Assembly: GCA_964428655.1 (NCBI GenBank) | Contig: CAYRYE010000001.1 | Coordinates: forward strand, 312,406-376,405 | From: an uncultured Gammaproteobacteria bacterium | Lineage (GTDB): Bacteria; Patescibacteriota; Microgenomatia; UBA12405; JAHJSD01 | Direction of reading: 5' to 3' | DNA length: 64,000 bases | Shown here: piece after piece, positions 1-64,000 of the stretch | Position numbering within the stretch: the stretch's first letter is position 1 | Layout of the letters: every line of letters starts with the position of its first letter | The notes under the pieces: generated by a model | The model's database searches: none | Told to the model about the DNA's origin: nothing | Seen by the model: the letters and a program-made list of their open reading frames with translations, nothing else | Made by a program: the position numbers and the translations under genes

Positions 1-6
1 AAGTTA

Positions 7-957
7 ATGGCCCGGATAATTAAGCGTATTAATTCAGGCTTTGACTGTTTTATCAAGGATAATCCCCAATATCGTTCCAGCCAACGGGCTTTTGCCATTA
101 ACGCCACCCCTTTTTCTTTTATTAGAAATAAAGAAGGTCGGTTTTATGGCGGGGGACAATCGGTAAGAACCTTTCATGTTCATTGTTTTTTAATGCCTGG
201 GAAATTAAAAAAAATTGAGCTTCCGGAAGAAAAAGCCCCGTTAGTTTATCCCACGACTTTTTCTTTGGCATTGTTTAATCTGATTTTCAACTCCGAAAAG
301 ATTCATCAGGCTATTTTTGCCGGCAAAGAGGAGGAATTTAAAAGCACTAAGCGAGGAGTCGTTTTTAGCTGGAAAGGTGGTTTAGAAGATTTAGTTTCAA
401 TTCTAAATGAAATTGACGAGATTTTCTATAAGCTTCAGTTGAGCTTGATTTTTGCCTTTTATCAGGATGGTCAGAGTTTTTTGGATAAATTGGCAGATTT
501 TATGACCGTTGATTATTTAGAAAAAATTAAGGAAAAAAGAGAAAAATTGGTTTTATTAGGCAAGGAAAGGGGATTAGAAGAAGCCAGAATTCTGTTGACT
601 AGAGAACTTTTAAGATTAGGGGAAGGTTATAAAGTTAATTTTTCCAAAAGGAAAATAGAGAAGATTTGTCAACATTTGACTTTAGACCAAAACGGCGATC
701 TTTCTTCTTGGGTTGGAAACAAAATAGTAGTTTTAAGGCCGGGAATGGGTTATGGCTGTTTTGTGGAGATATTTGGTAGTAAACTCAGCATTCATCTGTC
801 GCCTCTTGATTCCCTTTTTCCGGAAGGAACTATGGAATCAACGGGGTTTTTGTTTGTGAAGAAGATCAAAATTGAACAAAAACCGGCTTGGTTAAAGAAA
901 TTTCTTGATTGTTTTCAATCTTCTTGCCCTTCTTGTTCTTTACTCCACCGAGGTTGA
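7..957 (+). CDS. hypothetical protein; the frame is open to the window edge and may start upstream
   Basis: Long ORF with protein-like composition; I recognise no motif; converges on the minus-strand ABC transporter cluster. Confidence 0.3.
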   Translation: MARIIKRINSGFDCFIKDNPQYRSSQRAFAINATPFSFIRNKEGRFYGGGQSVRTFHVHCFLMPGKLKKIELPEEKAPLVYPTTFSLALFNLIFNSEKIHQAIFAGKEEEFKSTKRGVVFSWKGGLEDLVSILNEIDEIFYKLQLSLIFAFYQDGQSFLDKLADFMTVDYLEKIKEKREKLVLLGKERGLEEARILLTRELLRLGEGYKVNFSKRKIEKICQHLTLDQNGDLSSWVGNKIVVLRPGMGYGCFVEIFGSKLSIHLSPLDSLFPEGTMESTGFLFVKKIKIEQKPAWLKKFLDCFQSSCPSCSLLHRG

Positions 958-1457
958 ATTAAGACTGAACGAAGTCCGAGATTGCTTAGGTAGACTTTGT
1001 CTTCATTGGGAAGTCGGATGTAATCGCTTTCAAAATCCGGCCCAACCATGCCGATTAAAAGATGAAGTAAAAGATTGTCGTCTTGAGAGGCTTTTAGATT
1101 AATAGCCTGGAATTCTCCCAGGCCATACTTTGAATGATTATCTTTATTTTGGGAAACCAAATCTGTTTTTTTCACCTCTTTTAAACCGGAAAGAAGTTTG
1201 TCAATCTTCTCCTGGTCGGCAATTGAGTTTTCTTCAGAGACAACCAGCCAATTATCATTGTCTTTTTTCAAAATCGCTTTTTCCTGGCCAATTGTAATCT
1301 CAATCTTGTTAACCAAATCAATTGTTTCTAACAGCCATGGCTTATTCTCAACACTTTTGGGAGAGAATTTTAAAAATGCCAGCACTCCGGCTAAAATAAC
1401 AAGCGTTGTGAAGCTTAATAAAAAGGGATCGGTTAATTTTTTAGGCAGTTTAACCAT
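915..1457 (-). CDS. membrane-anchored protein, probably a DUF4340-like component associated with GldG-type ABC systems
   Basis: N-terminal TM helix; last gene of the co-directional gldA/F/G-like cluster; start overlaps the upstream gene. Confidence 0.35.
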   Translation of the reverse strand: MVKLPKKLTDPFLLSFTTLVILAGVLAFLKFSPKSVENKPWLLETIDLVNKIEITIGQEKAILKKDNDNWLVVSEENSIADQEKIDKLLSGLKEVKKTDLVSQNKDNHSKYGLGEFQAINLKASQDDNLLLHLLIGMVGPDFESDYIRLPNEDKVYLSNLGLRSVLIQPRWSKEQEGQED

Positions 1458-2997
1458 GTTTTTTTCTTTTCCATCTGACCAGGGTTGCTAACGCTAAGAG
1501 AATTACTGGACCGCCGGCTAAACCAATGATTTTGAATGTCTGCTTTTCTTTTTCAGTAATCTGCTTCAATGGTCGGGAAAAAACAGTTTTACTCCTAATA
1601 CTGATTAATTGGATGTCGGCTGAAAGATAATCAACTAGATTAAGAAGGAAGTGGGCATTTTCCGGGGAAGAGGTAACAGTTTGGTCTTCAATAAAGTTAG
1701 CGTCGCCAACAACGGCCAGTTTAACGGCATCTGTTTTGTTTTTGAATTCAGTAATGTCTAGTTTTTCAAGATTTTTGGGCTTCTCTTTAGCAAACAAACT
1801 GTCAAATTGATTGGTTTGGATAGCAGCTAAAATAAACTGGTCATTATTTTCGCCAGCGAAACTCCATTTTTTAGTTGGGCTTAGATTGTTGAATCCAGAG
1901 GTAATTACTGCCTTTGGTGTTGACTGCCAAAGCGCTTTTGCCTCCTTGTCAAGTTTTAAGGAAGATACCCAGGGGAAGACAACAGATTCTAAACTGGCAG
2001 TTGGAGGCAGGTTGTGGCTGGCATTTTCACTCCTGGTTTTGACCCAGAAAGGATAGGGAGTCATAAAAGCCCCTTGCTCAGTTCTGAAAGTGGCAAACGC
2101 CGCCGAGGAATCAACGACTAAGTTTTTATTAACATTGATTCCAAAGTGGTCCAGCAAATCATCAAGATTGTTATTAATTTCAGTAGACATTAGTCCTTCA
2201 CCCACAAAAACCTTATCCAGAAGGAGAATAACTCCTTTTTGATTCATTAAAAGCTGATCAATAATCAGCTTAGCCTCCTGAGAGAATTCCTCTTTGGGGC
2301 CGGCTACGATAAGTGTTTCTATTGTTTCATCGAGTTTTACTGATTCTTGGGATAAATCTAAAGTTGAAACCTGGTAATTTAATTGGAGCAGTTTGTTAAT
2401 TTGCCTGAGTTGAAGTTGATCAATTTCTCCCAGACCGGCAGAAAAAGCAATTTTAGGAAGCGCTTCCTTTTGCATCTTTTTAATGGTGGCTGTCAGGTGA
2501 TACTCTAGATTGTTGATTTCTTGAAGAGCGGGAATAGTTTGTTTTTCTCCGGCATAAAATATTACTAGGCCAAAATAACCTTGAATTACCTCAAATTTAT
2601 CTTCTTTTACTGATGAGAATTGAAGAGGAGTAATGCCCAGCGAGATAGCCTCTTCTTGCAAAGCCTCATCTTTTTGAGGGTCAAGCCAAATTAATTTTAC
2701 TTTTCCCTTACTTGATTTTTGATATTGGCTGAGAGTATTTTTAAGTATTTTTTTAAGTGGGGTTAATTCAAGAGGAAGATTGCCGGAAACAAAAGCTTTA
2801 ATAGTAACAATATCATCTAGATCAACCAGTATTTTTTTAGTGGTGGCTGTTAAAGAGTGAGTCTTATTGCTGGTGAGATCAATACTGATAGGTATTAGGT
2901 GGACAATGATATTGATAATAATAGCAATTAAAATTAAGTTGATGCCGGTAGCCCAGAGTTTGGTATGGCGCAGTTTTTTCAACTTTTTAGTAATCAC
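1450..2997 (-). CDS. GldG-like auxiliary component of an ABC-type uncharacterised transport system
   Basis: 515 aa with N- and C-terminal TM anchors around a large extracytoplasmic domain; immediately downstream of an ABC-2 permease and ATPase with overlapping junctions. Confidence 0.55.
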   Translation of the reverse strand: MITKKLKKLRHTKLWATGINLILIAIIINIIVHLIPISIDLTSNKTHSLTATTKKILVDLDDIVTIKAFVSGNLPLELTPLKKILKNTLSQYQKSSKGKVKLIWLDPQKDEALQEEAISLGITPLQFSSVKEDKFEVIQGYFGLVIFYAGEKQTIPALQEINNLEYHLTATIKKMQKEALPKIAFSAGLGEIDQLQLRQINKLLQLNYQVSTLDLSQESVKLDETIETLIVAGPKEEFSQEAKLIIDQLLMNQKGVILLLDKVFVGEGLMSTEINNNLDDLLDHFGINVNKNLVVDSSAAFATFRTEQGAFMTPYPFWVKTRSENASHNLPPTASLESVVFPWVSSLKLDKEAKALWQSTPKAVITSGFNNLSPTKKWSFAGENNDQFILAAIQTNQFDSLFAKEKPKNLEKLDITEFKNKTDAVKLAVVGDANFIEDQTVTSSPENAHFLLNLVDYLSADIQLISIRSKTVFSRPLKQITEKEKQTFKIIGLAGGPVILLALATLVRWKRKKHG

Positions 2998-3727
2998 GGC
3001 TTTTTAATGAAGCAATAGTTAACCAAATGAAAATAAAAATCCAGGAGAGATAAAAAATTAGACTGGTGAGAGCGATATTGCCGCCGATTAAGAAAATAAA
3101 GTGGAAATTCAAGCTTAGGTTTGAGAAAATATTGATCAAACTATCGGGCAGGCGGCTGAGAAGATTTTCTTGGCCAAGGAGAAAATTAATTAAAAGAAAA
3201 GTAGTACTGGCAAGAAAGGCAACAACCGGATTATTGCTTAAACTTGAAAAAAACATGCCCGCGGCAATATAGCCTCCTGCTAAAAGCATAGTGCCCAGAT
3301 AACTGCCGGCTATAATTCCCCAATCAGGTTTTCCCAGAATACTGATGATAATGACTAAGGGCAATGTTAACAAAATAGTAAATACAGTGAAAATAAAGGC
3401 TGAAAGAAACTTGGCTAAAACAACACTTTTTTCATTAACCGGCAGGGTAAGTAAAATCTCCCAAGTTTTTGATTTTTTTTCTTCAGCAAATAAATTCATT
3501 GTAATCGCCGGCAGGAAAAAGAGGAATAAAAAGGGGAGAAGGTTAAATAAAGGCTCCAGAGAAGCCTGGTTAATTAAGAAAAAGTCTTGCAAAAATAACC
3601 AAGTGGCAATTAAAGAGAAAAGTCCGGAAAAGATAAAGCCCAAAGGAGAAATTAAATAATTATAATAAACCTCTTTGGTTAACAGAGCCAGAAAGTTATT
3701 TGGCAGAGAATGAGTTTTTTTGGTCAT
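2987..3727 (-). CDS. ABC-2 family permease (GldF-like)
   Basis: Polytopic hydrophobic 246-aa protein between the ABC ATPase and the GldG-like gene. Confidence 0.55.
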   Translation of the reverse strand: MTKKTHSLPNNFLALLTKEVYYNYLISPLGFIFSGLFSLIATWLFLQDFFLINQASLEPLFNLLPFLFLFFLPAITMNLFAEEKKSKTWEILLTLPVNEKSVVLAKFLSAFIFTVFTILLTLPLVIIISILGKPDWGIIAGSYLGTMLLAGGYIAAGMFFSSLSNNPVVAFLASTTFLLINFLLGQENLLSRLPDSLINIFSNLSLNFHFIFLIGGNIALTSLIFYLSWIFIFIWLTIASLKSRDY

Positions 3728-4419
3728 GATCTAGTTGATTCCAGAAACAGTTTTTCCAGTGAATGGCGTTTTCGTTTTAATTTACTGATTTCTTTTTCGG
3801 CAACAAGCTTGCCTTTGTGAATGATGATTATTTTCTGACAAACGGCCTCGGCCTCAGATAAGATATGGGTTGAGAAAATAACTGCTTTGTTTTTAGCAAT
3901 CCTTTTAATTAAAGTTTTGATTTCTGCTTGTTGGTTGGGGTCAAGGCCGCTGGTTGGTTCATCCATGATTACCAATTTAGGATCATGAATTAAGGTTGCC
4001 GCCAGCCCCACTCTTTGGCGGTAACCGCGGGAAAGAGTCTCAATTGTTCTGGTTAAAATATCTTCAATACCACAGTTTTTAGCAACATAATTGATTCTTT
4101 CCCCAAGAGATGACTTTTCAATTTGATGCATTTTGCCGATAAAACTTAAATATTCCAAAGGAGTGAATTGAGAATAGAGGGGATTTTCTTCAGGCAGATA
4201 ACCGATTAAATGGCGCGCTTGGTCAGGCGGCAGTTTATTAATAGTCACTTTTCCTTTATTTGGCTTAAGAAAACCGGTAATTAAACGCATTGTAGTTGTT
4301 TTGCCGGCCCCATTTGGCCCCAAAAAACCCACAATCTCTCCGGCCTTGACTTTGAAACTAATATTATTCACGGCGATTAAATCGCCGAATTCTTTACTAA
4401 GTTTTTTCGCCTGGAGCAT
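3724..4419 (-). CDS. ABC transporter ATP-binding protein (GldA-like)
   Basis: Walker A GPNGAGKTT, signature LSRGYRQRV, Walker B IMDEPTSGLD. Confidence 0.85.
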   Translation of the reverse strand: MLQAKKLSKEFGDLIAVNNISFKVKAGEIVGFLGPNGAGKTTTMRLITGFLKPNKGKVTINKLPPDQARHLIGYLPEENPLYSQFTPLEYLSFIGKMHQIEKSSLGERINYVAKNCGIEDILTRTIETLSRGYRQRVGLAATLIHDPKLVIMDEPTSGLDPNQQAEIKTLIKRIAKNKAVIFSTHILSEAEAVCQKIIIIHKGKLVAEKEISKLKRKRHSLEKLFLESTRS

Positions 4420-4467
4420 GATAGTAGATATAATAATTTATCGCTCGGTATTTATCAATTAGTATTT

Positions 4468-5325
4468 TTATTCCTCCTGCTGCCAATGGGGGTTAGCGAC
4501 TACCTGTAAATCTAAGAATATCTTTTTATTGGTAATGAGTTCTAATTCTTTTCTGGCAATGGTACCAATCTCTTTAATAGTTTTACCCTTTTTACCAATA
4601 ATAATTGGTTTATAGCGGTCAGAGCTGGTAAATATAGTTGCCTTAATATAAAATCGGTTTTCGTTCTCTTCAATTTCCTCGACTTTAACTCCGATAGTGT
4701 AGGGGACTTCTTGACGAAGGATTAAAAAGGTTTTTTCTCGAATTATTTCAGCAACAAATTCTTTAGGCGTGATGCCCAAAGCAGGAAACGCTTTAAAAGA
4801 TTCAGGATCAAAAATTGGTTCGCCTTCAGGCAGAAGCTCAAAAATTTTCTCTAACAGGCTTTTAAGGTGTTTGCCTTTTAGGGCCGAGATTTCTATCCAA
4901 GCATTGAATTCATCTTCTAAGAATTGATACTCATAAGTGTAGTTGGGTTTGTTGATATCGATTTTATTAAGAGCTAGAATTTTTGGTTTGTTAACTTGTC
5001 TTACTAATCCTAAAATTCGATTTTCCTCATCCCCCCGCGAGCGCGAACGGTCGATTAAATAAATAATCAAATCAGCGTTGGAAAGTTCTTTTTTGGCCAG
5101 ACTGGATATTTTTTTAGCCGCAGTGTTTTTTATTTTGGCAAAGACTCCGGGAGTATCCAAAAATATGATTTGACCCCTTTCATCCCAGTAAACTCCTTGG
5201 ATGATTTTTCGGGTGGTTTGAGGCAGGGGCGAAACAATAGAGATTTTCTTTCCCACTAAAGAATTAATCAGGGTAGATTTTCCTGAGTTTGGCCGGCCAA
5301 CAATGATAATTTTACCAACCTTCAT
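4468..5325 (-). CDS. era: GTPase Era
   Basis: G1 GRPNSGKSTL, G3 DTPG, NKID; C-terminal KH domain (VEIEENENRFYIKATIF...). Confidence 0.85.
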   Translation of the reverse strand: MKVGKIIIVGRPNSGKSTLINSLVGKKISIVSPLPQTTRKIIQGVYWDERGQIIFLDTPGVFAKIKNTAAKKISSLAKKELSNADLIIYLIDRSRSRGDEENRILGLVRQVNKPKILALNKIDINKPNYTYEYQFLEDEFNAWIEISALKGKHLKSLLEKIFELLPEGEPIFDPESFKAFPALGITPKEFVAEIIREKTFLILRQEVPYTIGVKVEEIEENENRFYIKATIFTSSDRYKPIIIGKKGKTIKEIGTIARKELELITNKKIFLDLQVVANPHWQQEE

Positions 5326-5418
5326 TGTTATTGACTTTAGCAACGATACTTAGGTAAATTATACAAGCAGTTGCTAGGTTTGACAATTAGCAGAAATTTT
5401 GTTAGACTGCTAATATTC

Positions 5419-7806
5419 ATGGCGATACTTTTACCACCTAGAAAAATAACCCATCGAGAAGGAATTTTACCCTTAGTTCCGGTGAGGAATTTGGTCCCTT
5501 TTCCCCATGTTGATTTTCAGCTGATTTTTGGCCGGCCCAGGTCAACCGATGCCCTAATGAGCTCTTTTGAAAGTGATAAGCTGATAATGGTCGTGGCCCA
5601 AAAAGACTTTCGAGTTGATGACCCTAAAGATAAAGATCTTTATAAAATTGGTGTTATTTGCCGGGTTGAGCACGTTGTCCGCATAAACGGCACTGTTCAC
5701 GCCACCTTTAAAGGAATAAGGCGGGCTAAAATAATAGAGTTTATTGGCAAAGATCCCTATATGAGAGTTAAAGTTAAGCCGCTTAAGGAAATTGTTGAGA
5801 AGATAAGGGAAATCAAGGTCTTGGCCGATCATTTAATTCGTGATCTCAAAAAAGCTTTTAATTTGGGAAAGACTTTTGACCCCGGTATTTTAATGAAATT
5901 AAGCAGCGGGATAAGGGTTGGAGAGTTAACTGACCAAGTGGCTTTTTCCTTGGATCTTTCGGTGGGTGAAAAACAGAAGATTTTGGAAATTCTCCCTATG
6001 AAGTCAAGACTGAAAGAAATCGGTGAAAAGCTGGCTCATGAGATTAATGTTTTAAAACTTGACCAGACAATTGAGAAAAAAGCTCGAGATAAATTTGATA
6101 AGCAAATGAAAAGGGCTGTTCTTCAAGAAAAGAAAAAAGAGATTAATAAGGAGCTCAAGAGTATGGGTATTGGTCGGGGAGCAGACAGCGACTTGGAAGA
6201 ATTAGAAAAGAAAATTAAAGCCGCCGGGATGCCCATTGAAGTTAAAAAGAGGGCTAATCGAGAGTTAAAACAGTTAAGTAAAATGTCTTCTTTTGCTCCT
6301 CAGGCCAGTTATATTAGGACATATTTGGATTGGTTGGTGGAAATGCCTTGGAGTAAGAAAAGTCAAGTTAGCGTTAGTCTGAAAAAGTCAAAGAAGATTT
6401 TAGACGATGATCATTACGGATTAAAAGAAGTTAAAGAAAGAATGCTTGAATATTTAGCGGTGATGAAACTCCGTCAGAAAAATGACAAAGGCAAAAATGG
6501 GAAAAAAAAGCAAGCGGACGGAAATATTAATATCCTCTGTTTTATCGGCCCCCCGGGAGTAGGCAAGACTTCAATTGGCAAGTCTATTGCCCGAGCCTTG
6601 GGGAGAAAGTTTGTTAGGATTTCTTTGGGAGGCATCCGTGATGAAGCTGAAATTAGGGGCCACCGCCGAACTTATGTTGGCGCTCTGCCGGGAAGAATTA
6701 TTCAGGGGATTAAAAACGCCGGGACCAAAAATCCAGTTTTTATGCTGGATGAGATTGATAAAGTAGGCGCTGATTTTCGGGGTGATCCCTCCGCGGCTCT
6801 ATTGGAAGCCCTAGATCCGGAGCAAAACAAGGAATTCTCTGATCATTATTTGGAGATGCCTTTTGATTTATCAGAAGTTTTCTTTATTCTTACTGCCAAC
6901 GTGACTGATACAATTCCTTCGCCGTTGCTTGATCGTTTGGAAACAATTCGTTTTTCCGGCTACACTGAGGAAGAGAAACTTTCCATTGCTAAAAAACATC
7001 TTTTGTCAAAACAATTAGCAAGACATGGTCTTTCTTTAAAAGAGTTAGCCTTAGGAGACAAAGTCTTAAAAGAGATTATTAAGGCCTATACTCGGGAAGC
7101 AGGAGTAAGAGAATTGGAAAGAGTAATTGCTAGTGTTTGCCGCAAGGTGGCAAAAAGAATCGCTGAGAAGAAAAAGACTGATCCTAAAATCAATCTTCAA
7201 ATGCTCCGTCGTTTTTTAGGTCCGCGGAAATTTAGTCATCAACTCAAGGGCCAAAAAGATGAAGTGGGTGTTTCTACTGGTTTGGCCTGGACCCAAACCG
7301 GCGGAGATATTCTTTTTGTTGAAACAGCTTTGATGCCCGGCAAAGGCAAATTGGCCTTAACGGGCCAACTGGGTGATGTTATGAAAGAATCTTGTCGGGC
7401 CGCTTTGTCTTATGTTAGGAGTCATTGGAAAGAATTAGGAGTTAAAGATAAGGATTTTTTTAGCAAGTTAGACTTTCATATCCATGTGCCGGAAGGAGCA
7501 GTGCCCAAAGACGGCCCATCGGCAGGGGTAACGATTACCACTTCTTTGGTTTCGGCTTTGACTGGCAAACCGGCCAGGAAGAATGTTGGCATGACCGGAG
7601 AGGTTACTTTAAGGGGCAGGGTATTGCAAATTGGCGGACTCAAAGAGAAAGTTTTAGCGGCCCACAGAGCCGGCATTAAGACAATTATTCTGCCAAAAGA
7701 GAATAGAAAAGATCTTCGTAATGTTCCTAAGAAAGTCAAAGACAGCCTGAAATTTATCTTTATTGAAAAATCAGACCAAGCCTTAAAAGAAGCCTTAAGG
7801 AATTAA
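5419..7806 (+). CDS. lon: ATP-dependent Lon protease (LonA)
   Basis: N-terminal LON domain, AAA+ Walker A GPPGVGKTS, C-terminal protease domain with PSAG...GEVTLRG and catalytic K. Confidence 0.9.
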   Translation: MAILLPPRKITHREGILPLVPVRNLVPFPHVDFQLIFGRPRSTDALMSSFESDKLIMVVAQKDFRVDDPKDKDLYKIGVICRVEHVVRINGTVHATFKGIRRAKIIEFIGKDPYMRVKVKPLKEIVEKIREIKVLADHLIRDLKKAFNLGKTFDPGILMKLSSGIRVGELTDQVAFSLDLSVGEKQKILEILPMKSRLKEIGEKLAHEINVLKLDQTIEKKARDKFDKQMKRAVLQEKKKEINKELKSMGIGRGADSDLEELEKKIKAAGMPIEVKKRANRELKQLSKMSSFAPQASYIRTYLDWLVEMPWSKKSQVSVSLKKSKKILDDDHYGLKEVKERMLEYLAVMKLRQKNDKGKNGKKKQADGNINILCFIGPPGVGKTSIGKSIARALGRKFVRISLGGIRDEAEIRGHRRTYVGALPGRIIQGIKNAGTKNPVFMLDEIDKVGADFRGDPSAALLEALDPEQNKEFSDHYLEMPFDLSEVFFILTANVTDTIPSPLLDRLETIRFSGYTEEEKLSIAKKHLLSKQLARHGLSLKELALGDKVLKEIIKAYTREAGVRELERVIASVCRKVAKRIAEKKKTDPKINLQMLRRFLGPRKFSHQLKGQKDEVGVSTGLAWTQTGGDILFVETALMPGKGKLALTGQLGDVMKESCRAALSYVRSHWKELGVKDKDFFSKLDFHIHVPEGAVPKDGPSAGVTITTSLVSALTGKPARKNVGMTGEVTLRGRVLQIGGLKEKVLAAHRAGIKTIILPKENRKDLRNVPKKVKDSLKFIFIEKSDQALKEALRN

Positions 7807-8262
7807 TGAATATGTTAAAACTTGGTAATGTTTAGTTGAAGGTCCTTCTATTTTGTTAAAAAGAGACAAAAGGGAAACAAGGAAACTAACGAGATAATTT
7901 TCAGTCTTCGTGCCCACCACAGGTAGACGAGCCCCGGGGAGAAAGCCACCATATTTTCTTCCAGTCCGCATTCAAAGCATTCAAGATAAAATGAACGCCG
8001 CAAGGATCGTTCGTGGCTCAAAAGCCTCTCCTTCTGACATAAAAACAAGATTATCGTTATTCAGAAGATTGAACGATTTAACATAAAATCTCCCAAAGCC
8101 AACGCCTCCAAATATATGTTGTGTCAATTTGACAAATGAAAGGCAGTTGATATAATCAGTCTTGTTATGCGTATAATTACTGAGAAGAAAAGAGATTGGC
8201 TTTGCATTAAATTTTCCAAGTCCGATTTTTAGCGGGGGCATTATCCGTTTGGAGAAAACTAA

Positions 8263-8291
8263 CCCCCGACGCTTCGGGGGCCTTTTCGTTT
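8263..8291 (+). terminator. intrinsic terminator hairpin (cccccga-cgct-tcggggg) followed by a T-run, 14 nt upstream of greA
   Basis: 7-bp GC stem, 4-nt loop, then ccttttcgttt; an upstream GGGGG run at 8231-8235 could form an alternative pairing. Confidence 0.5.
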
Positions 8292-8304
8292 CAGAGACAA
8301 AAGA

Positions 8305-8754
8305 ATGAAAAATATAGTTACTAAAATTGGTTATAGAAAACTGAGAAAAAGACTAGAAGAACTAAAGAGTCGTAGGGCGGAATTGGTCAAAGAAATGGAA
8401 TTGACCAGACAAGAAGGCGATTTAGCTGAAAATTCCGCTTATCATCAATTGCGGGAGACTATTATTTTAGTCGCCAGTCAGATTGATGATATTGGGCAAA
8501 AATTAGTTCATGTTGAGATTGCCGAGAAAAATAACAACGGTGTTGTTGAAGTTGGCAGTGAACTTGTTGTAGAAGTTAATGGTCAAGTTAAAAATCTCCA
8601 AATTGTAGGCAACGGAGAGTCAAATCCTTTGAAAGGTAAAATTTCTTACCAGTCGCCAATAGGCGCTGGCCTGTTGGGCAAGAAAAGAAAAGCTGTTATT
8701 AAAATAAAAACACCGAGGGGAACCATAGAATATCGCATTTTAGAGATTAAATAG
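8305..8754 (+). CDS. greA: transcription elongation factor GreA
   Basis: N-terminal coiled-coil with acidic tip (GDLAENSAYH) and C-terminal FKBP-like domain; 149 aa. Confidence 0.85.
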   Translation: MKNIVTKIGYRKLRKRLEELKSRRAELVKEMELTRQEGDLAENSAYHQLRETIILVASQIDDIGQKLVHVEIAEKNNNGVVEVGSELVVEVNGQVKNLQIVGNGESNPLKGKISYQSPIGAGLLGKKRKAVIKIKTPRGTIEYRILEIK

Positions 8755-8769
8755 CTATAATGGTTTAGT

Positions 8770-10947
8770 ATGGCTCAAACGAGACTTGAGTTGATTAGAA
8801 AACAAAGGCTTAAAAAACTTCAAAAATTAAGAAAATTAGGGATTGATCCTTATCCGGCCAAATTTGATAAAAAGCATACTTGTGGTGAGGTTGGTAAGAA
8901 ATTAGGCAAGAGGGTAAAAACTGCTGGTCGAGTGATGGCCATCAGGGGTCACGGAAAGATTGTTTTCTTTGATCTTATGGATTCTAGCGGCAGAATCCAG
9001 GTTTGGTTTCAAGAAAACAATTTGGGTAAAGAGAAGTTTGAGATTCTTAAGTGTATTGACACTGGTGATTTTGTCGGCGTTGAAGGAAAAGTAGTTAAAA
9101 CAAAAGCCGGCGAAATAAGCATTGATGTTCAGGATTTTCAATTTTTATCAAAGGCTCTTCGACCTTTGCCAGACAAATGGCAGGGTTTGAAAGATATTGA
9201 AGAAAGATATCGAAAGAGATATTTGGATTTATTGTTAAATAGTAATGTAAAAGACGTTTTTCTAAAGAGAGCGGAGATTTATAAAGCAATCAGGGAATTC
9301 TTAGATGAAAAAGGTTTTATTGAGGTGCAAACGCCTATTTTGCAAACACAATATGGGGGAGCTAATGCTTCTCCCTTTGTAACAAAAATAAATGCCTGGA
9401 ATATGATGATGTATCTGCGGATTGCGTATGAACTTCATTTGAAACGATTACTTGTTGGTGGATTTGAAAAAGTTTATGCATTGGGTTCATGTTTTCGCAA
9501 TGAAGGTGCGGATAAGACGCATAATCCAGAATTTGCAATGATGGAAGTTCAAATGGCGTATCGTGATTATGATGATGCAATGAAGTTAACAGAGGAGTTA
9601 TGGGAATATGTGGCAAAAAAAGTTTTAAAAACAACAAAAATTAAGTTTCAAGGAAAAGAAATTGAATTGAAGGCTCCGTGGAAGAGGTTAACGATTAAAC
9701 AAGCTTTAAAAAAGTTTGCGAAAATTGATGTGGATTCTTTGTCTGATAAAGAACTTTTAGCTTTAGCAAAAAAACATAAGATTGAATGTAAACCTGTCAG
9801 GGGAGAATTGATCATTTCTCTTTTTGAAAGACTTTGTGAAGACAAATTGATTCAACCAGTTCATATAATTGATCATCCAAAAGAGTCTTGTCCTTTGTCT
9901 CGTCCACATCGAAAGGATAAAGATTTAATTGAAAGAGTTGAACCCTTTGTCAATGGCTGGGAAGTTGGGAATTGTTATTCAGAATTAATTGATCCTCACT
10001 TGCAAGAAAAATTATTTAAAGAACAAGTTAAAAAAAGGCGAGAAGGAGATGAAGAAGCTCATCCAATGGATGAAGATTATATTCAGGCGTTGGAGCATGC
10101 ATTACCGCCTAATGTTGGTATGGGGTTTGGTATTGACAGGATGATTATGCTGCTTACTGGTTCAGAATCAATAAAAGATGTTATTTTATTTCCGGTGATG
10201 AAGGAGAAAGCAGGAAATAAAAAGAGCCCTCCTATTATTAAAGATATGTCCAGGGGAAAAATAAAATTAAATGAAATATATCAGATTAGTGAGGAAGTTA
10301 GTAAAAGATTTCCAGGTATTCATGTTGGCTGTGCAATCATTGAGGGGGTTGAAGTTAAAAAGGAGGATGAAAACCTAGAGAAGTTCAAAAAAAAAGCGCT
10401 TTCTAAATTTAAAGATTTAACCACCAAAGACATTAGTAAAATCTCTACTATTGGGGCCTATCGAGGTTTATTTAGGGATTTTGGTGTGGACTGGCATAGT
10501 CGTCGTCCTTCTGTTGATGCTCTATTGAGAAGAATTGCTCTTAAAAAAGGATTGTATAAGGTTAATACCTTAGTTGATGCTTATAATTTGGCTGTCATTG
10601 AATCTAAGATTGCCCTTGGTGCTTTTGATAAAGATAAGTTTATTCTACCAATTGAATTAAGATTTGCTGAGGAAAACGAAGAAATTGTTCTGTTGGGAGA
10701 AAAAAGACCAACAAGAATAAGACAAGGGGAATTGGTTTATACTGATCAGGTGAGAGTAATCACTTTAGATATGAACTATCGGGACTGTGACGCGACTAAA
10801 ATTAGCAAAGGAACAAAGAATATTCTTTTGTTTGCTGATGGCGCACCAGGAATTAATATAACTGAAGTTAAAAAAGGTCTTGAATTGGGCTGCAAATTGA
10901 TTACCAGGTTTTGTGGTGGAAAAGTAGTAAGAAAAGAAATTATTTAA
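8770..10947 (+). CDS. lysS: class II lysyl-tRNA synthetase with a C-terminal B3/4 (PheT-like) tRNA-binding domain, about 230 aa
   Basis: OB-fold N-domain, motif 2 FRNEG, motif 3 GxGIDR; extra C-terminus has B3/4 signature VDAYNLAVIESKIALGAFDKDK. Confidence 0.85.
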   Translation: MAQTRLELIRKQRLKKLQKLRKLGIDPYPAKFDKKHTCGEVGKKLGKRVKTAGRVMAIRGHGKIVFFDLMDSSGRIQVWFQENNLGKEKFEILKCIDTGDFVGVEGKVVKTKAGEISIDVQDFQFLSKALRPLPDKWQGLKDIEERYRKRYLDLLLNSNVKDVFLKRAEIYKAIREFLDEKGFIEVQTPILQTQYGGANASPFVTKINAWNMMMYLRIAYELHLKRLLVGGFEKVYALGSCFRNEGADKTHNPEFAMMEVQMAYRDYDDAMKLTEELWEYVAKKVLKTTKIKFQGKEIELKAPWKRLTIKQALKKFAKIDVDSLSDKELLALAKKHKIECKPVRGELIISLFERLCEDKLIQPVHIIDHPKESCPLSRPHRKDKDLIERVEPFVNGWEVGNCYSELIDPHLQEKLFKEQVKKRREGDEEAHPMDEDYIQALEHALPPNVGMGFGIDRMIMLLTGSESIKDVILFPVMKEKAGNKKSPPIIKDMSRGKIKLNEIYQISEEVSKRFPGIHVGCAIIEGVEVKKEDENLEKFKKKALSKFKDLTTKDISKISTIGAYRGLFRDFGVDWHSRRPSVDALLRRIALKKGLYKVNTLVDAYNLAVIESKIALGAFDKDKFILPIELRFAEENEEIVLLGEKRPTRIRQGELVYTDQVRVITLDMNYRDCDATKISKGTKNILLFADGAPGINITEVKKGLELGCKLITRFCGGKVVRKEII

Positions 10948-10965
10948 GCTAAAAAGGAGGTAAAA

Positions 10966-11532
10966 ATGGCTGATAGAGATAAGTTATTGGAAATTTTAAA
11001 TAAACAGGTTGAGAACAAAAATATTATTAAACATATGTTGGCGACTGAGGTTTGTATGAAAGCTCTGGCAGAGAAATTAGGGGCGGAAAATAGAGAAGAA
11101 TGGGCAATGGCTGGGCTGATGCACGATGGTGATTACCGGGATGATGTTCCGGTTGAACAACAGGGAGTAAAAATTACTGAGATTCTGAAAAGTGAGGGAG
11201 TTGAAGTTTCTGATTCGGTGGCTCAAGCGATGGCGGCCCACAACTGGAGTAATACTGGTGTTGAGCCCAAAACACCAATGGACTGGGCCTTGTTTTGTTG
11301 TGACAGTTTAACTGGATTGATTGTTGCTTGCGCTTTAGTGCGGCCGGATAAAAAGTTGGCTAGTGTGGAAGTTAAATCAGTATTAAAAAAGTTTCCCGAT
11401 AAAAGGTTTGCCGCCGGCACAAGGAGAGAGGATATAAAAAAGTGCCAGGAGAAATTAGGCATTCCTCTAGAGGAATTTGTTGAAATTTGTTTTAAGGCAA
11501 TGCAGGAAATTAGTGATGATTTAGGGTTGTAA
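10966..11532 (+). CDS. HD-domain phosphohydrolase
   Basis: H...HD motif (HMLATEV...GLMHDGDY); strong RBS aaaggagg upstream. Confidence 0.55.
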   Translation: MADRDKLLEILNKQVENKNIIKHMLATEVCMKALAEKLGAENREEWAMAGLMHDGDYRDDVPVEQQGVKITEILKSEGVEVSDSVAQAMAAHNWSNTGVEPKTPMDWALFCCDSLTGLIVACALVRPDKKLASVEVKSVLKKFPDKRFAAGTRREDIKKCQEKLGIPLEEFVEICFKAMQEISDDLGL

Positions 11533-11558
11533 GATGTTTCCCAAGAATTATCATTTTA

Positions 11559-11869
11559 TTGAAAATGGCTAATAAAAATCAATTTAAGGAATACAAGAAA
11601 CTTCTTTCCCAATGGATTAAGTTTAAGAGTATTTCTACTGATGCTAAATATAAGCGAGGAGTTTTTAATGCGGCTGATTGGTTTAGATCACTGCTCAAGA
11701 ATTATGGCTTTGTTAGCAAATTAATTAAAGGAAAAACAACCAATCCGTAATTTCTGTTTCAATGGCTAATGAGGATTGCAACATGCATGGGGCGAATGAA
11801 AATTTTAAGATTAGTTTAATTAAAAAAGGTTTAAAGTTTAGCAAAATGTTTTTTAGTCATCATGCTTGA
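11559..11869 (+). pseudogene. M20-family (dipeptidase-like) peptidase remnant, N-terminal about 60 aa and C-terminal about 35 aa with the core deleted
   Basis: 63-aa ORF looks like an M20 N-terminus (LLSQWIKFKSIS...). After its stop, a second frame encodes an M20 C-terminus (HGANENFKISLIKKGLKFSKMFFSHHA) whose TGA overlaps the serS ATG. Confidence 0.5.
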
Positions 11870-13115
11870 TCCAAATTATATTCGTAAGAATCCTGACAAA
11901 ATTAAAAAGGGGACAGTTGATAAGCAGCTTGACCCCAAATTAGTTGACCAATGGTTGAAAGTTGATCAGCAATGGCGGGAAGTAAATGCCCAAGTGGAAG
12001 AAGTTCGGGCCAAAAAGAATAGGCTTGTAAAAGAATTGAAAAAAAAGCCAGATAAAAAGCAGATAAATGAGGGGAAAAAATTAAAGGTAAAATTGCAAAA
12101 ATTGGAAGCAGATTTGGCAACTCTTAAGCAGAAAAGGGAAAAAATTTTAGTTCAAATTCCTAATTTGCCAGCCGGCGATGTTTCTCCTGGTAAGGATGAA
12201 GGCGAGAATGTTGTCGTTAGAAAGTGGGGAGAACCGACTAAGTTTGCTCTTGAACTTTTTGATCATCTTGAAATTGGAGAAAAACTAGGCCTGATTGATG
12301 TTAAAAGAGCCGGAAAAGTTTCGGGAACCAGATTTGGTTATTTAACCGGCGATGCAGTTTTATTGGAGTTTGCTTTGGTTCAGTTTGCTCTGGAAACTTT
12401 AATCGAAGAAGAATTTATTCCTGTTGTTCCGCCAGTAATGATTAAGAAAGAAATTGAAGCGGGTTTGGGTTATGGTGAGCATGGTGGTTGGGATGATATG
12501 TATCTTTTAGAAAAAGACAATTTAGTTTTGGTGGCTACAGCAGAACATTCTTTAGTGGCAATGCACGCTGGCGATGTTTTTAATGCCAGTGATTTGCCAA
12601 AAAGATATGTTGGTTTTTCAACCTGTTTTAGGAGAGAAGCTGGTAGTTACGGCAAAGATACCCGGGGGATTTTAAGAGTCCACCAATTTGACAAGGTGGA
12701 AATGGTTTCTTTTACCAAACCAGAGAATTCTGATAAAGAGCATGAATATCTTGTTTCTTTGGAGGAAAAACTAATGCAGGCATTAAAGATTCCTTACCAA
12801 ATATCAAAAATGTGTACTGGTGATCTGGGACAACCGGCGGCCAGGAAGTATGATCTTGATTCCTGGATGCCAGGTCAGGGAAAATACCGAGAAACTCATT
12901 CTTGCAGCAATTGTACTGATTATCAAGCAAGAAGATTGGGAATAAAGTATCGAGAAAAAGGAGAATTAAAATATGTTCATGTTTTAAATGGTACTGCTTA
13001 TGCAATTGGTAGAACAATCATTGCCATTTTAGAAAACTATCAGCAAAAAGATGGTTCAGTCGTGGTGCCGGAAGTTTTAAGAAAATGGGTTGGGAAAGAG
13101 AAAATTGGGGTATAA
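11862..13115 (+). CDS. serS: seryl-tRNA synthetase
   Basis: N-terminal coiled-coil arm, class II motifs (FRREAGSYGKDTRG, GTAYAIGRT). Confidence 0.9.
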   Translation: MLDPNYIRKNPDKIKKGTVDKQLDPKLVDQWLKVDQQWREVNAQVEEVRAKKNRLVKELKKKPDKKQINEGKKLKVKLQKLEADLATLKQKREKILVQIPNLPAGDVSPGKDEGENVVVRKWGEPTKFALELFDHLEIGEKLGLIDVKRAGKVSGTRFGYLTGDAVLLEFALVQFALETLIEEEFIPVVPPVMIKKEIEAGLGYGEHGGWDDMYLLEKDNLVLVATAEHSLVAMHAGDVFNASDLPKRYVGFSTCFRREAGSYGKDTRGILRVHQFDKVEMVSFTKPENSDKEHEYLVSLEEKLMQALKIPYQISKMCTGDLGQPAARKYDLDSWMPGQGKYRETHSCSNCTDYQARRLGIKYREKGELKYVHVLNGTAYAIGRTIIAILENYQQKDGSVVVPEVLRKWVGKEKIGV

Positions 13116-13122
13116 TTCTTCT

Positions 13123-15795
13123 ATGTTCAAATTTATTAAGAAACTTTTTGATTATAACGAGAAAGAGTTAAAGCGGCTTCGAGGAATTGTTGAGCAGATT
13201 AATTCTTTTGAGCTAAAGATAAAAAAGCTCTCTGATAAGAAATTGGCTGAAAAGACAGAGGAATTCAGGAATAAAATTGCTAATGGAATTAACCTCAAGG
13301 ATTTAATCCCTGAGGTTTTTGCTGTTGTCAGAGAGGCGGCAGTTAGAGTAATTGGCCAGCGCCCTTTTGATGTTCAGATGATGGCCGCTGTTTGTTTTTT
13401 TGAAGGGAAAATAGCCGAGCAAAAAACAGGCGAAGGAAAAACATTGTCTGCCGTTCCCGCTTTATATCTACGAGCCCTAGAAGGGAAAGGGGTTCATCTG
13501 GTGACTGTTAATGATTATTTAGCCAGGATTGGCTGCGGCTGGATGGCGCCGATATTTCATTTCTTAGGTCTTACTGTTGGTTGTATTATTCCTCATCAAT
13601 CTTTTGTCTATGATCCAAAATACAAGGTTGCCGCTGATGATGAAAGGTTAAGCCATTTAAAACCGGTTAAAAGAAAAGAAGCCTATTTAGCTGATGTTGT
13701 TTATGGAACTAATAATGAGTTTGGCTTTGATTATTTGCGGGATAATATGGCTCAAGGTTTGGATAGTACTGTTCAAAGGGAGCGCTATTTTGCTATTGTT
13801 GATGAAATAGATTTTGCCTTGATTGATGAGGCAAGAACTCCTTTAATTATTTCTTCACCCCAAGATGAACCAACAGAGAAATACTACCGTTTTGCCAAAT
13901 TAGCAGCTGAGCTTCTTCCTGAGAGTGATTATGTTATTGATGAGAAAGCCAGAACAGCGCTGTTGAGTGAGTATGGAATCCGCAAAGTAGAGAGAAAATT
14001 AGGCTCAAGTAATTTGTATGAAGAGGATTTTGATACCATTCACCAAATTGAAAACGCCTTGAAAGCAAAGACTTTGTTTTACAAAGATAAAGATTATGTT
14101 GTTAAAGACGGCGAGGTGATCATTGTTGATGAATTTACTGGCCGGTTAATGAAAGGACGACGCTGGTCAGACGGTTTACATCAGTCAGTTGAGGCTAAAG
14201 AAGGAGTGGCTATTCAGAAAGAATCTAGAACTTGGGCAACAATTACTTTCCAGAATTATTTCCGCATGTATCAGATTTTAGCCGGCATGACTGGAACGGC
14301 GGCCACGGAGTCAGAAGAGTTCAAAAAAATCTATGATCTTGAGGTTGTGGTTATTCCCACTAACGAACCAATTGTTAGGAAGGATAGCCCGGACGTGATT
14401 TACAAAACTCAACGGGCCAAATATGCCGCTGTGGCAGCTGAGATTGGAGAATGTCATCAGCGAGGCCAGCCGGTTTTAGTGGGCACAACTTCAATTGAGA
14501 AGAATGAGATGATCAGCCGCTATTTGAAGAAGAAAAAGATTGCCCATCAGATTTTAAATGCTAAACATCATCAAAAAGAGGCTAGGATTATTGCCCAGGC
14601 AGGAGAGGTAGGGGCAGTAACCATTGCCACTAATATGGCCGGAAGGGGAGTAGATATTATCTTGGGTGGAGATCAGTCGGGCTCTGGCCGGAAAAAATGG
14701 CAGAAAGAACATGACAAGGTAATTAAGCTGGGCGGACTTCATGTGGTCGGGACAGAAAGACACGACGCCAGGAGAATTGATAATCAATTAAGAGGTCGAT
14801 CTGGTCGTCAGGGTGATCCCGGCAGCTCAAAGTTTTTCATTTCCCTGGAGGATGATTTAATGAGAATCTTTGGCGGTGAACAAATTTCTTCAATGATGAC
14901 CCGGCTGAAGATGCCTGAAGATATGCCGATTAGTCATTCAATGGTTAACCGGATGATTGAACAAATTCAAGTAAAGGTGGAAGGTTTTAATTATGATATC
15001 CGCAAGAGCTTGGTTGAATTTGACGATATTGTTAATAAGCAAAGGGAGATAATTTATCGCCAGCGAGGAGAAATTCTTGATAACTATGAAAATAGCCCTA
15101 AAAAATTAAAAGAGATTATTTTGGAAAAAATTAAGAAAGAATTGGAATTTGTTTTTGATCGCAGTCTTGATTCGGAGTCAATGAAGCCTTCAACAAAGAA
15201 GATTGTTATGGGTTTTGCTGAAATCATTCCTATTGAAGAGACTAGCGAGCGGCAAAAAATTGAGAAGAAGATTAAAGGCTTGGATAGAGAAAAGACACTT
15301 TTGAAGCTGATACGCCTGATCAAGAATGCCTATCAAGATCGAGAAGAAAGTTTTGGCAGCAAGATTTGCCGGGAGATTGAAAAATCAATTCTTCTTTACA
15401 CAACAGATAATCTTTGGGTTGAACATTTAACCGCTCTTGATAGTTTAAAAGAGGGGGTGAGGCTTAGGGGCTATGGTCAAAGGGATCCTTTGGTTGAATA
15501 TCGAAAAGAGAGCTATGAGATGTTTCAACAATTATTATTAAGGATTGATTATCATCTGGCGCGTCGGATTTTTAGAGTTGAACTTAAAGCCAAACCGGTA
15601 GCCGCTCCCACCCAAGCAATAGAAACCAGAGGAGAAATGTTTGTTCCCGGAGCTTTGGAAGGCCAATCAGCTTCAGCGCCGGAATCAAAAGCAAAGCCGG
15701 TTGTTTCCGGCCAAACCAGACCTGGCCGCAATGACCCTTGCCCATGCGGCAGCGGCAAGAAATATAAAAAGTGCTGTTATCCTAAATACGGTTAA
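13123..15795 (+). CDS. secA: preprotein translocase ATPase SecA
   Basis: DEAD-like motor domains, Walker A, C-terminal zinc finger CPCGSGKKYKKCC. Confidence 0.9.
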   Translation: MFKFIKKLFDYNEKELKRLRGIVEQINSFELKIKKLSDKKLAEKTEEFRNKIANGINLKDLIPEVFAVVREAAVRVIGQRPFDVQMMAAVCFFEGKIAEQKTGEGKTLSAVPALYLRALEGKGVHLVTVNDYLARIGCGWMAPIFHFLGLTVGCIIPHQSFVYDPKYKVAADDERLSHLKPVKRKEAYLADVVYGTNNEFGFDYLRDNMAQGLDSTVQRERYFAIVDEIDFALIDEARTPLIISSPQDEPTEKYYRFAKLAAELLPESDYVIDEKARTALLSEYGIRKVERKLGSSNLYEEDFDTIHQIENALKAKTLFYKDKDYVVKDGEVIIVDEFTGRLMKGRRWSDGLHQSVEAKEGVAIQKESRTWATITFQNYFRMYQILAGMTGTAATESEEFKKIYDLEVVVIPTNEPIVRKDSPDVIYKTQRAKYAAVAAEIGECHQRGQPVLVGTTSIEKNEMISRYLKKKKIAHQILNAKHHQKEARIIAQAGEVGAVTIATNMAGRGVDIILGGDQSGSGRKKWQKEHDKVIKLGGLHVVGTERHDARRIDNQLRGRSGRQGDPGSSKFFISLEDDLMRIFGGEQISSMMTRLKMPEDMPISHSMVNRMIEQIQVKVEGFNYDIRKSLVEFDDIVNKQREIIYRQRGEILDNYENSPKKLKEIILEKIKKELEFVFDRSLDSESMKPSTKKIVMGFAEIIPIEETSERQKIEKKIKGLDREKTLLKLIRLIKNAYQDREESFGSKICREIEKSILLYTTDNLWVEHLTALDSLKEGVRLRGYGQRDPLVEYRKESYEMFQQLLLRIDYHLARRIFRVELKAKPVAAPTQAIETRGEMFVPGALEGQSASAPESKAKPVVSGQTRPGRNDPCPCGSGKKYKKCCYPKYG

Positions 15796-16036
15796 AAAGT
15801 TCGAGTCCTTAACGATTCATGACGACATCTACTAATAGAAACAAAGCGAGGTTTTCCGATGCAAAGTCATATTTATATCAGAATACAGTTCCGCATCTTC
15901 GAAGAAGAGATGTCATTTCAAATATTTTAATCCATGAAATAAAGGATCGATCAGAGGTTGCAATTGCTGAAGTGGGAATTGGGAATGGCGTCCCCGCTAT
16001 CTTATCAAGAGAGGATGATTCTGGTAGAATTAGAGT

Positions 16037-16387
16037 ATGGAACAGCAATGGCTGAGAATAGCAATTTTTGTTGCTATCAGCAGCGGAATTATCTGGTGGC
16101 TTTCTTCTAATGCTAATTTAAGTAAAGGCTCCGTCAAGGTGCTGGGAGAAAGAATTGAGGAAATAATACCTGAGCCGATTAAGAAGCAGGTTAGTGAGAT
16201 CGAAAAGAAGGTTTTTAAAAAAAGTAGTCAAGTTATTGAAGAGACGGAAATAATTCAGGAAATTAAGCAGACAATTCAACAAGCGACGGGAGAAATAGAA
16301 GGCTTTCCCGAGAAACAAAAGCAAGAGATTAAAAAAGAAGTTGTTCGTCAAGTTTGTGACGAATTATTGGAAGAGATTGGCGATTAA
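16037..16387 (+). CDS. small membrane-anchored acidic coiled-coil protein
   Basis: N-terminal TM helix then a charged repetitive region; stop overlaps the prfB start (TAATG). Confidence 0.3.
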
Positions 16388-17487
16388 TGGAAGGGATAAA
16401 AAAGAAATTATCAGATTTAGAGCTTCGCCTTAAGGTAGTTAAAGAGCGATTTGATGTTGAGAAGCTGAGGAAAGAGTTTAAAGACCTGGAGGAAAAAAGC
16501 CTGGATCCAAATCTATGGGATGATCAAGAAAAAGGTCAGCGAATTATGAGTCGGTTGGGAGAAGTAAAAAATAATTTAGAGATTATTGATAATTTTGAGA
16601 ATAAGTTGGCAGAATTAAAAGGCTTAATTTCGATGGTTGAGAAAGAGGACAAAGAAGAAGCGGAGATGGTGGACGAAATTTCCAAAGAAATGAAGAGTTT
16701 AGGGAAAAAACTGTCTGATTTGGAGTTAAAGACTTTTCTTTCTGGAAAATATGATTCCGGCGGAGCTATTTTATCAATTTATGCCGGTCAAGGGGGTACG
16801 GAAGCAATGGATTGGAGCTCTATGCTTAAAAGAATGTATATGAAGTATTGCCAGAAAAAAAGTTGGAAAGCGGACGTGATTGACGAAGTGCCGGGGGAAG
16901 AGGCGGGAGTAAAATCAGTCTCTTTAAAAATTTCCGGCCAATACGCCTATGGTTATTTGCAAAAAGAAGCCGGCATCCATCGCTTGGTTAGAATTTCTCC
17001 TTTCAATGCTCAGAACCTAAGGCAAACTTCATTTGCTAAGGTAGAAGTTTTACCGATAATTGGGGATGAGATGGAAATAGAAGTTGATCCTGGGGATATT
17101 AAGTTTGGGACTTTTAAATCCGGAGGCCACGGCGGTCAGAATGTTAATAAAGTGGAAACAGCAGTTCGTTTAAAACATAAACCAACTGGGATTGTTGTTT
17201 CTTGTCAGTCAGAACGCTCCCAGGAACATAATAGGAAGATTGCCATGCAAGTGTTGGCCGCTAAGCTTTTAAAGCTGGAGAAAGAAAAACTGGAGGCAGA
17301 AAAGACAAAATTAAAGGGTAAAAACTATGTACCCACCTGGGGAAGACAGATTCGATCCTATGTGCTTCATCCTTATAAAATGGTTAAAGACTTGCGGACT
17401 GATTGTGAGACAAGCGACGCCTCTTCTGTTTTGGATGGGAGCCTGGATGATTTTATTAAAGCGGAATTAAAGTTGAAAGTTAATTGA
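16387..17487 (+). CDS. prfB: peptide chain release factor 2; single uninterrupted frame with no programmed +1 frameshift site
   Basis: SPF tripeptide (RISPFNAQ) and GGQ ([11 protein letters not shown]). Confidence 0.9.
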
Positions 17488-17543
17488 GAAACTAGTATGT
17501 TAGTAATTAAGAATTCCAGTTAGTGATTTTTTAAGGAGGTGAA

Positions 17544-17996
17544 ATGAAAGAGCTACTTAAGCCTTTAGAGCCGGTAGAAGAGAAAAGAGAGAAGAGAATT
17601 GACCCAAAATTAATTGGCGGGGCATTTTTAATTGTTTTATTAGGAATTGGCAGCGGCTGGGGATTGACTAAGTTGGTTAATAGAGGTCAGAGTGTGTCTG
17701 GCACTCAATTGTCAGTTGAAGAAGGTGAAAAGCTAAAAGTAGGCCAGACTTATGGACAGACCGCTGAAGTTTTCAAGGATAAAGTGTTGGGAGTGATCGA
17801 GAAGGGCGGCATTAACGGCGAGGGTACTCATAAGATTCTTAGGGAAGGGGGCGAATCGCAGACAGCCTATCTAACCTCATCTGTTTTAGATTTAGATCTC
17901 TTTGTAGGTCGGAAGGTTGAGGTTTGGGGTGAGACTTTTGCAGCTCAAAAGGCGGGTTGGCTGCTGGATGTCGGCGCAATTAAAGTTCTGGAATGA
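17544..17996 (+). CDS. hypothetical membrane-anchored protein
   Basis: RBS aaggagg; single TM; translationally coupled to ftsE. Confidence 0.35.
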   Translation: MKELLKPLEPVEEKREKRIDPKLIGGAFLIVLLGIGSGWGLTKLVNRGQSVSGTQLSVEEGEKLKVGQTYGQTAEVFKDKVLGVIEKGGINGEGTHKILREGGESQTAYLTSSVLDLDLFVGRKVEVWGETFAAQKAGWLLDVGAIKVLE

Positions 17997-18670
17997 GAAT
18001 TAAATTTAATAAAGTAACCAAGAAATTTGGAGAAATAGTAGCCATAGAGAATATTGCTTTTAAGATAAAAAGAGGCGATTTTGCTTTTATTACCGGCAGG
18101 TCCGGAGCCGGTAAAAGTACAATTATCAGTTTGGTTTTGGGAGAGATGCTGCCTACTGAGGGTGAAGTTTGGATTGATGATCTTTGTTTAAATAAGGCTA
18201 AACAGAGGCAGATTTTGAGTTTACGGCGCCAAATGGGAGTTATTTATCAGGACTTTCGGCTTTTAAACGATAGAACCGTTCGGGAGAATATTTTAATTGC
18301 CCTGGATGTTGTTAAATACGACAAAGGAGATTGGCAAAAGAGTTTGGAGAAAGTTTTAAAAACAATTGGCCTGGAAGACAGGATTGATTTTTTTCCGGCT
18401 CAACTTTCAAAAGGAGAGTTGCAGAGAGTTTGTTTGGCTAGGGCTCTAATAGCTGAACCCAAAATACTTATGGCTGATGAACCGACCGGCAACCTTGATC
18501 CGGAGAATAGTTGGGAGCTGATGAATTTGTTAAAAAGGATAAATAAAAAAGGGACAACAGTGATCATGGCCACTCATAATTTTGATATTGTTAATTCAAT
18601 GCAAAAAAGGGTAATCAAGTTAGAAAAAGGAAAACTGGCTTCTGACAAAAAGAAAGGGAAATATGAGTAA
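17993..18670 (+). CDS. ftsE: cell division ABC ATPase FtsE
   Basis: Walker A GRSGAGKST, LSKGELQRV, Walker B MADEPTGNLD; followed by ftsX. Confidence 0.85.
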   Translation: MRIKFNKVTKKFGEIVAIENIAFKIKRGDFAFITGRSGAGKSTIISLVLGEMLPTEGEVWIDDLCLNKAKQRQILSLRRQMGVIYQDFRLLNDRTVRENILIALDVVKYDKGDWQKSLEKVLKTIGLEDRIDFFPAQLSKGELQRVCLARALIAEPKILMADEPTGNLDPENSWELMNLLKRINKKGTTVIMATHNFDIVNSMQKRVIKLEKGKLASDKKKGKYE

Positions 18671-19556
18671 AAAAAGAGCTAAAATCAGTCTTAGTCGGAA
18701 CACTTGGCACCATATTAGGCGGTCGCCATTTCAAAGTTTAGCGGCAATCTTAATAATGTGGCTGAATTTCTTGATGGCCAGTCTTTTGGTAGTTCTGGTT
18801 TTGGGATTTGGGGTCTTGTTGAGCCATTTTGAAAGCAGACCTGAAGTAACTGCCTTTTTAAAAGACGATAGTACTAAAGCTCAGATTCAGCAGCTACAGC
18901 AAAAGGCGGCTGCTATGGAAGGAGTAAAAGAAGTAAGATTTGTTTCCAAAGATGAGGCTTTAAAAATCTATCGGGAGCAGAATAAGGATAACCCTTTGCT
19001 CTTGGAAATGGTTAGTGCCAGTATTTTGCCGGCCTCTTTGGAAATTGCCGCAACCGAACCCGGCTTTTTGGTAAAAATAGCTGATTTTTTAAAAGGAGAG
19101 AAAAAAGTTGTTGAGGAGGTTATTTTTCAGCAGGATGTGGTTGAGAGATTATCTTTCTGGGTGAAAACAATTAGAAACGGAGGCATTATCGCAGTGGGCT
19201 TTTTGTCTTTTGTTTCTCTAGTGGTGATAATGGTTATTATTGGCATGAAAATAGCCGCTCATCAGGACGAGATTAGTGTTCTTCGTTCTTTGGGGGCGGC
19301 CAATTTCTATATTCAGGGGCCATTTTTATTGGAAGGAATTTTTTATGGCATAACAGGGGCTTTGCTGGGTTTGTCTTTAGTTTTTGGTGTTCTTTTTTAC
19401 TTTCGTGAGCGGATAGAAGGCTTTTTTGATCCCATTTCAGTTCTTCCTCAAGATGTTAACCTGTTGGCAATGATCTTTGCCGGCGAGTTGCTGGCTGGGG
19501 CTATTTTAGGGCTGATAGCGTCTTGGCTGGCTACCCGGCGCTACCTTAAGAAATGA
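18663..19556 (+). CDS. ftsX: cell division permease-like protein FtsX
   Basis: Four-TM topology with a large first periplasmic loop, downstream of ftsE. Confidence 0.8.
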   Translation: MSKKRAKISLSRNTWHHIRRSPFQSLAAILIMWLNFLMASLLVVLVLGFGVLLSHFESRPEVTAFLKDDSTKAQIQQLQQKAAAMEGVKEVRFVSKDEALKIYREQNKDNPLLLEMVSASILPASLEIAATEPGFLVKIADFLKGEKKVVEEVIFQQDVVERLSFWVKTIRNGGIIAVGFLSFVSLVVIMVIIGMKIAAHQDEISVLRSLGAANFYIQGPFLLEGIFYGITGALLGLSLVFGVLFYFRERIEGFFDPISVLPQDVNLLAMIFAGELLAGAILGLIASWLATRRYLKK

Positions 19557-20767
19557 ATTTTAAAATCTCCTTAAAAACAAAAATCAAAACTTTGTTTGTT
19601 TTACTGCTGTTTAGTTTTAGTTTCTTTCCTCTAAAGGTAATTAAGGCCGATGAGCAATCTGATATGGATAAGTTAAATGATGAAATAGGGAGGTTATCAG
19701 AACAGTTAAAAGAAGCCCAAAATAAAATTGGCTCTTTGAAGGGCGAGCTTCAATATATGGACTCGCAGATTCAGTTGACGGTTTTGAGAATGAGTCAAAC
19801 AGCCAGCCAGATTGATATTTTAGAATTGCAAATAGAAGATCTTAGTAAAAAAATAAACATTCTTAATGTTTCGCTTGATCAAGTTTCTGCCTTGTTTATT
19901 AATCGAGTGGTAGAAACTTACAAAGCAGGCAAGTTTTCTTCGCTTGATTTATTGTTTTCCTCAAATGGTTTTGCTGATTTCTTTCGCAGGGCCAGATATT
20001 TGGAAGCGGCTCAAACAAATGATCGCCAAGTGCTTTTAACAATGGAGGAAATAAGGTTTGACTATGATAGTCAAAAAAAGGAAAAGGAAGAGAAGCAAGA
20101 AGAGTTGGAAAGACTTAAAAATCAGTTAGCTGGGCAAAAGTTAAAATTGGATGAGCAAAAAAAGACAAAGGAGCATCTTTTAATAATTACCCGGAATGAT
20201 GAGAAAAAGTATCAGCAGTTATTGGCTCAAGCTAGAGCTGAATATCAAGCTTTACAGGCAATTTTGGCTGGCAAAGGAGACGAGACCGAGGTAGGCGGAG
20301 TGACGGCTGGTGAGAGAATAGCCAATGTTATTGAAGGCGGTTCATGTAATTCCAGCGGCACTCATTTGCATTTCACCATTGCTGATGGTGGAAATCCCCT
20401 TAATCCATTTAATTATTTAAAAAGCGTGGGGCATGAAAACTGTTCTGGTCCGGGGGAGTGTAGTTCTGCTGATGCTTTTAATCCTAGTGGAAGTTGGGAT
20501 TGGCCGCTTAATCCGACAATAAGATTAACTCAGGGTTACGGCAGTACCTGGGCAGTGGCTAATACCTGGGTTGGAAGAATTTATAGTTTCCATAATGGGA
20601 TAGATATTACTGGTTCTTCAAGTGAAGTTAAAGCTATCCAAGATGGGATTCTTTATCGAGGCAGTTACACCGGAGGCGGCGGTTGCAGACTGCCTTATGT
20701 CCGAATCGAGCACAAAGACTCCAATATCTCCACCTACTACCTTCACATTAATTACGAAAAGGTCTAG
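19553..20767 (+). CDS. FtsEX-associated coiled-coil M23/LytM peptidase (EnvC-like) with an apparently permuted M23 domain
   Basis: Signal peptide, about 230 aa of coiled coil; C-terminal region has GTHLHF (HxH) before FHNGIDI (HxxxD) and ...YYLH. Confidence 0.65.
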   Translation: MNFKISLKTKIKTLFVLLLFSFSFFPLKVIKADEQSDMDKLNDEIGRLSEQLKEAQNKIGSLKGELQYMDSQIQLTVLRMSQTASQIDILELQIEDLSKKINILNVSLDQVSALFINRVVETYKAGKFSSLDLLFSSNGFADFFRRARYLEAAQTNDRQVLLTMEEIRFDYDSQKKEKEEKQEELERLKNQLAGQKLKLDEQKKTKEHLLIITRNDEKKYQQLLAQARAEYQALQAILAGKGDETEVGGVTAGERIANVIEGGSCNSSGTHLHFTIADGGNPLNPFNYLKSVGHENCSGPGECSSADAFNPSGSWDWPLNPTIRLTQGYGSTWAVANTWVGRIYSFHNGIDITGSSSEVKAIQDGILYRGSYTGGGGCRLPYVRIEHKDSNISTYYLHINYEKV

Positions 20768-20797
20768 TGGGAGGTTTTTACTCTGCTCGTGTTTAAA

Positions 20798-21337
20798 TTA
20801 TCTCTTAAGATCTTCTGGTTTTAAACTAGTGTACTTTTTTAACAGTTCACCGTAAACCGGCTCATCTTTCAGTGAATCTCTTGATAGATCTACAAAACAT
20901 TTCATCTTTTCTAATAAACTGAAGTATTTAGACTCATCCTTTACTAAAGGGTAATAATCGCTATTGTCGAGGATATCCGCAGCTTTAATTATCAAAGCGT
21001 CTTTTCCGGCTTTCAAACAGCGGTCGAATGTTTCTTTGTATTTTTGCTGTCCCTCATCTTTTATAGACTCATCGAAGCTATTAGCTTTAACAAGATCAGC
21101 AACGTTGGTGCTGAACAAACTTTCAATTTCTTCAAGCCTTGTCTCGGAATCTTCCAACAGATCGTGCAATAAGGCCGCGATAACAATTTCCGTTGAGTAT
21201 TTTTGGGATTCTAGATAGAAAGCGACTCTAATACTATGCAGGATGACAGGCTTGGTATTGTTGCCGGATTTCTCTATTGCCTTCACTAAATATTTAATCG
21301 CTTTCTCGATTTTGAGACTATCGTCATAACTTCTCAT
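20798..21337 (-). CDS. HD-domain (p)ppGpp hydrolase-like protein (SpoT/Mesh1-type small alarmone hydrolase)
   Basis: HSIRVA...AALLHDLLEDS motif typical of the RelA/SpoT HD domain; 179 aa. Confidence 0.55.
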   Translation of the reverse strand: MRSYDDSLKIEKAIKYLVKAIEKSGNNTKPVILHSIRVAFYLESQKYSTEIVIAALLHDLLEDSETRLEEIESLFSTNVADLVKANSFDESIKDEGQQKYKETFDRCLKAGKDALIIKAADILDNSDYYPLVKDESKYFSLLEKMKCFVDLSRDSLKDEPVYGELLKKYTSLKPEDLKR

Positions 21338-21512
21338 ACAAGGATGATAGCATGGCTTCGTTGAGTATCATTTTTTTGATACAATGACCCAGAATGAAAA
21401 ATGTTGTTAAGAGAGTAGCCGTGTTTGCCGATTTTTTAACCGGTGCCAGCAGGACCAAGGTAACAACTAGCCAAAAGAAAAAGTCCAACCAACCCCTAAA
21501 AGACTTGTTCAA
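21324..21512 (-). pseudogene. fragment paralogous to the membrane protein at 23150-23572
   Basis: About 55-nt DNA identity (about 88%) between 21443-21497 and 23347-23400; encodes WLDFFFWLVVTLVLLA vs WLDFLFWLVVALILLA; TTG start. Confidence 0.3.
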
Positions 21513-21695
21513 TAGGCCTTAGCAAATATGACTTTTGTTTTAGTAGGTTTTCCAGAAAAAACACATTTACCAGATTTCCCTTGATCAAAAGGAATACACC
21601 TTACCGTAGCTTTAATTTCATTTTTTATCTTTTCTTCTGCTTCAACGTCTTCCTTAAAATAAGCCAAAACAAAATTATTGTTATTTATTTCCTTT

Positions 21696-22955
21696 TTAAA
21701 TTCTTCCCCATGTCTTTACTTCTTTTGTTTTCTTTTTTCTGAAAGCTAATGCTTTTTCATAAAGACTTTCTTGAATATTCTCAAGTTCTTTCCCTATTTC
21801 TTTTTTAAGAACCTTAAGTTCAACAGATCTTTTCTCCCCATTATCACGACGAGCAATTGAAACAGTTCCTCCTTTTACTTCTCTTGGTCCAAGTTCTATT
21901 CTTAAAGGAACACCTTTTCTTTCCCATTTATAAAACTTTTCTCCTGGATGTTTATCAGATAAATCAATCTGTACCCTAAAATCATTTTCTAACTCTGACA
22001 AGAGTTCTTTTGCTTTCTTTATTACTAAATCCTTATCTTTTTCGCTTGGACAAATTGGGACAATCACAACTTGAACAGGTGCTACTTTAGGAGGTAAAAC
22101 TAAACCTACATCATCACTATGAACCATTATAATCGCACCAATAACTCTTGTACTCATACCCCAGCTGGTTTGATGACAATAAGTAGTTTTCCTATCTTCA
22201 TTCGTAAATTGAATACCAAAAGGTTTGGCAAAATTCTGACCTAAATCATGAGATGTTGCCAACTGCAAAGCTTTCCCATCTTGCATCATTGCCTCTAAAC
22301 AATATGTATCTTTTGCTCCAGCAAATCTTTCTGAATCTGTTTTAAGACCATCGATTATTGGTATAGCTAAAACTTCTTTTGCAAAGTCCTTGTAAACTTT
22401 TAACATTAAAAGCGTTCTTTCTTTTGACTCTTTAGCCGTAGCATGAACAGTATGTCCTTCTTGCCATAGGAACTCTGTTGTTCTTAAAAACAATCTTGGT
22501 CTTTTTTCCCACCTTACAACATTCGCCCACTGATTAAGTAAAATAGGTAAGTCGTTATAAGATTGAACCCATTTTGAAACAGTGTCATAAATAATTGTTT
22601 CAGAAGTAGGTCTAATAATAAGAGCTTCTTTAAGTTTCTTGCCTCCAGCATAAGTAACAGCTGCAATTTCGGGAGAAAAACCTTCAACATGTTCCTCTTC
22701 TTTCTTAAGAAATCTTTCAGGAATTAATAAAGGAAAGTAAGCATTGACGACACCTGTTTTCTTTATTCTTTTATCGAAACTCCTTTGTATTAACTCCCAC
22801 ATAGCATAACCATGAGGCTTAATAACCATCGATCCTTTACTTGCGCCATGTTCAGCTAATTCAGCTGTTCTAATAATATCTAAATACCATTGAGAAAAAT
22901 CTTGATCTCTACTTACAACTCCTTCTTCCTTTTTATCTTTATTTTTCATTTTCAT
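21696..22955 (-). CDS. proS: archaeal/eukaryotic-type prolyl-tRNA synthetase; the C-terminal domain continues in another frame to 21509
   Basis: Class II motifs; the downstream frame 21509-21715 encodes the ProRS C-terminal domain ending in the conserved terminal Tyr (...KVIFAKAY*). Confidence 0.85.
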   Translation of the reverse strand: MKMKNKDKKEEGVVSRDQDFSQWYLDIIRTAELAEHGASKGSMVIKPHGYAMWELIQRSFDKRIKKTGVVNAYFPLLIPERFLKKEEEHVEGFSPEIAAVTYAGGKKLKEALIIRPTSETIIYDTVSKWVQSYNDLPILLNQWANVVRWEKRPRLFLRTTEFLWQEGHTVHATAKESKERTLLMLKVYKDFAKEVLAIPIIDGLKTDSERFAGAKDTYCLEAMMQDGKALQLATSHDLGQNFAKPFGIQFTNEDRKTTYCHQTSWGMSTRVIGAIIMVHSDDVGLVLPPKVAPVQVVIVPICPSEKDKDLVIKKAKELLSELENDFRVQIDLSDKHPGEKFYKWERKGVPLRIELGPREVKGGTVSIARRDNGEKRSVELKVLKKEIGKELENIQESLYEKALAFRKKKTKEVKTWGRI

Positions 22956-23149
22956 AATTTAAAACTTGTTCGAGGATCAATATATTCAACTTTATTGTCT
23001 TCCTGTCGAACTATAGCTATTTTACTATATCCTACTACTTCAACAACCCCATTCTCTAAAAAGATCCCACTATTCTCAGGCATAGAAAAAGCTGTTCCAT
23101 GAAAGTTCGTTAAGATATTTTTGTAACCATTAGTCTTTTCATAGCTCAT
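22952..23149 (-). CDS. small hypothetical protein (65 aa) coupled upstream of proS
   Basis: Start/stop overlap with neighbours; no recognisable motif. Confidence 0.3.
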   Translation of the reverse strand: MSYEKTNGYKNILTNFHGTAFSMPENSGIFLENGVVEVVGYSKIAIVRQEDNKVEYIDPRTSFKL

Positions 23150-23572
23150 TTATTCCCGAGTTTTTCTATAAAGGAAAATTATAATTCCTAAAAAAAGGGG
23201 GCTAAAAATAAGTAAAGCATACTCTCCGTATGGATTCGGTTCGCCTTTAGTTATATCATGTAATGCTGCCCAGTTTAAGGCAAGAGTCACCAGTGCAGTT
23301 GCAACAAGAACTGTCTTTTTCATTGAAAAATTGAACTTGCTAAATCTTTTAAAAAGTGCCAGCAGGATCAAGGCAACAACTAGCCAAAAGAGAAAGTCCA
23401 ACCATAGCCCTTTGTATTGAATAATCTCAACATAGGAGGGGTCTCTCCATTCGTATCGCAGCCAAGCAAGAGGCCAGCCAACTTGGTTTATAAAATAGGT
23501 GCCAATAGTAATTGCCCCTGCTAAGAAAACGGAAAGAAAGGCTAAAAATGGAGGAACGACTTTTCTCATCAA
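23150..23572 (-). CDS. hypothetical polytopic membrane protein
   Basis: Four hydrophobic segments; source copy of the repeat fragment at 21443-21497. Confidence 0.4.
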   Translation of the reverse strand: MMRKVVPPFLAFLSVFLAGAITIGTYFINQVGWPLAWLRYEWRDPSYVEIIQYKGLWLDFLFWLVVALILLALFKRFSKFNFSMKKTVLVATALVTLALNWAALHDITKGEPNPYGEYALLIFSPLFLGIIIFLYRKTRE

Positions 23573-23679
23573 GATAAGTATACCTTTTTTGGTTTTACTC
23601 CCCCTATTGGACGTATTCAGAACCCGTAAGGTTGAGTTTGAAGTTACTTTACCTGAGCTTAAAAATAACCTTAGACTAC

Positions 23680-24042
23680 TTAGTTTCCAATTTGTTTAGC
23701 CTCTTTGCTAGCATTTTTCTCTTCAAGAAGCTCTATTTTTAGTTCAATTTCTTTAATCTTGTCATTTCTTATTTCAATCTCTTCATTCATAAACCTACGT
23801 TCCTCCTTGAGAATTACCTTGTGCTCTTTGTATGCCTCAGTCCTGTAAACAAAAGCATCTATTACAAAGCCCACAAAACTAACAAGAAAAACAATGATTA
23901 CTGCAGTCATTAATATAAGAAGAAACTTGTTTTGCTTTGATAGACGGTCAACCTGTCTTTGCACCTTAACCATCACGTCTTTTTTGTCTAGTGGTAGCGG
24001 TATCATTTTGTCCTCTAATTTTTTTTTAAGTACCATTTTCAT
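23680..24042 (-). CDS. hypothetical membrane-anchored coiled-coil protein
   Basis: Central TM segment, charged flanks. Confidence 0.3.
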   Translation of the reverse strand: MKMVLKKKLEDKMIPLPLDKKDVMVKVQRQVDRLSKQNKFLLILMTAVIIVFLVSFVGFVIDAFVYRTEAYKEHKVILKEERRFMNEEIEIRNDKIKEIELKIELLEEKNASKEAKQIGN

Positions 24043-24256
24043 AAAATCCTCTTATTACTAATATTGAACCTTTTTTTTCAACAGCCAAATCAAAGGATTG
24101 ATATTTATGAAAGTCTACGCCACCAAAAGAAACACCTTTGGCAAAGGTTACACCTGTTCCAAACGTAACACCGTTAACTTTGATTACATGCTTTGGGGTT
24201 AAGGAGTCGTCTGAATTTAGGCTAAAAATATCGAGAAATTTTTTTCTTTGTATCAT
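24026..24256 (-). CDS. small hypothetical protein with a Gly/Val/Thr/Phe-rich repetitive core
   Basis: ORF only. Confidence 0.2.
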   Translation of the reverse strand: MIQRKKFLDIFSLNSDDSLTPKHVIKVNGVTFGTGVTFAKGVSFGGVDFHKYQSFDLAVEKKGSILVIRGFYENGT

Positions 24257-24363
24257 TACTTTACTGACTTTGCATTAATTATTACCTGTAGTTTATATAA
24301 TAATATCACAGAAGCTGATAAAATAAGACAAATAAAGTTGAAGATGTAATGAAATGAACTACG

Positions 24364-24412
24364 AAGAAAAACTTGATATTATGATGTCATGTTTAAAAAA
24401 TGCTTCATTTTT
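24364..24412 (+). repeat. direct repeat copy 1 (about 45 bp, 2-3 mismatches) of the promoter/start region of the 26903 gene; encodes a truncated MFKKCF... start
   Basis: aaaaacttgatattatgatgtcatgtttaaaaaatgctt vs 26881-26919 aaaaacttgatattatgatgtcatgcttaaaaaatgctt. Confidence 0.7.
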
Positions 24413-24453
24413 AAATCTACTCTAAGAGGTAAAAAACTCAGAAGCCTCTACTT

Positions 24454-24840
24454 TCATTCAATTACAGGAAGATAGACACAACGACAACCATATTTATGCA
24501 CACACCTTTCAATTGGGAGGGGGTTTTTCTTAAGAGCGTGGTCTATTAAAAATATTTTTCCATCTAATTTTAAACACCTCCCACAAGAACTACTATCCGT
24601 TAAAACCTCTACCTTTTTGGCCCCCTGAGTTTTCATTCTCTTAAGTTGCTCTTTTTGCTTTCTAAGTTTCATCTTGTAACCCAACTCCCTCATTTGATTT
24701 GGATCTTTACCTTCCTTAGTCAGAAAATCAGCCATCTCATAATAAACTGTTCCCATTCCATAAAAATCGCTGACCTTCATCAAGTCGTTGAGTTTTTTGT
24801 TAAAACGACGCCATTTTTCGTCGGGGGCAAGTTTAGGCAT
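24454..24840 (-). CDS. Cys-rich (zinc-ribbon-like) small protein, partner of the upstream HEPN gene
   Basis: C-terminal CGRC...x17...C..YGCRC; 8-nt gap to the HEPN ORF on the same strand. Confidence 0.4.
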   Translation of the reverse strand: MPKLAPDEKWRRFNKKLNDLMKVSDFYGMGTVYYEMADFLTKEGKDPNQMRELGYKMKLRKQKEQLKRMKTQGAKKVEVLTDSSSCGRCLKLDGKIFLIDHALKKNPLPIERCVHKYGCRCVYLPVIE

Positions 24841-24848
24841 TTTGAAAT

Positions 24849-25403
24849 TTAATATTCTTCATATTTTTCTATTATCCTTTGCTTAGCTTTTTTTAACTCC
24901 TGTGGAGATAAGAAACTCTGATATTGCCAAATTTTCCCATCTTTTGAAAAAGCTTGCAGGTAGCACTCGCAATAAATCTTTGGGTTTATTACAACCCTAT
25001 CCTTATTTTGCCTCCACCCTTTGCTTATTTTGTAGTCGTATTCGATTTTGTGTCCTCTGGAACTTATCCACTGATGAGCCAAAATATTCCTCCAATCATG
25101 TAAAACATGAGCTATTTTCGAAAATTTTCTGTCTTTCGATTGTCCGTCTACAAACTTTTCAAGAAAAGTTCGATAGCCTTCCTTCCCACTTTTGCCAAAG
25201 AGTGCTTCGGATATAGTTAGAGCAGCTGCATGGATACCAAGAAAAAGCAAAGAAGTCTGATGATGCTTTATAGTTAAAGAAATCTCGTTATTTAAAAAAT
25301 TATTAATTGAGTTAAGAAGTGTTTCTATTGCCTCAATTGGTGGTCCGCTCCTTAATCTTCTCAGCCGCCTAGCTTTAGGTTCCATATGTGCTCTATTCCA
25401 CAT
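24849..25403 (-). CDS. HEPN-domain protein (Rx4H motif), candidate RNase toxin / abortive-infection-like
   Basis: HVLHDWRNILAHQW contains R-N-x3-H in a predicted helical context; 184 aa. Confidence 0.45.
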   Translation of the reverse strand: MWNRAHMEPKARRLRRLRSGPPIEAIETLLNSINNFLNNEISLTIKHHQTSLLFLGIHAAALTISEALFGKSGKEGYRTFLEKFVDGQSKDRKFSKIAHVLHDWRNILAHQWISSRGHKIEYDYKISKGWRQNKDRVVINPKIYCECYLQAFSKDGKIWQYQSFLSPQELKKAKQRIIEKYEEY

Positions 25404-25676
25404 GTCTCAATTCTACCAGAACCTCTCTTTTCACAAAAATTACCAATTTTGCAGGCTCACGGAGGAGAAAATCTCAAATAATCCAAAAAACTTATTAAAC
25501 TGGGCTTTTCTTTTATTGGCTCCCTTTGGTTGACTTATTCCGCAACCAAAAAATTGAGCTTGATGTCAACCTAGGAGATATAAAAATACTGTTTGAAAGT
25601 TTAGGATTGTCCCAAAACAAACCTGTGTTTTTTGCTCTTTAGTAAGCCTCTAGCTTTGCCTTTGATAATTTCATGG

Positions 25677-26402
25677 TTACTCCACGGGGTAATCTGTTTC
25701 TATATCTCCTTTGTCCATCATTTCCAATTTACACTCCTTGTTTTCTTCTCCAGTTGTGGGATCCCAACACTTGTAGGCAATAGATATTTCGTCGATAAAG
25801 CCACTGCGATTTTCAGAATTTAGGGCAATCTCGAAAATTACTTCTTCTGAGACATTCAGCAGGGAAGACCAATCCGCGCTTAATAAGCTTCCTCTCCATC
25901 TATCGGCCCGAGTCTTCCAGTATTGAATCTCATTAAGGGGGAAGATATATTCTGAAAATTCCCTTCCGTCACCCGTTCCTATTTGATTCTCTGATTTTAT
26001 ATGCCCTCCAAAGTTATTGGGGTTAATATATACATTCTCCCATTTTTCCAAAGCTCCGTGGTCAGTGCCTACTCTAACCAATAAATAACCACAAGCTACT
26101 TTAGATTTTTTTGTTTCATTTTTGGTAACAACTTTTTGTAAATTAATAAACCTTCCCCCACTAGCAAACATAGATTTTCTACCATCTATAAGTTTTACTA
26201 TTTTGCCATCACTTTCTGTAAGGGAATTGTAGGACTGTGAATCTGCAGGACATTTAACACTTTCATATGCTGGGGTTGGGACAGAAGGCACTTCCTTAGG
26301 CCCATAGAGATTACGCACTGCATTCTGTATGAATGCGCCCGCTGTGATAATGCCTAATGTTATAACGGCGACTAAGCCACCTTTAATAATATTTTTATTC
26401 AT
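25677..26402 (-). CDS. hypothetical secreted/membrane-anchored protein
   Basis: Probable start MNKNIIKGGLVAVITLGIITAGAF (signal anchor); no known motif. Confidence 0.35.
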   Translation of the reverse strand: MNKNIIKGGLVAVITLGIITAGAFIQNAVRNLYGPKEVPSVPTPAYESVKCPADSQSYNSLTESDGKIVKLIDGRKSMFASGGRFINLQKVVTKNETKKSKVACGYLLVRVGTDHGALEKWENVYINPNNFGGHIKSENQIGTGDGREFSEYIFPLNEIQYWKTRADRWRGSLLSADWSSLLNVSEEVIFEIALNSENRSGFIDEISIAYKCWDPTTGEENKECKLEMMDKGDIETDYPVE

Positions 26403-26679
26403 ATGTTTTCTCTTTCTTAACAAGGAACCCCTGTAATATCCAAAGTATTCCGATTGCAAACGCTAGTGCAAAAACTAGCATAAAAGCATCATGAAACATA
26501 TTTGGAAATTCTCTCCATTTTGGCCAAATATACATTATTGCAGTAATCCCACTTATTAAAAGAAAAGGGTAGTCTATTTCCCCTTTTGTGATTATCAGTG
26601 CAATGAATCCTGAAGATGCCAAAAAAACCAAGGGGCTAAAAACCCACCTGTCAGGCGATTTTTGCATTTTACTTGACAC
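26395..26679 (-). CDS. small three-TM membrane protein
   Basis: Hydrophobic 94-aa ORF. Confidence 0.3.
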   Translation of the reverse strand: MSSKMQKSPDRWVFSPLVFLASSGFIALIITKGEIDYPFLLISGITAIMYIWPKWREFPNMFHDAFMLVFALAFAIGILWILQGFLVKKEKTYE

Positions 26680-26876
26680 TTGACTTAGATACTAACTCAA
26701 AACATATTAAAATACAATTAAATTAAAACTAAGGGTTAGCTTGTTACCAGACTGTTTGTAGATTGGCATATCAAGACTATTTTACCAAGAATTGATAAAG
26801 CATGACAAATAAAATAAATATCTAGCTTTACTCCGGGACTCTCCGGCGAGTGGCCGGTATGGCCTATTGCCTGCAA

Positions 26877-26925
26877 AGATAAAAACTTGATATTATGATG
26901 TCATGCTTAAAAAATGCTTTTTAAT
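26877..26925 (+). repeat. direct repeat copy 2, the intact promoter/start of the surface-protein gene
   Basis: See copy 1 at 24364-24412. Confidence 0.7.
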
Positions 26926-28144
26926 TTTTTTCTTCTTATTTTCACTCCCCTCACTATTTTTTCCAAAAATTTGCTCTGCTTTTTCCATTAAAAATTTGAG
27001 TGTTTCAGAAATTAATTCACCAGAAAATATTATTGAGGCAACTTTGGACCTAAGTGATTTACCAAGCAGCGCTTCTTATTTCCGAATCGCCTTTACTAAA
27101 AGTGATACTAACCCAAGTTATTTTGGAAAGATGAAAAACGATAAGGATGATTGGGTAGAAATAGGCCCACTCGGTGATTGTGACAATTATTATCGAATGG
27201 ATGAGTTAAACCAAGATGAACTGGTTCTTAGGATTAAAATGGGCAAAGAGGTAGAGTCAGGCACATATTTCCTAAGAGCACACCGCTTAACAGAGACTGG
27301 TTGTAGTCCAACTCCTACGAATTTTATTTCGATTGTGTATACTCCCTTACCAACTGCGATATTGCTGCTCCCGACTCCCACGGAGCCGTCTGGTGAAACA
27401 ACCAACATTCCAACTCCTACTAACACTCCAGAGCCTTTTTCAATCACTGCCAATTTTAATAGTTCTGTTTCAGCCGGAGAAGAATTTGATGTTAGTGTTG
27501 AAATCCAAAATGACGAAAGCGAGACAGAATATTATTTGAAGGCAAGGATTGGTGAAGATACTTCTGAGTTAACCAGAGGAGAAACTTATTCATCAGAGAG
27601 TAACAGTTGGCTTACTGACGGTAGCGCTTGGACAGAATTTCCAAAATTTACAACTACTGATGGAAGTTGGTCCGGCTCAGTTAAAGCAAAAGTAAAAAAT
27701 GACTCATCAGCAGGAGATTATTATTTAGTGGTAAGAGTTCGTGAGGTAGATGGTGGAAATAAAGATAGTGTTGAATATCAATTGACAGTTAGTTCGCCCT
27801 CTTCGCCAACATCCACCCCTACTCCAAACCCAACTACAAAACCCTCATCAACTCCTAAGCCAACCGCAACCAAAAAACCCTCTCCTACTTTAAAACCATC
27901 ACCCACTTTTGAGGCAACTCCATCTGGGGACATTGTATTTTCAACTGCTTCTGCTGGTAAAATTTTAGGTGAGTTTGGAGAGGCAACTGAGTCTGGTGAG
28001 GGCGATGAGAAAAAACAAAAGACAACTAATAGAATAGTTGCTGGAATTTTGATTGTTCTTGGCGGGGGATTAATATCAGTTGTTGGTTTTGCGCCAAAAA
28101 TTAAAGAGTTTCTCGAAAATAGAAAAGTGAGGCATGGAGAATAA
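26903..28144 (+). CDS. cell-surface protein with signal peptide, Pro/Thr/Ser-rich linker and C-terminal TM anchor
   Basis: N-terminal signal, PTPTPNPTTKPSSTPKPTATKKPSPT low-complexity stalk, C-terminal hydrophobic helix then basic residues. Confidence 0.5.
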   Translation: MLKKCFLIFFFLFSLPSLFFPKICSAFSIKNLSVSEINSPENIIEATLDLSDLPSSASYFRIAFTKSDTNPSYFGKMKNDKDDWVEIGPLGDCDNYYRMDELNQDELVLRIKMGKEVESGTYFLRAHRLTETGCSPTPTNFISIVYTPLPTAILLLPTPTEPSGETTNIPTPTNTPEPFSITANFNSSVSAGEEFDVSVEIQNDESETEYYLKARIGEDTSELTRGETYSSESNSWLTDGSAWTEFPKFTTTDGSWSGSVKAKVKNDSSAGDYYLVVRVREVDGGNKDSVEYQLTVSSPSSPTSTPTPNPTTKPSSTPKPTATKKPSPTLKPSPTFEATPSGDIVFSTASAGKILGEFGEATESGEGDEKKQKTTNRIVAGILIVLGGGLISVVGFAPKIKEFLENRKVRHGE

Positions 28145-28538
28145 AGTTAAAAAATCAATTCGTTTTTTCCTGCCTTTAATTTGGATGGGATTAATTTTTT
28201 ATGGCTCCTCTTGGCAAAAACCAACTACCTCTGGAGATTATTGGCTTAGTTTTATTTTTTTCAAAAGTTTACATATTATTGAATATGGAATTCTTTTTTT
28301 GCTTTGGAGATTTGCCCTATATAGCAAATCTTATAGCATTAAGGTGGCAATAGCTATTTCGATTTTCTATGGGATTACTGATGAGTTCCACCAAACCCTT
28401 GTTCCAACCAGAGAGGGGAAAATAAGAGATATTTTAATTGATGCCTTAGGAGTGGTAATTTTCTGGCGATTTGCTCTTAATAAAGCAGAGAGTTTTGTTG
28501 CCAAGAATAAGTTTTTAAAGAGGATATTTTTGTTTTGA
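28134..28538 (+). CDS. VanZ-like family membrane protein
   Basis: Four TM segments; motif GITDEFHQTLVPTREGKIRDILIDALG. Confidence 0.55.
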   Translation: MENKVKKSIRFFLPLIWMGLIFYGSSWQKPTTSGDYWLSFIFFKSLHIIEYGILFLLWRFALYSKSYSIKVAIAISIFYGITDEFHQTLVPTREGKIRDILIDALGVVIFWRFALNKAESFVAKNKFLKRIFLF

Positions 28539-28562
28539 CCTATTTTGTTATATTTTTGACCA

Positions 28563-28592
28563 TTGACAAAAGTTTTTTATTTGTTTCATAAT
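28563..28592 (+). promoter_or_regulatory. near-consensus sigma70-type promoter (TTGACA-N18-CATAAT) driving the TasA-like/SipW operon
   Basis: TTGACA at 28563-28568, CATAAT at 28587-28592; RBS aaaggagg at 28644-28651. Confidence 0.5.
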
Positions 28593-28659
28593 GAAGTAAC
28601 TTGCTCGTTGACGATAAAGATTAAAAATTAATTTTACAAAAAGAAAGGAGGTGAAAAGA

Positions 28660-29268
28660 ATGAAAAACATTTTAAAAAGTCTTTTTATAATTTCGGTGGC
28701 ATTGACAGTTATGAGTGTTTCCACTTATGCTGCTTGGACCGCAAGCGCTACTGTTCAGAACAACACTTTTAGTACCGGGAATGCAGCCTTGAGGCTTTAT
28801 GGTAATTTAGGAGGTGTTCCGGGAACTAATGCGGCCTTGACTCAAACTTTAGCCGGAAGCTCGTTTTCTAATCTTTACCCGAATTGGCAGCAAGATTATT
28901 TGGCAAAACTTTATAATAATGGCACAGTCAATTTGCAAGCGAGCGTAACAGGTGTTTATGTTTCAGAAGATGCAGATTTAAGAAATCGTATTTCTGTTGA
29001 AGTTTGGCAGTGGAATGATGAAGGTGATGGCACTACCGGTCCTGGAGACACTTATTCTTTATTGTCTGCAGCTCAGACTTTGCAGAGCTGGAGAACAAAT
29101 CCAGTTTCTTTAGGTCAGCTAGATGTTGGCAACACGGTTGGAGTTTTATTGAGATTTACGACAGGCGATCTGTCCAACGCATATCAAGGAAAAACAACAG
29201 TATTTGATTTTCTGCTTGATGGCACGACTACGGGAGCAACTCAAAGTACTCCGCCAACATTGCCATAA
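28660..29268 (+). CDS. TasA/camelysin-like secreted protein with a SipW-cognate-type signal peptide
   Basis: Signal peptide then AAWTASATVQNNTFSTGNAALRL, matching the A-x-F-[ST]...N-T-F-x-x-G pattern of SipW substrates; immediately upstream of a SipW-type peptidase. Confidence 0.55.
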   Translation: MKNILKSLFIISVALTVMSVSTYAAWTASATVQNNTFSTGNAALRLYGNLGGVPGTNAALTQTLAGSSFSNLYPNWQQDYLAKLYNNGTVNLQASVTGVYVSEDADLRNRISVEVWQWNDEGDGTTGPGDTYSLLSAAQTLQSWRTNPVSLGQLDVGNTVGVLLRFTTGDLSNAYQGKTTVFDFLLDGTTTGATQSTPPTLP

Positions 29269-29334
29269 TTCGAGGTTGGTGTTTTTTAGATTGCAAAAGC
29301 CTTGTGTTTTTGCAATCGCTGGAGACGCCAACTT

Positions 29335-29883
29335 ATGAAAAAATTAAAATTAGCAAAGACAGTAATTGGTACGGTTTTCTTTTTGTTTGTTTTGATCGTT
29401 GGGTCATTTGTTTTTCTTTCCGGTAAAAAAGATATTAATGGCTGGAGGTTTTTGGTGGTTAAGTCAGGCTCGATGGAACCAACAATAAAAACTGGCAGCC
29501 TCATCTTTATTAAACAAAAAGAAGAATATCAAGAAAGCGATATCGTAACCTATGGTCCAGTTACTCGGCCTGATTTTTTAGTTACCCACAGAATTGTTGA
29601 TGAAATTAGTGAGGGTGAAGAGAAATATTTTGTGACCAAAGGGGATTTCAATGAGAAGGAAGATGTGGAGAAGGTTTATTCTCAAGAAGTAATTGGAAAA
29701 TATCAGTTTGGAATTCCCTATTTTGGATATGTAATCAATTTTGCCAAAACTCGAGCTGGCGTTATTTTGTTAGTGGTCATTCCTGGCACTCTAATTGTTT
29801 ACGAAGAATTTAAAAACATTAAAAATTACATTTCTGGCCTTTTTTCGAAAATAAAAGAGAAAAAAGCAAAACAGGATCAATAA
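29335..29883 (+). CDS. sipW: signal peptidase I, archaeal/ER-type (SipW/Sec11 family)
   Basis: VVKSGSMEPTIKTGSLIF (Ser box), VTHRIV (His box), VTKGDFN (TKGDNN box). Confidence 0.8.
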   Translation: MKKLKLAKTVIGTVFFLFVLIVGSFVFLSGKKDINGWRFLVVKSGSMEPTIKTGSLIFIKQKEEYQESDIVTYGPVTRPDFLVTHRIVDEISEGEEKYFVTKGDFNEKEDVEKVYSQEVIGKYQFGIPYFGYVINFAKTRAGVILLVVIPGTLIVYEEFKNIKNYISGLFSKIKEKKAKQDQ

Positions 29884-31847
29884 TGAGGCGCTATTTGTAC
29901 CTTTTGTTGTGTTTGGTGTTAGTTAATTTTTTGGTTTTAGAAACTAATGCGGTGTTTACGGCGTCTACAGCGGTAGGAAGCAGTTCTTGGACTACCGGTG
30001 ATTGGACTCCGCCGAGTTCGGAGATAACTGATATTACCGGCAGTGGCAGTCTCGATCCAATTACTAATCTCAGCAGTTTTACTATTCATTACGAAGCAGC
30101 TGATTCTGGACTTGGCGTTCATTATGTTGAATTATGGTACTCCTATAATTATGGTGAGTGGCAGTATTTTGATAATGATTATCCTAGTTCAGCAGGAAGT
30201 TTTGAGTTTGATATGCCGGAAGGAGATGGCTTTTATGAATTTATTACTGTAGCAATTGATGAGTCTGGCAATGTGGAGGATCGAGATGGTGATGGGGAAA
30301 ATGACAATGCAAATCAGGAAGCCTTAAATAATGCAGCGTTTAGTTTGGAAGAAGACTTATGGATGATAGAAGTTGACACTCAAGCGCCAACAATGAATTT
30401 ATCTCTTGATGAATTTGGCAGTGATCGTTGGGCAGGTCAGGATTTATTAATTAATGGAAGCTTTGAAGAGGGTTCAAATGCTTGGTTAACCGGAAGTTTA
30501 GGCGATCATCATCTAGTTAGCGAAGGAGAAGATGATTTGGGAGATCCAATTTTGCCGGCAGAAGGTGAAAACATGTTTATTTTAGGCTTCAAAGATGCTT
30601 CGCCTTCAGACGAGGCAATTGATTGGTTATATCAAGATGTAGTTTTGCCGGTTAACATTTCCAGCAGCTTGAGTTTTTGGTGGCGGATGGTTAGTGAAGA
30701 TACGGTAGATTATGATCAGTTCTCAGTTTGGGTTAAAGATGATAATAATCATCCATTAGAGAGAATTTTAACTACTGGCTCAGGGGAAATTTGGGACATT
30801 TCTGCTTGGGACGGCGATTCTGGTTGGCAAGAAATTACCCATCCCTTGGTCAATTTTGCTGGCAGACCAATCCGAATTTGGTTTGAGTTAGTGGACAAGG
30901 GCGCTGATGATAAAAGTTGGGTTTACATTGATGGTGTTCGAGCAACTACAACCGATAACAGAATAACTGAAGAGAAAGAGATTGATTTTGAAGTTCACGA
31001 TGGTTCAGGATCGGGAACATTCGAAGCTAATTATGAGGTTGATGGAGTGCCATTCGGCGATTATTCAGGAGTTCCGTTTACTTTGGCTTCAGGTGATTAT
31101 GACATTGCCAATAGCGGAGAAGATGTGGCCGGCAACATTGAATCTCCAGAAACGGATGAACTGGTAGTTTTACCACCAATGGTCATTAACGCTTTTTCGG
31201 CCGCACCATCAATTGGTGATGAGTGGGTTGATTTGTACAACAATTCCAGTTCTCCGATAAACGTTGATGGTTGGCAAATTTGTGATTCTCTAAACCAGTG
31301 CCAAGGTTTGAGTTTAGGAAACTCGGAGAGCGGTGATACTTGGATTGGTTCCCACGATAGTTTGAGATTTTTGGATAATTTTCTTCTCAATAATCTTGGT
31401 GATACGGTAATTTTGAAAAATGACATGGCTGAGGAGCAGGATAGGTTTCTTTATCCTTCATTTGCTGGTGATTATAATTGGATCTGGCAGCGGAATCCTG
31501 ATGGCATTGGCAGTTGGGAATTAAACAAGCCAGAAATCGATGCTCATATTACCAGTCGCTACGATGAAGCGAATAAGATTTTGCTAACGATATTTAATAT
31601 TCCTGAAAATTATGGAGACGGTGATCTGATTGAATATGAAATTGTTTATAACAACGGAGATAGGGGAATTGCCGGAACTATTTTAGCGGAGACAGTTGAG
31701 AATGGTAAGGCGGATCGGGAGTTTTATCTGGGAACCTGCTCGGCTATGGGAGTTTGTACGCCGGATGAGGTTCCAACTAGAGAAGTTGAACTAACCTTGA
31801 CTCAAGGAATAACGGTAATTATTAATCAAAGAGAATTTGGTATTTAA
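29883..31847 (+). CDS. large secreted protein with a SipW-cognate-like N-terminus and a C-terminal lamin-tail domain (LTD)
   Basis: N-terminus NAVFTASTAVGSSSWTTG; C-terminal INAFSAAPSIGDEWVDLYNNSSSPINVDGWQICDS...LGDTVILKN matches the LTD pattern. Confidence 0.5.
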   Translation: MRRYLYLLLCLVLVNFLVLETNAVFTASTAVGSSSWTTGDWTPPSSEITDITGSGSLDPITNLSSFTIHYEAADSGLGVHYVELWYSYNYGEWQYFDNDYPSSAGSFEFDMPEGDGFYEFITVAIDESGNVEDRDGDGENDNANQEALNNAAFSLEEDLWMIEVDTQAPTMNLSLDEFGSDRWAGQDLLINGSFEEGSNAWLTGSLGDHHLVSEGEDDLGDPILPAEGENMFILGFKDASPSDEAIDWLYQDVVLPVNISSSLSFWWRMVSEDTVDYDQFSVWVKDDNNHPLERILTTGSGEIWDISAWDGDSGWQEITHPLVNFAGRPIRIWFELVDKGADDKSWVYIDGVRATTTDNRITEEKEIDFEVHDGSGSGTFEANYEVDGVPFGDYSGVPFTLASGDYDIANSGEDVAGNIESPETDELVVLPPMVINAFSAAPSIGDEWVDLYNNSSSPINVDGWQICDSLNQCQGLSLGNSESGDTWIGSHDSLRFLDNFLLNNLGDTVILKNDMAEEQDRFLYPSFAGDYNWIWQRNPDGIGSWELNKPEIDAHITSRYDEANKILLTIFNIPENYGDGDLIEYEIVYNNGDRGIAGTILAETVENGKADREFYLGTCSAMGVCTPDEVPTREVELTLTQGITVIINQREFGI

Positions 31848-33103
31848 TGAGAAAAACTAGACTGTTCATATTATTTCTTTTGTCTTTAGTCTTGCCATTT
31901 TTGACTGCGCGTATTGTTTTGGCTCAAGGAATTACGGTTGATCCGACAGGCCCCATTTTTCTGCCTAGTGAGATTTGGTATCCGGGAAAAAATCTTACTC
32001 GGGAAATTACGGTAACTAATAATGCGGACGTCATTCATTTAATTGGAATTAATTCGGTCAACGAGAGTGAGAGCAAAAGCTTGAGCCAGGTGATTTATCT
32101 TACTATTAGCGATGAAAGTTTTACTTGTAGATATGGCTGTGGATTAGATATTAAAAATTTGGCTCAGTTTTGGCAGGAAAGCAATTTGGACGGGATTTAT
32201 CTTGGCGATTTAAACGCTGGTTCTTCTGTTGACTATTATTTTTCCGCCACAATGGATCCTTTGGCTGGTAATCAATATCAAGAGGCGGTGGCAACTTTTG
32301 ATTTAGTGTTTGGTTTGGCACCGACATTGCCAACCCCCACACCAACGCCGGTTGTTGATGGGACAGTGGCTGGTGCGTCTACAAATGGAGATGATGGAGT
32401 TGGAGGGGAAGCGCCTTGTTCAGCCCCTGAGCCAGGGGCGCCGTTTAGTTTAACTGCCGCTCCTGCTGGAGTGGGCCAGATATTGCTTAGCTGGCTGCCA
32501 CCAACTACGGGAACAGTAACTCATTACGCTATTGTTTATGGCACTAGTAGTGGCAATTACCTTTATGGAAATACAAATGTGGGATCAGGAACAACTTATG
32601 TTGTTTCTGGCTTATCAAGCGGAGTTCGTTACTATTTTGTTGTTGTTGCCGTTAATGATTGTGCTGCTGGGCTTTATTCAAATGAAGCGAGTGCTGTTGC
32701 TGGGGGAGTTTTGGGAGTGTTTACTCCTGAGGAGCCGGCCGAAGAGTTTGAAGTTTTGGGTGAAGAGACTGAGCCGGGGCAAATTGCTGGTGGGGAATCT
32801 ATAGAGGTGGGCGGGGTGGAAGGAGCGGTAGCGGAGAAAGTGTGTTTTTGGTGGTTGGTTTTCAGCTTAATTGTTTTGGTTTTTAATACTTGGTATTTGT
32901 ATGAATATCGGGAGAGAATGAAAAGTGAGAAATGGCGCTGGTTTGTTTTGGCAATAACAGGAGTTTTGGCTTTTTTTGCTGATAGATTTATGCACCAATG
33001 GTGGATGCCGTCAAGATTTTGTCACTATATGTGGTTGTTAGCTTCGTTAGCCTTCGCAGTTCCGGGGGGAATTTGGCTATTTTATTGGCGAAAGGAAGAA
33101 TAA
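31847..33103 (+). CDS. secreted surface protein with TasA-like N-terminus, fibronectin type III domain and C-terminal TM region
   Basis: ITVDPTGPIF...ITVTNNADV; FN3-like LTAAPAGVGQILLSWLPPTTGTVTHYAIVYG...YYFVVVAVN; three C-terminal hydrophobic helices. Confidence 0.5.
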   Translation: MRKTRLFILFLLSLVLPFLTARIVLAQGITVDPTGPIFLPSEIWYPGKNLTREITVTNNADVIHLIGINSVNESESKSLSQVIYLTISDESFTCRYGCGLDIKNLAQFWQESNLDGIYLGDLNAGSSVDYYFSATMDPLAGNQYQEAVATFDLVFGLAPTLPTPTPTPVVDGTVAGASTNGDDGVGGEAPCSAPEPGAPFSLTAAPAGVGQILLSWLPPTTGTVTHYAIVYGTSSGNYLYGNTNVGSGTTYVVSGLSSGVRYYFVVVAVNDCAAGLYSNEASAVAGGVLGVFTPEEPAEEFEVLGEETEPGQIAGGESIEVGGVEGAVAEKVCFWWLVFSLIVLVFNTWYLYEYRERMKSEKWRWFVLAITGVLAFFADRFMHQWWMPSRFCHYMWLLASLAFAVPGGIWLFYWRKEE

Positions 33104-33145
33104 GCTTGCCATTTCTTTCAAGGAAAGTGTAATATGTTGGTAGAA

Positions 33146-34009
33146 ATGAAAAAGTGGATTAAGTCTTTGTTTATCCCCCAAGAGGAAAATAATTATCAAG
33201 CCAAGATTCTTCACCCTTCGTTCTTGGCCGCCTTTGTTTTCTTGTTTCTGCTTAACCAGACTTTAATAAACTTTGTCGCTTTACTGCGGCCTGGAATTTT
33301 AGGATACTCTTCAAATATTACTCCGGAAATGATTATTGAATTGACTAATAGTGAGAGAGTCAAACAAGGATTGTTGCCGGTTGAAGTAAATAACCTTTTA
33401 AACGAAGCGGCTCGTCGTAAAGCCGGCGATATGTTTGCTTTTGATTATTGGGCCCATAAATCGCCATCCGGAAGAAACCCTTGGTCATTTTTAAAGGAAG
33501 CTGGCTATGATTATCGGGTTGCGGGAGAAAATTTAGCCAGAGATTTTTATGATCCTGATTCAGTAGTGGGAGCTTGGATGAAATCCCCGACACATAAAGA
33601 AAACATTATTAACTCGAAGTTTAAGGAAATCGGAGTAGCGGTTGTTGATGGTACTTTGGGAGGTATTCAAACTACCTTGGTAGTTCAATTTTTTGGCACC
33701 CCAACAAATTTTGTTGCCGCTGATATTTTTAGGCAAAAGGAATTATTAGAAACTGTTCCGAGCTTTTCCAAACAAGAATCAGGAGTATTATCAGTTGAAG
33801 AGAAAACTTTGATTAGTCCGCTTAGTTTAACTAGGGGATCAAGCGCCTTTTTCTTTGGTTTGATAGTGGGTGCTTTAGCAATTGATGGCTATTTGGTTTT
33901 TAAAAAGCGGATTTACCGATCAACTGGGAGAACAACAACTCATGCTGGGTTTTTAGCTGTTATGTTTTTGCTGATTTTACTGAGCGGCAGTCCGGGACTG
34001 ATAAATTAA
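33146..34009 (+). CDS. CAP/SCP (PR-1-like, YkwD-type) domain protein with flanking TM segments
   Basis: LLNEAARRKAGDM...WAHKSPSG...GENLARDF...VGAWMKSPTHKENII CAP motifs. Confidence 0.65.
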   Translation: MKKWIKSLFIPQEENNYQAKILHPSFLAAFVFLFLLNQTLINFVALLRPGILGYSSNITPEMIIELTNSERVKQGLLPVEVNNLLNEAARRKAGDMFAFDYWAHKSPSGRNPWSFLKEAGYDYRVAGENLARDFYDPDSVVGAWMKSPTHKENIINSKFKEIGVAVVDGTLGGIQTTLVVQFFGTPTNFVAADIFRQKELLETVPSFSKQESGVLSVEEKTLISPLSLTRGSSAFFFGLIVGALAIDGYLVFKKRIYRSTGRTTTHAGFLAVMFLLILLSGSPGLIN

Positions 34010-34024
34010 CATTAATTATTAACA

Positions 34025-34315
34025 ATGATTATTGAAGAAGTAGCTGACTTTATTTCAGGCGAGCTTAAAAAACACCCTGAAGATTTTTTGATTTTAGCCA
34101 TATTTTTTATTTTGGCAATTGTTAATTTTTGGATCTTTTCTTATGATCATACTTTTCAAAAGTGGATAATATTTGCAACCGGTGCAGGTTATTTCCTTTG
34201 GGGTGTTTTTCATCATTGGCGTAAAAAAGATCTTTGTATGAAAATAGCTTTGGATTATTTCCTGGTTTCGGCCCTTGGAGTAACAGCAGCTATATTCGTT
34301 CTCCTTCGCGGCTAA
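34025..34315 (+). CDS. small membrane protein
   Basis: Three hydrophobic helices, 96 aa. Confidence 0.3.
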   Translation: MIIEEVADFISGELKKHPEDFLILAIFFILAIVNFWIFSYDHTFQKWIIFATGAGYFLWGVFHHWRKKDLCMKIALDYFLVSALGVTAAIFVLLRG

Positions 34316-34330
34316 TGTTATAATATACTC

Positions 34331-34822
34331 ATGACTAGTTATTTTCTAAATCCAACCAAGGGTAAATTATCTTGGAAAGATCTGGGTAAGGAGATTCAAG
34401 ATTTTATTGTCTCAGGCCCGGATGAGGATTATCAGTTGATTATTGGCTCTGATTCTCGAGGCAAGAGCTATCGAGGCAGGCCTGGTCTTGATTTGGTCAC
34501 TGCTATTGTTATTCATCGTAAAGGCAGGGGCGGCCGCTATTTCTGGTCTAAGAGAAAAGTTGCCAAAGTCTATTCTTTAAAAGAAAGGCTTTATCATGAA
34601 ACAATTGCTTCTTTAGGAATAGCCCGCAAGCTTATGGGTGTTTTAAAAGATGATTTAAACGGTCAATTTGAAGCGTTGGAGATTCATATTGATATTGGTG
34701 AAAAGGGCCCTAGCAGGGAGATGATAAAAGAGTTGGTAGGAATGGTTAATGGCAATGGATTTAGAGCCAAAACTAAACCAAAAGCTTATGCCGCTTCCAG
34801 TGTTGCTGATAAATATACTTAA
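34331..34822 (+). CDS. DUF458/YkuK-like RNase H-fold protein (tentative)
   Basis: About 160 aa with LIIGSDSRGK and HIDIGEKG segments resembling the YkuK family; from memory, unverified. Confidence 0.35.
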   Translation: MTSYFLNPTKGKLSWKDLGKEIQDFIVSGPDEDYQLIIGSDSRGKSYRGRPGLDLVTAIVIHRKGRGGRYFWSKRKVAKVYSLKERLYHETIASLGIARKLMGVLKDDLNGQFEALEIHIDIGEKGPSREMIKELVGMVNGNGFRAKTKPKAYAASSVADKYT

Positions 34823-34829
34823 TCTTCAC

Positions 34830-35843
34830 TTACAAAAGACTCATCAATGATCCGGAGAGAAGAGGGATTAATAAATTGTCGTCAACTTCTTTTCCTTTGA
34901 TTTTTGGTTCAGTGAATTCCAGGATTGAAGTGGATAGGGCCCCGATGATAGCTTGCTGTGGATTAACGTATTGCAGAGTCATTAGGCTGGTGGCAAAAAA
35001 GGCGGCCGCGGTTATTCCAATTTTTTTCTTTTTGTCTTTTTTCCAAAAATAGCCAATAAGGGCGTTAACTGAGTCGCCCACGGTTAGGTTTAAAATGGCA
35101 GCCAAGGCGATTGGCTTGCTGAAAAGCAGTAAGGCTAAAAATGAGCTGGTAGTGAAAAACAACGGCCCTAAACCTGGAAATCTAGGATTCTTTTTCCGTT
35201 CAAAATAGGTAATTATTTTTCTAATAATTGAGGATTGCTGGCGGCTGAGGACAAAAACAAAAATTGCTATAATTGCGCAGATAAGACCCAAAAGGGGAGT
35301 GTTTAAGATGTTAAGGCTTAATAAGCCTACTAGAGCGAAGCCGTAAAACAGATGAATTAATTTTCTTCTTAGGTTTGGGTTGTAGTCTTTTCTCAAAGCT
35401 TTTTTACCGCAGATGAGTAAAAAGAAAAACCAATAGATGGCTGTAGCGAGTAGAAAACCGGCAGTTATGTCTCGACCGTAGTGAACTCCAAGATAAACTC
35501 TTGAGGCTGAAATTATCAGCATGATAGCAAAGCCAATCCAGGATAAAGATGGTGCGATAGTGGCCAAAACCCAGGCAAAAAGGGTAGCAATGATGGTGTG
35601 ACCTGATGGAAAGGAATAATCAGAGGGTATGTTAACGCTTATGCCTAATACCTGCGGCTGTTGGATAAATGGTCTGGGAATGGCGGTTAGTCTTTTTATA
35701 ATTGCGTGGAGGGAGATCGTGGTGACATAAGTTGGAATAAATAAACGAAATAATAACTTTCTTTTCTTTTTTGCCGCTAATATTAAAGGAATAGCTGTTA
35801 GACAGCCAAGAACAAGTTTGGAATTTAATAAATCATTTATCAT
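34830..35843 (-). CDS. bifunctional-looking membrane protein: N-terminal PAP2 phosphatase domain fused to a C-terminal dolichol/polyprenol kinase-like (CTP-dependent) domain
   Basis: PAP2 motifs KRLTAIPRP, SFPSGH, SRVYLGVHYGRD; C-terminal VGDSVNALIGYFWKK resembles the GDxxAxxxG motif of the Sec59/dolichol kinase family. Confidence 0.5.
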   Translation of the reverse strand: MINDLLNSKLVLGCLTAIPLILAAKKKRKLLFRLFIPTYVTTISLHAIIKRLTAIPRPFIQQPQVLGISVNIPSDYSFPSGHTIIATLFAWVLATIAPSLSWIGFAIMLIISASRVYLGVHYGRDITAGFLLATAIYWFFFLLICGKKALRKDYNPNLRRKLIHLFYGFALVGLLSLNILNTPLLGLICAIIAIFVFVLSRQQSSIIRKIITYFERKKNPRFPGLGPLFFTTSSFLALLLFSKPIALAAILNLTVGDSVNALIGYFWKKDKKKKIGITAAAFFATSLMTLQYVNPQQAIIGALSTSILEFTEPKIKGKEVDDNLLIPLLSGSLMSLL

Positions 35844-35865
35844 TTTATGTACGCAACCCCGGAAA

Positions 35866-36546
35866 CTAGGTTTTTTTCTTGATTTTTTTTGCTCGCCATT
35901 CAGTAATTTTTTTATGGTCTCCGGAAAGCAAGACTTTAGGGACTTTCCAGCCTTTAAAAACAGCAGGACGAGTGTAGTGGGGAAATTCCAATAGCGTTTG
36001 ATGATTTTGAGATTTTTGCAAGAGTTTTTTTAAGCCTGGGGAAAATGATTCTATTTCCGAAGCGCCTTCTTTTTTCAAAACTCCGGGGAGTAATCGAGAG
36101 ACAGTATCGACAACAACCATGGCTGGAATTTCACCACCAGAGAGGATGTAGTTGCCAATGGAAATTTCTTCATCAATCATGTGTTTTCTGACTCTTTCGT
36201 CTATGCCTTCGTAATGGCCGCAAATTAGAATTGTATGACTCGATTGAAATAATTTCTGCGCCATTTTCTGATTGAAAGTTTTTCCTTTGGGTGATAGTAG
36301 TATTATTTTTGATTTTTTTTCCCTTAGATTTTTTAAAGCATTAAAAATCGGTTCTGGCCGCAATATCATTCCTGGACTGCCGCCATAAGGGCGGTCATCA
36401 ACCGTACCCCTTTTATCAATCGCCCATTTTCTTAAATTATGAATCTTTATTTCAACAGCCTCAACCGACTGTGCCTTCTTTATCATGCTCCATTCTAAAA
36501 AAGGCGTGAATAATTCTGGAAAAAGAGTGATAATATCAATTTTCAT
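35866..36546 (-). CDS. trmD: tRNA (guanine37-N1)-methyltransferase
   Basis: MKIDIITLFPELF... SPOUT fold motifs, 226 aa. Confidence 0.9.
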   Translation of the reverse strand: MKIDIITLFPELFTPFLEWSMIKKAQSVEAVEIKIHNLRKWAIDKRGTVDDRPYGGSPGMILRPEPIFNALKNLREKKSKIILLSPKGKTFNQKMAQKLFQSSHTILICGHYEGIDERVRKHMIDEEISIGNYILSGGEIPAMVVVDTVSRLLPGVLKKEGASEIESFSPGLKKLLQKSQNHQTLLEFPHYTRPAVFKGWKVPKVLLSGDHKKITEWRAKKIKKKT

Positions 36547-36576
36547 ATTTCGATTTTAACATGCGAATGATATAAT

Positions 36577-36834
36577 TTGTTGGAAATGGCAGGGGAAGTT
36601 ATTATTGATCATATCGTTGTCGTCGAGAAGCCCGTGCCTAGACGGGACGTTCTTCCTTATCGGCTTTTACCAGGGGTATTAAGAAATAGGGTTAGAGGAA
36701 CAGTCTATCGGGAGGAGTCAAGATCACCCATATTGACGGCTCGTGGTGGGGAAATTGCTGCTAGTGTGGAAAGACATGTTTCTAGGAACTCCAGAAAAAG
36801 GGTTAAGGTAATTCCAGTACCAAGAAGGCGTTAA
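36577..36834 (+). other. GC-enriched, Arg-rich 85-codon ORF of uncertain nature (small basic protein or non-coding element)
   Basis: Composition differs from its surroundings; no motif. Confidence 0.15.
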
Positions 36835-36860
36835 TTTTCATTAGTTAATCCAAAGGGTTT

Positions 36861-37154
36861 TTGATTCTTTTAATGCTTATGGACCTGAAAAAGCTAAAAA
36901 TCATCAAATCTGACAAAAGAGGCGTTGTTTATGAGTGTGGCGAGGGCATGTATGTTTCGAGAAAAAAAGGAACAGTCACGGCAGATCATATCCATGATGA
37001 TTTTGGCGAAACGCTCTACTTAGTTAAGGGAGTAATTGAACTTACAGTTGGCAAAGAGGTCAAAAAGGTAGCGGCTCCGACAAAAATTGCGATTCCCAAG
37101 AAAATTTATCACAAAATTTTAGCTCTTTCAGATATAGAATTTTTGAAAATGTAA
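36861..37154 (+). CDS. small cupin-fold protein
   Basis: G(x)5HxH-like segment ADHIHDDFGETLYLVKG..ELTVG. Confidence 0.35.
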   Translation: MILLMLMDLKKLKIIKSDKRGVVYECGEGMYVSRKKGTVTADHIHDDFGETLYLVKGVIELTVGKEVKKVAAPTKIAIPKKIYHKILALSDIEFLKM

Positions 37155-37171
37155 GCGGTTGAGTAAAAAAC

Positions 37172-37358
37172 TCAAGGGGACGCTGCGCTCTCACTCAAAT
37201 TTTAAACCATTTTTCGTTCGCCCTCGGATAACACAGTATATGCAGTTCACTTCATTGCATTCGTTCACCCAAATTATTTACTCCCTTTATGGTTAAGTGA
37301 TAAAATATATCATAAAGCTCGTTTAATAACTTTGCATATACTGAAACGTTAGATGAAA
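37172..37358 (+). repeat. cassette-associated repeat, copy A (about 190 bp)
   Basis: Shares caaggggacgYtgcgct, cgcccTCGnAnAACACAGTATAT...GTTCnnTTCnTTGCATTCnnTCAnCCCAAATT and CATATACTGAAACGTTAnAnGAAA blocks with copy B. Confidence 0.7.
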
Positions 37359-37384
37359 CAAATTTCATCACTAAGTATAAATTC

Positions 37385-38047
37385 ATGAAAAAATTAGTTT
37401 TACATAGCGATCAAATTAGCGGAAAAACTCAAGTGGATGAGGCCTCCTTAAAATTGTTCGCTTCTAATAAGCCAAAAATTGCATACATCCCATCGCAATC
37501 TGATCTTGAAAGAAAATATTTCAATGAAAGGGTTGAATGGTATAAGCAATTTGGTGTAACTGGTTTGTTCTATTTTGATGTAGACAAGGAGTACGATGAG
37601 GGAAAAATTGATGAATTATTAGCCTGCGATGCAATTTTTCTATCTGGAGGCAATACATACTTTTTCCTTAATTCGCTGAAAAAACGTAATTTTTTGCCAG
37701 TGTTGAGGAAATATGTTGAAAAAGACGGGGTTTTAATTGGTGTTAGTGCTGGAAGCATGATAATGTCTAAAACTATAGCCGTAACTACTATTGACGAGGA
37801 TATTGGCGGTGATCAAAACACGATTGGACTTAAAGATTTTTCAGCTTTAGGATTAAATGATTTTGAATTTTTCCCTCATTTTGATAAAAACGAAGAAATA
37901 TCCAAAAGATTGAAAGAATATTCCAGGAAAAGCAAATCAGTTATTTACGCATGCAAAGATGGCGATGGGATTATCGTCAATGATGACGATATGAAATTTT
38001 TTGGCGAAGTGCTGAAAATAGAGAATGGTGAAATTAAAAGGGCATAG
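37385..38047 (+). CDS. peptidase S51 family (PepE / cyanophycinase-like) protein
   Basis: SGGNTYFFL, GVSAGSMIM and FFPHF segments match PepE GGGNTF / GWSAGA / HF. Confidence 0.6.
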   Translation: MKKLVLHSDQISGKTQVDEASLKLFASNKPKIAYIPSQSDLERKYFNERVEWYKQFGVTGLFYFDVDKEYDEGKIDELLACDAIFLSGGNTYFFLNSLKKRNFLPVLRKYVEKDGVLIGVSAGSMIMSKTIAVTTIDEDIGGDQNTIGLKDFSALGLNDFEFFPHFDKNEEISKRLKEYSRKSKSVIYACKDGDGIIVNDDDMKFFGEVLKIENGEIKRA

Positions 38048-38409
38048 TGAAGATTACAGGAGTAATAAATTGTCAAAGTAAGAACCAGTTATTTATAATT
38101 GATTTTTGGCAATTTAGTCTTTGCTGTTATGGAGCGAGAAAGAATCCTGAAGAAGATTGCAAAGCAAGAAGCGGCTATTCGGTTAGATAGCACGCGATTT
38201 GCAGGCCATATTCTAAAAAGGCATAGGGGCAAACCGGCGACAGCTTGCCATGAGTGCAACAATTTTCGCCAAGCACTGCGGGGAGGCAGGGAGCTTTTGG
38301 GTAGTTATCGAAGAGAATTACAACAACAATGAATTGCCAAAATCAAGACAGGAGTTGATTTTTGGTATTTCGCCTAACAAGGTATATCTGGTGAACTTGA
38401 CATAGTGCC

Positions 38410-38475
38410 AGGTTCAGCCCAAATCCTTTGACAAGCTCAGGACTTCAGATATACCTGAACGTTGTCCGACATATT
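38410..38475 (+). repeat. degenerate copy of the cassette repeat (part 2/3 only)
   Basis: ...gcccaaatcc...tacctgaacgttgtccgacatatttttt resembles acccaaatt...actgaaacgttagatgaaa. Confidence 0.35.
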
Positions 38476-38493
38476 TTTTAAGATTTTTTCAGG

Positions 38494-39249
38494 ATGTTTA
38501 CAATCAACAATTATCCCAAATCGTATGCCAAAACAAAACCAGGTTTTTATAGGTTGCGAGGTTGGCAAACATCGGACATTGATATTGAACAAGTAGAATC
38601 AAAATTTTGGAAATTCATTGCTTCATTCGCAGATTCAAAACAGCCAAGAAAATTTTTTAAAACCTATGAGTTTATGGATGCCGGGTGGGAATGGTCGGTT
38701 TTTCGTAAAGATAACCAAACAGTTGTCAAAATACCTGCCGGAATCTTTCTCGAAGTTAATGACAAGATATATCTTAAAAATACAGAATTTGCCTATCAAA
38801 AAATTCTTGATTATTTCCCGGCGAAATTTGTCGCCCAAACTTCCTTCGAAAGATCCGATGGATTAAACATAATGGAGCAGGACTATATTGTGGGCAAGGA
38901 CAACGAAAGTATTGGGTACAATACGAAAAATCTCGAATTATTAAAGAATATAAAAAAATTTCTTGAATCTGCGTTGCAAATGTTGAATGATTACCAATGG
39001 CTTCCTGACTTTGATATTCGTAGAGCTTCTGGAGGGTTTAGACTACGAAATGTAATTATTCAAAAAAACATTCCCAAAATTATTGATTTTACCGCCTACT
39101 ACGATGTTTATCGACTATGCCCGCAGAGAACCGTAGAGGAAGTTAAAGATAAAAGGGGGCACATTGTTGATTTTCTTAATTGGATTAACAAGAAGAAAAA
39201 AATCTCAAAAAATACGCAAGGGGACGTTGCGCTTTCGCAAAAATTGTAA
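38494..39249 (+). CDS. hypothetical protein (251 aa); its last 11 codons lie inside repeat copy B
   Basis: C-terminal QGDVALSQKL* is encoded by the part-1 block of the repeat; the same block in copy A would encode QGDAALSLKF*. Confidence 0.4.
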   Translation: MFTINNYPKSYAKTKPGFYRLRGWQTSDIDIEQVESKFWKFIASFADSKQPRKFFKTYEFMDAGWEWSVFRKDNQTVVKIPAGIFLEVNDKIYLKNTEFAYQKILDYFPAKFVAQTSFERSDGLNIMEQDYIVGKDNESIGYNTKNLELLKNIKKFLESALQMLNDYQWLPDFDIRRASGGFRLRNVIIQKNIPKIIDFTAYYDVYRLCPQRTVEEVKDKRGHIVDFLNWINKKKKISKNTQGDVALSQKL

Positions 39250-39415
39250 GAAATGATTGTACAATTTTGTGCTCACCCTCGCACAACACAGTATATAGGG
39301 TTCGGTTCGTTGCATTCCCTCAACCCAAATTGCCCATACACTATTGCGATGTTAAAATCATCTTATCGCAATTACGTTTCTCGCAACTTCCCATATACTG
39401 AAACGTTATACGAAA
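39217..39415 (+). repeat. cassette-associated repeat, copy B
   Basis: About 75% identity to copy A over about 200 bp. Confidence 0.7.
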
Positions 39416-39470
39416 TTCGCATTCTAGAATTTTTTATTGAAATTGGCTTGATTATTAATTAAACTAAATT

Positions 39471-39920
39471 ATGTCAAAAGAGACGGGAAAACCTAAAGAA
39501 GTGGGAAGATTCTTGGTCGCTGTTGGGGCAATTATTGAGCATTCCCCAACAGGTAAAATATTACTGTTGAAAAGAAGCCCCAAAAAGGACTTTTCTGGTG
39601 GTATTTGGGAATATATTACTGGCCGAATGAATCAGTTCGAAGAACCAAGGGATGCCTTGAGAAGAGAAATTAAAGAAGAGGCTGGAATTGAAGTTACAAT
39701 AATTAAGCCAACTTCAACCTACCATATTTTCAGGGGTGAAAGAACTGCAGAAAACGAACTTGTTGGTATAATGCACTGGTGCACAGTGGATTCAGACAAG
39801 ATTGTATTATCTGAAGAGCATACAGAATATAAATGGGTTTCTCCAGAAGAAGCATTGAAAATGATTCAAAAGCCCAGTATGCAAAATGATATAAAGGCAT
39901 ACATGCGTGAGAAAGAATAA
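39471..39920 (+). CDS. NUDIX hydrolase
   Basis: Nudix box GRMNQFEEPRDALRREIKEEAGI. Confidence 0.75.
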   Translation: MSKETGKPKEVGRFLVAVGAIIEHSPTGKILLLKRSPKKDFSGGIWEYITGRMNQFEEPRDALRREIKEEAGIEVTIIKPTSTYHIFRGERTAENELVGIMHWCTVDSDKIVLSEEHTEYKWVSPEEALKMIQKPSMQNDIKAYMREKE

Positions 39921-39937
39921 AAAATTAAGAATACGAA

Positions 39938-39998
39938 CTCAAGGGGGGGTATTGTACTTTCGGTTGGCTCATTTGTTACACACACTCGACCCATATTG
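39938..39998 (+). repeat. cassette-associated repeat, partial copy C (part 1 plus a truncated part 2)
   Basis: aactcaagggggggtattgtactttcgg...ttcatttgttacacacactcgacccatattgg. Confidence 0.5.
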
Positions 39999-40054
39999 GC
40001 TATTTTCTCTGCCAGCCGTGGTATAATTAGCCATGCAGGCAGTTATTAATATCA

Positions 40055-40780
40055 ATGGAGCGCTATCTCACCAAAGAGGTGATTAAGTATATGGTAGGAC
40101 AACAGGGAGGAAGTGAAAAAAGTAAAAGTGGTTATTCCTATACTACTATTTCGGGATCCTGCGTCCCCATGGCCACTTCGGCAGAGCATTTCAGATTAGA
40201 TTTGCATACTCTGTCTTTTTTACGCCCAAGGGACCGGGCCAGACATGGAGGAATGAGTCCTTCTATTACAGGTGGAAGACTTAGTAGGCCACCAAGTGGT
40301 AGATTGGCAACTCGGGGTTGATGAAGTTATTATCTTTGTGTCATTGTTATAGGAAATAAACACAGTGACTTTTTCGTTAGGTAAAATTTATTTATCCTAC
40401 CTTCTTACTTTTCGAAGACTCATTTCTGTATCACATTTTTTACATCGGGCACGGGTAACTTTGCCTGGCGTTATCACAACATCAAATCCATACCTTTCAA
40501 GCCGGCTTTTGGTAAATGTTCTCTGGGTCCATCTTGTTGTAACTGGTCCGCCAGCACCCTCACTCGCTCCAATATTAAACATCAGTTGACTTAAGGGGCA
40601 ACGTTCTCTTTCGGACCTGTTCACAGGATGTCTGGGTGGGCCAGCAGGACAACGCCTACTTCTTATTGCTGGATAAGTGGGAAGGTATTTAAATTTACTC
40701 ATAAAAACATTATAACATGGTTGGAAAGGCAAAATAAACTTCTCTGTTGACGCTCCACACTGCACTTTTCGGATCACCTA
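40055..40780. other. GC-enriched (about 48-50%) block with mutually overlapping, low-plausibility ORFs on both strands; a candidate structured RNA or a degraded horizontally acquired gene
   Basis: Sits between repeat copies C and D like a cassette; the minus-strand 126-aa ORF (Cys-containing, Arg-rich) and the plus-strand 88-aa ORF both have atypical composition. Confidence 0.3.
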
Positions 40781-40894
40781 ATATAGTATAGCTAGTTCAT
40801 TTCATTGCACTCGCTCGACCCATATTGGATAACTTTGTAGTAAAATAAAATTATAAAATGCCCACATTAGATACACACGAACGTTAGATGAAAT
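40749..40894 (+). repeat. cassette-associated repeat, copy D
   Basis: gacgctccacactgcacttttcgg...ACCTAATATAGTATAGctaGTTCAttTCATTGCAcTCGcTCgACCCAtATT...cacacGAACGTTAGATGAAA. Confidence 0.6.
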
Positions 40895-40985
40895 TTTGAA
40901 AAGCCAAAAACAAGATTGGATTAATACCCAAAGACATAATTTAGGCATTGATTAGTTGCTAATTTTGGCCTTCCAAAGCATCACG

Positions 40986-41738
40986 ATGAAATATGAAGAA
41001 AAATTTTTTGAGGCAGATGGTATAAGATTAAAATATATTACTGCAGGACAAGGCGAGCCTTTATTGTTTTTGCATGGGGGTGGCGTCAATGCCCTAACGT
41101 ATATAAAAAATTTTGAACTGCTATCTCAAAAATACTTTGTTATAGCTCCGGATATCCCTTGTTTTGGTCAATTCAGCGTTCCGAATGAATTATGGAGTTT
41201 TGATGACTTCGCAAATTTTTTTTCAAAGTTTATCGACTCATTGACTGTCAATAACATTATTCTAGTCGGTCATTCTTTTGGCGGCGGTATTGCTATTAGC
41301 TTAGCTCCGAAAAATAAAAAAATTTCTAAACTGATCTTGCTGGATTCTGCGGGGATTCCGCCTGATTATAGTTCTTTGAAAGTGATTTATTTGCTTTTCG
41401 TTAAAACATGTCATGGCTTGTTCTTATTCCAGAATAAGATTTTATCTTTAGTAATGCTTCGCGATTTTTTTAAAGAATTTTTTAGACACTTATTTTCATT
41501 ACCTCAAATTTGCAAAATTGTGAAAAATTCAGTTTTTAGAGAATACGATGTATTTAAGAAAATTAGCCAACCAACACATATTTTCTGGGGCAATACTGAT
41601 GAAGTATTTCCGAAAAAATCTGCTCAAAAAATGAATCAACTTATTAGTAATTCAAAATTAGAATATATAGAAGGAAACCATGATTGGTGTTTGCTGATGC
41701 CTCAAGAATTTTTTAAAATGATATCTAAAGTGACATAA
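40986..41738 (+). CDS. alpha/beta-fold hydrolase
   Basis: HGGG oxyanion region (LFLHGGGVN), nucleophile elbow GHSFGGG, C-terminal His region. Confidence 0.65.
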   Translation: MKYEEKFFEADGIRLKYITAGQGEPLLFLHGGGVNALTYIKNFELLSQKYFVIAPDIPCFGQFSVPNELWSFDDFANFFSKFIDSLTVNNIILVGHSFGGGIAISLAPKNKKISKLILLDSAGIPPDYSSLKVIYLLFVKTCHGLFLFQNKILSLVMLRDFFKEFFRHLFSLPQICKIVKNSVFREYDVFKKISQPTHIFWGNTDEVFPKKSAQKMNQLISNSKLEYIEGNHDWCLLMPQEFFKMISKVT

Positions 41739-42592
41739 TGTGTGCCAAACTTTTTAAAGTGAGAAATAATAATCAAAAAAGGAAGATTTTGATATTGTGG
41801 CCGCTTCTAATCTTCACAATATTAGTTGTTCTTACTGATTCGTTTATCGAGGCTTTTGGCTATAAACCTTTGCCCATAATAAGTTTTTTAAAAATTTTAA
41901 TGCCTATTGCAGTGGGCTTGTTACACATCTCAATAGTTTTTACTTCTACCAGAGGGTTGCTGTTTATTTTGCTTTCATCATTAACAGGCTTATTTTTCGA
42001 AGTTGCTGGAGTCAAATATGGAGTAGTGTTTGGCGGACATTATGAATACAATAACCAATATTTTGGACTAACTCTTTTTAATATTCCGTTGTTAGTTCCT
42101 ATCTATTGGACTGTTTTTATTTACATTGGTTATTCGCTGGTAACGTCATTTTTAGTATGGATCAACAAGAATAAACCAACTATAAGCAATGACGGGTGGG
42201 CGTTATTGCCAATATTGGTTATTTTTGACGGGCTTGTTGTTACTGCTATTGATATTTTCATGGACCCTCTAATGGTTTACCAAAAAAGATGGTTTTGGCG
42301 GGAAGGCGGGCCATTTTTTAACATCCCAATTGGCAACTTTGTTGGGTGGTTTGCCGTTACCGCTATTGCAACAGGTATGTTTAGGATTTTTGAGTACTTG
42401 TTTCCCCAGAGACCGCGCCAATTTGATAAATCAATTTATCTTGTTACCACTTTTAGTTACGCCGCTTTGTGTGTATCGCTTTTTGTTTCCGCAATCGGTA
42501 TTCGCTTGCCGCAGTTAGCTTTACTGGGTGTATTCGTAATGATGCCCACAGTAATTATAAACCTTCTTTATTTCAAAAACTGGAGGGGCTAG
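41738..42592 (+). CDS. hypothetical polytopic membrane protein
   Basis: Seven or more hydrophobic helices; start overlaps the upstream stop (ATAATG). Confidence 0.4.
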   Translation: MCAKLFKVRNNNQKRKILILWPLLIFTILVVLTDSFIEAFGYKPLPIISFLKILMPIAVGLLHISIVFTSTRGLLFILLSSLTGLFFEVAGVKYGVVFGGHYEYNNQYFGLTLFNIPLLVPIYWTVFIYIGYSLVTSFLVWINKNKPTISNDGWALLPILVIFDGLVVTAIDIFMDPLMVYQKRWFWREGGPFFNIPIGNFVGWFAVTAIATGMFRIFEYLFPQRPRQFDKSIYLVTTFSYAALCVSLFVSAIGIRLPQLALLGVFVMMPTVIINLLYFKNWRG

Positions 42593-42658
42593 ACAGAGAT
42601 AATCTGGATTGCTATATTGTAGTTAGATTAATAAATTTGCCAAGACTTTAGTTTTTCA

Positions 42659-44488
42659 ATGAGTCATAAATATAGAAAAGCTCCTCGAGGGTTAGGAGTT
42701 GCTGGTAAGGATAAGAGTGTGCTTCTTTTTCATCAGGAAACTGACCTTCGAGTCGATATTAGTTCAGACGGATTTAATTTCAGTTCTTATGGCGAAGAAC
42801 CGGTAATAAAAAGGAAAAATGGAAAAAGGGAAAACGCAAAGGACTGTTCTGATTTTAGAATTAGCAAATTAGACAAAAATTATCTTCTCGTCTATAGACT
42901 AAAGACTAAAAAAGAAACTTGCCTTTGCGGAGCCCTTTCAAAAGATTTAGTTCATTGGGAAAAAATAGGAAAGTTTTCCGAGATTAAAGAAACAGGCGTG
43001 GTGGTGCCCGACTATAAATGTGACGGAGAATTTGTGCTTTACTTTGGCAAAAAATCAATAAGGATTGCTTTTTCAAAAGATTTTAAAACATGGAGAATAT
43101 TAAAAAAGCCGCTCCTTCGCCTATCAGGTGAGTTATTAAGGGAAGATTCTTCCGCCAAAATGGGGAATGTAATCATAACCGATGAGGGGATTTTATTAAT
43201 CTACTATTTGATCAAGGGCAAAAAAAAGTCAGCCAAATATTCTATAAGGGCTGTTCTTTTTGACAAAAAAGATCCCGAAGAACCCTTGTGGTGGTCTGAT
43301 AGAATAATTTGGCAACAAGCGGAAAGTCAAGAGCCAATTAATCCCATTGGCGTTATAAAGCGAGATGACAAATTGATTTCTTATTGGCAGGCTGAAAGTG
43401 GAGCAATTTTTGCTCTTAGCCACCCCTATCTTAAATTGCTTCAGCAAGATTTAAAGCAACCCCTCCTTTCTCTTATTTTTAAGAAATTTAGAGAAAATCC
43501 GATTTTAAAGCCAGTTGCTGAAAACGCTTGGGAATCCAAACTTGTTCTTAACCCTGCCGCCATTTACGAAGAGGGCAAAGTTCACATTATCTACCGAGCA
43601 GTGGGTGATAAAAATGTGTCTGTTTTTGGCTATGCCGCTAGCAAGGATGGAATTCATATAGACGAGAGGCTTAAAAGTCCTGTTTATGTCTTCAGGGAGC
43701 CATTTGAGACCAATTCCCAGGCTCCAAACTGCCGTTCTTCTTATATATCTGGAGGAGGAAGCGGAGGCTGTGAAGATCCAAAACTAACCAGAATTGGCGA
43801 CAGGCTTTATATGACTTACGTTGCTTGGGATGGAAGTAGTCCTCCTCGAGTTGCTCTCACTTCCATAAAAATTGATGATTTTTTAAACCGGAAATGGAAC
43901 TGGGAGCGCCCAGTTTCGATATCGCCTCCGGGTGAAATGCACAAAAACTGGGCGATTTTCCCAGAAAAAATAAACGGCAAATACGCTGTTTTACATAGTC
44001 TTTCTCCAGAGATTCTGATTGACTATGTCGACAGTTTGGAATTCGATGGAAATACCCATATTAATAGCCACTATCATCCATTAGGCCGGAAAAACTGCTG
44101 GGATAATTACGTAAGGGGGGTAGGACCTCCTCCGATTAAAACAGAGGAGGGATGGCTTGTTCTTTATCACGCTATGAATAATCGAGATCTTGGAAGATAT
44201 AAATTGGGAGCAATGATTTTAGACCTTAAAACTCCCACCAAGACATTATGCCGCTCAAGAGCGCCCTTGTTAGAGCCGGATAAGCTCTACGAGAATAAGG
44301 GCTTTAAGCCTGGTGTTGTCTATGCTTGTGGTGCAGTGGTAATAGATGACCGGTTGTTTGTTTATTATGGAGGGGCGGATACTGTTGTGTGTGTAGCTCA
44401 TACCCGATTAAGTCTCCTATTAAATCAACTTAAAAACCAGGAACATATCCAGCTGGAAACAGAAGTTTCAGACTATGATTTAAACTGA
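42659..44488 (+). CDS. tandem two-domain GH130-like (beta-mannoside phosphorylase family / DUF377) protein; the N-terminal domain is divergent
   Basis: C-terminal half has FRENPILKP...NPAAIYEEGKVHIIYRAVG...GGCEDPKLTRIGDRLYMTYVAWD; the N-terminal half lacks the EDPR box. Confidence 0.6.
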   Translation: MSHKYRKAPRGLGVAGKDKSVLLFHQETDLRVDISSDGFNFSSYGEEPVIKRKNGKRENAKDCSDFRISKLDKNYLLVYRLKTKKETCLCGALSKDLVHWEKIGKFSEIKETGVVVPDYKCDGEFVLYFGKKSIRIAFSKDFKTWRILKKPLLRLSGELLREDSSAKMGNVIITDEGILLIYYLIKGKKKSAKYSIRAVLFDKKDPEEPLWWSDRIIWQQAESQEPINPIGVIKRDDKLISYWQAESGAIFALSHPYLKLLQQDLKQPLLSLIFKKFRENPILKPVAENAWESKLVLNPAAIYEEGKVHIIYRAVGDKNVSVFGYAASKDGIHIDERLKSPVYVFREPFETNSQAPNCRSSYISGGGSGGCEDPKLTRIGDRLYMTYVAWDGSSPPRVALTSIKIDDFLNRKWNWERPVSISPPGEMHKNWAIFPEKINGKYAVLHSLSPEILIDYVDSLEFDGNTHINSHYHPLGRKNCWDNYVRGVGPPPIKTEEGWLVLYHAMNNRDLGRYKLGAMILDLKTPTKTLCRSRAPLLEPDKLYENKGFKPGVVYACGAVVIDDRLFVYYGGADTVVCVAHTRLSLLLNQLKNQEHIQLETEVSDYDLN

Positions 44489-44489
44489 A

Positions 44490-46442
44490 ATGATCAATGT
44501 TAGGCGCTTCCAAAAAAACCCGATCCTCGCTCCCAATAGAGAGAATAGTTGGGAGGCGGAAGCAGTGTTTAATGGCAGCATTGCTAGGGAAGGAAGTAAA
44601 TTCCACTTCCTTTACCGAGCAACGTCTTCTTTGCAGAATTATCATGGTTTAGATATAAAATTATCTTCAATCGGCCATGCAACAAGCAGTGACAGGATCC
44701 ATTTTGAAAATAGGAGGCCTTTTATTGTTCCCGAATACGAATGGGAAAAATTTGGCTGCGAGGATCCAAGGGTTACCAGGTTGAATGATAAATATTTTAT
44801 TTTCTACACTGCTCTTTCGGATTATCCTCCAACACCCTCGGGCATTAAAGTCGGAGTGGCAATAACTGAAGATTTCAGTCAGGGAGTAGAAAAACATCAA
44901 GTGACTCATTTTAATTCAAAAGCAATGGCTCTTTTTCCGGAAAAAGTGGCCGGGAAAATTGCCGCTGTTTTGACTGTAAATACAGACAAACCGCCGGCAA
45001 AAATTGCTCTTGCTCTTTTTGATCACGAGGAAGAAATTTGGTCAAAGGAACATTGGTCTAATTGGCTGCTTTCTCTAGATAAATATGTGATTCCACTGCT
45101 AAAGCAAGAAAGCGATCATGTAGAAGTTGGCGCCGCTCCGGTTAGAATAGAACAGGGCTGGCTGTTGATTTATTGTTATATTGAAAATTATTTTTCTTCT
45201 CGGCCAACCTTTGGAATAGAAGCTGTTTTACTTGATTTGGAAAACCCGTTGGAGATATTGGGTAGGACAGCAGAACCACTTTTAATCCCGGAAAAAAAGT
45301 ATGAGTTGCATGGCGATGTGCCCAATGTTATTTTTCCTTCTGGCGCTCTTGTTCAGGATAAAGAGTTGTGGATTTATTATGGCGCCGCCGACACCACTTG
45401 CTGTCTGGCAAAAGTGAGAGTAAAAGATGTTCTTCAGGGGATGACGCTTAAGAAACAAGTTAAATTTTCGCCAAGCAAGGTTAAATCGGTAAAGTTGGAA
45501 AGACACAAAGAGAATCCAATAATTCAGCCAAATCCGGAACATAGTTGGGAGTCCAAATACACTTTTAATCCGGCGGCTATTTATGAAAATGGGAAAGTTC
45601 ATATTATTTATCGGGCGATGGGGGATGAGGATACTTCAGTTTTTGGTTATGCCTCAAGTCAAGATGGAGTTCATCTGGAGGAACGTTTGGCCGAACCAAT
45701 CTATTTACCTAGGGAAGATTTTGAGAAAATAACTGGGCCAAAAGGAGATTCTGGTTGTGAAGACCCAAGGATCACTAAAATCGATGGTAAATTCTATGTA
45801 TGCTACACTGCTTTTGATGAGAAAAATCTGCCTCGTGTTGCCTTGACTTCAATTGAAGTTGATGATTTTCTAAATCACCGCTGGAATTGGGAAAGACCAT
45901 TTCTAATTTCCCCTCCTGAAGTGGCCGATAAAAACACTTGCATTTTATCAGAAAAAATAAAAGGCAAATATGTTTTGCTCCATCGGCTGGATCCCTGCAT
46001 TTGGATAGATTTTGTTGATGATTTGCGTTTTGAAAATGAACGATGGCTTAGTGGAAAAATACTGCTTGATCCAAGAACAAATAAGTGGGACAGTAGAAAA
46101 ATTGGCATTGGACCGCCTCCTGTTAAAACTCAAGATGGTTGGCTTTTGATTTACCATGGTCTTTCCAAGAAAGATAATAAGTATAGACTGGGAGCAGTCC
46201 TGCTGGACTTAAAAAATCCTAGTAAAGTTATTGCCAGACTGAATCGGCCTATTCTTGAACCTGAAGCGGATTATGAGAAGGAAGGCTTAAGGCCGGGTAC
46301 GGTATTTGCCTGCGGGGCAGTAGTGATTAAGGGTAGGCTGTTCGTTTATTACGGAGCGTCTGATCACGTGGTTGCTGTTGCCTCAGTTAGTTTAAACGAA
46401 ATTATGGTTCAGTTAAAAAGAAGACTTACTCCAAATTTTTAA
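44490..46442 (+). CDS. tandem two-domain GH130-like phosphorylase-family protein (both domains canonical)
   Basis: Two copies of the xNPILxP...FNxxxxxxGxxxHxxYRA...GCEDPR[VI]T...Y..YTA pattern (GCEDPRVTRLNDKYFIFYTA and GCEDPRITKIDGKFYVCYTAFD). Confidence 0.65.
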   Translation: MINVRRFQKNPILAPNRENSWEAEAVFNGSIAREGSKFHFLYRATSSLQNYHGLDIKLSSIGHATSSDRIHFENRRPFIVPEYEWEKFGCEDPRVTRLNDKYFIFYTALSDYPPTPSGIKVGVAITEDFSQGVEKHQVTHFNSKAMALFPEKVAGKIAAVLTVNTDKPPAKIALALFDHEEEIWSKEHWSNWLLSLDKYVIPLLKQESDHVEVGAAPVRIEQGWLLIYCYIENYFSSRPTFGIEAVLLDLENPLEILGRTAEPLLIPEKKYELHGDVPNVIFPSGALVQDKELWIYYGAADTTCCLAKVRVKDVLQGMTLKKQVKFSPSKVKSVKLERHKENPIIQPNPEHSWESKYTFNPAAIYENGKVHIIYRAMGDEDTSVFGYASSQDGVHLEERLAEPIYLPREDFEKITGPKGDSGCEDPRITKIDGKFYVCYTAFDEKNLPRVALTSIEVDDFLNHRWNWERPFLISPPEVADKNTCILSEKIKGKYVLLHRLDPCIWIDFVDDLRFENERWLSGKILLDPRTNKWDSRKIGIGPPPVKTQDGWLLIYHGLSKKDNKYRLGAVLLDLKNPSKVIARLNRPILEPEADYEKEGLRPGTVFACGAVVIKGRLFVYYGASDHVVAVASVSLNEIMVQLKRRLTPNF

Positions 46443-47465
46443 ATCTGGCCTGGCGACCCGATCTAGTTTATCAAAATCCTTTTTCAGATAAATGCCTTCT
46501 TTATATTTGAAATAGGCCGCTATTCCAATCATGGCGGCATTGTCGTTATAGAGTTTATTTGAATAAGGAAAATAGAGATTTACTCTTTTTTCTTTTGTTA
46601 ATTTTCTGATCATTCGCCTTAGTTTTTTATTGGCCATAACTCCGCCGCCGCAAACAAGGTAATTAATATTGGTTTTAGAAATAGCCAAATGGAGCTTGTT
46701 AATTATTTGTTTAAAAGCTGTTTCTTGAAATGAGGCTGATAAATGGGAAAGGTTTTTTGATATTTCGTCGGAACTTAGTTTTTTTAATTTGTTTTTAAAA
46801 GCTGTTTTTAATCCGGAATAAGAAAAGTTTAGATCTTTTCTTCCCTGCATGGGAATAGGTAAGTCTAAAAAGTTTGGATTTCCTTTTTTGGCTAGTTCTT
46901 CAATAATTGGTCCGCCGGGATAAGACATGCCCATCATTTTGGCGGCTTTATCTAAGGCTTCTCCGGCCGCGTCATCAAGAGTTTTGCCAATGATTTCATA
47001 TTGAAGATGATCTTTAACTATGATTAGGCCGGTGTGGCCGCCGGAAACGACTAGGGCTAGAAGCGGGAAAGAAAAATTTCTTCTTGGATTGCCGTTTCTG
47101 TTTTGGGCAAAAGCAGAGTAAATGTGGCCTTCAGTGTGATCAACCGGTATTAATGGTTTTTGATATTTTTTAGCTAATTCTTTGGCTTTTGCGATTCCTA
47201 TTTCTAAGGCAATGACCAAACCAGGGCCAAAAGTGACGGCAATGGCATCTACGCTTTTAATAGTAATTCGGGCATTTTTTAAAGCCTGCTCAATAACCGG
47301 ATCAATTTTCTTTTCATGTTCCCTCCTGGCTAAAGAGGGATAAACGCCTCCATATTTTTTATGAATGTTAACCTGAGAAAAAACTACATTAGAAATAACT
47401 TTTCTTTTATCTGTTACTGCCGCGGCAGTCTCATCACAGGATGTTTCTATAGCGAGAATTTTCAT
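46413..47465 (-). CDS. tsaD: tRNA N6-adenosine threonylcarbamoyltransferase TsaD (Kae1/YgjD family)
   Basis: MKILAIETSCDETAAAV N-terminus, HxxGH metal site region (VDHTEGHIY), ASKH-fold. Confidence 0.85.
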   Translation of the reverse strand: MKILAIETSCDETAAAVTDKRKVISNVVFSQVNIHKKYGGVYPSLARREHEKKIDPVIEQALKNARITIKSVDAIAVTFGPGLVIALEIGIAKAKELAKKYQKPLIPVDHTEGHIYSAFAQNRNGNPRRNFSFPLLALVVSGGHTGLIIVKDHLQYEIIGKTLDDAAGEALDKAAKMMGMSYPGGPIIEELAKKGNPNFLDLPIPMQGRKDLNFSYSGLKTAFKNKLKKLSSDEISKNLSHLSASFQETAFKQIINKLHLAISKTNINYLVCGGGVMANKKLRRMIRKLTKEKRVNLYFPYSNKLYNDNAAMIGIAAYFKYKEGIYLKKDFDKLDRVARPDLKIWSKSSF

Positions 47466-48532
47466 ATCTTGTATAGTTTTAATAATCTGGTATTTATATT
47501 TTGCTCTTGTATTTGAATCAAGTAGAAACAAGCGTTTTCCTTTTTAAGGCTTTGCAGGATTGAAAGTTTTTCTCCCCATTCAATGAGCAATAAATTACCC
47601 TTTTTTAAGAGTTTTTCCAGCTTTAATTCTAAAAGTTCTTTTTCTGTTTCGATTCGATAAAGATCCAAATGATAAATGTTTTTTAAAGGTGGTTTTTCTA
47701 TTCTATATTCATCCATTAAAATAAAGGTTGGAGAAGTAAATTCTTTATTGAAAAGATTTCCTATTCCTTTGGCGAAAATTGTTTTTCCGGCTCCTAAATC
47801 GCCCTGAAGAATAACGACAACGGCATTGGTTTTTAGTTTATTTTGGAGCAAAGAACTATAGAGTTTTTGAGCATATTTTTTGGTCTCTGTTTCGCTTTTA
47901 GATCTATGTTTAGCGATCAGTTTTGGATTTAAAACGCCTTTTCTTAAAATTTTAATTTCATCTTTGATTAGTTTGACTACGGTTGAAGTCGGCTTTTTAA
48001 CTAATTTGCCGGCATCAATAATTAGATCAATGCTTTTTTTCTTTTTTTCAGAAAGAGTTTTTAGAAAGGAGTTAATAGAGTAATGCGGGCCCTTTCCGGA
48101 AACATTAGCTGAGGTGGCGGTGATGGGAAAAGGACAGATTTTAGTTAGTTCTTTAACAAAGGAATGGTTAATAATTCTAATGCCAATAGTATTGTCTTCT
48201 GGTTCTATTTCCGGAGCGGTTTTGCCTTTGGACTTTAAGATTAGGGTAAACGGTCCCGGCAGCAAGGTTTTAATAATTTCTTTTTGGCCATTGTTATAAA
48301 CGGCGTATTTACTGATATCTTTAGTACTATTTAAAAAAACAGAAATCCCCTTGCCAAATTTTCTGCCTTTAAAATCAAAAATTTGTTCGACTGCTTTGGA
48401 AGAATTAGCATTAGCAGCTAGGCCATAAGCGGTATCGCTGGGAATAATGACTAAGCCATTATTTTTTAAAACTTTTTTAGTTAAACTAACGGCCTTTTTG
48501 AAATTATCCTTTTCCAACTTTATAATCTTCAT
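47462..48532 (-). CDS. tsaC-tsaE: fusion of TsaC (Sua5/YrdC, threonylcarbamoyl-AMP synthase) with TsaE (YjeE P-loop ATPase)
   Basis: N-terminal IPSDTAYGLAANA, SANVSG, STVV (YrdC); C-terminal LQGDLGAGKTIFAKG and HLDLYRI (TsaE); 4-nt overlap with tsaD. Confidence 0.7.
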   Translation of the reverse strand: MKIIKLEKDNFKKAVSLTKKVLKNNGLVIIPSDTAYGLAANANSSKAVEQIFDFKGRKFGKGISVFLNSTKDISKYAVYNNGQKEIIKTLLPGPFTLILKSKGKTAPEIEPEDNTIGIRIINHSFVKELTKICPFPITATSANVSGKGPHYSINSFLKTLSEKKKKSIDLIIDAGKLVKKPTSTVVKLIKDEIKILRKGVLNPKLIAKHRSKSETETKKYAQKLYSSLLQNKLKTNAVVVILQGDLGAGKTIFAKGIGNLFNKEFTSPTFILMDEYRIEKPPLKNIYHLDLYRIETEKELLELKLEKLLKKGNLLLIEWGEKLSILQSLKKENACFYLIQIQEQNINTRLLKLYKI

Positions 48533-49704
48533 AGTTTTTTAAGTGTAAACTTCATTTGTTTTTCCCAGTCGCCATAAAGTGATTTTTTTCTTTCCAGTTC
48601 TTTCAGGAATTTGAAAAATTTGGCTGGGATTTTGGTGACTTTCTCTTTTTCCCACGGAGTTCCAGGTAAGGGTAGAAAATAGTGGCCGTGAATTCTGGTT
48701 TTTGGATATCGCAAAGTAAATTCGATTAGTTTTTGTGTTTCTTTGAGGTGTTTTGTGGTTTCATCTGGCAAACCGAAAATAAGATCAATATTAACGCTGA
48801 AATTGGCCTTGAGACTTGCCCTTATAGCCTTTTTTACATCTTCCACTGTATGAAAGCGATGCATTTTTTTCAGCAAGTGATTGCTGCCCGTTTGGGCGCC
48901 AATGGTGATCCACTGGTTAGAAACGTATTTTTTTAACATTTTCATTTTTTGGACAGTTATATCTTTAGGCCATAATTCTGATGGAAAATTTCCCAAATAT
49001 ATTTTCTTTACCCCAGGAGTTTTTTTAATTTTCATGAGAAGATTTTCTAATTTAGGATAACCCAAACCATTAGGGGTTAAAAGTCTTATTCCTGAATATC
49101 CTTTTTTAACTGTCGTTTTTACGCCCTTAAGGATATTTTTAATTGTTCTGTGGCGAGTTGCTCCGAATAAATATGTTGTTTGGCAGTATCGACAGCCGTG
49201 AGGGCAGCCTCTGGTGATTTCTATAGGGGTGAACAGAGGAAAGTCTCTTGACGCTGAGGGATAAGAATTAATATCAACTCTTTTTCCTAAAAGTTTTTTG
49301 GGATTTTTTCTTTTCTCTAGAGAGTTAGTTAGGTATTTAATTAAGGAAATTTCCCCTTCGCCGATAAAGGCAGTATCAAATCCGGCCTTAAGACAGTTGT
49401 TGGGATCACCTGACGGATGAGGTCCTCCACAAATTAAGGTAAAGTTATCTCCCGCCTCTTTTAAAGTTTTTATTTCTTTCCTAATATGGGGGAATTCTAG
49501 AGAAGTAAAAGAATAAACAACTATTATTTTTTTTTGAAACTTGATTGCTTCTAATAATTTCTCCTTTTTATCGAAATAGTAAAGCTTTATTTTTTTGCTA
49601 ATTTTTGATTTTTCAATGCTTCCCGTTAGAGCAGCGATACTGTTTTTGTTATATGGCGTTAGGCGGAAAGCCAATATTAATTTTTTAGACTTTACACTCG
49701 GCAT
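48529..49704 (-). CDS. B12-binding-domain radical SAM protein
   Basis: CPHGCRYC cluster motif after an N-terminal Rossmann-like (cobalamin-binding-type) domain. Confidence 0.65.
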   Translation of the reverse strand: MPSVKSKKLILAFRLTPYNKNSIAALTGSIEKSKISKKIKLYYFDKKEKLLEAIKFQKKIIVVYSFTSLEFPHIRKEIKTLKEAGDNFTLICGGPHPSGDPNNCLKAGFDTAFIGEGEISLIKYLTNSLEKRKNPKKLLGKRVDINSYPSASRDFPLFTPIEITRGCPHGCRYCQTTYLFGATRHRTIKNILKGVKTTVKKGYSGIRLLTPNGLGYPKLENLLMKIKKTPGVKKIYLGNFPSELWPKDITVQKMKMLKKYVSNQWITIGAQTGSNHLLKKMHRFHTVEDVKKAIRASLKANFSVNIDLIFGLPDETTKHLKETQKLIEFTLRYPKTRIHGHYFLPLPGTPWEKEKVTKIPAKFFKFLKELERKKSLYGDWEKQMKFTLKKL

Positions 49705-49725
49705 AATTGTTATTATACTTCAAAC

Positions 49726-50115
49726 ATGAACGACTGCATGTTTTGCAAGATTATTAAAGGAGAAATTCCTTGTTACAAAGTTTACGAAAATGAGAATTTT
49801 TTGGCATTTTTGGATGCTAAACCCTGGGCTGAGGGACATACTTTAGTGATTCCCAAAAAACATTATCAATGGGTTTGGGATGTACCCAATGCTGGAGAAT
49901 ATTTTGAGGCAGTTGCCAAAATTGCCAATCATTATAAAGAGGTTTTTAAAACAGAATTTGTGATGAGTTTTATTTATGGTTATAACATTCCTCACGCTCA
50001 CATTCACCTTTTGCCTGATGCCCGAAAAAAAGTAGCCATGTATCCAAGGGAGAGATTGGGCGGTCTAGAAGAGAAAAAGGCAAAAGAATTGTTAAAAAAG
50101 TTAGTCTTAGAGTAG
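49726..50115 (+). CDS. HIT-family (Hint-like) nucleotide hydrolase
   Basis: HTLVIPKKH and histidine triad HAHIHLLP. Confidence 0.8.
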   Translation: MNDCMFCKIIKGEIPCYKVYENENFLAFLDAKPWAEGHTLVIPKKHYQWVWDVPNAGEYFEAVAKIANHYKEVFKTEFVMSFIYGYNIPHAHIHLLPDARKKVAMYPRERLGGLEEKKAKELLKKLVLE

Positions 50116-50125
50116 GCTTTTTGTT

Positions 50126-50617
50126 GTGAAAATATTGAACTGGGCTCTGGTTTTGCTTTTATTAGCAGGTACTTTTTCTGCTTTTAGTATTTTTTTTGGT
50201 TTTCAAAAAAACAAGAGCAGGCTTGAGGTTGAAGGGGGTTTACCCAGCATTAGTATTTTGGATAGCAGGGCGAGAGAGAAGGCTGTTTTCTTTGTTGAAA
50301 TCGCAAAAACTGTTGCTGAGCGTACTAAGGGCTTGATGTTTCGGGAAAGCCTGGCAATGGATCAAGGAATGCTTTTTGTTTTTCCGGATGAGGCTAAACG
50401 GTGGTTTTGGATGAAAAATACCCGCATTCCCCTGGATATGATTTTTTGCAATCAGGATGGAATGATTGTTGGTTTAATCAAAGAGGCAGAGGCAAACAGC
50501 AAAAGCGTTTTTACTGTTGATATTGAAAGTATGTATATTTTAGAAGTCAATGCTGGTCTAGTGGAAAAATATGGTATAAAAGAAGGAGATATGCTTACTG
50601 ATTTAAGCGGTTTTTAA
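50126..50617 (+). CDS. DUF192 (COG1430) protein
   Basis: GLMFRESLAMDQGMLFVF...FWMKNTRIPLDMIF. Confidence 0.55.
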   Translation: MKILNWALVLLLLAGTFSAFSIFFGFQKNKSRLEVEGGLPSISILDSRAREKAVFFVEIAKTVAERTKGLMFRESLAMDQGMLFVFPDEAKRWFWMKNTRIPLDMIFCNQDGMIVGLIKEAEANSKSVFTVDIESMYILEVNAGLVEKYGIKEGDMLTDLSGF

Positions 50618-51781
50618 ATGGTCAAAAAGAAAACAGCAGTTGTTGTTGTTCCAACATATAACGAAAAAGAGACAATTAGCCGGATGATTGATCATCTTTT
50701 TCAAAAGACTTTTCCTTCAATTAAAAATTGGGAATGCAGGGCCTTGATTGTTGATGCTAATTCTCCTGATGGAACTGCGGATTTAGTTAGAGAAAAGCAG
50801 AAAAAGTATAAAAATTTGGATTTGCTGGTTGAAAAAAAGAAAGAGGGAATTGGCGCGGCTTATGTAAAAGGATTTAAAAGAGCGATGAAGCGGCACAGGG
50901 CTGATGTAGTGATAGAGTTTGATGGTGATTTTCAGCACCCGCCGGACAGAATTCCTATTCTGCTTCAAGAGATTGATAAGGGAGCAGACTATGTTTTAGG
51001 TTCAAGAAAAATCAAGGGCGGTTCTAATCCCGAGGGTTGGGGTTTTAAGAGAGTTTTCTTCTCAGAGGTTGGCGGTTTGGTGGCCAGATTTATTCTATTT
51101 TTCCCTTTTAAACATTTTTTCAAGATTACTGATCCGACTACAGGACTTAAAGCCTCTCGCGTTAAGGGATTTGTCGACAAGATGGATATGGACAATCTTT
51201 ATTCAAGAAAATTTGGCTACAAATTGGAGTTCTTATATAAGATGGTTAAACTAGGGGCCAAGGTTAAAGAAATTCCTCTTAAATTTCAGTTAAGGAAAGT
51301 GGGCGAGTCTAAGATTACCGGTCAAACGGCTAGCGATATTTTCCGGACTGCTTTTTTTCTTCGCTGGCATGATCAAACAACCAAAAGTTTTATTAAGTTT
51401 GCCATTGTTGGATTTGTTGGCTATTTGGTTAATGCTTTGAGCTTAGAGCTTTTTTATCAATTGGGAGCTTCACCCGCTTGGGCAGCCGCCGGCGGGGCAG
51501 AATTGGCTATTATTTCTAATTTTGTTTGGAATAATCTGTGGACATTTTCCCATAAGAAGATTATTGGTTTGGCAGAAATTATTAAGAAATTTTTAACTTT
51601 TAATTTAACTTCATTTGGAGCTGTTGTGATTCAATTCATTGTTATTGGGCTGGGAACAAAATTAACTGGCGACCAGTGGCGCCAAATTTGGCTCGTTATC
51701 GCCATTGGTTTTTTCATTATTCCCTACAATTGGCTAATGTATACCAAAGTGATTTGGAAGAAGAAGAAAATTAATAATTAA
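50618..51781 (+). CDS. GT2 polyprenol-phosphate glycosyltransferase (Dpm1/ArnC-like) fused to a GtrA-like C-terminal membrane domain
   Basis: VVVPTYNEKETI, DANSPDGT (DxD region), C-terminal four TM helices. Confidence 0.7.
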   Translation: MVKKKTAVVVVPTYNEKETISRMIDHLFQKTFPSIKNWECRALIVDANSPDGTADLVREKQKKYKNLDLLVEKKKEGIGAAYVKGFKRAMKRHRADVVIEFDGDFQHPPDRIPILLQEIDKGADYVLGSRKIKGGSNPEGWGFKRVFFSEVGGLVARFILFFPFKHFFKITDPTTGLKASRVKGFVDKMDMDNLYSRKFGYKLEFLYKMVKLGAKVKEIPLKFQLRKVGESKITGQTASDIFRTAFFLRWHDQTTKSFIKFAIVGFVGYLVNALSLELFYQLGASPAWAAAGGAELAIISNFVWNNLWTFSHKKIIGLAEIIKKFLTFNLTSFGAVVIQFIVIGLGTKLTGDQWRQIWLVIAIGFFIIPYNWLMYTKVIWKKKKINN

Positions 51782-51802
51782 TAAGCAAAATGAGGTAGAA
51801 AT

Positions 51803-52156
51803 ATGCCTAATGGGGAAGAAACAGCAGAATCAGGCCCCTTTTTTGTACCTGAAAGAAAATTGCCAGACCCCGATAGAATTAAAGAGATGCTGAGAACAAC
51901 CGCTTTTAAAGAAGTTGATCCAGACAAGGTTTTAGGGGTGTTGAAAGATCCAATATGGCGAGCAAAGGAAAAGCTATGGAAACTGAGAGTTGATTTAGTG
52001 TCTGAACAACCGGAGTTAGCTAGGGAATTAATGGAAATTGGTAAGTTTTGTCAAGTTCCTCTCGTGGAAAAATATTCTTCTGTTTTATTGAGTGCTGCTT
52101 CGAGTCTTGAAAATGCTATGGAAAAGGAAGGAAGTTCAGCAGACGATCAAAGCTAG
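51803..52156 (+). CDS. hypothetical protein
   Basis: RBS gaggtag; no motif. Confidence 0.3.
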   Translation: MPNGEETAESGPFFVPERKLPDPDRIKEMLRTTAFKEVDPDKVLGVLKDPIWRAKEKLWKLRVDLVSEQPELARELMEIGKFCQVPLVEKYSSVLLSAASSLENAMEKEGSSADDQS

Positions 52157-52201
52157 TTTATCAATCCCCTCTATCAACTCCCGCAACTCCCGGTGGGCCT
52201 C

Positions 52202-52519
52202 CTAGTCAAAGACCAAGATAAGCTTTTTGAAATTTTTAACTTTGTTTCCTGTGAATTTAATGCCTTCCTTTTCAAGAAGCCTCTTTTTTTTCTTGATATT
52301 TTTCCCTTTGGTTTTGCCTCCGAATCCACCAATGTTACCATTACTTTTTACTACTCGATGGCAAGGAACTTTAGGGGCGTAGGGATTTCTTCTCATTGCA
52401 TTGCCTACTGCCTGATATGCCTTGGTTCCCAAAGCTTCTGCCAACACTTTGTAAGTGGTTACTCTCCCTTTTGGGACTTGCTCTAGGAGGTTATAAACTT
52501 TGTCTGTGAATTCAGGCAT
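52202..52519 (-). CDS. ogt: short methylated-DNA-protein-cysteine methyltransferase (MGMT C-terminal domain only, active Cys retained)
   Basis: PCHRVV active-site motif and helix-turn-helix (YKVLAEALGTKAYQAVGNAM). Confidence 0.7.
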   Translation of the reverse strand: MPEFTDKVYNLLEQVPKGRVTTYKVLAEALGTKAYQAVGNAMRRNPYAPKVPCHRVVKSNGNIGGFGGKTKGKNIKKKKRLLEKEGIKFTGNKVKNFKKLILVFD

Positions 52520-52527
52520 TTATCTCT

Positions 52528-53082
52528 TTGATGTTAATGGGTAGTATAGAGGAAAAAGAAAACAAAGTTAATAAAGGGCTGTTAAGTAATCCAGAGAACT
52601 ATGGAGAAGGAAGTGGAATCAGTGTGTTTGAAAATTACATTTCCCTAATGCGGGTTTACCTTGAAGAGGAAAACAAATGGCTAGAAAAACAATCAACCTA
52701 TGTCAACCGCTGGGATTTTCAGTTACTTGAGCCTTGGTACATCAAGCAAGCCGCCGAATATCAGTTAGAAATGTATTACGGATACAGGGATGACGCAAAA
52801 TATATGCTAGAAATTGTCAATGCAGGCGATCTCACTGACGAGCTTTCGGTAAAAGTTGATGATGCAAAGGACAGAAGAGACAAATTTTCTGAGCTGTATT
52901 ATGCTTTTGGAAATGAGGCGAGTGAGATATTTGACTTAAGAAAATTCTTGGTTATAATTCCGTCCCCAGATGGTTGCACTGAAGAAAATATGTCAATCCC
53001 AAGCACATTTGGTTCAGTTGATTGGAAAGGTGATGACGAAGAGCGACCGCTTATACCCTTAGATCCTGATTTGGTATCATAA
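52528..53082 (+). CDS. hypothetical protein
   Basis: ORF only. Confidence 0.3.
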   Translation: MMLMGSIEEKENKVNKGLLSNPENYGEGSGISVFENYISLMRVYLEEENKWLEKQSTYVNRWDFQLLEPWYIKQAAEYQLEMYYGYRDDAKYMLEIVNAGDLTDELSVKVDDAKDRRDKFSELYYAFGNEASEIFDLRKFLVIIPSPDGCTEENMSIPSTFGSVDWKGDDEERPLIPLDPDLVS

Positions 53083-53220
53083 CTCCAATATACCACTCGC
53101 TATTAAAAAGCCTATCAGAACGAAACACAACTCTATTTCCTGAGAACACAATGCCTCTTTTAGGTAAATAAAAGGTCTTATAGTTTTCACTTTAGGTTTA
53201 ATTGTATTATAATTACATTC

Positions 53221-53847
53221 ATGTTGAAGAAAATTAAGTCTGTTTTGTGTATTGGAGCACATCCTGATGATATTGAACTTGTCTGTGGTGCAACACTACT
53301 AAAACTCAAAGATGAACATGACGCAAAAATACACTTGATTATTTGTTCTCGGGGTGAGTTAAAAAGCAATGGTGCTATGAGAGAAAAGGAACAAAAACTA
53401 TCTGCAAAAATGCTTGGGGTAGATAGTTGTGTGTTTTTGAATTTCCCTGATGGCTCAATCGGAAATCAGAAAAAAGAATTAATCAAACAAATAGAAAAGG
53501 TGGTATTGATCCACAAACCCGATGTCGTGTTCACCCACTCCGACATGGATCACCATCAAGATCATTTAGCAGTGTTCTCTGCCTCAATAGCTGCATTACG
53601 ACTATCACTCTCGTCAATCCTATTATATGCATCTGTGAATTATAAAAGAGATAAGCGAGTTAATGTTATTGTTGATGTGAGTAACTACTTTGATAAAAAG
53701 ATAAAGATATTGAAGTGCTTCGAATCCCAAGATAAGGTTTGGTATTTTGAGACAGAATTTATAAGAAGTTTAGCCGTAGTAGCTGGAAGAAAATATGGTT
53801 TTAAATATGCTGAAGAATTTTACCTTTATTCAAGTATTTTCAAATGA
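53221..53847 (+). CDS. PIG-L/LmbE-family N-acetylglucosaminyl deacetylase
   Basis: AHPDDIE, HSDMDHHQDH metal-binding motifs. Confidence 0.7.
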   Translation: MLKKIKSVLCIGAHPDDIELVCGATLLKLKDEHDAKIHLIICSRGELKSNGAMREKEQKLSAKMLGVDSCVFLNFPDGSIGNQKKELIKQIEKVVLIHKPDVVFTHSDMDHHQDHLAVFSASIAALRLSLSSILLYASVNYKRDKRVNVIVDVSNYFDKKIKILKCFESQDKVWYFETEFIRSLAVVAGRKYGFKYAEEFYLYSSIFK

Positions 53848-54665
53848 CAAGAGAAAACTATTACGATAAAGCCGAAATTAAATTGAAGGAAGTTGTGCCT
53901 AATGAGGGTATCCTTGAATGGTCTCAAAGAATTACTTCGCATGAACTTTCTGGCTTAGAACTAATGGGCTGTTGTGTTGAAAACAAAGAAAGTGGTCTAA
54001 TTTCAACATACCATGATAACAGAATTGTCTTTTTCAACAGAACGATAGGAGTATCGATCGACAATGTTCCCCTGGCAAATGTCGAACCTTTACCTCGTGA
54101 GGTTATCGTTTCGTCATTCATTAAGAAACCAAAAAAAGTTGAATTGTACCTAGAAAATACTGGCTGGGACCATACCTTGTCTTCAATTATTTTGGTTACC
54201 AGATTGGATTCTAAGCTACAAGCCCCCGATGTTTCTTTTAGGTTTGAGGATGTTAAGAGTGATACTAACTTCAAAGAGGGGTTTAGTGTTTTTTCTAGTT
54301 TCTTTATGAAACCTGATGAAGCGCTTTCAGACACAAGGTCAAGATTCTCTCATAATGTTAAGCATGGTCCTCATAAAGTAGCTTTTCGTGAAACGGAACC
54401 TATCGCCATGGTAGGTTCGATTGTCATCGGCGATACTGCCACTATATATTCCGGAATTGTTGATAACAGGTATCGAAATACAAAATTATTGGATGCTATG
54501 CTGTGTTGTTTAAATGGTTCTTTGATAAGTGAGGGAGTATCATATATTTATATGAAAACCAGAAATAGGGCTGTATCTTTGTACGCCCAACGCTTTTATG
54601 GCGTTGAACATATATATAACGAGAGAGTTTATGAAAAAAAAGAAAAAAAGAGTTCTAGTGCTTGA
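53844..54665 (+). CDS. hypothetical protein, possibly acyl-CoA N-acyltransferase (GNAT)-like fold
   Basis: Translationally coupled between the deacetylase and the ATP-grasp gene; weak C-terminal GNAT-like segment. Confidence 0.3.
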   Translation: MTRENYYDKAEIKLKEVVPNEGILEWSQRITSHELSGLELMGCCVENKESGLISTYHDNRIVFFNRTIGVSIDNVPLANVEPLPREVIVSSFIKKPKKVELYLENTGWDHTLSSIILVTRLDSKLQAPDVSFRFEDVKSDTNFKEGFSVFSSFFMKPDEALSDTRSRFSHNVKHGPHKVAFRETEPIAMVGSIVIGDTATIYSGIVDNRYRNTKLLDAMLCCLNGSLISEGVSYIYMKTRNRAVSLYAQRFYGVEHIYNERVYEKKEKKSSSA

Positions 54666-55560
54666 ATCAGGAGGACCCTGTGGTATTTCAGCGATTAAGT
54701 TATTGAAGAAAAACGATATTACATTTGTTGTTGCTGCGGATATTGATACTTATTCCCCTTCATTTTCCATGGCTGACGTTGGTATCATTGTTCCCCCTGC
54801 CGGATCACCCGAATTTGCAAGCACGATCCAGTCAATACTCAATGAGTATTTAATTGATATTGTCTTACCAACTTTTGAACACGGCTACAAGAGCCTGTCT
54901 AGTCTTAATAACAAAGCTTTTGTGACAGATTTTAAGTCTGCTCTTGCATGTAAAGATAAATTGAAGTTTCACTCATTATGTAAAAAGAAAGGTTTACCCA
55001 CCCCCGACACAAAATTAATGAGTGATGTTTCTAAAATTGATGGCTCCGTATACATAAAACCTAGGGTAGGTGTTGGTAGTAGAAATAATTATCCGATTGA
55101 AAACGACGCACAATACCAAAAGCTGAAAAATTACATTACTCACCACAATAAATACATCGTCCAAGATTTATTGAAGGGAGATCATTGGAACATTGATGTA
55201 CTAGTGGAGGATGGCAGTTTCAAGAGAGCCATCCCCAGAAGAGACTTGAAACAAAAAGAAGGAAATTGCATTACCGTGTCAATAAAACGGTATAAAAAGC
55301 TAATTGAATTTTCTAAACAAGTTCAAAAGAAGTTATTTATTCAATCCCCATTCAACCTGGAAGTTTTCGACAACAATGGAAATTTTACAATTAACGAGGT
55401 CAATGTACGATTTGGAGGTGGTGTAATTTTTGGTGCACTGGCGGGTGTCGACATTGTTTCTTACTTAGTCACAAAAGACGAAAACTTCTTGGGAATCTTG
55501 AAAGAAAAAGTCTACAGTAGGTATTATGAAGAGATAGAAGTCAAAAATTACATTAAATGA
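54631..55560 (+). CDS. ATP-grasp ligase
   Basis: Pre-ATP-grasp then KLKFHSLCKKKGLPTPDT... YIKPRVGVGSRN ATP-grasp core. Confidence 0.55.
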   Translation: MKKKKKRVLVLESGGPCGISAIKLLKKNDITFVVAADIDTYSPSFSMADVGIIVPPAGSPEFASTIQSILNEYLIDIVLPTFEHGYKSLSSLNNKAFVTDFKSALACKDKLKFHSLCKKKGLPTPDTKLMSDVSKIDGSVYIKPRVGVGSRNNYPIENDAQYQKLKNYITHHNKYIVQDLLKGDHWNIDVLVEDGSFKRAIPRRDLKQKEGNCITVSIKRYKKLIEFSKQVQKKLFIQSPFNLEVFDNNGNFTINEVNVRFGGGVIFGALAGVDIVSYLVTKDENFLGILKEKVYSRYYEEIEVKNYIK

Positions 55561-56084
55561 TTCTTTTAATTATATATTTTCTGTTTGTCTTTCTTTCTTT
55601 TTGGTACACAAAATCCGACGAAATCACTGACCAAAACAAAAACGCCTTCATAGTTATTCTGTCAGGGAAGAACAAGTACATAGCAAAATTCAGAATTAAA
55701 GAAGGGATTAAGTTATATAGAAAAGGAAATCAAATAATTGTTTGTGGCAAAAAAATGTCTAAATTCATGAAATTTGAGCTTGAAAAAACAGGGGTTAAAA
55801 AAGTTTTAGTCCAGGATATGTCTACCAATACAAATGAGGATGCAAAATATCTTGTTGAAATGTTTTCCCAGACAAAAAACAGAAAAATCATATTGGTAAC
55901 AAGTTTAAGCCACCAAAGAAGGGCATTTCACTCCTTTTTGAATTTCTACCAAGAATCCCATATCATAAACAGGCCAGCTTGGGGTGAGATTGTGTCTTGG
56001 TATTCTCCGTTGTTGCCCAGTGGTTGGTTCGCAGTCATTCTAAATATTTACAAAGATCTTCGATACAATGGAAGAGTGTTATAA
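55557..56084 (+). CDS. DUF218 (YdcF/ElyC-like) domain protein
   Basis: FIVILSGK...IIVCGK, NTNEDAKY, ILVTSLSHQRRA match the DUF218 pattern. Confidence 0.5.
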   Translation: MILLIIYFLFVFLSFWYTKSDEITDQNKNAFIVILSGKNKYIAKFRIKEGIKLYRKGNQIIVCGKKMSKFMKFELEKTGVKKVLVQDMSTNTNEDAKYLVEMFSQTKNRKIILVTSLSHQRRAFHSFLNFYQESHIINRPAWGEIVSWYSPLLPSGWFAVILNIYKDLRYNGRVL

Positions 56085-56437
56085 TTAATCCCTAGTAACT
56101 TCTTCTGAATTTTTAATTGTTTAAGGGTAATATCAAACTTAATCTTCTGGTTGCGAAACGTGTCCAATAGAGGGAGCCGATTGTCCCTACTCGAACTATT
56201 TCAGCAATTTTAAAACCCCGCATGATAGCATTTTATTCCTTAGCTTCCAGTTTTGTGGTAAAATCTCTCCTGGCTAAACCACAGCTTGACTCTCATCTTG
56301 GAGATGTTTTTCCCTTGATACCTCGGTAATTTCTTTATCTTTATAGCGATTTTGTTCCGGCAGAGTTAATAGGGTGTGCCTGTTATGTTGTTATGCTATT
56401 ATGTATTATAAAAATAAGCGAAAGGGGGTGATAAGAA

Positions 56438-56980
56438 GTGAAAAAGTTTTTACCTTTTATTATTGTTGGAGTGATAATTGTTGTTTCAATATTTGGTTTT
56501 AGGGCTTTTTCTGGGAAAGAAGAGGAAGAAGCTCTTTCTTTATCAGGAACTTTGCCAGAAAGTTCTTCTGGCGGTTCGGCGACAAAGGAATTCAGCGGCA
56601 GCCTTAAGGCAGTTATGGCTTTGGGAGTGCCAATGAAATGTACTTGGAAAAGAGATAATAATTATTTTGGCGCTTCTTGGGTTAAGGGCAAGGATTCTTA
56701 TGGAGAAATTACAATGGAGGGCAGGAACGTAAAAGTGATTTATAAAGATAATTGTATGTGGAATTGGCAAGAGGGCAACAGCCAGGGAATGAAGATGTGT
56801 TTTGATCCAGTTGAAATGGAAAAAATGTTAGAGGGTGAAAGTGTTCAGGGCCAGGATCAGAGTCAAGGAATGCCGGCTGATATTGATTATCGCTGCGCTC
56901 CGGCAGTATTTACCGAGGCTAAGTTTAATCCGCCTGCCGGCGTTAATTTCATGGACCTTGAGGATATGATGGGTCAGTGA
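56438..56980 (+). CDS. secreted/anchored hypothetical protein (GTG start)
   Basis: RBS aaggggg, signal anchor, Cys-containing mature region. Confidence 0.4.
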   Translation: MKKFLPFIIVGVIIVVSIFGFRAFSGKEEEEALSLSGTLPESSSGGSATKEFSGSLKAVMALGVPMKCTWKRDNNYFGASWVKGKDSYGEITMEGRNVKVIYKDNCMWNWQEGNSQGMKMCFDPVEMEKMLEGESVQGQDQSQGMPADIDYRCAPAVFTEAKFNPPAGVNFMDLEDMMGQ

Positions 56981-57015
56981 GCGGTTAAAGTTAAAAAGAG
57001 GTGCCAATAGGTTTT

Positions 57016-58098
57016 TTAACGGTACGGCGTCCAATCGGCGATGGGAGCGGTGTTGTAGGTGATAAAATTAATGGCATAGAGATAAATAGCCGGCAGAATA
57101 AGCAGAAATATTATTTTAAACTCTTTCTTTCTTAGAAAGCTGGAAAAGGCAATAATCCAAAAAGGATAAAGAGGAGCTGAATAACGTGAAATATCCCGAT
57201 GGGCTATGAAAATTGTGGCCAAGTAAAAGACAGTTGGGAAAAGCGCGATAATATCGGTTTTGTATTTTTTAATTAGATAAACAACGGCCAAACCTCCAAG
57301 CAGATAAATATAGATAATGTCTTCCAGCCAAAAGTCTCCCAGCCAAGAACGAGAACTGATAAAAGTTTGGAATGGAGTAAAGGTCAGATGGAAATTATCG
57401 CCTGAATGAAAATAGGCCCAGAAGTTGCCGGCTTGTTGTCTAAACAACCAGAAGATCGGCAAAACAGCTAAAGGGCCTAGAAATAATGGCCATTTTTTGA
57501 ACCATTTTTTAATTTGAAACTTATCATGTATTAATATATGCAAACCAAAGGCAACAGATAATAAAATGGCCGGGGTTTTTATTGTTTGGGCGATTGCCAA
57601 GAATATTCCTGACCATAAGAATTTATTTTTTCTAAAAAAGAGGATTGATAAAAGTATTGTGCTTGTGAATAAAGCTTCTGGAGACCCCACGCTTCTCAAG
57701 ATAAAATTTCTGGCTGGCAAGAAGAGTGAAATAGTTGATAACCAAAAAGAATTTTTAATTTTCAATTGATTGAGAAGCAGATAAAAAGCAGTGACCGTGA
57801 TCCCAGCGCCAATTAAATTAACTAACAGCATTGCCCACCAGCCGGGTAAAAATTTGTCGAAGATAGAAATCAGAAAAGAATAGCCGGGAAAATGAGCGGG
57901 ATAGTATTCAAGAGGCAGGGGAAGAGAGAAGTTTTTCCCGATGCAATCTTTGTTATACCAGCATTTAGCGATGATAATATAATTAGGGCCGTCGTAATTA
58001 GAGAAAATTTTATCCATCCGCTTTGCCTGATTAAAAGGAAGCCAGACTAAAACAGTAGAACTAATGGTAATTAACCAAAGAAAAAGGATTTTTTTCAC
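57016..58098 (-). CDS. polytopic membrane protein, putative GT-C-fold glycosyltransferase (same family as the partial gene at 62629)
   Basis: 11 or more TM segments; shares the P..Y.P..P.Y first-loop motif with the 62629 gene. Confidence 0.4.
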   Translation of the reverse strand: MKKILFLWLITISSTVLVWLPFNQAKRMDKIFSNYDGPNYIIIAKCWYNKDCIGKNFSLPLPLEYYPAHFPGYSFLISIFDKFLPGWWAMLLVNLIGAGITVTAFYLLLNQLKIKNSFWLSTISLFLPARNFILRSVGSPEALFTSTILLSILFFRKNKFLWSGIFLAIAQTIKTPAILLSVAFGLHILIHDKFQIKKWFKKWPLFLGPLAVLPIFWLFRQQAGNFWAYFHSGDNFHLTFTPFQTFISSRSWLGDFWLEDIIYIYLLGGLAVVYLIKKYKTDIIALFPTVFYLATIFIAHRDISRYSAPLYPFWIIAFSSFLRKKEFKIIFLLILPAIYLYAINFITYNTAPIADWTPYR

Positions 58099-58150
58099 GC
58101 CTTATGTATGATAACATAACTAGTAGTTAGTGGTTAGTGGCTAGTAGTTA

Positions 58151-58861
58151 GTGAAAAAACATTTAGTTTCTGAACTTTCGGTTTTCTTTCCTGCTTATAA
58201 TGAGGAAAGAAACATTAAGCAAACAATTTTGGAGGCGATTTTTGTTCTCAGGGAAATTACTCCTAAATGGGAAATTTTGGTGATCAATGATGGTAGTACT
58301 GATAAAACCGGCGAAATTATTGAGGATTTAATCAAAAAACACCCAGAAATTAGAATGGTTAGCCATAAGCCAAATAGAGGTTACGGAGCTGCTTTAAAAG
58401 CTGGTCTTTATGGCTGTCAATATAAATGGATTGCTTTTACTGATGCTGACGGCCAGTTTAATTTTAAAGGAATTTACCACTTTATTGATACTGCCCAGCG
58501 TGAAAAGGCTGATTTGGTGATTGGCTATCGCTTTAAACGACAAGATTCAATAGTGCGGCTTTTTATTGCTTTTTTATTGAAAATTTGGAATTTTGTTTTT
58601 TACCGTATTTGGTATAAGGATGCTGATTGCGGCTTTAAATTAATTAAAAAAGAAGTTATTGATGAAATACCAAAACTGCAAACAGAAAGCGCTATTACTG
58701 AGACTGAATTTTTAATTCAAGCTAAAAAGGCAGGTTTTAAAATTATGGAAATTGGTGTTAAGCACTATCCTAGGATAGGGGGTAAATCAACAGGTGGCGA
58801 TCCTAAGGTTATTTGGAAGGCGGCAAAAGAGAGTTTTAAGTTATGGAAAGTACTCCACTGA
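58151..58861 (+). CDS. GT2 glycosyltransferase (Dpm1/ArnC-like polyprenol-phosphate sugar synthase)
   Basis: LSVFFPAYNEE, VINDGSTD, FTDADGQ (DxD). Confidence 0.75.
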   Translation: MKKHLVSELSVFFPAYNEERNIKQTILEAIFVLREITPKWEILVINDGSTDKTGEIIEDLIKKHPEIRMVSHKPNRGYGAALKAGLYGCQYKWIAFTDADGQFNFKGIYHFIDTAQREKADLVIGYRFKRQDSIVRLFIAFLLKIWNFVFYRIWYKDADCGFKLIKKEVIDEIPKLQTESAITETEFLIQAKKAGFKIMEIGVKHYPRIGGKSTGGDPKVIWKAAKESFKLWKVLH

Positions 58862-60345
58862 GAAATCTTAAATCTCAAATCCTGAATCTCAAAAGAATAT
58901 TCTTTAGAGATTTTTTCTTGGTGTTGATTTTACTTTTGGCTGCCTTTTTAAGGCTCTATCGAATTTCTGGCCAGATGGAGTTTTTGGGTGATCAGGGAAG
59001 GGACGTTCTTATCGTTCAGCGTTTTTTAAAAAAAGGCGACTTGATGTTTATTGGGCCCCAAACTTCGATTGGCGGCATGTATTTGGGACCCTGGTATTAC
59101 TACTTAATGGCCCCAGCTCTACTTTTAGCCAATTTTAACCCTGTTGGCCCGTCAATAATGGTGGCCCTAATTGGAGTGGCTACTGTTTGGCTGGCCTATA
59201 AGGTGGGAAAAGAATGGTTCAATAAGGAAACCGGTGTTTTGGCCGCTTTGTTAACAGCCATTTCTCCAGTAATAGTTTATTATTCAATTTTTTCTTGGAA
59301 TCCCAATGTAATGCCTTTTTTTGCCCTTTTATCAATTTGGCTTACTTGGCGAATTTGGCAGAAAAATGAATTCAAAAAACTTCCTTGGCTGGGGTTTTCT
59401 TTGGGGATGGTTTTGAATTCTCACTACTTGGGGCTGCTGCTTCTACCACTGGTTGCTTTTTTTTGGTTCTTAGCTCTGAAAAAAAATTGGCACAAAAAAA
59501 CCCAGAAACACTTCATACTTCATACTTCATACTTCATACTGATTTTGTTTTTCCTAATGTCCCCTCTGATTTTGTTTGACCTAAAGCACGACTTTCTCAA
59601 TTTTAAGGCTTTCAAACAATTTTTTATGATTAGACAAACTACTGTTAATCTTAAATTCTATAAAGGGTTTCTTAAGTTGCCAATAATTGTTAGTCAGCTT
59701 TTTGCTAATTTGTTGGCAGGAAAAGATTATTTGGCAGGCATCTATTGGTTATTGCTTTTTCTGGGTCTTGGAATTTGGAAATTAAGAAAAAATAAAAATC
59801 TGTGGTTTATATTGGCTTGGCTTTTGGTTGGAATTTTGGGGATATCTAATTACAAACAGCATGTTTTTGCCCATTATTTTGGTTTTTTGTGGCCGGTAGC
59901 AGTTTTGTTAGCCGCTTTATTTTTAAAAAAAACTCTTCCTTTTAGTCTGCCAATTATTGCTTACCTTGCTTGGCTGAGTTTATCAAATTGGCACGGTTGG
60001 CAGCCGGCTAATTCTCAGTTAAAACGAGCTAGAGAAGTCTCTGATTTCATTTGTCAACAGACGAAACAAGCTGAAAAATATAATATAGTTAATCTGGCCG
60101 CTTATAATGACTTTAGGGCCATGCCATATCGTTATTTTTTAACAAAGGATTGCCCCCGACCAGTAATGGTCGATACTTCCTATCCTGATGCCCGTTCCCT
60201 TTATGTGGTTCAGGAAGATCCAAGTAAATATCCTGATCCTGTTGGCGCTGATGTTTGGGAAATTCAATCAGGCGGCAATTGGGAAGTTGAGAATGAGTGG
60301 GTGGTATTCGACACTAAGATTTATCGATTAACAAAAAAGGGATGA
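58843..60345 (+). CDS. GT-C membrane glycosyltransferase (ArnT/PMT-like, COG1807 type)
   Basis: 12 or more TM helices, conserved first-loop region GDQGRD...; contains the (CTTCATA)4 repeat. Confidence 0.6.
   Translation: MESTPLRNLKSQILNLKRIFFRDFFLVLILLLAAFLRLYRISGQMEFLGDQGRDVLIVQRFLKKGDLMFIGPQTSIGGMYLGPWYYYLMAPALLLANFNPVGPSIMVALIGVATVWLAYKVGKEWFNKETGVLAALLTAISPVIVYYSIFSWNPNVMPFFALLSIWLTWRIWQKNEFKKLPWLGFSLGMVLNSHYLGLLLLPLVAFFWFLALKKNWHKKTQKHFILHTSYFILILFFLMSPLILFDLKHDFLNFKAFKQFFMIRQTTVNLKFYKGFLKLPIIVSQLFANLLAGKDYLAGIYWLLLFLGLGIWKLRKNKNLWFILAWLLVGILGISNYKQHVFAHYFGFLWPVAVLLAALFLKKTLPFSLPIIAYLAWLSLSNWHGWQPANSQLKRAREVSDFICQQTKQAEKYNIVNLAAYNDFRAMPYRYFLTKDCPRPVMVDTSYPDARSLYVVQEDPSKYPDPVGADVWEIQSGGNWEVENEWVVFDTKIYRLTKKG
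59511..59538 (+). repeat. perfect heptanucleotide tandem repeat (CTTCATA)x4 inside the GT-C gene, preceded by A8 and A7 tracts
   Basis: cttcatacttcatacttcatacttcata; encodes HFILHTSYFIL. Confidence 0.9.
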
Positions 60346-61115
60346 AGAAGGTTAAAAATATTTATCTTTCGATTACTATTCCCTGCTATAACGAAAAAGA
60401 GAACTTAAAAAGAGGTGTTTTGAGTGAGGTTTGGAAATATCTTAAGAAACAGGATTATTCTTGGGAGGTAATTGTTTCTGATGATGGTTCTACTGACGGG
60501 AGTTTAAAGCTTGTCAGAAGTTTTGCGCGAAAACACAAGGGCTTCAGGGTCTTAGAAAATAAACACAAAGGCAAGCCTTGGGCGCTTTGGCAGGGAATAA
60601 AAGCAGTTAAAGGAAAGTATATTTTGTTTGCCGATATGGATCAATCAACTCCGATTGATCAGCTTGGTAAGCTTCTTTCTTGGTTGAAAAAGGGGCATGA
60701 AGTGGTGATTGGCTCAAGGGGAATAGAGCGAAAGAATTTCCCTTTTTTTCGCAAAATTGGAGCAGCGGTTTTTAGAAATTTCAGGAAATCACTTCTTTTG
60801 CCACAAATAAACGATACCCAGTGCGGATTTAAATTGTTTAAAACTAAGGTGGCAAAGGAGATTTTTCCTAAATTGGAAGTTTTGAAAAAACATGGTTCCG
60901 GCTGGACAGTTACTTCGTACGATGTCGAACTCTTGTTTATTATTGATAAGTTGGGCATTAAGATAAAAGAAGCGATTGTTGATTGGGAGGATAGGGATGT
61001 AAGTTTAGGGAAGGGAAAAAGTTATATTGCCAGGTATTTTAAAGAATCAAAAGAAATGTTTGGGCAAATTTTGAAAGTCAAACTAAATGATTGGCAGGGG
61101 AAATATGATGAATAA
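60342..61115 (+). CDS. GT2 glycosyltransferase (Dpm1/ArnC-like)
   Basis: ITIPCYNEKEN, VSDDGSTDGS, FADMDQS (DxD). Confidence 0.75.
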   Translation: MKKVKNIYLSITIPCYNEKENLKRGVLSEVWKYLKKQDYSWEVIVSDDGSTDGSLKLVRSFARKHKGFRVLENKHKGKPWALWQGIKAVKGKYILFADMDQSTPIDQLGKLLSWLKKGHEVVIGSRGIERKNFPFFRKIGAAVFRNFRKSLLLPQINDTQCGFKLFKTKVAKEIFPKLEVLKKHGSGWTVTSYDVELLFIIDKLGIKIKEAIVDWEDRDVSLGKGKSYIARYFKESKEMFGQILKVKLNDWQGKYDE

Positions 61116-62631
61116 AAAAATTACAATTGGTAATTTCCAGTTTGCCGTTTACCATCTTTTTATTTTCCTTCTCATTATCTTTCTCTACTTTTTTACTCGT
61201 CTTTATCATTTGACTGCTTTGCCGGTTTTTTGCGATGAGGCGATCTATGTTCGCTGGGCCCAAATTATGAAAAATGAGCCTAGTTTGAGATTTTTGCCTC
61301 TTCAGGATGGTAAACAGCCGCTTTTCATGTGGCTGGTGATACCGGCTCTGGAGATATTTCATGATCCGCTTCTTGCCGGACGGATGGTTTCTGTTTTTGC
61401 CGGTTTAGCCACTTTGATAGGCATGGTTGTTTTACCGATTATCATGAATCGATTCATCGCAATTGGTTTGATGAGCGGATTATTGTATGTTTTAGCGCCG
61501 TTTACTTTATTTTTTGACAGAATGGCTTTAGTTGATAGTCTCCTTTCCGCTTTTGGGATTTGGTCTTTGATTTTGGCAATATTGCTGGGCCGGTACAGAA
61601 GGCTTGATTTGGCGATGATTTTGGGAATGATATTGGGTGGAGCAATGCTGACTAAAAGTCCTGGTCTTTTATTTTTGGCCATGAGCTTGCCAGTCTCTTT
61701 TATATTTATGATTAAAGGAAAAGAGAAAAAAGATAGTTTTTTCCTTTGGGGATTAAAGAGCCTTAGTTTATTGGGGATCAGTTTGTTTTTTGCCTTCGGG
61801 ATTTATAATATTCTTCGTCTGGGGCCAAGTTTTCACATGATTGCCATTAGAAACAAAGACTATGTCTGGCCAATTGCGGAAATAATTAAACATCCCCTAG
61901 ATCCTTTAAAGCCTCATATTAAAGATGTTCTCCGTTACTATTGGCATTATTTAACTCCCCCTTTTATAATCTTGGGGTTGATAGGAATTTTATCAGTTAA
62001 AAAAGATCTTATTTTTCTTTTATTAATTAGCTGGTGGCTTTTGCCTTTATTGGGACAGAGCGTTTTTGCCAGGGTTTTTACTGCTCGGTATATTTTATTC
62101 AGCCTTCCCGTTTTTCTGTTTTTTATTGCTGTTTTCACTGCCAGAATTTGGGATTTTGCTAGGGAAAAGGTGGGTAAACTGGCCTATCTTCTTCTTTTTC
62201 TTTTAATCCCGGCATTATCTTTTAATTGGCGGCTTTGGCGTGATCCGGTTAAAGCCCCATTGCCTAAAGATGAACGGGCTGGTTATTTGGAAGATTGGAC
62301 TGCCGGACAAGGGATAAGGGAGATAGCCGATTATTTGAAAAAAGCGCCAAGAGAGCAGGGGATTGTTGTGGGAACAGAAGGCCATTTTGGCACTCTGCCT
62401 GATGGTTTACAGATTTATCTTGAGGGAGAAAAAGATATTACCGTCCTCGGCATTGGGCATCCAGTCAATAAAGTGGCTGATCCCTTGGTTGGATCCAGAA
62501 AAGCAGAGAATAAGGTTTATTTGGTTGTTAATCAAAGCAGGTTTCAAATGATTGACAAAAATGAACTGAGTTTAATTAAAGGATATGAAAAACCAGGAGG
62601 AGATAAGTTGTTATTTTTTGAAGTTCTATGA
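61087..62631 (+). CDS. GT-C membrane glycosyltransferase (ArnT/PMT-like)
   Basis: 13 or more TM helices; N-terminal loop with CDEAIYVRWA; coupled to the upstream GT2. Confidence 0.55.
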   Translation: MIGRGNMMNKKITIGNFQFAVYHLFIFLLIIFLYFFTRLYHLTALPVFCDEAIYVRWAQIMKNEPSLRFLPLQDGKQPLFMWLVIPALEIFHDPLLAGRMVSVFAGLATLIGMVVLPIIMNRFIAIGLMSGLLYVLAPFTLFFDRMALVDSLLSAFGIWSLILAILLGRYRRLDLAMILGMILGGAMLTKSPGLLFLAMSLPVSFIFMIKGKEKKDSFFLWGLKSLSLLGISLFFAFGIYNILRLGPSFHMIAIRNKDYVWPIAEIIKHPLDPLKPHIKDVLRYYWHYLTPPFIILGLIGILSVKKDLIFLLLISWWLLPLLGQSVFARVFTARYILFSLPVFLFFIAVFTARIWDFAREKVGKLAYLLLFLLIPALSFNWRLWRDPVKAPLPKDERAGYLEDWTAGQGIREIADYLKKAPREQGIVVGTEGHFGTLPDGLQIYLEGEKDITVLGIGHPVNKVADPLVGSRKAENKVYLVVNQSRFQMIDKNELSLIKGYEKPGGDKLLFFEVL

Positions 62632-64000
62632 AAAAGATTGCTCTGATTTTAGTTTTATTTTCTGCTCTTCTAGCTTCCCGCTGGCTATTTAAGCCTGGCT
62701 ATTTTTTAATGCATGATGATCTCCAAATGATGAGACAGCTTCAGATGGAAAAATGTTGGCAGGATAGGCAGATACCTTGCCGCTGGGTGCCTGATATGGG
62801 TTTTGGCTACGGTTATCCGCTTTTTAATTTTTATCCCCCCCTTCCTTATTATATTGGTCAAATATTTCGCTGGCTGGGATTTAGTTTTGTCGCCACTGTT
62901 AAATTAGTTTTTGCGCTTCAATTTTTTCTTTCAGGCGTAGCAATGTTTATACTTGCCTCGGATTTATGGGGGATTTCGGGAGGATTATTAAGCAGTGTTT
63001 TCTATATCTGGGCGCCTTACCACTCTGTTGATGTTTATGTTCGCGGGGCGATGAATGAGGCTTGGGCTTTTATTTGGTTTCCTTTGATTTTTTGGGCGGC
63101 TAAGAAAATGATTGAAAAAGTTGATCTTAAATACTTATCTTGGTTGAGTTTTTCCTATGCCATGCTTTTTTTAACTCATAATGTGATGGCAATGATATTC
63201 ACCCCGGCAGTATTGGCTTGGATTTTGTACTGGATGGTTAAGGAGAAAAAACTGCCTTGGCAGGATTGGAAATTATTAGGCAGGTTTGTTCTATCCGGAT
63301 TCTGGGCTTTAGGATTAGCGGCTTTTTTTACTTTACCGATGTTTTTCGAAAAAAAATACGCTCAGGTTGAAACAATGTTCTCTGGTTACTTTGATTGGCG
63401 GGCCCACTTTGTTTCTTTGAGACAGCTTTTTATTTCCCGCTTTTGGGGCTGGGGGCCATCAGTTTGGGGGCTTGATGATGGCATGCCCTTTCCGGTTGGC
63501 CATATTCACTGGGTATTAGGCTTGATAATCATTTTAGTAGTTTTTTATAAGGTTCTTAGATCAAAGATCGTAAATTATAAATCAGTGTTGCTTTTTGGTT
63601 TCTTTTTTACCGCCTTAGCTTACACTTTTTTAGCTCATCAGAGATCTGTATTTATTTGGAAAATTATTAAGCCTCTTCAGTTAGCTCAGTTTTCTTGGCG
63701 GCTTTTAGCAGGGACAGTTTTCTTTTTTTCTCTGTTGGCAGGAGCAGTTTGTTTGTTTTTGAAGAAGCGATGGCTGGTCTTCGCTCTTTTAGTTTTAGTT
63801 ATTGGCTGGAACTGGAATTTTTTCAAACCCGGATGGATGGGGCCGGTGACTGATGAAGAAAAGTTTTCCGACAAAGCGTGGGAGCTGCAGCAAACGGCGG
63901 GTATTTATGATTACCTTCCTAAAACAGCCAGCAAAGCGCCTACGTCTGCTCCCGAAGGAGATTGGTTGTTTTTGGAAGGTGAGGTTGAGAATGGGGAGGT
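62629..64000 (+). CDS. polytopic membrane protein, putative GT-C-fold glycosyltransferase (3' end beyond the window)
   Basis: Continuous frame from ATG 62629 to the window end; N-terminal region MHDDLQMMRQLQMEKCWQDRQIPCRWVPDMGFGYGYPLFNFYPPLPYY. Confidence 0.45.

What the first reader, a model, noticed from the sequence alone, without database searches (positions are those of the whole stretch)
24454..25403. Two-gene HEPN (Rx4H) plus Cys-rich partner module: candidate toxin/defence pair
ORF 24849-25403 contains HVLHDWRNILAHQW, the canonical HEPN RNase motif (R-[NHQ]-x3-H). HEPN is typical of abortive-infection and toxin-antitoxin effectors such as Abi-type proteins, Swt1 and RiboL-PSP. It is followed 8 nt later by a 128-aa protein with a C-terminal CxxC...CxC zinc-ribbon-like cluster. 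The pair sits in a small accessory islet with hypothetical secreted/membrane proteins and is bounded by direct repeats. The pairing with a Zn-ribbon partner, rather than the usual MNT nucleotidyltransferase, is not a combination I can assign to a named system.
Basis: partly seen in the sequence, partly recalled or inferred. Interest (0 to 1): 0.6.

Follow-up and report, generated by a model that had tools for sequence, protein, structure and literature searches.

The report
Solo HEPN-like gene beside MuF-like gene
The 184-aa gene belongs to an unannotated, strongly conserved family of probable HEPN-type RNases that travels with recombinases and restriction systems in tiny "candidate phyla" bacteria, but its Cys-rich neighbour is a phage MuF-like protein that is found next to it only here, so the two are not a conserved toxin/partner system.

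Summary
Both ORFs exist: X is 24849-25403(-), 184 aa; Y is 24454-24840(-), 128 aa; the gap is 8 nt. A 39-nt direct repeat (38/39) brackets a 2.5-kb islet holding both.

X matches no Pfam, NCBIfam, PADLOC, PHROG or PDB entry. It belongs to a compact family (at least 250 clusters, 55-69% identical), mostly Patescibacteria. Across 48 members down to 26% identity, only R105, N106, H110, G129 and N140 are invariant, so the R-N-x3-H motif is the family's signature. In a confident AF2 model the motif sits at the end of a core helix and runs into a loop, as described for HEPN. All similarity to known HEPN families is sub-threshold but consistent.

Homologues lie in variable defence or mobile neighbourhoods. 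One large-serine-recombinase subfamily lies within 0-3 genes in 10 of 25 loci. R-M systems, STAND NTPases, a Cap15-like gene and a Ymh-HEPN gene also recur.

Y is a stand-alone phage MuF/gp7-like domain, not a generic zinc ribbon. Y never neighbours X elsewhere (0 of about 30 X loci, 0 of 6 Y loci).

Verdict: X is a probable new solo HEPN family. No conserved two-gene module exists.

The parts
24849..25403 (-). X: 184-aa solo HEPN-like protein, member of an unannotated and strongly conserved family
   Evidence: ORF. At least 250 homologue clusters at 55-69% identity and 128 representatives at 50% identity. AF2 model with pLDDT 87.8. No curated family hit.
25074..25091 (-). Codons for R105-N106-I-L-A-H110, the putative HEPN Rx4H catalytic motif
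   Evidence: Invariant in alignments A1 and A2. Lies at the end of predicted helix 94-110, before loop 111-119. This matches the HEPN description in PMC3710099.
24454..24840 (-). Y: 128-aa stand-alone MuF/SPP1-gp7-like (phage head-morphogenesis) domain protein. It is 8 nt downstream of X, so probably co-transcribed here, but it is not a conserved partner.
   Evidence: Pfam Phage_Mu_F E 5e-4 and TIGR01641 E 1.3e-5, both below cut-off. 11 of 21 family members hit Phage_Mu_F. BFVD fold hits are almost all MuF-like minor capsid proteins, best E 1.9e-4. Never adjacent to X elsewhere.
24478..24585 (-). Cys cluster of Y (C86, C89, C113, C119, C121), a probable Zn site in the MuF-like domain
   Evidence: All five Cys are invariant in 21 homologues. 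The region aligns to the C-terminal half of Phage_Mu_F/TIGR01641.
24367..24405 (+). Left copy of the 39-nt direct repeat; a relic of the promoter/start region of the 413-aa gene
26881..26919 (+). Right copy of the 39-nt direct repeat; overlaps the start codon of ORF 26903-28144
25677..26679 (-). Two hypothetical ORFs (260-aa secreted-type and 94-aa membrane-type) that share the repeat-bounded islet with X and Y. No link to X or Y elsewhere.

Best explanation
X is a member of a previously unclassified family of small, stand-alone HEPN-like proteins.

Inferred mechanism: like other HEPN enzymes, it dimerises so that two R-N-x3-H motifs form a composite, metal-independent RNase site. It then cuts a cellular RNA (tRNA or rRNA) when triggered. 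In that role it would be a single-gene abortive-infection or back-up effector, or an addiction function, of mobile defence islands.

Shown:
- The family is strongly conserved but sporadically distributed, mostly in Patescibacteria.
- Its only invariant block is the RNxxxH motif, at the end of a predicted core helix.
- Its homologues sit in variable neighbourhoods dominated by one subfamily of large serine recombinases, R-M systems and other defence genes.
- No conserved protein partner exists.

Inferred: RNase activity, dimerisation, the trigger and the defence role.

Y, the downstream 128-aa gene, is an unrelated stand-alone MuF/gp7-like domain protein. In this one genome it landed, or was retained, directly behind X inside a 2.5-kb islet bounded by 39-nt direct repeats. 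The X-Y adjacency is local, not a system.
For: Family and motif:
- At least 250 clusters at 55-69% identity with a fixed length of about 185 aa.
- Only 128 representatives among 1.84 billion proteins.
- In 48 divergent members, the invariant residues are R105, N106, H110, G129 and N140.

Fold:
- The AF2 model (pLDDT 87.8) has helices 22-44 and 50-69, an inserted helix 73-85, and helix 94-110 ending in RNILAH followed by a loop.

Weak but one-sided similarity:
- The Foldseek PDB list has three independent HEPN families in the top 10: AbiV, AF_0298 and Csx1.
- Pfam scans of members give HEPN_Swt1 three times, HEPN once and pEK499_p136 once.
- PADLOC scans of members give CARF_HEPN at 7.6e-5 and Cas13c at 2.6e-4.
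- The Ymh HEPN motif WWRNxLSH aligns to X's DWRNILAH.

Context:
- A large serine recombinase of one subfamily (55-60% identical to each other) lies within 0-3 genes in 10 of 25 independent genome loci.
- R-M and restriction genes include type I HsdM/S, type IIG, Bsp6I with a methylase, Mrr and DpnI.
- Other neighbours include STAND/NACHT NTPases, a Cap15-like gene, Ymh, AbiEii, TIR and MobC.

Solo status:
- In L016 and L025, neither flanking gene is on the same strand and close.

Y as MuF-like.

No X-Y co-occurrence.
Against: - No statistically significant sequence or fold match to any HEPN family. Best Foldseek E was 1.1. Pfam hits are all below cut-off.
- hhalign against Ymh scored 21.0 versus 18.6 for a reversed control.
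- I could not inspect model coordinates, so the four-helix topology and the solvent exposure of H110 are unverified.
- In this window there is no recombinase, and the flanking genes annotated with Pfam include no R-M gene; they are housekeeping or surface genes. The defence context is therefore borrowed from homologues.
- A toxic RNase with no antitoxin needs another form of control, which I have not identified.
- The tight 8-nt X-Y spacing is compatible with co-expression.
Confidence: 0.55

Rival explanations
1. X (HEPN toxin or effector) and Y (Cys-rich partner) form a dedicated two-gene toxin-antitoxin or defence module, with Y neutralising or regulating X.
For: Same strand and an 8-nt gap, so they are probably co-transcribed. 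Both lie inside one repeat-bounded islet. Y homologues elsewhere sit directly downstream of another nuclease-type gene (Mrr_cat, L033) and among HicAB modules (L036). Y-like proteins could therefore be modular partners of nucleases.
Against: Y is absent from all 26 genome loci with X and from L001-L006, L043-L048 and the P0008 locus. X is absent from six independent Y loci, including the closest Y relatives at 65-73% identity. X has at least 250 clusters, whereas Y has 24. X is solitary in several genomes.
Confidence: 0.1
2. X is not an RNase. It is an accessory factor of the large-serine-recombinase elements it travels with, for example a recombination directionality factor or regulator. Under this model the RNxxxH block would serve binding rather than catalysis.
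For: One LSR subfamily is adjacent or nearly adjacent in 10 of 25 loci. Its divergence (55-60%) is similar to X's own. RDFs of serine integrases are small, diverse and unannotated (own knowledge).
Against: 15 of 25 loci, and this window, have X without any LSR within about 6 kb. The order and orientation of X relative to the LSR vary: upstream, downstream, convergent and divergent. X also occurs with a tyrosine integrase and MobC. All weak homology signals point to HEPN.
Confidence: 0.12
3. X is a lineage-specific housekeeping RNA-processing factor of Patescibacteria, and its mobile or defence neighbours are incidental.
For: Very strong purifying selection and a fixed length. In this window and in L001 and L004 it lies near core genes: ProRS and FtsEX here, Obg and BipA in L001, DnaG and RpoD in L004. 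No antitoxin is present.
Against: Only 26 loci were found among 185,579 species genomes with the two motif patterns, and only 128 representatives among 1.84 billion proteins. Synteny is not conserved. Defence and mobile genes are strongly enriched around it.
Confidence: 0.08

Closest known systems
Solo or R-M-linked HEPN families of the HEPN superfamily (Ymh/PF09509, AbiJ, AbiU2, AbiD/F, Swt1-like), as catalogued in PMC3710099
   Same: Small, mostly helical protein. Invariant R-N-x3-H with a polar residue after the R, at the end of a core helix. A W-R-N-x-L-[AS]-H signature nearly identical to Ymh's WWRNxLSH. Located in R-M and defence neighbourhoods. In L030, X lies directly behind a Ymh gene.
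   Different: No significant profile match to any of these families. X has an extra N-terminal helix, a three-stranded beta insertion after the motif (residues 120-139) and three C-terminal helices. Conservation is unusually high for a conflict protein.
AbiV (Lactococcus HEPN RNase; PDB 9bj5/9bj6/9bj7; bioRxiv 10.1101/2024.05.05.592566)
   Same: About 200-aa solo HEPN protein with no protein antitoxin. It is the best-represented family among X's weak Foldseek hits (TM 0.30-0.41). X also has a near-invariant upstream His (H58). A second conserved His N-terminal to the motif is also a feature of AbiV and AF0298.
   Different: No PADLOC or Pfam AbiV hit. In AbiV and AF0298 the extra His lies in the helix-2/3 insert, whereas H58 lies in predicted helix 50-69. 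AbiV has an RNA antitoxin, abiV2. I found no repeats or structured RNA next to X, and the flanks of homologues are not conserved.
HepT/MntA (HEPN-MNT) type VII toxin-antitoxin pairs
   Same: Small HEPN toxin with an Rx4H motif.
   Different: No nucleotidyltransferase neighbour in the window or in any homologue locus.
Phage MuF / SPP1 gp7 head-morphogenesis domain (PF04233, TIGR01641), the carrier domain of MuF polymorphic toxins (PMC5576092, PMC5512222). This comparison is for Y.
   Same: Y aligns to the C-terminal half of both profiles. 11 of 21 relatives hit PF04233. The whole model superposes on MuF-like minor capsid proteins in BFVD (prob 1.0, TMq up to 0.56).
   Different: Y is only 128 aa, with no toxin or portal-associated extension. 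It is not in a prophage or among head genes. Neighbours are accessory cellular genes. Scores are below curated cut-offs for the window protein.

Membership tests
HEPN superfamily | Conserved Rx4-6H motif with a polar (N/D/H) residue after the R | tested here: met
   R105, N106 and H110 are invariant in 25 close and 48 divergent homologues. Definition from PMC3710099.
HEPN superfamily | [quoted passage not shown] | tested here: met
   AF2 model (pLDDT 87.8): helix 94-110 ends with RNILAH, followed by loop 111-119. Extra helix 73-85 lies between helices 50-69 and 94-110. Criterion. This rests on the secondary-structure string only; coordinates were not inspected.
HEPN superfamily | Four-helix up-down bundle shown by a significant fold or profile match to known HEPN domains | tested here: inconclusive
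HEPN superfamily | Metal-independent RNase activity dependent on the R and H of the motif | not testable with these tools
   Needs biochemistry.
HEPN-MNT (HepT/MntA) toxin-antitoxin | Adjacent minimal nucleotidyltransferase antitoxin gene | tested here: not met
   No NTase in the window neighbours or among neighbours of 25 homologue loci.
   Zero of 26 genome loci with X, plus the other X loci examined, contain Y. Zero of 6 independent Y loci contain X.
AbiV | Match to the AbiV profile, and an RNA antitoxin locus next to the gene | tested here: not met
   No AbiV hit in PADLOC or Pfam. No repeats or Rfam hit in the flanks. There is only weak fold resemblance.
PrrC/RloC-type R-M-linked anticodon nucleases | N-terminal ABC-type ATPase fused to the HEPN domain, embedded in a type I R-M operon | tested here: not met
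   X is 184 aa with no ATPase domain. Type I R-M genes are neighbours only in some homologue loci (L014, L027, L028) and are not present in this window.
Phage_Mu_F / SPP1 gp7 domain (for Y) | Profile match at or above the curated cut-off | tested here: inconclusive
   Window protein: PF04233 21.2 bits against a cut-off of 29.6; TIGR01641 25.5 bits against 39.65. 11 of 21 relatives match at E <= 0.01, best 5e-6. One relative carries a precomputed PF04233 hit.
Phage_Mu_F / SPP1 gp7 domain (for Y) | Fold match to MuF-like minor capsid proteins | tested here: met
   Model pLDDT 93.4. BFVD hits are almost exclusively minor capsid, head-morphogenesis or MuF-like proteins, with 3 hits at E < 1e-3 and prob 1.0.

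The most novel reading that the evidence does not exclude
The X family could be the conserved hallmark gene of a Patescibacteria-specific class of mobile defence islets driven by large serine recombinases. In that reading X is a partner-less HEPN RNase that either stabilises the islet (addiction without a protein antitoxin) or provides a generic second-line abortive response for whatever R-M or defence cargo the islet carries. In this genome it may additionally have recruited a MuF-like domain protein as a new kind of regulator.
Probability: 0.12. Interest if true: 0.6.

Novelty: new member of a known kind. Interest (0 to 1): 0.35.

Why it matters
If X is an active HEPN RNase, it adds an uncatalogued family to the defence repertoire of Patescibacteria. 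This family is unusually well conserved and has no partner gene. Few defence systems are recognised by current tools in these organisms: PADLOC, Pfam and NCBIfam all miss this family. Its recurrent linkage to one serine-recombinase subfamily and to R-M systems gives a handle on how defence islets move between these reduced genomes. The negative result also matters. A tight two-gene arrangement with a catalytic motif looked like a toxin/partner system, but it is a one-off juxtaposition.

Tried and rejected
1. Direct family assignment of X. Pfam, NCBIfam, PADLOC, PHROGs and PDB sequence searches, with both single sequences and profiles, gave nothing. Consensus sequences did not help.
3. Profile-profile test against a bona fide HEPN family. 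I built a Ymh alignment from the neighbour gene in L030. Only the motif aligned, and the score was no better than a reversed control.
4. Y as a conserved partner of X: rejected.
5. Any conserved upstream or downstream partner of X. BLAST clustering of neighbours found only the recombinase and methylase clusters. Upstream genes are unrelated: Ymh, DUF5677, a Cap15-like gene, and genes beside STAND NTPases.
6. An AbiV-like RNA antitoxin. No tandem repeats and no Rfam hit near X.
7. X or Y on known phages or plasmids, or in IMG/VR: none found.
8. An empty-site search with the 39-nt repeat in metagenome contigs: no match at all.
9. The 93-aa plus 260-aa gene pair next to Y in L033 has the same sizes as the window's 94-aa plus 260-aa pair, but there is no homology.
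10. Two apparent copies in one Saccharibacteria MAG (L020 and L029) are the same locus at 99% identity, not a duplication.
11. A recombinase in the window: none.

Full report
**Observation**

The two ORFs are as described.
- X is at 24849-25403(-) and encodes 184 aa. It contains HVLHDWRNILAHQW; the R105-N106-x3-H110 motif is encoded at nt 25074-25091.
- Y is at 24454-24840(-) and encodes 128 aa. It begins 8 nt after X's stop codon.
- Y carries C86-x2-C89, C113 and C119-x-C121.

A 39-nt repeat, 38/39 identical, lies at 24367-24405 and 26881-26919. A second, weaker block lies a few tens of nt upstream. The repeats enclose Y, X and two hypothetical ORFs: a 260-aa secreted-type ORF and a 94-aa membrane-type ORF. 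The right copy overlaps the start codon of the 413-aa gene at 26903. The left copy is a truncated relic of the same start. This looks like a 2.5-kb insertion or rearrangement within that gene's 5' region.

GC content of the islet does not stand out from its flanks. There are no tRNA genes in the window.

The motif on its own is not beyond chance. R[NHQD]x3H occurs in 2 of 62 window ORFs, against 1.8 expected.

**What X is**

X has no hit in Pfam, NCBIfam, PADLOC or PHROGs, nor in PDB sequences.

It is nevertheless far from an orphan.
- At least 250 clusters at 90% identity share 55-69% identity and an almost fixed length of 184-187 aa. They come mainly from Patescibacteria: Gottesmanbacteria, Paceibacteria, Saccharibacteria, Kaiserbacteria, Nomurabacteria, Microgenomates and Microsyncoccus. 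A few MAGs labelled as other phyla also carry it.
- An exhaustive HMM search of 1.84 billion representatives found only 128 members. These include a more divergent subfamily of about 220 aa. The family is therefore compact and isolated.
- In 48 members down to 26% identity, the only invariant positions are R105, N106, H110, G129 and N140. R13, H58, L81, F84, D86 and S95 are nearly invariant.
- The RNxxxH block is thus the family's signature.

The AF2 model is confident (pLDDT 87.8, pTM 0.85).
- Helices: 10-19, 22-44, 50-69, 73-85 and 94-110.
- Then three short strands at 120-139.
- Then helices 141-151, 157-163 and 167-183.
- The motif occupies the last turn of helix 94-110 and leads into loop 111-119.

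The reference analysis of the superfamily (PMC3710099) defines HEPN by four features:
- a four-helix up-down bundle;
[quoted passage not shown] - a polar N/D/H residue after the R.

X fits the motif, its position and the insert. I could not inspect coordinates, so the bundle topology is not verified.

Independent similarity evidence is weak but one-sided.
- Foldseek against PDB gave no significant hit (best E 1.1). However, AbiV (five chains), the AF_0298 HEPN protein and a Csx1 HEPN domain are all within the top 22 of 350,542 chains.
- Scanning the 48 members singly against Pfam put HEPN_Swt1 first by member count (3 members, best E 0.011). HEPN (0.036) and pEK499_p136 (0.12) each matched one member.
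- Against PADLOC, the two strongest hits were CARF_HEPN (7.6e-5) and Cas13c (2.6e-4), one member each.
- A profile-profile test against the Ymh HEPN family aligned WWRNxLSH with DWRNILAH. The score was 21.0, versus 18.6 for a reversed control, which is inconclusive.

I put HEPN membership at about 0.75.

**Genomic company of X**

I examined 26 genome loci, of which 25 are independent: L020 and L029 are the same locus at 99% identity. I also examined several metagenome loci. Synteny is not conserved, but the neighbours are strikingly of one kind.

*Recombinases*
- One subfamily of large serine recombinases (Resolvase + Recombinase + Zn_ribbon_recom domains; 55-60% identical to each other) lies within 0-3 genes of X in 10 of 25 loci. 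These are L012, L014, L016, L017, L021, L024, L026, L027, L028 and L030.
- The LSR lies in every relative order and orientation to X.

*Other neighbours*
- Type I R-M: HsdM and HsdS in L027; HsdM in L014 and L028.
- An MmeI/Eco57I-type IIG enzyme in L022.
- Bsp6I with a LexA-fused methylase and Vsr in L004, L005 and L012.
- Mrr_cat.
- DpnI.
- N6_N4 methylases.
- STAND/NACHT NTPases of 1285 and 1414 aa.
- A protein with a Cap15 cyclic-dinucleotide-receptor domain, a Ymh HEPN protein and DUF5677.
- HNH.
- In an Actinomycetota-labelled contig: MobC/NikA, a tyrosine integrase, AbiEii and TIR.

*Spacing and partners*
- X often follows an unrelated upstream gene by only 1-17 nt.
- In L016 and L025 it has no close same-strand neighbour at all.
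- X is therefore a stand-alone gene that rides in mobile, defence-rich islets.
- I found no copy in IMG/VR, in sequenced phages or in plasmids.

*This window*
- There is no recombinase.
- The annotated flanking genes include no R-M gene.
- The flanks are FtsE/FtsX, an M23 peptidase, an HD protein, ProRS, VanZ, a signal-peptidase-like gene and surface proteins.

**What Y is**

Y has only 24 homologue clusters.
- Invariant residues are five Cys (86, 89, 113, 119, 121) plus Y33, M36, A37, E43 and G54.
- Its C-terminal half matches the C-terminal half of Pfam Phage_Mu_F (E 5e-4) and TIGR01641 SPP1-gp7 (E 1.3e-5). Both are below curated cut-offs.
- 11 of 21 relatives match Phage_Mu_F, best E 5e-6.
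- The AF2 model (pLDDT 93.4) found nothing in PDB.
- In BFVD it hit almost exclusively MuF-like minor capsid or head-morphogenesis proteins: best E 1.9e-4, prob 1.0, TMq 0.56 over 121 of 128 residues.

Y is therefore a minimal, stand-alone MuF/gp7-like domain, not a generic zinc ribbon. MuF is known as a virion-associated carrier domain of phage effectors and polymorphic toxins (PMC5512222; PMC5576092). Y lacks any effector extension and is not among phage genes.

Y homologues sit in other accessory contexts:
- behind an Mrr_cat/Zn-ribbon protein (L033);
- behind a SHOCT protein between HicAB modules (L036);
- next to unknowns (L038-L042).

**Is X-Y a module?**

No.
- tblastn and blastp found Y in none of the X loci and X in none of the Y loci. 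This includes the closest Y relatives at 65-73% identity.
- The two families differ about tenfold in abundance.
- The 8-nt spacing implies co-transcription in this genome, but such spacing is normal for compact genomes.
- A functional link peculiar to this genome cannot be excluded. I give it about 0.1.

**Mechanism proposed**

*Shown*
- Invariant RNxxxH at a helix end.
- Solo gene status.
- Defence and mobile company.

*Inferred*
- X dimerises like other HEPN proteins to form a composite, metal-independent RNase site, with H110 as general acid/base and R105 and N106 stabilising the transition state.
- It is latent until triggered.
- It then cleaves abundant RNA: tRNA as for PrrC/RloC, or rRNA as reported for AbiV. 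This would abort infection or punish loss of the islet.
- The recurrent R-M linkage echoes the "second line behind R-M" theme described for Ymh, AbiJ, AbiU2 and PrrC.

*Unknown*
- How a partner-less toxin is restrained. I found no AbiV-type RNA antitoxin signature.

**Rivals**

- An accessory factor or RDF of the serine recombinases, about 0.12. Against it: 15 of 25 loci lack an LSR, orientation varies, and X also occurs with a tyrosine integrase.
- A lineage-specific housekeeping RNA-processing factor, about 0.08. Against it: sporadic distribution and no conserved synteny.
- The X-Y toxin/partner pair, about 0.1.

**Novelty and score**

This is a new, uncatalogued family within a well-known superfamily, in a well-known type of context. 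I class it as a new member of a known kind.

The serine-recombinase linkage and the very high conservation are mildly unusual and worth a systematic survey. The proposed new HEPN + Zn-ribbon system does not exist as a conserved entity.

Interest: 0.35.

Noticed in passing
window 21509-22955 (-): The archaeal-type prolyl-tRNA synthetase gene is split. The 419-aa ORF ends at 21696. The conserved C-terminal about 50 aa (…FVLAYFKEDVEAEEKIK…RCIPFDQ…) continues in another frame (21509-21667). The shift falls in a GGGG run near 21705 (…ACATGGGGAAGAATTT…). This is either a homopolymer sequencing or assembly error, or a genuine frameshift in an essential gene.
   Followed up: partly
window 24367-24405 and 26881-26919: A 39-nt direct repeat (38/39) plus a weaker upstream block. 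The right copy carries the start codon of the 413-aa surface-protein gene, and the left copy is a 28-codon relic. This suggests the 2.5-kb segment with X and Y was inserted into, or duplicated, that gene's 5' region. No integrase lies inside the segment, and no match to the repeat was found in metagenome contigs.
   Followed up: partly
L012, L014, L016, L017, L021, L024, L026, L027, L028, L030 (for example L016:4933-6279, L027:4616-5971): One subfamily of large serine recombinases (55-60% identical to each other) lies next to X homologues across distant Patescibacteria. It is often found with type I R-M genes, in the order HsdM/HsdS - LSR - X in L014, L027 and L028. This may define a family of mobile defence islets.
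   Followed up: partly
L013/L015:1258-5988 and the P0008 locus: Giant STAND/NACHT-like NTPases (1285 and 1414 aa) sit directly upstream of X homologues in three metagenome or MAG loci. In L013 and L015, an unannotated 289-aa gene lies between the NTPase and X.
   Followed up: no
L033:4198-5390: A Y homologue sits 74 nt downstream of a 242-aa Mrr_cat/NA-iREase1 protein with a Top1-type Zn ribbon. This parallels Y's position behind the putative nuclease X in the window. It could mean that Y-like MuF domains tend to follow nuclease genes, but only one such case was seen.
   Followed up: no
window 28651-33103 (+): A run of secreted or surface-protein genes downstream of the islet: a 205-aa protein with a signal peptide, an S24/S26-like signal peptidase, and LTD and fn3 domain proteins. 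It resembles a sortase- or SipW-type surface-structure operon.
   Followed up: no
L008, L011, L018, L032, L045: X homologues occur on contigs binned as Gammaproteobacteria, Aminicenantia and Actinomycetota. This reflects either horizontal transfer beyond Patescibacteria or mis-binning of short contigs.
   Followed up: no

Follow-up and report, generated by a model that had tools for sequence, protein, structure and literature searches.

A four-gene operon of an uncultured bacterium that most likely encodes a cell-surface fibre with a TasA-like shaft subunit, a tip protein, a membrane anchor and its own signal peptidase

In the model proposed for the Tafi pili of haloarchaea, TafC forms the tip, TafE an adapter, TafA/TafE the shaft and TafF the terminator or anchor, and TafD is a dedicated signal peptidase I; TafF combines a pilin-like domain at its N-terminus with three transmembrane helices at its C-terminus, and its signal is of another type (PMC11821415, PMC12337348). 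The gene abpX adjoins a TIGR02228 peptidase gene in loci that encode predicted tip, minor and anchor proteins, and in AbpX a tryptophan at mature position 2 clamps the donor strand (PMC9245690; bioRxiv 10.64898/2026.01.04.697558). In Bacillus subtilis, the first strand that TasA receives comes from TapA (PMC9674648, PMC10151520). Here, a 64,000-nucleotide stretch of DNA from an uncultured bacterium, referred to as the window, was examined. Between positions 28563 and 33103, a promoter-like site and a strong ribosome-binding site are followed by four genes on the same strand, which most likely encode a cell-surface fibre made of a TasA-like shaft subunit (P1), a large tip protein (P3) and a membrane anchor (P4), with its own signal peptidase.

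Organisation of the locus

The features of the locus are listed in Table 1. A near-consensus promoter and a strong ribosome-binding site had been proposed in an earlier note on this DNA, and sequences matching both are present; the promoter-like site is the top match between 26500 and 34400, in an AT-rich region where such sites number 35, against 19.3 +/- 4.2 in shuffled sequences. A GTG at 28651, which would give an open reading frame of 205 aa, was rejected as the start of P1 because it sits within the Shine-Dalgarno sequence; the true product of 202 aa is called likewise on other contigs. The stop and start codons overlap as TAATG both between the peptidase gene and P3 and between P3 and P4.

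Table 1. Positions in the window and predicted layout of the features of the locus
Feature	Position	Strand	Description
Conserved upstream neighbours	26903..28538	+	secreted 413-aa protein with C-terminal transmembrane segment, and VanZ-family membrane protein; possibly associated
Promoter-like site	28563..28592	+	TTGACA-18 nt-CATAAT, upstream of P1; 11/12 positions match; consensus match only
Shine-Dalgarno sequence	28646..28653	+	AGGAGGTG, 6 nt ahead of P1 ATG 28660; read directly from sequence
P1	28660..29268	+	202 aa; divergent member of the TasA/camelysin superfamily, presumably the shaft subunit; residues 1-24 signal peptide (cut predicted at TYA↓AW), residues 25-41 donor-strand segment (AWTASATVQNNTFSTGN), then jelly-roll core up to residue ~195
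Stem-loop	29273..29334	+	long, intercistronic, in P1/peptidase gap; 3' arm covers GGAG ahead of peptidase ATG
Signal peptidase I	29335..29883	+	182 aa; SipW/Sec11-type (archaeal/ER-type, Ser-His); N- and C-terminal transmembrane segments
P3	29883..31847	+	654 aa; presumed initiator/tip protein, without TasA-like core; residues 1-23 signal peptide (TNA↓VF), residues 24-43 similar to a donor strand (VFTASTAVGSSSWTTGDW); followed by Ig-like, beta-rich and lamin-tail (residues 434-524) domains and a conserved C-terminal module that contains Cys
P4	31847..33103	+	418 aa; presumed terminator/anchor; residues 1-26 signal peptide of ordinary type (VLA↓QG), residues ~27-165 TasA-like core lacking the donor strand, then Pro/Thr linker, FN3 at residues 198-282 and ~three transmembrane helices at residues 326-413
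Conserved downstream neighbour	33134..34009	+	membrane-bound CAP/YkwD-family protein; CAP 63.3 bits; possibly associated

The stem-loop behind P1 has a folding energy of -32.6 kcal/mol (z = -8.0), and none of 200 shuffled sequences folded equally well. Similar hairpins lie behind the TasA-like gene in L007, L014 and L004 (counterpart loci are cited by number), and pairing is kept through two-sided changes in 11 of 23 pairs of an alignment that holds only three distinct sequences. Together with the TAATG-coupled downstream genes, the hairpin would probably ensure that far more is made of P1 than of the other three proteins.

The upstream VanZ-family protein scored 48.6 bits in Pfam and 68.4 bits in NCBIfam, and the corresponding pair, a lamin-tail-domain (LTD) protein plus VanZ, also lies upstream of the cassette in L012-L014. 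The CAP/YkwD gene follows the cassette in L004/5 and L011-L014, with identities of 39-60%. As the cassette is part of a long syntenic block with housekeeping genes (PrfB, FtsEX, M23 peptidase), gene order alone is weak evidence. Identities to L004 were 55% for P1, 59% for the peptidase, 33% for P4 and 23% for P3, which is diverging much faster than its neighbours, as would be expected of an exposed tip.

Relationship of the gene products to TasA

P1 passed the SipW-cognate profile TIGR04088 (20.1 bits for the whole protein and 24.0 bits for the N-terminus alone; cut-off 19), in agreement with the signal class first read from its N-terminus. P1 itself gave no direct Pfam hit and did not reach Peptidase_M73 (PF12389), a family with which a match had been anticipated, but 27 of 74 members of the P1 family (451 representatives at E<=1e-3) did match it. 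The top PDB matches of the P1-family profile were TasA (5of1/8aur, E 0.003) and AbpX. The AF2 model of P1 (pLDDT 73.8) likewise had the TasA fibre 8aur_A as its best Foldseek match (E 4e-4, TM 0.48), as the proposed kinship with TasA would predict, and AbpA came third. Membership of P1 in the TasA superfamily is thus shown by transitive homology between profiles, by the PDB matches and by the predicted fold, the models being monomers of modest confidence (pLDDT 74-75, TM 0.4-0.5). An EF-hand-like loop occurs in many P1-family members, fitting a calcium-responsive family; the calcium loop of the window P1 is degenerate.

When the P1-family profile was run against all open reading frames of the window, the best three were genes of the operon, namely P1 (E 1.6e-64), P4 (4.3e-7) and P3 (1.7e-3), followed by the next frame at 0.32. 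P3 matched at profile positions 2-42 only and has, of the TasA unit, just the signal peptide and donor-strand segment (TNA↓VFTASTAVGSSSWTTG); its orthologs match only at positions 1 to 42/52, keeping the motif, which is followed by 'DW..P'. For P4, profile positions 73-190 matched aa 45-156 (E 4e-7 over all window frames), and its orthologs at eight loci have the core only, matching from position 43/73 to 190 right after the signal peptide (E 1e-13 to 1e-6) and never at positions 1-42. The TasA unit is divided between P3 (donor strand) and P4 (core), at ~T43/L44 when mapped onto TasA, and this division is kept in eight diverged loci.

Similar N-termini had been noticed in the two large proteins. 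For P3, the A-x-F-T-A-S likeness is beyond chance: among 33,266 20-mers from the six-frame open reading frames of the window, the P1 donor 20-mer had its best non-self match at the P3 N-terminus, with an ungapped BLOSUM62 score of 40 against 25 for the next. The window P3 is below the TIGR04088 cut-off and weak against a general donor profile, and one of ten ortholog or fusion N-termini passed TIGR04088 (the L015 P3 ortholog, 23 bits). In P4, 'ITVTNN' was rejected as a signal-class motif; it is a strand of the TasA-like core, equivalent to AKLYNNGT of P1. Thus, of the three N-termini linked with the SipW-cognate class in the earlier note, P1 alone passes the profile, P3 is joined to it by direct comparison and through its orthologs, and P4 lacks the motif; the similarity of P4 to P1 lies in the core rather than at the N-terminus.

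The FN3 domain and membrane segments read in P4 were recovered (fn3 39.5 bits, cut-off 25; hydrophobic segments 326-351, ~362-385 and 394-413), whereas the LTD read in P3 scored 32.0 bits, just below the Pfam cut-off of 34.3. An OmpL47-type barrel in P3 (27.7 bits) is also sub-threshold. Precomputed Pfam hits place an LTD on the P3 counterparts of L004/L005, L007, L013, L014 and L015 and none on those of L011 and L012. The AF2 model of P4 (pLDDT 75.1) matched FimA first in Foldseek, with AbpA, the TasA fibre and the Sulfolobus thread also at the top; these are donor-strand-complemented pilins. The alignment behind the model consists mostly of P1-family proteins, so that the prediction may lean towards their fold. 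P4 residues 38-62 gave a weak match to the BsaA family TIGR04090 (E 0.042; 13.6 against a cut-off of 60).

Proposed fibre and alternative readings

A Sec- and SipW-dependent donor-strand-exchange fibre of three structural parts with its own peptidase, in which P3 is the tip and initiator, P1 the polymer and P4 the anchor, is considered the probable product of the operon. P1 would be exported by Sec as the polymerising shaft subunit, and the peptidase would cleave P1 and P3 at T-x-A↓x-[W/F]-T-A-S (cleavage sites are predictions read by eye), so that the new N-terminus is a free strand whose second residue is aromatic. P3 would give its strand to the first P1 and could not receive one; because it has a strand and no TasA core, it would act as the initiator and end at the distal tip, where it would probably serve as an adhesin through its Ig-like and lamin-tail domains. 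The core of P4 starts where a donor strand would end and would take the strand of the last P1 without passing one on. With a core, no strand, an FN3 domain and about three membrane helices, P4 would therefore end the fibre and anchor it in the cytoplasmic membrane.

Alternatively, the fibre could be released into a biofilm matrix as in B. subtilis, with P1 nucleated by a TapA-like P3 and with P4 as an independent membrane surface protein that has a TasA-like domain, may be self-complemented and may act on its own. The superfamily of P1 and the TapA-like donor at the N-terminus of P3 fit this reading, Bacillus TasA fibres are matrix components, and unanchored 'nonfinalized' chains were also considered by the Tafi authors. 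It is nevertheless judged unlikely, because P4 is translationally coupled to P3, is kept after it in eight loci and always lacks exactly the donor segment yet has the core, a pattern not easily explained unless P4 accepts a strand.

The peptidase is by sequence of the SipW/Sec11 type, as had been proposed from its SGSMEP, HRI and TKGD boxes: it scored 113 bits against TIGR02228 (archaeal-type signal peptidase I; cut-off 51.85), aligns to the human SEC11A/SEC11C chains with these boxes and has hydrophobic segments at 3-34 and 136-159. Against the Bacillus SipW equivalog NF046067 it reached 139.9, under the cut-off of 190. The 64-kb window showed no further signal-peptidase box, which, like the surrounding housekeeping synteny, would suit a general signal peptidase whose neighbours are abundant secreted proteins in an inherited gene order, with no dedicated tie between enzyme and substrate. 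Such a general role is improbable, since the peptidase forms one open reading frame with a donor-motif protein in four to five loci (L006, L010, L012, L013 and, apparently, through a frameshift, L011), two peptidase copies lie within the cassette in L006 and L010, P1 passes the SipW-cognate HMM, and a T-x-A↓x-aromatic site is common to P1 and P3. In TasA, according to PMC10269814, this site is what makes the general peptidase LepB inefficient. Linkage of the peptidase to the TasA-like gene is kept in every diverged locus examined and is reinforced by the fusions, so the reservation voiced in the earlier note, a housekeeping peptidase beside proteins outside the cognate profile, does not describe this locus.

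In a third reading, P1 would not polymerise but would be a surface protein such as a metalloprotease of the camelysin kind, beside unrelated P3 and P4; the family matched by its relatives is indeed named Peptidase_M73, camelysin. This is very improbable, as its top sequence and fold matches are the fibre-formers TasA, AbpX and AbpA, and a conserved N-terminal strand common to P3 and precisely absent from P4 points to strand exchange.

Comparison with known systems

The operon resembles tapA-sipW-tasA of B. subtilis in that its TasA-superfamily subunit begins with a SipW-cognate N-terminus and has an aromatic residue at P2', a peptidase of the SipW type is encoded alongside, and an accessory protein imitates the donor strand with its N-terminus (TapA there, P3 here). 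It differs in that P1 falls below PF12389 and the peptidase below the SipW equivalog cut-off, P3 is far larger than TapA with no TapA homology by any HMM hit, the gene order is different, and Bacillus has no membrane-anchored, donor-less TasA-like protein like P4. The sipW-bsaA-bsaB-bsaC operon of Clostridium perfringens is likewise led by SipW and encodes TasA-like polymerising protein(s), a large accessory protein and membrane-attached oligomers, whereas the isopeptide-bond locks of BsaA polymers and their type IV pilus gene link were not seen here. Chaperone-usher (type 1 / P) pili also assemble by donor-strand exchange and have an adhesin at the tip and a subunit in the terminator/anchor role (that of PapH), and the P4 domain has FimA as its first fold match; neither chaperone nor usher is present here, and the polarity of the incomplete subunits is reversed, the tip having a strand without a groove and the anchor a groove without a strand. 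This resemblance is regarded as analogy, not homology.

Closer likenesses were found in the AbpX/archaeal bundling-pilus family (AbpA, AbpB and AbpX, of the TasA superfamily), where AbpX is one of the top PDB hits for the P1-family profile and AbpA is among the fold matches of both the P1 and P4 models, and where AbpX has an aromatic residue at mature position 2 and a TIGR02228 peptidase gene nearby. The calcium loop sets the window P1 apart from AbpX; the AbpX-linked peptidase is described with ten transmembrane helices, against two here; and the anchors reported to date for bacterial AbpX are of the SLH or LPXTG cell-wall type, whereas P4 would be a polytopic membrane anchor. Tafi pili are archaeal and exported by Tat, whereas the operon here has Sec-type signals with the SipW-cognate motif; no gene for a TafE-like adapter, TafB or DUF5305 (TafG) was seen, and the Tafi tip has a laminin-G-like domain in place of the lamin-tail and Ig-like domains of P3. 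The proposed parts nevertheless correspond, with an assembly-starting tip, a strand-donating shaft pilin, a dedicated Ser/His signal peptidase and an anchor of a ~140-aa N-terminal pilin-like domain and three C-terminal transmembrane helices whose signal type, as in P4, differs from that of the other subunits; P4 and TafF are likened here by their architecture. The earlier suggestion of a TasA-type fibre locus is thus supported, with haloarchaeal Tafi or AbpX loci rather than tapA-sipW-tasA as its nearest architectural precedent. A layout of tip, shaft, anchor and peptidase has already been proposed for both, and the novelty of the present operon would be that of a bacterial variant.

Layout of the cassette

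Four genes on one strand, occupying window positions 28660..33103, make up the cassette: those for P1, a TasA-like presumed shaft subunit, a SipW/Sec11-type signal peptidase, P3, the presumed tip, and P4, the presumed anchor. An earlier note on this DNA had placed a near-consensus promoter before P1, and such a site was recovered, as a consensus match only. The strong ribosome-binding site described there was also found, but the length of 205 aa given for the first protein was not retained: the GTG at 28651 that starts P1 in the ORF list falls within the Shine-Dalgarno sequence, and the downstream ATG gives 202 aa, as gene callers report on other contigs. The peptidase, P3, and P4 genes are probably translationally coupled, because the stop and start codons at both of their junctions overlap as TAATG.

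The 66-base gap between P1 and the peptidase folds as a long hairpin (-32.6 kcal/mol, z = -8.0), and none of 200 shuffles folds equally well. Comparable hairpins lie 3' of the TasA-like gene in L004, L007, and L014, three of the diverged loci on other contigs that encode P1 relatives. In an alignment of only three distinct sequences, 11 of 23 pairs stay paired despite changes on both sides, and the inner stem, UUGC...GCAA, is kept, compensatory changes being seen across three loci. Occlusion of the peptidase ribosome-binding site by the hairpin was rejected as a conserved feature, being true of the window and false in L007. The hairpin matched no Rfam family, and an Rfam scan of the whole 64 kb at gathering threshold returned no known RNA family, tRNA included.

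Positions of the cassette genes, associated elements, and related features in the window and in other loci
Feature	Location	Strand	Remarks
Promoter-like site TTGACA-18-CATAAT	window 28563..28592		11/12 positions; region's best match; consensus match only
Shine-Dalgarno AGGAGGTG	window 28646..28653		ATG six bases downstream starts P1
P1	window 28660..29268	+	202 aa
EF-hand-like loop copy in P1, NDEGDGTTGPGD	window about 29014-29052		P1 aa 119-131; shortened, degenerate
Hairpin after P1	window 29273-29334		
Peptidase	window 29335..29883	+	182 aa
P3	window 29883..31847	+	654 aa
P3 C-terminal module	window about 31545-31847		P3 aa about 555-654; also C-termini of L006 x320 and L010 x314
P4	window 31847..33103	+	418 aa
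Secreted 413-aa protein and VanZ-family gene	window 26903-28538		
CAP/YkwD-family protein	window 33134-34009		3' of cassette
Interrupting gene block	window 20798-26679	-	
ORF with Phage_Mu_F-like match	window 24454-24840		within minus-strand block; weak, E 5e-4
Hairpin 3' of TasA-like gene	L007 about 4153-4210		
Hairpin 3' of TasA-like gene	L014 about 10422-10476		
Peptidase fusion ORF	L013 8680-9861		
Peptidase fusion ORF	L010 5358-6302		
Peptidase fusion ORF	L006 1703-2665		
Peptidase fusion ORF	L012 9389-12133		
Apparently same peptidase fusion	L011 9304-11825		broken by frameshift
Sortase gene	L010 8273-8836		
Sortase gene	L015 1668-2324		

The TasA unit in P1 and its division between P3 and P4

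P1 is a divergent member of the TasA superfamily, on the grounds of its TIGR04088 score, its relatives in PF12389, profile matches to PDB sequences, and its fold. Against TIGR04088, the curated model of the SipW-cognate signal (cut-off, 19 bits), P1 scored 20.1 bits as a whole protein and 24.0 bits with its N-terminus alone. The N-termini of P3 and P4 gave no match, so that of the three proposed for this class in the earlier note only that of P1 was recovered; among 10 P3-type N-termini from other loci, L015 passes with 23 bits, L014 is below threshold at 14.5, and eight show no match. The Peptidase_M73 search suggested in the same note was negative for P1: PF12389, the family that holds camelysin and TasA, stayed silent even at E ≤ 10, and P1 has no Pfam match whatever. 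A word-based search gave only six close P1 relatives, and an exhaustive HMMER search with a profile of these six reached 451 cluster representatives at E ≤ 1e-3. PF12389 is matched by 27 of 74 full-length family members (best, 4e-16), and precomputed Pfam annotation places it on P1b, a TasA-like paralog at the same cassette position in L013 and L014. The 6-sequence profile found nothing meaningful among PDB sequences; the 74-sequence profile was needed, its best matches being TasA (5of1, 8aur; E 0.003) and AbpX of the archaeal bundling-pilus family (9sj2; E 0.004). Scans of genome contigs and of metagenome contigs with the P1 alignment returned one locus each, both of the same contig family as L004/L005.

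The AlphaFold2 monomer model of P1 is of moderate confidence (pLDDT 73.8, pTM 0.71). The likeness to TasA to be looked for by structure prediction was borne out by a Foldseek search of the PDB, in which the TasA fibre 8aur_A ranked first (E 4e-4, TM 0.48), AbpA 7ueg third, and CanA was also listed. These scores are modest, and the model points to a jelly-roll/Ig-like core of the TasA-superfamily type. Through the profile, the P1 segment TYA↓AWTASATVQNNTFSTG (↓, predicted cleavage site) aligns with TasA A28-T43, which places a putative donor strand, the N-terminal strand given to a neighbouring subunit, right after the cleavage site; the second residue of the mature protein is aromatic. P1 is predicted to polymerise into fibres by donor-strand exchange. 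In 14 of the 74 P1-family proteins a conserved Trp precedes an EF-hand-like loop of canonical form, D-x-[DN]-x-[DN]-G-x-[ILV]-D-x-x-E, a possible tie between the family and the calcium-responsive AbpX/CanA fibres.

When the P1-family profile was searched against all six-frame ORFs of the window, its three best matches were the adjacent genes for P1 (1.6e-64), P4 (4.3e-7), and P3 (1.7e-3), the next ORF being at 0.32. The P4 match covers profile positions 73-190, corresponding to the core, and the P3 match covers positions 2-42 only, corresponding to the signal peptide and donor segment. Nine further distinct loci with P1 relatives were fetched, and eight loci including the window have a recognisable P3/P4 pair. 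Across these eight, the P4 counterparts match the core only (E 1e-13 to 1e-6, with one weak case), the match in the best of them beginning at profile position 43/44, right after their own signal peptide, and the P3 counterparts match only profile positions 1 to 42/52. The latter share the motif [ST]-N-A↓[VYF]-F-[TS]-[AD]...V.....[FW]-x-[TS]-G; DW-x-x-P and an Ig-like domain come next. The P4 proteins start with A↓[AV]-D-L-x-V. Profile alignment to TasA maps the split to about T43/L44; residues 28-38 of TasA form the donor strand and 39-47 the linker in the fibre structure (PMC9674648). Because the break falls there, P3 is read from its sequence as carrying the equivalent of TasA 28-43 only, and P4 that of TasA from 44 on and nothing earlier. 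This natural dissection is unusually clean, with the donor strand alone in one protein and the acceptor core alone in another.

The resemblance of the P1 and P3 N-termini remarked on in the earlier note held in a direct, ungapped comparison of the P1 donor segment TYAAWTASATVQNNTFSTGN with all 33,266 20-mers of the window ORFs, where the best non-self match was the P3 N-terminus TNAVFTASTAVGSSSWTTGD, scoring 40 against 25 for the next. A 20-column donor-only HMM did not report the window P3; the P3 ortholog of L004, with a near-identical N-terminus, scored better. With the P1-family profile no TasA-like core was detected in P3, and Pfam and NCBIfam scans gave no TapA-family match for it. The lamin-tail domain (LTD) that had been ascribed to P3 is present, but near threshold rather than above it. 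All P3-type proteins end in a conserved C-terminal module of about 100 aa (Y-x-I-x-Y ... L-G-T-C-S ... C), which matched no family. Together with the donor strand, this module appears to form the part of the tip protein that does not vary, minimal fused forms included. Identities to the L004 proteins are 55% for P1, 59% for the peptidase, 23% for P3, 33% for P4, and 40% for the CAP protein; the much faster divergence of P3 than of its neighbours would fit an exposed, possibly adhesive tip.

P4 has an unambiguous FN3 domain and, towards its C-terminus, about three hydrophobic helices, in agreement with the FN3 domain and membrane anchor previously assigned to it. Since the word-based search with its N-domain found only one relative, P0177, the alignment for structure prediction was padded with P1-family proteins, a possible source of bias in the resulting model (pLDDT 75.1), which in fold comes closest to FimA, AbpA, the TasA fibre, and the Sulfolobus thread, all of them donor-strand-complemented pilins.

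The signal peptidase and its fusions

The peptidase scored 113.1 bits against TIGR02228, the archaeal-type signal peptidase I (cut-off, 51.85), and only 24.2 against the bacterial-type TIGR02227 (cut-off, 47). It aligns with human SEC11A/SEC11C through SGSMEP (serine), HRI (histidine), and TKGD, consistent with the Sec11/SipW type already proposed, that is, an archaeal/ER-type enzyme predicted to use a Ser/His rather than a Ser/Lys pair. With the Bacillus SipW equivalog NF046067 it reached 139.9 bits, below the cut-off of 190, so that by sequence it shares the enzyme type of Bacillus SipW without equivalog status.

A general housekeeping enzyme with no tie to its neighbours would be the alternative to a dedicated one. 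The linkage of peptidase and substrates is borne out by gene order and by gene fusion. The succession of TasA-like gene, peptidase, large LTD protein, and P4-type protein recurs in L004/5, L007, L013, L014, and L015; in L011 and L012 two TasA-like genes adjoin, and the peptidase domain is either fused with the large protein that follows or separated from it; the order is permuted in L006 and L010. A complete peptidase domain, an extra transmembrane segment, the donor motif, and downstream domains form a single ORF in L006, L010, L012, and L013, the modules after the donor motif being Ig-like or C-terminal ones. L006 and L010 each carry two peptidase copies per cassette, one fused and one as a separate free gene. 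The predicted topology of the fusions is self-consistent, the extra helix replacing the signal peptide and bringing the cleavage site to the cell exterior. Such fusions speak against a purely housekeeping peptidase and provide independent genetic evidence for a SipW-type enzyme dedicated to the system.

Read by eye, the same cleavage site, T-x-A↓x-[W/F], is predicted for P1 and P3; the sites of the P4 proteins are of the ordinary A-x-A type and lack the aromatic residue. An aromatic residue at P2' of TasA is reported to render the general peptidase LepB inefficient (PMC10269814), and in AbpX the donor strand is clamped by the tryptophan at mature position 2 (bioRxiv 10.64898/2026.01.04.697558). 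Sortase genes adjoin the cassette in L010 and L015, as in the C. perfringens bsa and bacterial abpX loci. Inspection of the C-termini of P1, P3, and P4 found no LPXTG.

Lineage, proposed assembly, and known systems

Proteins identical to those of the window were found on JGI contigs of 428 and 548 kb. Related loci share with the window a housekeeping synteny of PrfB, a 150-aa gene, FtsE, FtsX, and M23 peptidase, continuing through VanZ, the cassette, CAP, a small gene, and an RNaseH-like gene. Because this synteny is long, the cassette is taken to have passed vertically through a bacterial lineage whose genes, among them sortase, SecA, and FtsEX, are of monoderm type. One related contig, L008 (DATKWX010000096.1), was deposited as 'Candidatus Bathyarchaeia archaeon' and hardly differs in content from the JGI contigs L004/L005. 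An archaeal origin was rejected; the label is probably a binning error, since related contigs carry bacterial-type RpoB, SecA, FtsEX, PrfB, and sortase. Low G+C, small contigs, and gene content make a CPR-like organism plausible.

A pair of overlapping genes lies directly upstream of the cassette. The first encodes a secreted 413-aa protein, which has two repeated domains, Pro/Thr linkers, and, at its C-terminus, a transmembrane segment, and it runs into the start of the second, a VanZ-family gene. The pair is conserved in this position in L012-L014, where the partner of VanZ is an LTD-containing protein. The CAP/YkwD-family protein, with hydrophobic segments at both ends, also follows the cassette in L004/5 and L011-L014 (39-60% identity). 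The M23-peptidase-to-VanZ synteny of L012-L014 is interrupted in the window by a gene block encoding an HD-domain protein, a class II tRNA synthetase, and several small ORFs without family.

In the proposed assembly, P1 and P3 would be exported via Sec and remain tethered through their signal peptides until the SipW-type enzyme releases their N-terminal strands. The P3 strand would complete the first P1, a donor role shown or modelled for TapA (PMC9674648, PMC10151520) and proposed for AbpB (PMC9245690) and TafC (PMC11821415, PMC12337348). Every P1 would then hand its own strand to the following P1, and the last strand would be taken by the P4 domain, which, having no strand to give, would end the fibre and hold it in the membrane. 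With this order, the distal end of the fibre would be formed by P3 and its Ig-like and lamin-tail domains. The hairpin after P1, together with the coupled genes behind it, would make the shaft subunit far more abundant than the minor components, as in comparable systems, for which TasA:TapA is reported at about 100:1 (PMC9674648/PMC10151520) and TafA:TafC at 100:1 (PMC11821415/PMC12337348).

It is conceivable, if on balance doubtful, that the cassette belongs to an ultra-small episymbiotic bacterium of the CPR/Patescibacteria type and encodes its attachment pilus. This would be a fibre inherited vertically, dependent on Sec and SipW, and built by donor-strand exchange, with a TafF-like polytopic terminator in the cytoplasmic membrane, a fast-evolving lamin-tail/Ig tip that sets host contact, and self-processing peptidase-tip fusions in some lineages. 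If the organism were an episymbiont, the fast-diverging tip protein would become a concrete candidate for host recognition, and the trio of P3 peptide, P1, and P4 domain a small, directly testable in vitro assembly system. Wang et al. 2022 mention PF12389 homologs in Patescibacteria (PMC9245690). Among the 12 papers listed by a literature search on the subject, none joined SipW with CPR, Patescibacteria, or Saccharibacteria.

Donor-strand-exchange fibres of the TasA superfamily are established in Bacillus and several archaea, and a tip-shaft-anchor layout has been proposed from modelling for the haloarchaeal Tat-fimbriae (Tafi) and for AbpX loci. In architecture, the locus comes closest to Tafi rather than to B. 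subtilis. In Tafi, TafC is the tip and activator, TafE an adapter, TafA the shaft, and TafF the terminator, the last combining a pilin-like domain at its N-terminus (about 140 aa) with three transmembrane helices at its C-terminus and bearing a signal of another type than the other Tafi subunits; TafD is a dedicated Ser/His peptidase (PMC11821415, PMC12337348). From its domain layout, P4 is predicted to be a TafF-like terminator and anchor. According to a preprint of 2026, AbpX loci encode a TIGR02228 peptidase, predicted tip and minor subunits, and cell-wall anchors, and AbpX and other such systems all fall in one TasA superfamily (bioRxiv 10.64898/2026.01.04.697558). Set against these precedents, the lineage here is bacterial, the tip carries lamin-tail and Ig-like domains, and some loci have peptidase and tip fused; export would follow the Sec/SipW-cognate route, whereas that of Tafi is Tat, and the anchor is of the polytopic membrane type rather than the LPXTG or SLH cell-wall type of AbpX-like systems. 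The subunit family also differs from known systems in being missed by the current Pfam model. What is added here is the same three-part logic in a poorly known, uncultured bacterial lineage and in a form that Pfam models overlook.

Follow-up and report, generated by a model that had tools for sequence, protein, structure and literature searches.

The DNA which lies, in the window analysed here (the whole stretch of 64 kb), between trmD and a gene pair formed by an alpha/beta hydrolase and a carotenoid-synthase-like gene, is probably an orphan gene-cassette array, that is, a group of attC-like sites clustered as in a CALIN, in the absence of a nearby integrase. The host is a tiny-genome, Shapirobacteria-like CPR bacterium. 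The integron-cassette or CALIN reading had been advanced in a first-pass annotation, and is sustained by the presence of boxes, covarying arms, a length in the attC range, the location of the sites on one strand, a cassette-size spacing, and junctions at GTT triplets. The attC label rests on the anatomy of the sites (boxes, arms, length) as tested in this analysis. The term integron-like seems apt, while membership in the canonical integron family would go beyond the evidence. Provided that the sites are regarded as attC, the region qualifies as a CALIN, a term which requires two or more attC sites on the same strand, spaced by less than 4 kb, and no intI in the vicinity. It does not correspond to a complete integron, as no adjacent intI resides in the window, and the recombinase found at related loci is devoid of the additional domain. 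The earlier remark that the window lacks intI holds for tyrosine recombinases of any kind, none of which was detected in the 64 kb by phmmer and tblastn.

The elements of the array are listed in Table 1. Sites were searched by R1, a covariance model trained on 14 copies of the repeat, all from genomes other than the window. In the 64 kb, R1 detects exactly four sites (A, E, B and D), which all lie on the plus strand; their starts are 909 to 1495 bp apart, and the core pattern has three matches in the window versus 0.00 expected. The five repeat copies named in the first-pass annotation all exist, on the plus strand. However, the copy at 38410-38475, described as degenerate, corresponds to E, a complete site featuring a perfect 11-bp stem, the sequence of which is compensated relative to A and B. 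The degenerate copy is D, which retains an intact core and GTTAGAT box, but has arms with hardly any pairing, and no hairpin is formed by either strand upon ssDNA folding. Remnant C has neither TAAC box nor arms, and is missed by R1 even with filters off. One more block-1-like stretch (40590-40615) is found inside the GC-richer unit located between C and D. This unit has no match in Pfam, NCBIfam or Rfam, and is probably made of former cassettes, fused once their sites decayed. The gene identities originally assigned (S51 peptidase, NUDIX, alpha/beta hydrolase) agree with Pfam. Judging from sequence, the alpha/beta hydrolase is taken as the right flank of the array, rather than as a demonstrated cassette. 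The stop codon of this gene overlaps the start of the next one (41738-42592; TAATG), and R1 finds no site downstream of it within the window. At the opposite end, neither sites nor recombinases were found, by the R1 scan and the recombinase search, between trmD (35866-36546, minus strand) and the leading ORFs. The genes located within 4 kb of the array are trmD, PAP2, the alpha/beta hydrolase and GH130, and the array, identical in order in five assemblies, looks static.

Table 1. Elements of the cassette array and of its right flank (positions in the window).
Element	Position	Strand	Description
Leading unit, upstream of site A	36577-37154	+	85-aa ORF (36577-36834) and 97-aa cupin ORF (36861-37154; Cupin_2 match in Pfam)
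5' extension of site A	37172-37221	+	block 1 of the first-pass annotation, CAAGGGGACGCTGCGCTCTCACTC...CGTTCGCCCTCGG
attC-like site A	37222-37360	+	GATAAC-A-CAGTATATGCA-core-loop-TGCATATACTG-AAAC-GTTAGAT; R1 81.4 bits, E 6e-20; predicted crossover GTT at 37348-37350
Cassette 2 cargo	37385-38332	+	S51 peptidase (37385-38047; Peptidase_S51 match in Pfam, E 1e-28) and 77-aa ORF (38099-38332)
attC-like site E	38368-38473	+	CCTAAC-A-AGGTATATCTG ... CAGATATACCT-GAAC-GTTGTCC; R1 44.4 bits, E 1.6e-9; core diverged; GTT at 38461-38463
Cassette 3 cargo	38494-39249	+	251-aa protein; family present in Shapirobacteria
5' extension of site B	39217-39276	+	block 1; the 251-aa ORF ends inside it
attC-like site B	39277-39417	+	CACAAC-A-CAGTATATAGGG ... 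CCCATATACTG-AAAC-GTTATAC; R1 69.4 bits; GTT at 39405-39407
Cassette 4 cargo	39471-39920	+	NUDIX hydrolase (Pfam NUDIX, E 2e-19)
Remnant site C	39938-40002	+	block-1-like stretch fused directly to the 3' part of the core
GC-richer unit	40003-40771		GC 0.43-0.48; ORFs of 88 aa (plus strand, 40055-40321) and 126 aa (minus strand, 40397-40777)
attC-like site D	40772-40895	+	last site of the array; CCTAAT/GTTAGAT boxes; R1 45.8 bits; many unpaired positions; GTT at 40883-40885
alpha/beta hydrolase	40956-41738	+	taken as right flank of the array; Pfam match

Proceeding 5' to 3', each site opens with a ..TAAC box and an 11-nt arm. The conserved core (29 nt, unpaired) comes next, then a short stem with covarying pairs, and a variable loop; the arm complementary to the first one follows, and 2-4 nt separate it from GTTA... 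The resulting structure is an imperfect hairpin in which ..TAAC pairs with GTTA.. (R box), and the core is unpaired on the 5' arm. In a set of 98 distinct copies, changes on both sides were found at all pairs of the arm stem (11/11; 94% paired) and of the second stem (4/4; 97% paired). Overall, 88.8% of the cells are paired, versus 67.5% in shuffles and at most 45% with slid partners, pairs having been counted on an alignment fitted to the model. The sequence of the arms varies from copy to copy, even within one genome, but complementarity is kept. AAC is found in 93, and GTT in 90, of the 98 distinct copies. The box consensus of the family is R-Y-W-T-A-A-C ... G-T-T-A-W-R-Y, and only about a third of the copies carry a complete RYYYAAC (33/91) or a complete GTTRRRY (30/91). 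The distance R''-R' has a median of 101 nt, and ranges from 79 to 172 nt; from a minimum of 14 nt, the terminal loop reaches 68 nt or more. Spacers are asymmetric (1 nt on one arm, 2-4 nt on the opposite one), and unpaired residues include the conserved 29-nt segment on the R''/L'' arm, and CTT on the other. Of the attC landmarks mentioned in the first-pass annotation, R''/R' boxes and arms are in place, but single extrahelical bases are mostly missing: single-base bulges are absent from the arm stem in most copies, and an additional A is present in the 5' arm of site B.

The repeat unit of about 200 bp originally described is real, but consists of two parts, a hairpin site measuring 106-141 nt as model match in the window, and a 5' extension, conserved and about 50 nt long, which corresponds to block 1. 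The hairpin sites of the window fall in the interval of roughly 57-141 nt set for attC. The 5' extension carries a second copy of the core motif, and small TTCG-type hairpins. In 50 of 92 distinct copies, the TAAC box is preceded, at a constant distance on its 5' side, by the motif NCGYTRCRCTY (background 0.016 per 80 nt), and a near-identical variant of the 5' extension of site A is found in two other loci, L010 and L029. A diversity-generating retroelement (TR/VR) was also considered, and discarded because the differences between A and B span all four bases, and no reverse transcriptase is encoded by the neighbouring ORFs.

The alignment and folding of the copies, envisaged at the outset as a check, gave an attC-like fold for A, B and E, not for D. 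As ssDNA, A, B and E are more stable in the bottom than in the top strand; both strands of A can fold, and the bottom strand of B folds with a z-score of -3.1. These data bear on the hypothesis that the repeats work at the RNA level, either as 3'-UTR terminators/stabilisers, or as 5' leader/promoter modules (the latter also contemplated in the first-pass annotation), and have been spread by duplication without being recombination sites. The hypothesis, in keeping with the co-orientation of repeats and genes, the TTCG-type hairpins, and the promoter-like TGnTAAAAT elements found at equivalent positions in the loops of A (37277-37306) and B (39330-39358), looks very improbable. The number of promoters detected by the whole scan is not above chance (19 sites, versus 13.5 +/- 3.2 expected). 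No Rfam 15 family matches the window at gathering score, or the interval 36500-41000 at E up to 1. Among the cells of the arm stem, A.C (20) is no rarer than G.T (11). The lack of a G-U excess on the plus strand, the higher stability of the bottom strand, and the lack of Rfam matches favor the notion that the repeats are DNA sites. RNA elements would also hardly account for the conservation of a near-identical core across archaeal and bacterial phyla beside unrelated genes, or for the fact that the junctions between common and differing DNA coincide with the GTT box.

Such junctions are provided by related loci. In L004, L006 and L007/L030, a common gene and site are followed by sequences diverging right after CGTTAG / CGTTAT. 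The same pattern is found in the group L016/L042/L034/L057, where divergence starts after GTTATATGAAATT. As gene and repeat are in common, and the DNA differs after GTT, the repeat that follows a gene belongs to it, which is also the rule in integron cassettes. The first-pass annotation had placed a repeat in front of each gene, and the breakpoints invert the assignment. On the basis of these comparative junctions, strand exchange may be placed at G|TT. In the model proposed, one DNA strand would fold during replication or transfer, and a tyrosine recombinase would exchange strands at G|TT, so that the unit would leave as a circle, and be inserted at another place. The array may have been assembled through such excision and insertion events. 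It is now plausibly largely frozen: the 64 kb encode no recombinase, and decay has affected D and C, as well as the orthologue of B in a sister genome (L084).

In seven distinct, related loci (L010, L027, L066, L067, L070, L071, L075; Pacearchaeota-like) a divergent xerA-like gene is followed by an 11-8-11 site with a GTTAT-type box, and by one to three co-oriented cassettes ending in R1 matches. In the eighth locus, L086, the xerA-proximal site is present, and the contig breaks ahead of any cassette. The first cassette beside xerA in L010 also encodes an S51 peptidase, but shares only 25% identity with the one in the window, and is a different cassette. Recombinases adjacent to the arrays are close relatives of IntI: they match the VchIntIA structure 2A3V (E 3.5e-38), with the same catalytic C-terminal motifs, and reach 206-208 bits on TIGR02249, whose family cut-off is higher (265 bits). 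The TIGR02249 match is split into two stretches, and profile positions ~184-235 are missing, which implies that the IntI-specific insert is absent. Their best score is with archaeal XerA (NF040815, 243-245 bits; 4A8E, E 5e-46). The occurrence, beside the arrays, of a XerA-like gene without the extra domain of integron integrases suggests a Xer-driven, integron-like platform. Because DPANN arrays start at an 11-8-11 site with a GTTAT box beside a divergent xerA-like gene, we infer, though with less confidence, that the cognate enzyme of the whole site family is a XerA-type recombinase lacking the integron-specific domain. The xerA-proximal site could also simply be the chromosomal dif site.

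According to a different view, the array is part of a canonical integron, and is served in trans by an IntI protein possessing the I2 / additional domain, the gene of which would reside in another part of the genome; the proximity to archaeal XerA would be incidental, arrays being located beside dif and xerA. The main attC landmarks are all present in the site, and the 11-8-11 layout is compatible with a core site of dif type. The xerA-like protein (65-82% identity among the top 120 matches) looks like the product of a conserved housekeeping gene. CALINs are commoner than complete integrons, and archaeal attC sites are recombined by IntI1 in E. coli (PMC9668308). In spite of this, the view seems unlikely. 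With IntI1 as query, 61 loci and the window yielded no IntI-type protein, and the only three matches obtained all lack the IntI-specific insert. The arrangement of xerA and array recurs in seven distinct loci, with the GTTAT junction box common to the xerA-proximal site and to the cassette sites, and the unpaired features of the site differ from those read by the extra domain of IntI.

An orphan, CALIN-type array is the preferred interpretation, and differs from known systems in several respects. Canonical attC sites have conserved boxes and a variable loop, and their strand choice is set by extrahelical bases on the R''/L'' arm, along with the unpaired central spacer. In the present family, in contrast, the 29 loop-proximal nucleotides are conserved almost to the base across phyla, and the arm sequence is free. 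A 29-nt conserved bulge takes the place of single extrahelical bases, the 3' arm of the top strand carries small unpaired stretches (the 2-4-nt spacer and CTT), and the 5' extension with its second core-motif copy has no counterpart in canonical attC. The closest known systems are CALINs and sedentary chromosomal integron arrays, including the archaeal CALINs described by Ghaly et al. 2022 (PMC9668308). Points of likeness are the same-strand arrays of short ORFs, mostly co-oriented and unrelated in function, with an imperfect-palindrome site behind each; the ..AAC / GTT.. boxes, the covarying stems, the size of the sites (79-172 nt), and the junctions at GTT; the resemblance of sites within a genome, and the absence of an integrase within 4 kb. 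Attribution to a CPR bacterium sets the array apart from known CALINs, and no report of such arrays in CPR was found in the literature searched. In MAGs of Pacearchaeales, Woesearchaeales and Methanosarcinales, IntegronFinder has identified clusters of attC without integrase (PMC9668308), which may correspond to the present family.

Similarities extend to Xer/dif systems and IMEX elements. Related DPANN loci host a single Xer-family gene directly beside an 11-8-11 inverted-arm site, and pile up foreign units in tandem on one side of it. The CTX phage integrates at dif as a ssDNA hairpin, and is a precedent for a folded single strand as donor site; in turn, XerS acts with difSL, located beside its gene. 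IMEX elements are however phages or islands, not arrays of promoterless single genes each carrying its own hairpin site, and the window has neither a xer gene nor an 11-8-11 site.

The repeat family has been identified in 60 other contigs, in hosts including DPANN archaea, Methanosarcinales, Marinisomatota MAGs and Cloacimonadota MAGs, the taxonomy of archaeal and bacterial MAG contigs hinging on binning. The gap between sites has a median of 686 bp, and the longest inter-site ORF is co-oriented in 29 of 40 intervals. Many metagenome copies, inverted 11-nt arms and an intergenic position are features one would expect also of selfish, non-autonomous repeats of MITE, REP or PATE type, which a transposase would move, and which would land between genes by chance. 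The MITE alternative had been raised in the first-pass annotation, together with the notion that copies in both orientations would speak for it. Strands are mixed in none of the 60 contigs and, among the loci with at least two sites, in none of 27; no target-site duplications were seen at the ends. Moreover, the arms differ within one genome yet are complementary, whereas ends bound by a transposase should be conserved. Only four copies, all clustered, are present in 64 kb, and no transposase is encoded nearby in the window. Selfish repeats appear on these grounds an extremely improbable explanation.

Cassette 3 provides a glimpse of the behaviour of these units in CPR genomes. Block 1 had been regarded as the 3' coding end of the 251-aa gene. 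Homologues of the protein are however mostly ~237 aa long, and the closest one (L079) ends with a TAA stop codon at the position of a TCA in the window, so that in the window the ORF runs 14 codons into the repeat; read-through accounts for the extra codons. More distant homologues lie in ordinary operons without sites. The homology between the window and L079 begins ~6 nt past the GTT of site E, and the gene in L079 is found in a different context, followed by a truncated site. In L084, the homologue is linked to a NUDIX gene, as in the window, and the block formed by the two genes is relocated inside a syntenic neighbourhood. Comparison of these contexts suggests that the units may be, or have been, mobile in CPR genomes.

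Integrons are the textbook example of a machine that captures and shuffles single genes. Long thought limited to some bacterial phyla, they have recently been extended to Archaea. The gene set analyzed here is best explained, with good though not full confidence, as an orphan cassette array that arose through site-specific recombination at folded hairpin sites and has since partly decayed. The integron-like interpretation of the first-pass annotation is upheld, with corrections. The repeat blocks on which it was founded were recovered by inspection of the 36500-42500 region and by a repeat finder, each of them on the + strand. Within the window the core pattern GTTCNNTTCRTTGCAYTCNNTCRACCCA is matched three times (up to 3 mismatches), versus 0.00 expected. 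R1, a covariance model of the repeat trained on 14 copies all coming from genomes other than that of the window, detects over the 64 kb exactly four sites, A, E, B and D, on the + strand only; elsewhere in the window scores stay below 11 bits, filters off. Copy E, earlier taken as degenerate, is actually complete and forms a perfect 11-bp stem, the degenerate one being D. The outer parts of blocks 2 and 3 of the repeat are complementary, and change together among window copies, the arm pairs being CAGTATATGCA/TGCATATACTG in A, CAGTATATAGGG/CCCATATACTG in B and AGGTATATCTG/CAGATATACCT in E; in all three sites AAC marks the 5' side and GTT the 3' side. The + strand of the repeat is markedly G-poor in two intervals (GC skew about -0.22, versus positive values in the flanking genes), and looks pyrimidine-rich by eye across the family.

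Coordinates of repeat sites, cassette units and associated features (window positions unless a contig number, L, is given; unit spans assume crossover between G and TT, at 37348, 38461, 39405 and 40883)
Feature	Position or span	Strand	Remarks
Site A	37222-37360	+	R1 81 bits
Site E	38368-38473	+	R1 44 bits; complete
Site B	39277-39417	+	R1 69 bits
Copy C	39938-40002	+	partial, remnant without arms
Site D	40772-40895	+	R1 46 bits; degenerate
Unit 1	up to site A		85-aa ORF, cupin
Unit 2	1113 bp		S51 peptidase, 77-aa ORF, site E
Unit 3	944 bp		251-aa protein, site B
Unit 4	1478 bp		NUDIX, remnant C, GC-richer stretch, site D
G-poor intervals	37100-37400; 39200-39400	+
Promoter-like elements	37277-37306; 39330-39358		extended -10
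126-aa ORF	40397-40777	-	no family match
Block-1-like stretch	40590-40615	+	overlapped by 126-aa ORF
GH130-type pair	42659-46442		609 and 650 aa
Near-identical segment	L004 2122-2468; L006 5607-5953		gene end and site
Repeat of ~70 nt	L079 6290-6360; 7900-7970		5' of two genes
xerA-proximal site	L010 ~865-925
xerA-proximal site	L066 ~7900-7990	-
xerA-proximal site	L067 ~4600-4690	-
xerA-proximal site	L070 ~7900-7990	-
xerA-proximal site	L071
xerA-proximal site	L075
xerA-proximal site	L086 1-70
Reversed site halves	L075 ~7700-7800; L066 ~7640-7760		minus-strand reading

A search of public collections with the core pattern retrieved 6 contigs among species-representative genomes, from Methanosarcinales (two contigs), Woesearchaeota, Nanoarchaeota, Neomarinimicrobiota and Cloacimonadota MAGs, along with 54 metagenome contigs; viral contigs searched for the core hosted zero copies. 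One layout is common to every copy. A 5' extension with the motif ..CGYTGCRCTCTC.. (block 1) is followed by (C)RYWTAAC, an A, an 11-nt arm, of which about ten sequences were seen, and the unpaired 29-nt core GTTCRCTTCGTTGCACTCGYTCACCCAAA. Next come a 4-6-bp stem of variable sequence (TTTTTG/CAAAAA, TTCAGC/GCTGAA, TTGC/GCAA and others), a variable loop, CTT, the complementary arm, 2-4 nt and GTTAWRYGMAAT. R1 matches amount to 110, 98 of which are distinct. In the distinct copies 88.8% of cells are paired, versus 67.5% in shuffles and at most 45% when the 3' partners are slid, counts biased towards structure by the fitting of the alignment to the model; arm covariation is plain already in the raw table of copies. 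Changes on both sides were observed at 11 of 11 arm pairs (94% paired) and at 4 of 4 inner-stem pairs (97% paired). Among R-box pairs the inner four (TAAC/GTTA) are invariant and the outer four loose, as expected if crossover within the R' box mixes halves of different sites. AAC is found in 93 and GTT in 90 of the 98 copies, and the R''-R' length varies from 79 to 172 nt around a median of 101 nt. None of the 27 loci with at least two sites mixes strands; in these loci the inter-site gap has a median of 686 bp, and in 29 of the 40 intervals the longest intervening ORF points the same way as the sites.

In the arm stem, the cells that a + strand RNA would turn into G-U (11) do not outnumber the A.C cells (20), which would be G.T on the bottom strand. 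Single-stranded DNA folds of sites A, B and E contain the arm stem on either strand, and the bottom-strand fold, which gains R-box pairs, is the more stable (-11.9 versus -10.2 kcal/mol for A, -18.9 versus -14.2 for B, -14.5 versus -12.0 for E). Site D yields no such hairpin on either strand. Rfam gave zero matches, either on the whole window at gathering score or on the array region at E up to 1, as did a tRNA/tmRNA scan. Single-sequence RNA folds of the 220-260-nt units are non-significant alone (z -0.7 to -1.9), and the structural signal emerged only through the comparison of copies. A DGR was considered and rejected, substitutions not being adenine-specific. A promoter/terminator scan was overall not above chance. 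Two extended -10 promoter-like elements, TGATAAAAT and TGTTAAAAT, occupy matching places in the variable loops of A and B, which are longer than in most family members, and might drive downstream cassettes.

Among 92 distinct copies, 50 carry the motif NCGYTRCRCTY about 25-35 nt 5' of the TAAC box (background, 0.016 per 80 nt), and the block 1 variant of the window, AACTCAAGGGGACGCTGCGCT, is found also in L010 and L029; on these grounds block 1 is part of the repeat. It repeats, as a second and direct copy, the motif contained in the core. Block 1 had been read as the 3' coding end of a cassette gene, and is indeed in frame at A (QGDAALSLKF*) and at B (QGDVALSQKL*). A conserved protein C-terminus is nonetheless rejected, because in other phyla the motif also precedes sites that follow unrelated genes, and because homologues of the 251-aa protein, mostly about 237 aa long, stop before it. 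The closest of them (L079, 85% identity) has TAA where the window reads TCA, and as a result the window ORF runs 14 codons into the repeat. The overlap reflects a lost stop codon, rather than a designed feature.

Related loci reveal where the units begin and end. L004 (Neomarinimicrobiota), L006 (Cloacimonadota) and L007/L030 have in common the 3' end of a FAD-binding-domain gene and its site, at 95-98% identity, and run on into three unrelated sequences, splitting directly after CGTTAG or CGTTAT. Similarly, L016, L042, L034 and L057 are identical up to and including GTTATATGAAATT, and divergent beyond. These breakpoints imply that a unit is made of a gene and then a site, and that units meet within the GTT box, like integron cassettes; the order is thus the reverse of that previously assigned, in which a repeat preceded each gene. 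The L004 and L006 segments are 97.7% identical over 347 bp in two MAG-assigned bacterial phyla, denoting either a recent cassette transfer or a binning error. In the window four units are delimited. The GC-richer stretch of unit 4 includes two ORFs with no family match and a further block-1-like piece, and the unit probably derives from two or three former cassettes, merged once their sites decayed. Pfam matches bear out the S51 peptidase, NUDIX and alpha/beta hydrolase assignments, and add a cupin; Pfam and NCBIfam gave zero matches for the 85-, 77-, 88- and 126-aa ORFs. The alpha/beta hydrolase located 3' of D, correctly named, had been counted as an array unit, but is treated here as flank, since no site follows it and its stop codon is overlapped by the start codon of the gene that comes after. 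The S51 peptidase is not the S51 cassette of L010, the two being only 25% identical. The 126-aa ORF, the only sizeable minus-strand ORF of the array, may be no real gene. Just past the array flank, two adjacent large paralogues with GH130-type domains form a segment absent between trmD and tsaD in a relative (L084).

The window, from a contig that measures 428 kb in JGI and 548 kb in NCBI, encodes TrmD and TsaE, denoting a bacterial host, and the 251-aa protein homologues bearing names belong to Candidatus Shapirobacteria, a CPR lineage. In L079 the homologue resides in another neighbourhood (RtcB, inositol phosphatase, PIN toxin), and is followed by a truncated site composed of block 1, GACAACA and CGGATATACG, with nothing beyond; homology to the window starts about 6 nt past the GTT of site E. 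L084 is syntenic (LTD, fn3, CAP, PAP2, TrmD ... TsaD, TsaE), but hosts the 251-aa homologue and NUDIX block between tsaD and tsaE, not beside trmD. In the L084 copy of site B the core is gone, and the end of the 3' arm and the GTT were lost to a deletion of 11 nt. More distant homologues (L081, L083, L085) are found in ordinary operons with zero sites, and gene order is identical in five assemblies of the window organism. The picture is of an old array, formerly mobile and now mostly frozen. L079, a Shapirobacteria relative, also carries another repeat, CCAAATGCTATAATCRCTTAATAATTTTAAAATATTTTCAMAACTGGTTCGTATAGTTGCTAG, one copy of which occupies the exact position of site E of the window; it may represent a further kind of recombination site, or else a promoter module.

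In its workings the array resembles integron cassette arrays, and it qualifies as a CALIN, a cluster of attC sites without integron integrase, provided its sites count as attC. These depart from canonical attC sites by a conserved 5' extension, an asymmetric central spacer, and a conserved 29-nt unpaired segment in place of single extrahelical bases; arm sequence is free, whereas the loop-proximal core is conserved across domains. CALINs without IntI have been described in Pacearchaeales, Woesearchaeales and Methanosarcinales MAGs (PMC9668308). In the literature searched no description was found of the xerA link, of the conserved-core site family or of such arrays in CPR, which is not proof of novelty. 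The window thus presents an integron-type architecture in a CPR bacterium, and its nearly base-identical core ties it to arrays in DPANN archaea, Methanosarcinales, Marinisomatota and Cloacimonadota. Such identity is direct sequence evidence of a common cassette pool, drawn on by ultra-small and probably symbiotic bacteria and archaea living in the same habitats. Even if only a fossil CALIN, the array remains useful as a record of genes that entered a reduced genome in the past.

No tyrosine recombinase was found in the 64-kb window by phmmer with an approximate IntI1 query, or by tblastn with three Xer-like proteins, and no 11-8-11 docking site either. The lack of intI noticed earlier is confirmed, and the array is not a complete integron. 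The IntI1 query had three matches among all ORFs of 61 loci (L010, L027, L050). In L010 and L027 the gene diverges from the array, about 150-700 nt from the first cassette. The best NCBIfam match of the three proteins is archaeal XerA, NF040815 (245, 243 and 190 bits; cut-off 220); integron integrase TIGR02249 scores 206, 208 and 181 bits (cut-off 265), in two stretches, profile positions ~184-235 missing. Alignment confirmed that the IntI-specific insert is absent from recombinases near related arrays; lacking the additional domain, they do not qualify as IntI. Among solved structures the closest is P. abyssi XerA 4A8E (E 5e-46), and VchIntIA 2A3V ranks behind it. The L010 protein has thousands of homologues; the best 120 are 65-82% identical, and those named among them come from Pacearchaeota, Nanoarchaeota or unclassified archaeal MAGs. 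Six loci with homologues, each from a different genome, were compared (L066, L067, L070, L071, L075, L086). In five, R1 sites lie on the strand opposite xerA, 1-4 kb upstream, every gene in between runs in the direction of the sites, and downstream of xerA come housekeeping genes (topA, SMC, dnaJ, a GTPase); in the sixth, L086, the contig ends 113 nt upstream of xerA. In these Pacearchaeota-like contigs a compact site adjoins the start of the xerA-like gene, with perfect 11-nt inverted arms, an 8-nt A/T-rich centre, 3 nt and a GTTAT-type box; L027 has a looser version. The arms are genome-specific (ATCATATCATA, ATGGTATCATG, AGATTATCAAT, ATGGCATCATG), and the box (GTTATACGAAATT in L010) matches that closing cassette sites. 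This site could be an attI-like docking site, a chromosomal dif site, or both.

A tentative, rather doubtful extension is a second, Xer-based kind of integron, native to DPANN archaea, exchanging cassettes across domains with CPR bacteria. A XerA-type recombinase without the IntI I2/additional domain would act at an 11-8-11 site beside its gene, closing in the GTTAT box of the cassettes. The latter would carry hairpin sites in which the 29-nt single-stranded segment and the upstream motif copy replace extrahelical bases for recognition and strand choice, and would pass to co-occurring CPR bacteria, ending as orphan arrays like that of the window. Recombination between dif and a folded single strand is within the reach of Xer enzymes, as CTX phage integration exemplifies, and the dif site of XerS adjoins its own gene; these precedents make a Xer-driven cassette platform mechanistically plausible. 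If true, the system would either be a living relative of the transition from Xer to IntI or have invented the integron principle independently. PMC4792948 and PMC7790495 attribute the use of folded single strands by integron integrases to the gain of the I2 helix; should the XerA-type neighbour be the working enzyme, this account could be put to the test in a natural system.

Two further features were noticed near the xerA-proximal site. A ATGATAAC-like box is found about 12 nt upstream of it. In L075 and L066, the interval that separates the xerA-proximal site from the first gene holds the two halves of a cassette-type site in swapped order: AACTT, 3' arm and CATA come some 60-80 nt ahead of TAACA, the matching 5' arm and the core.
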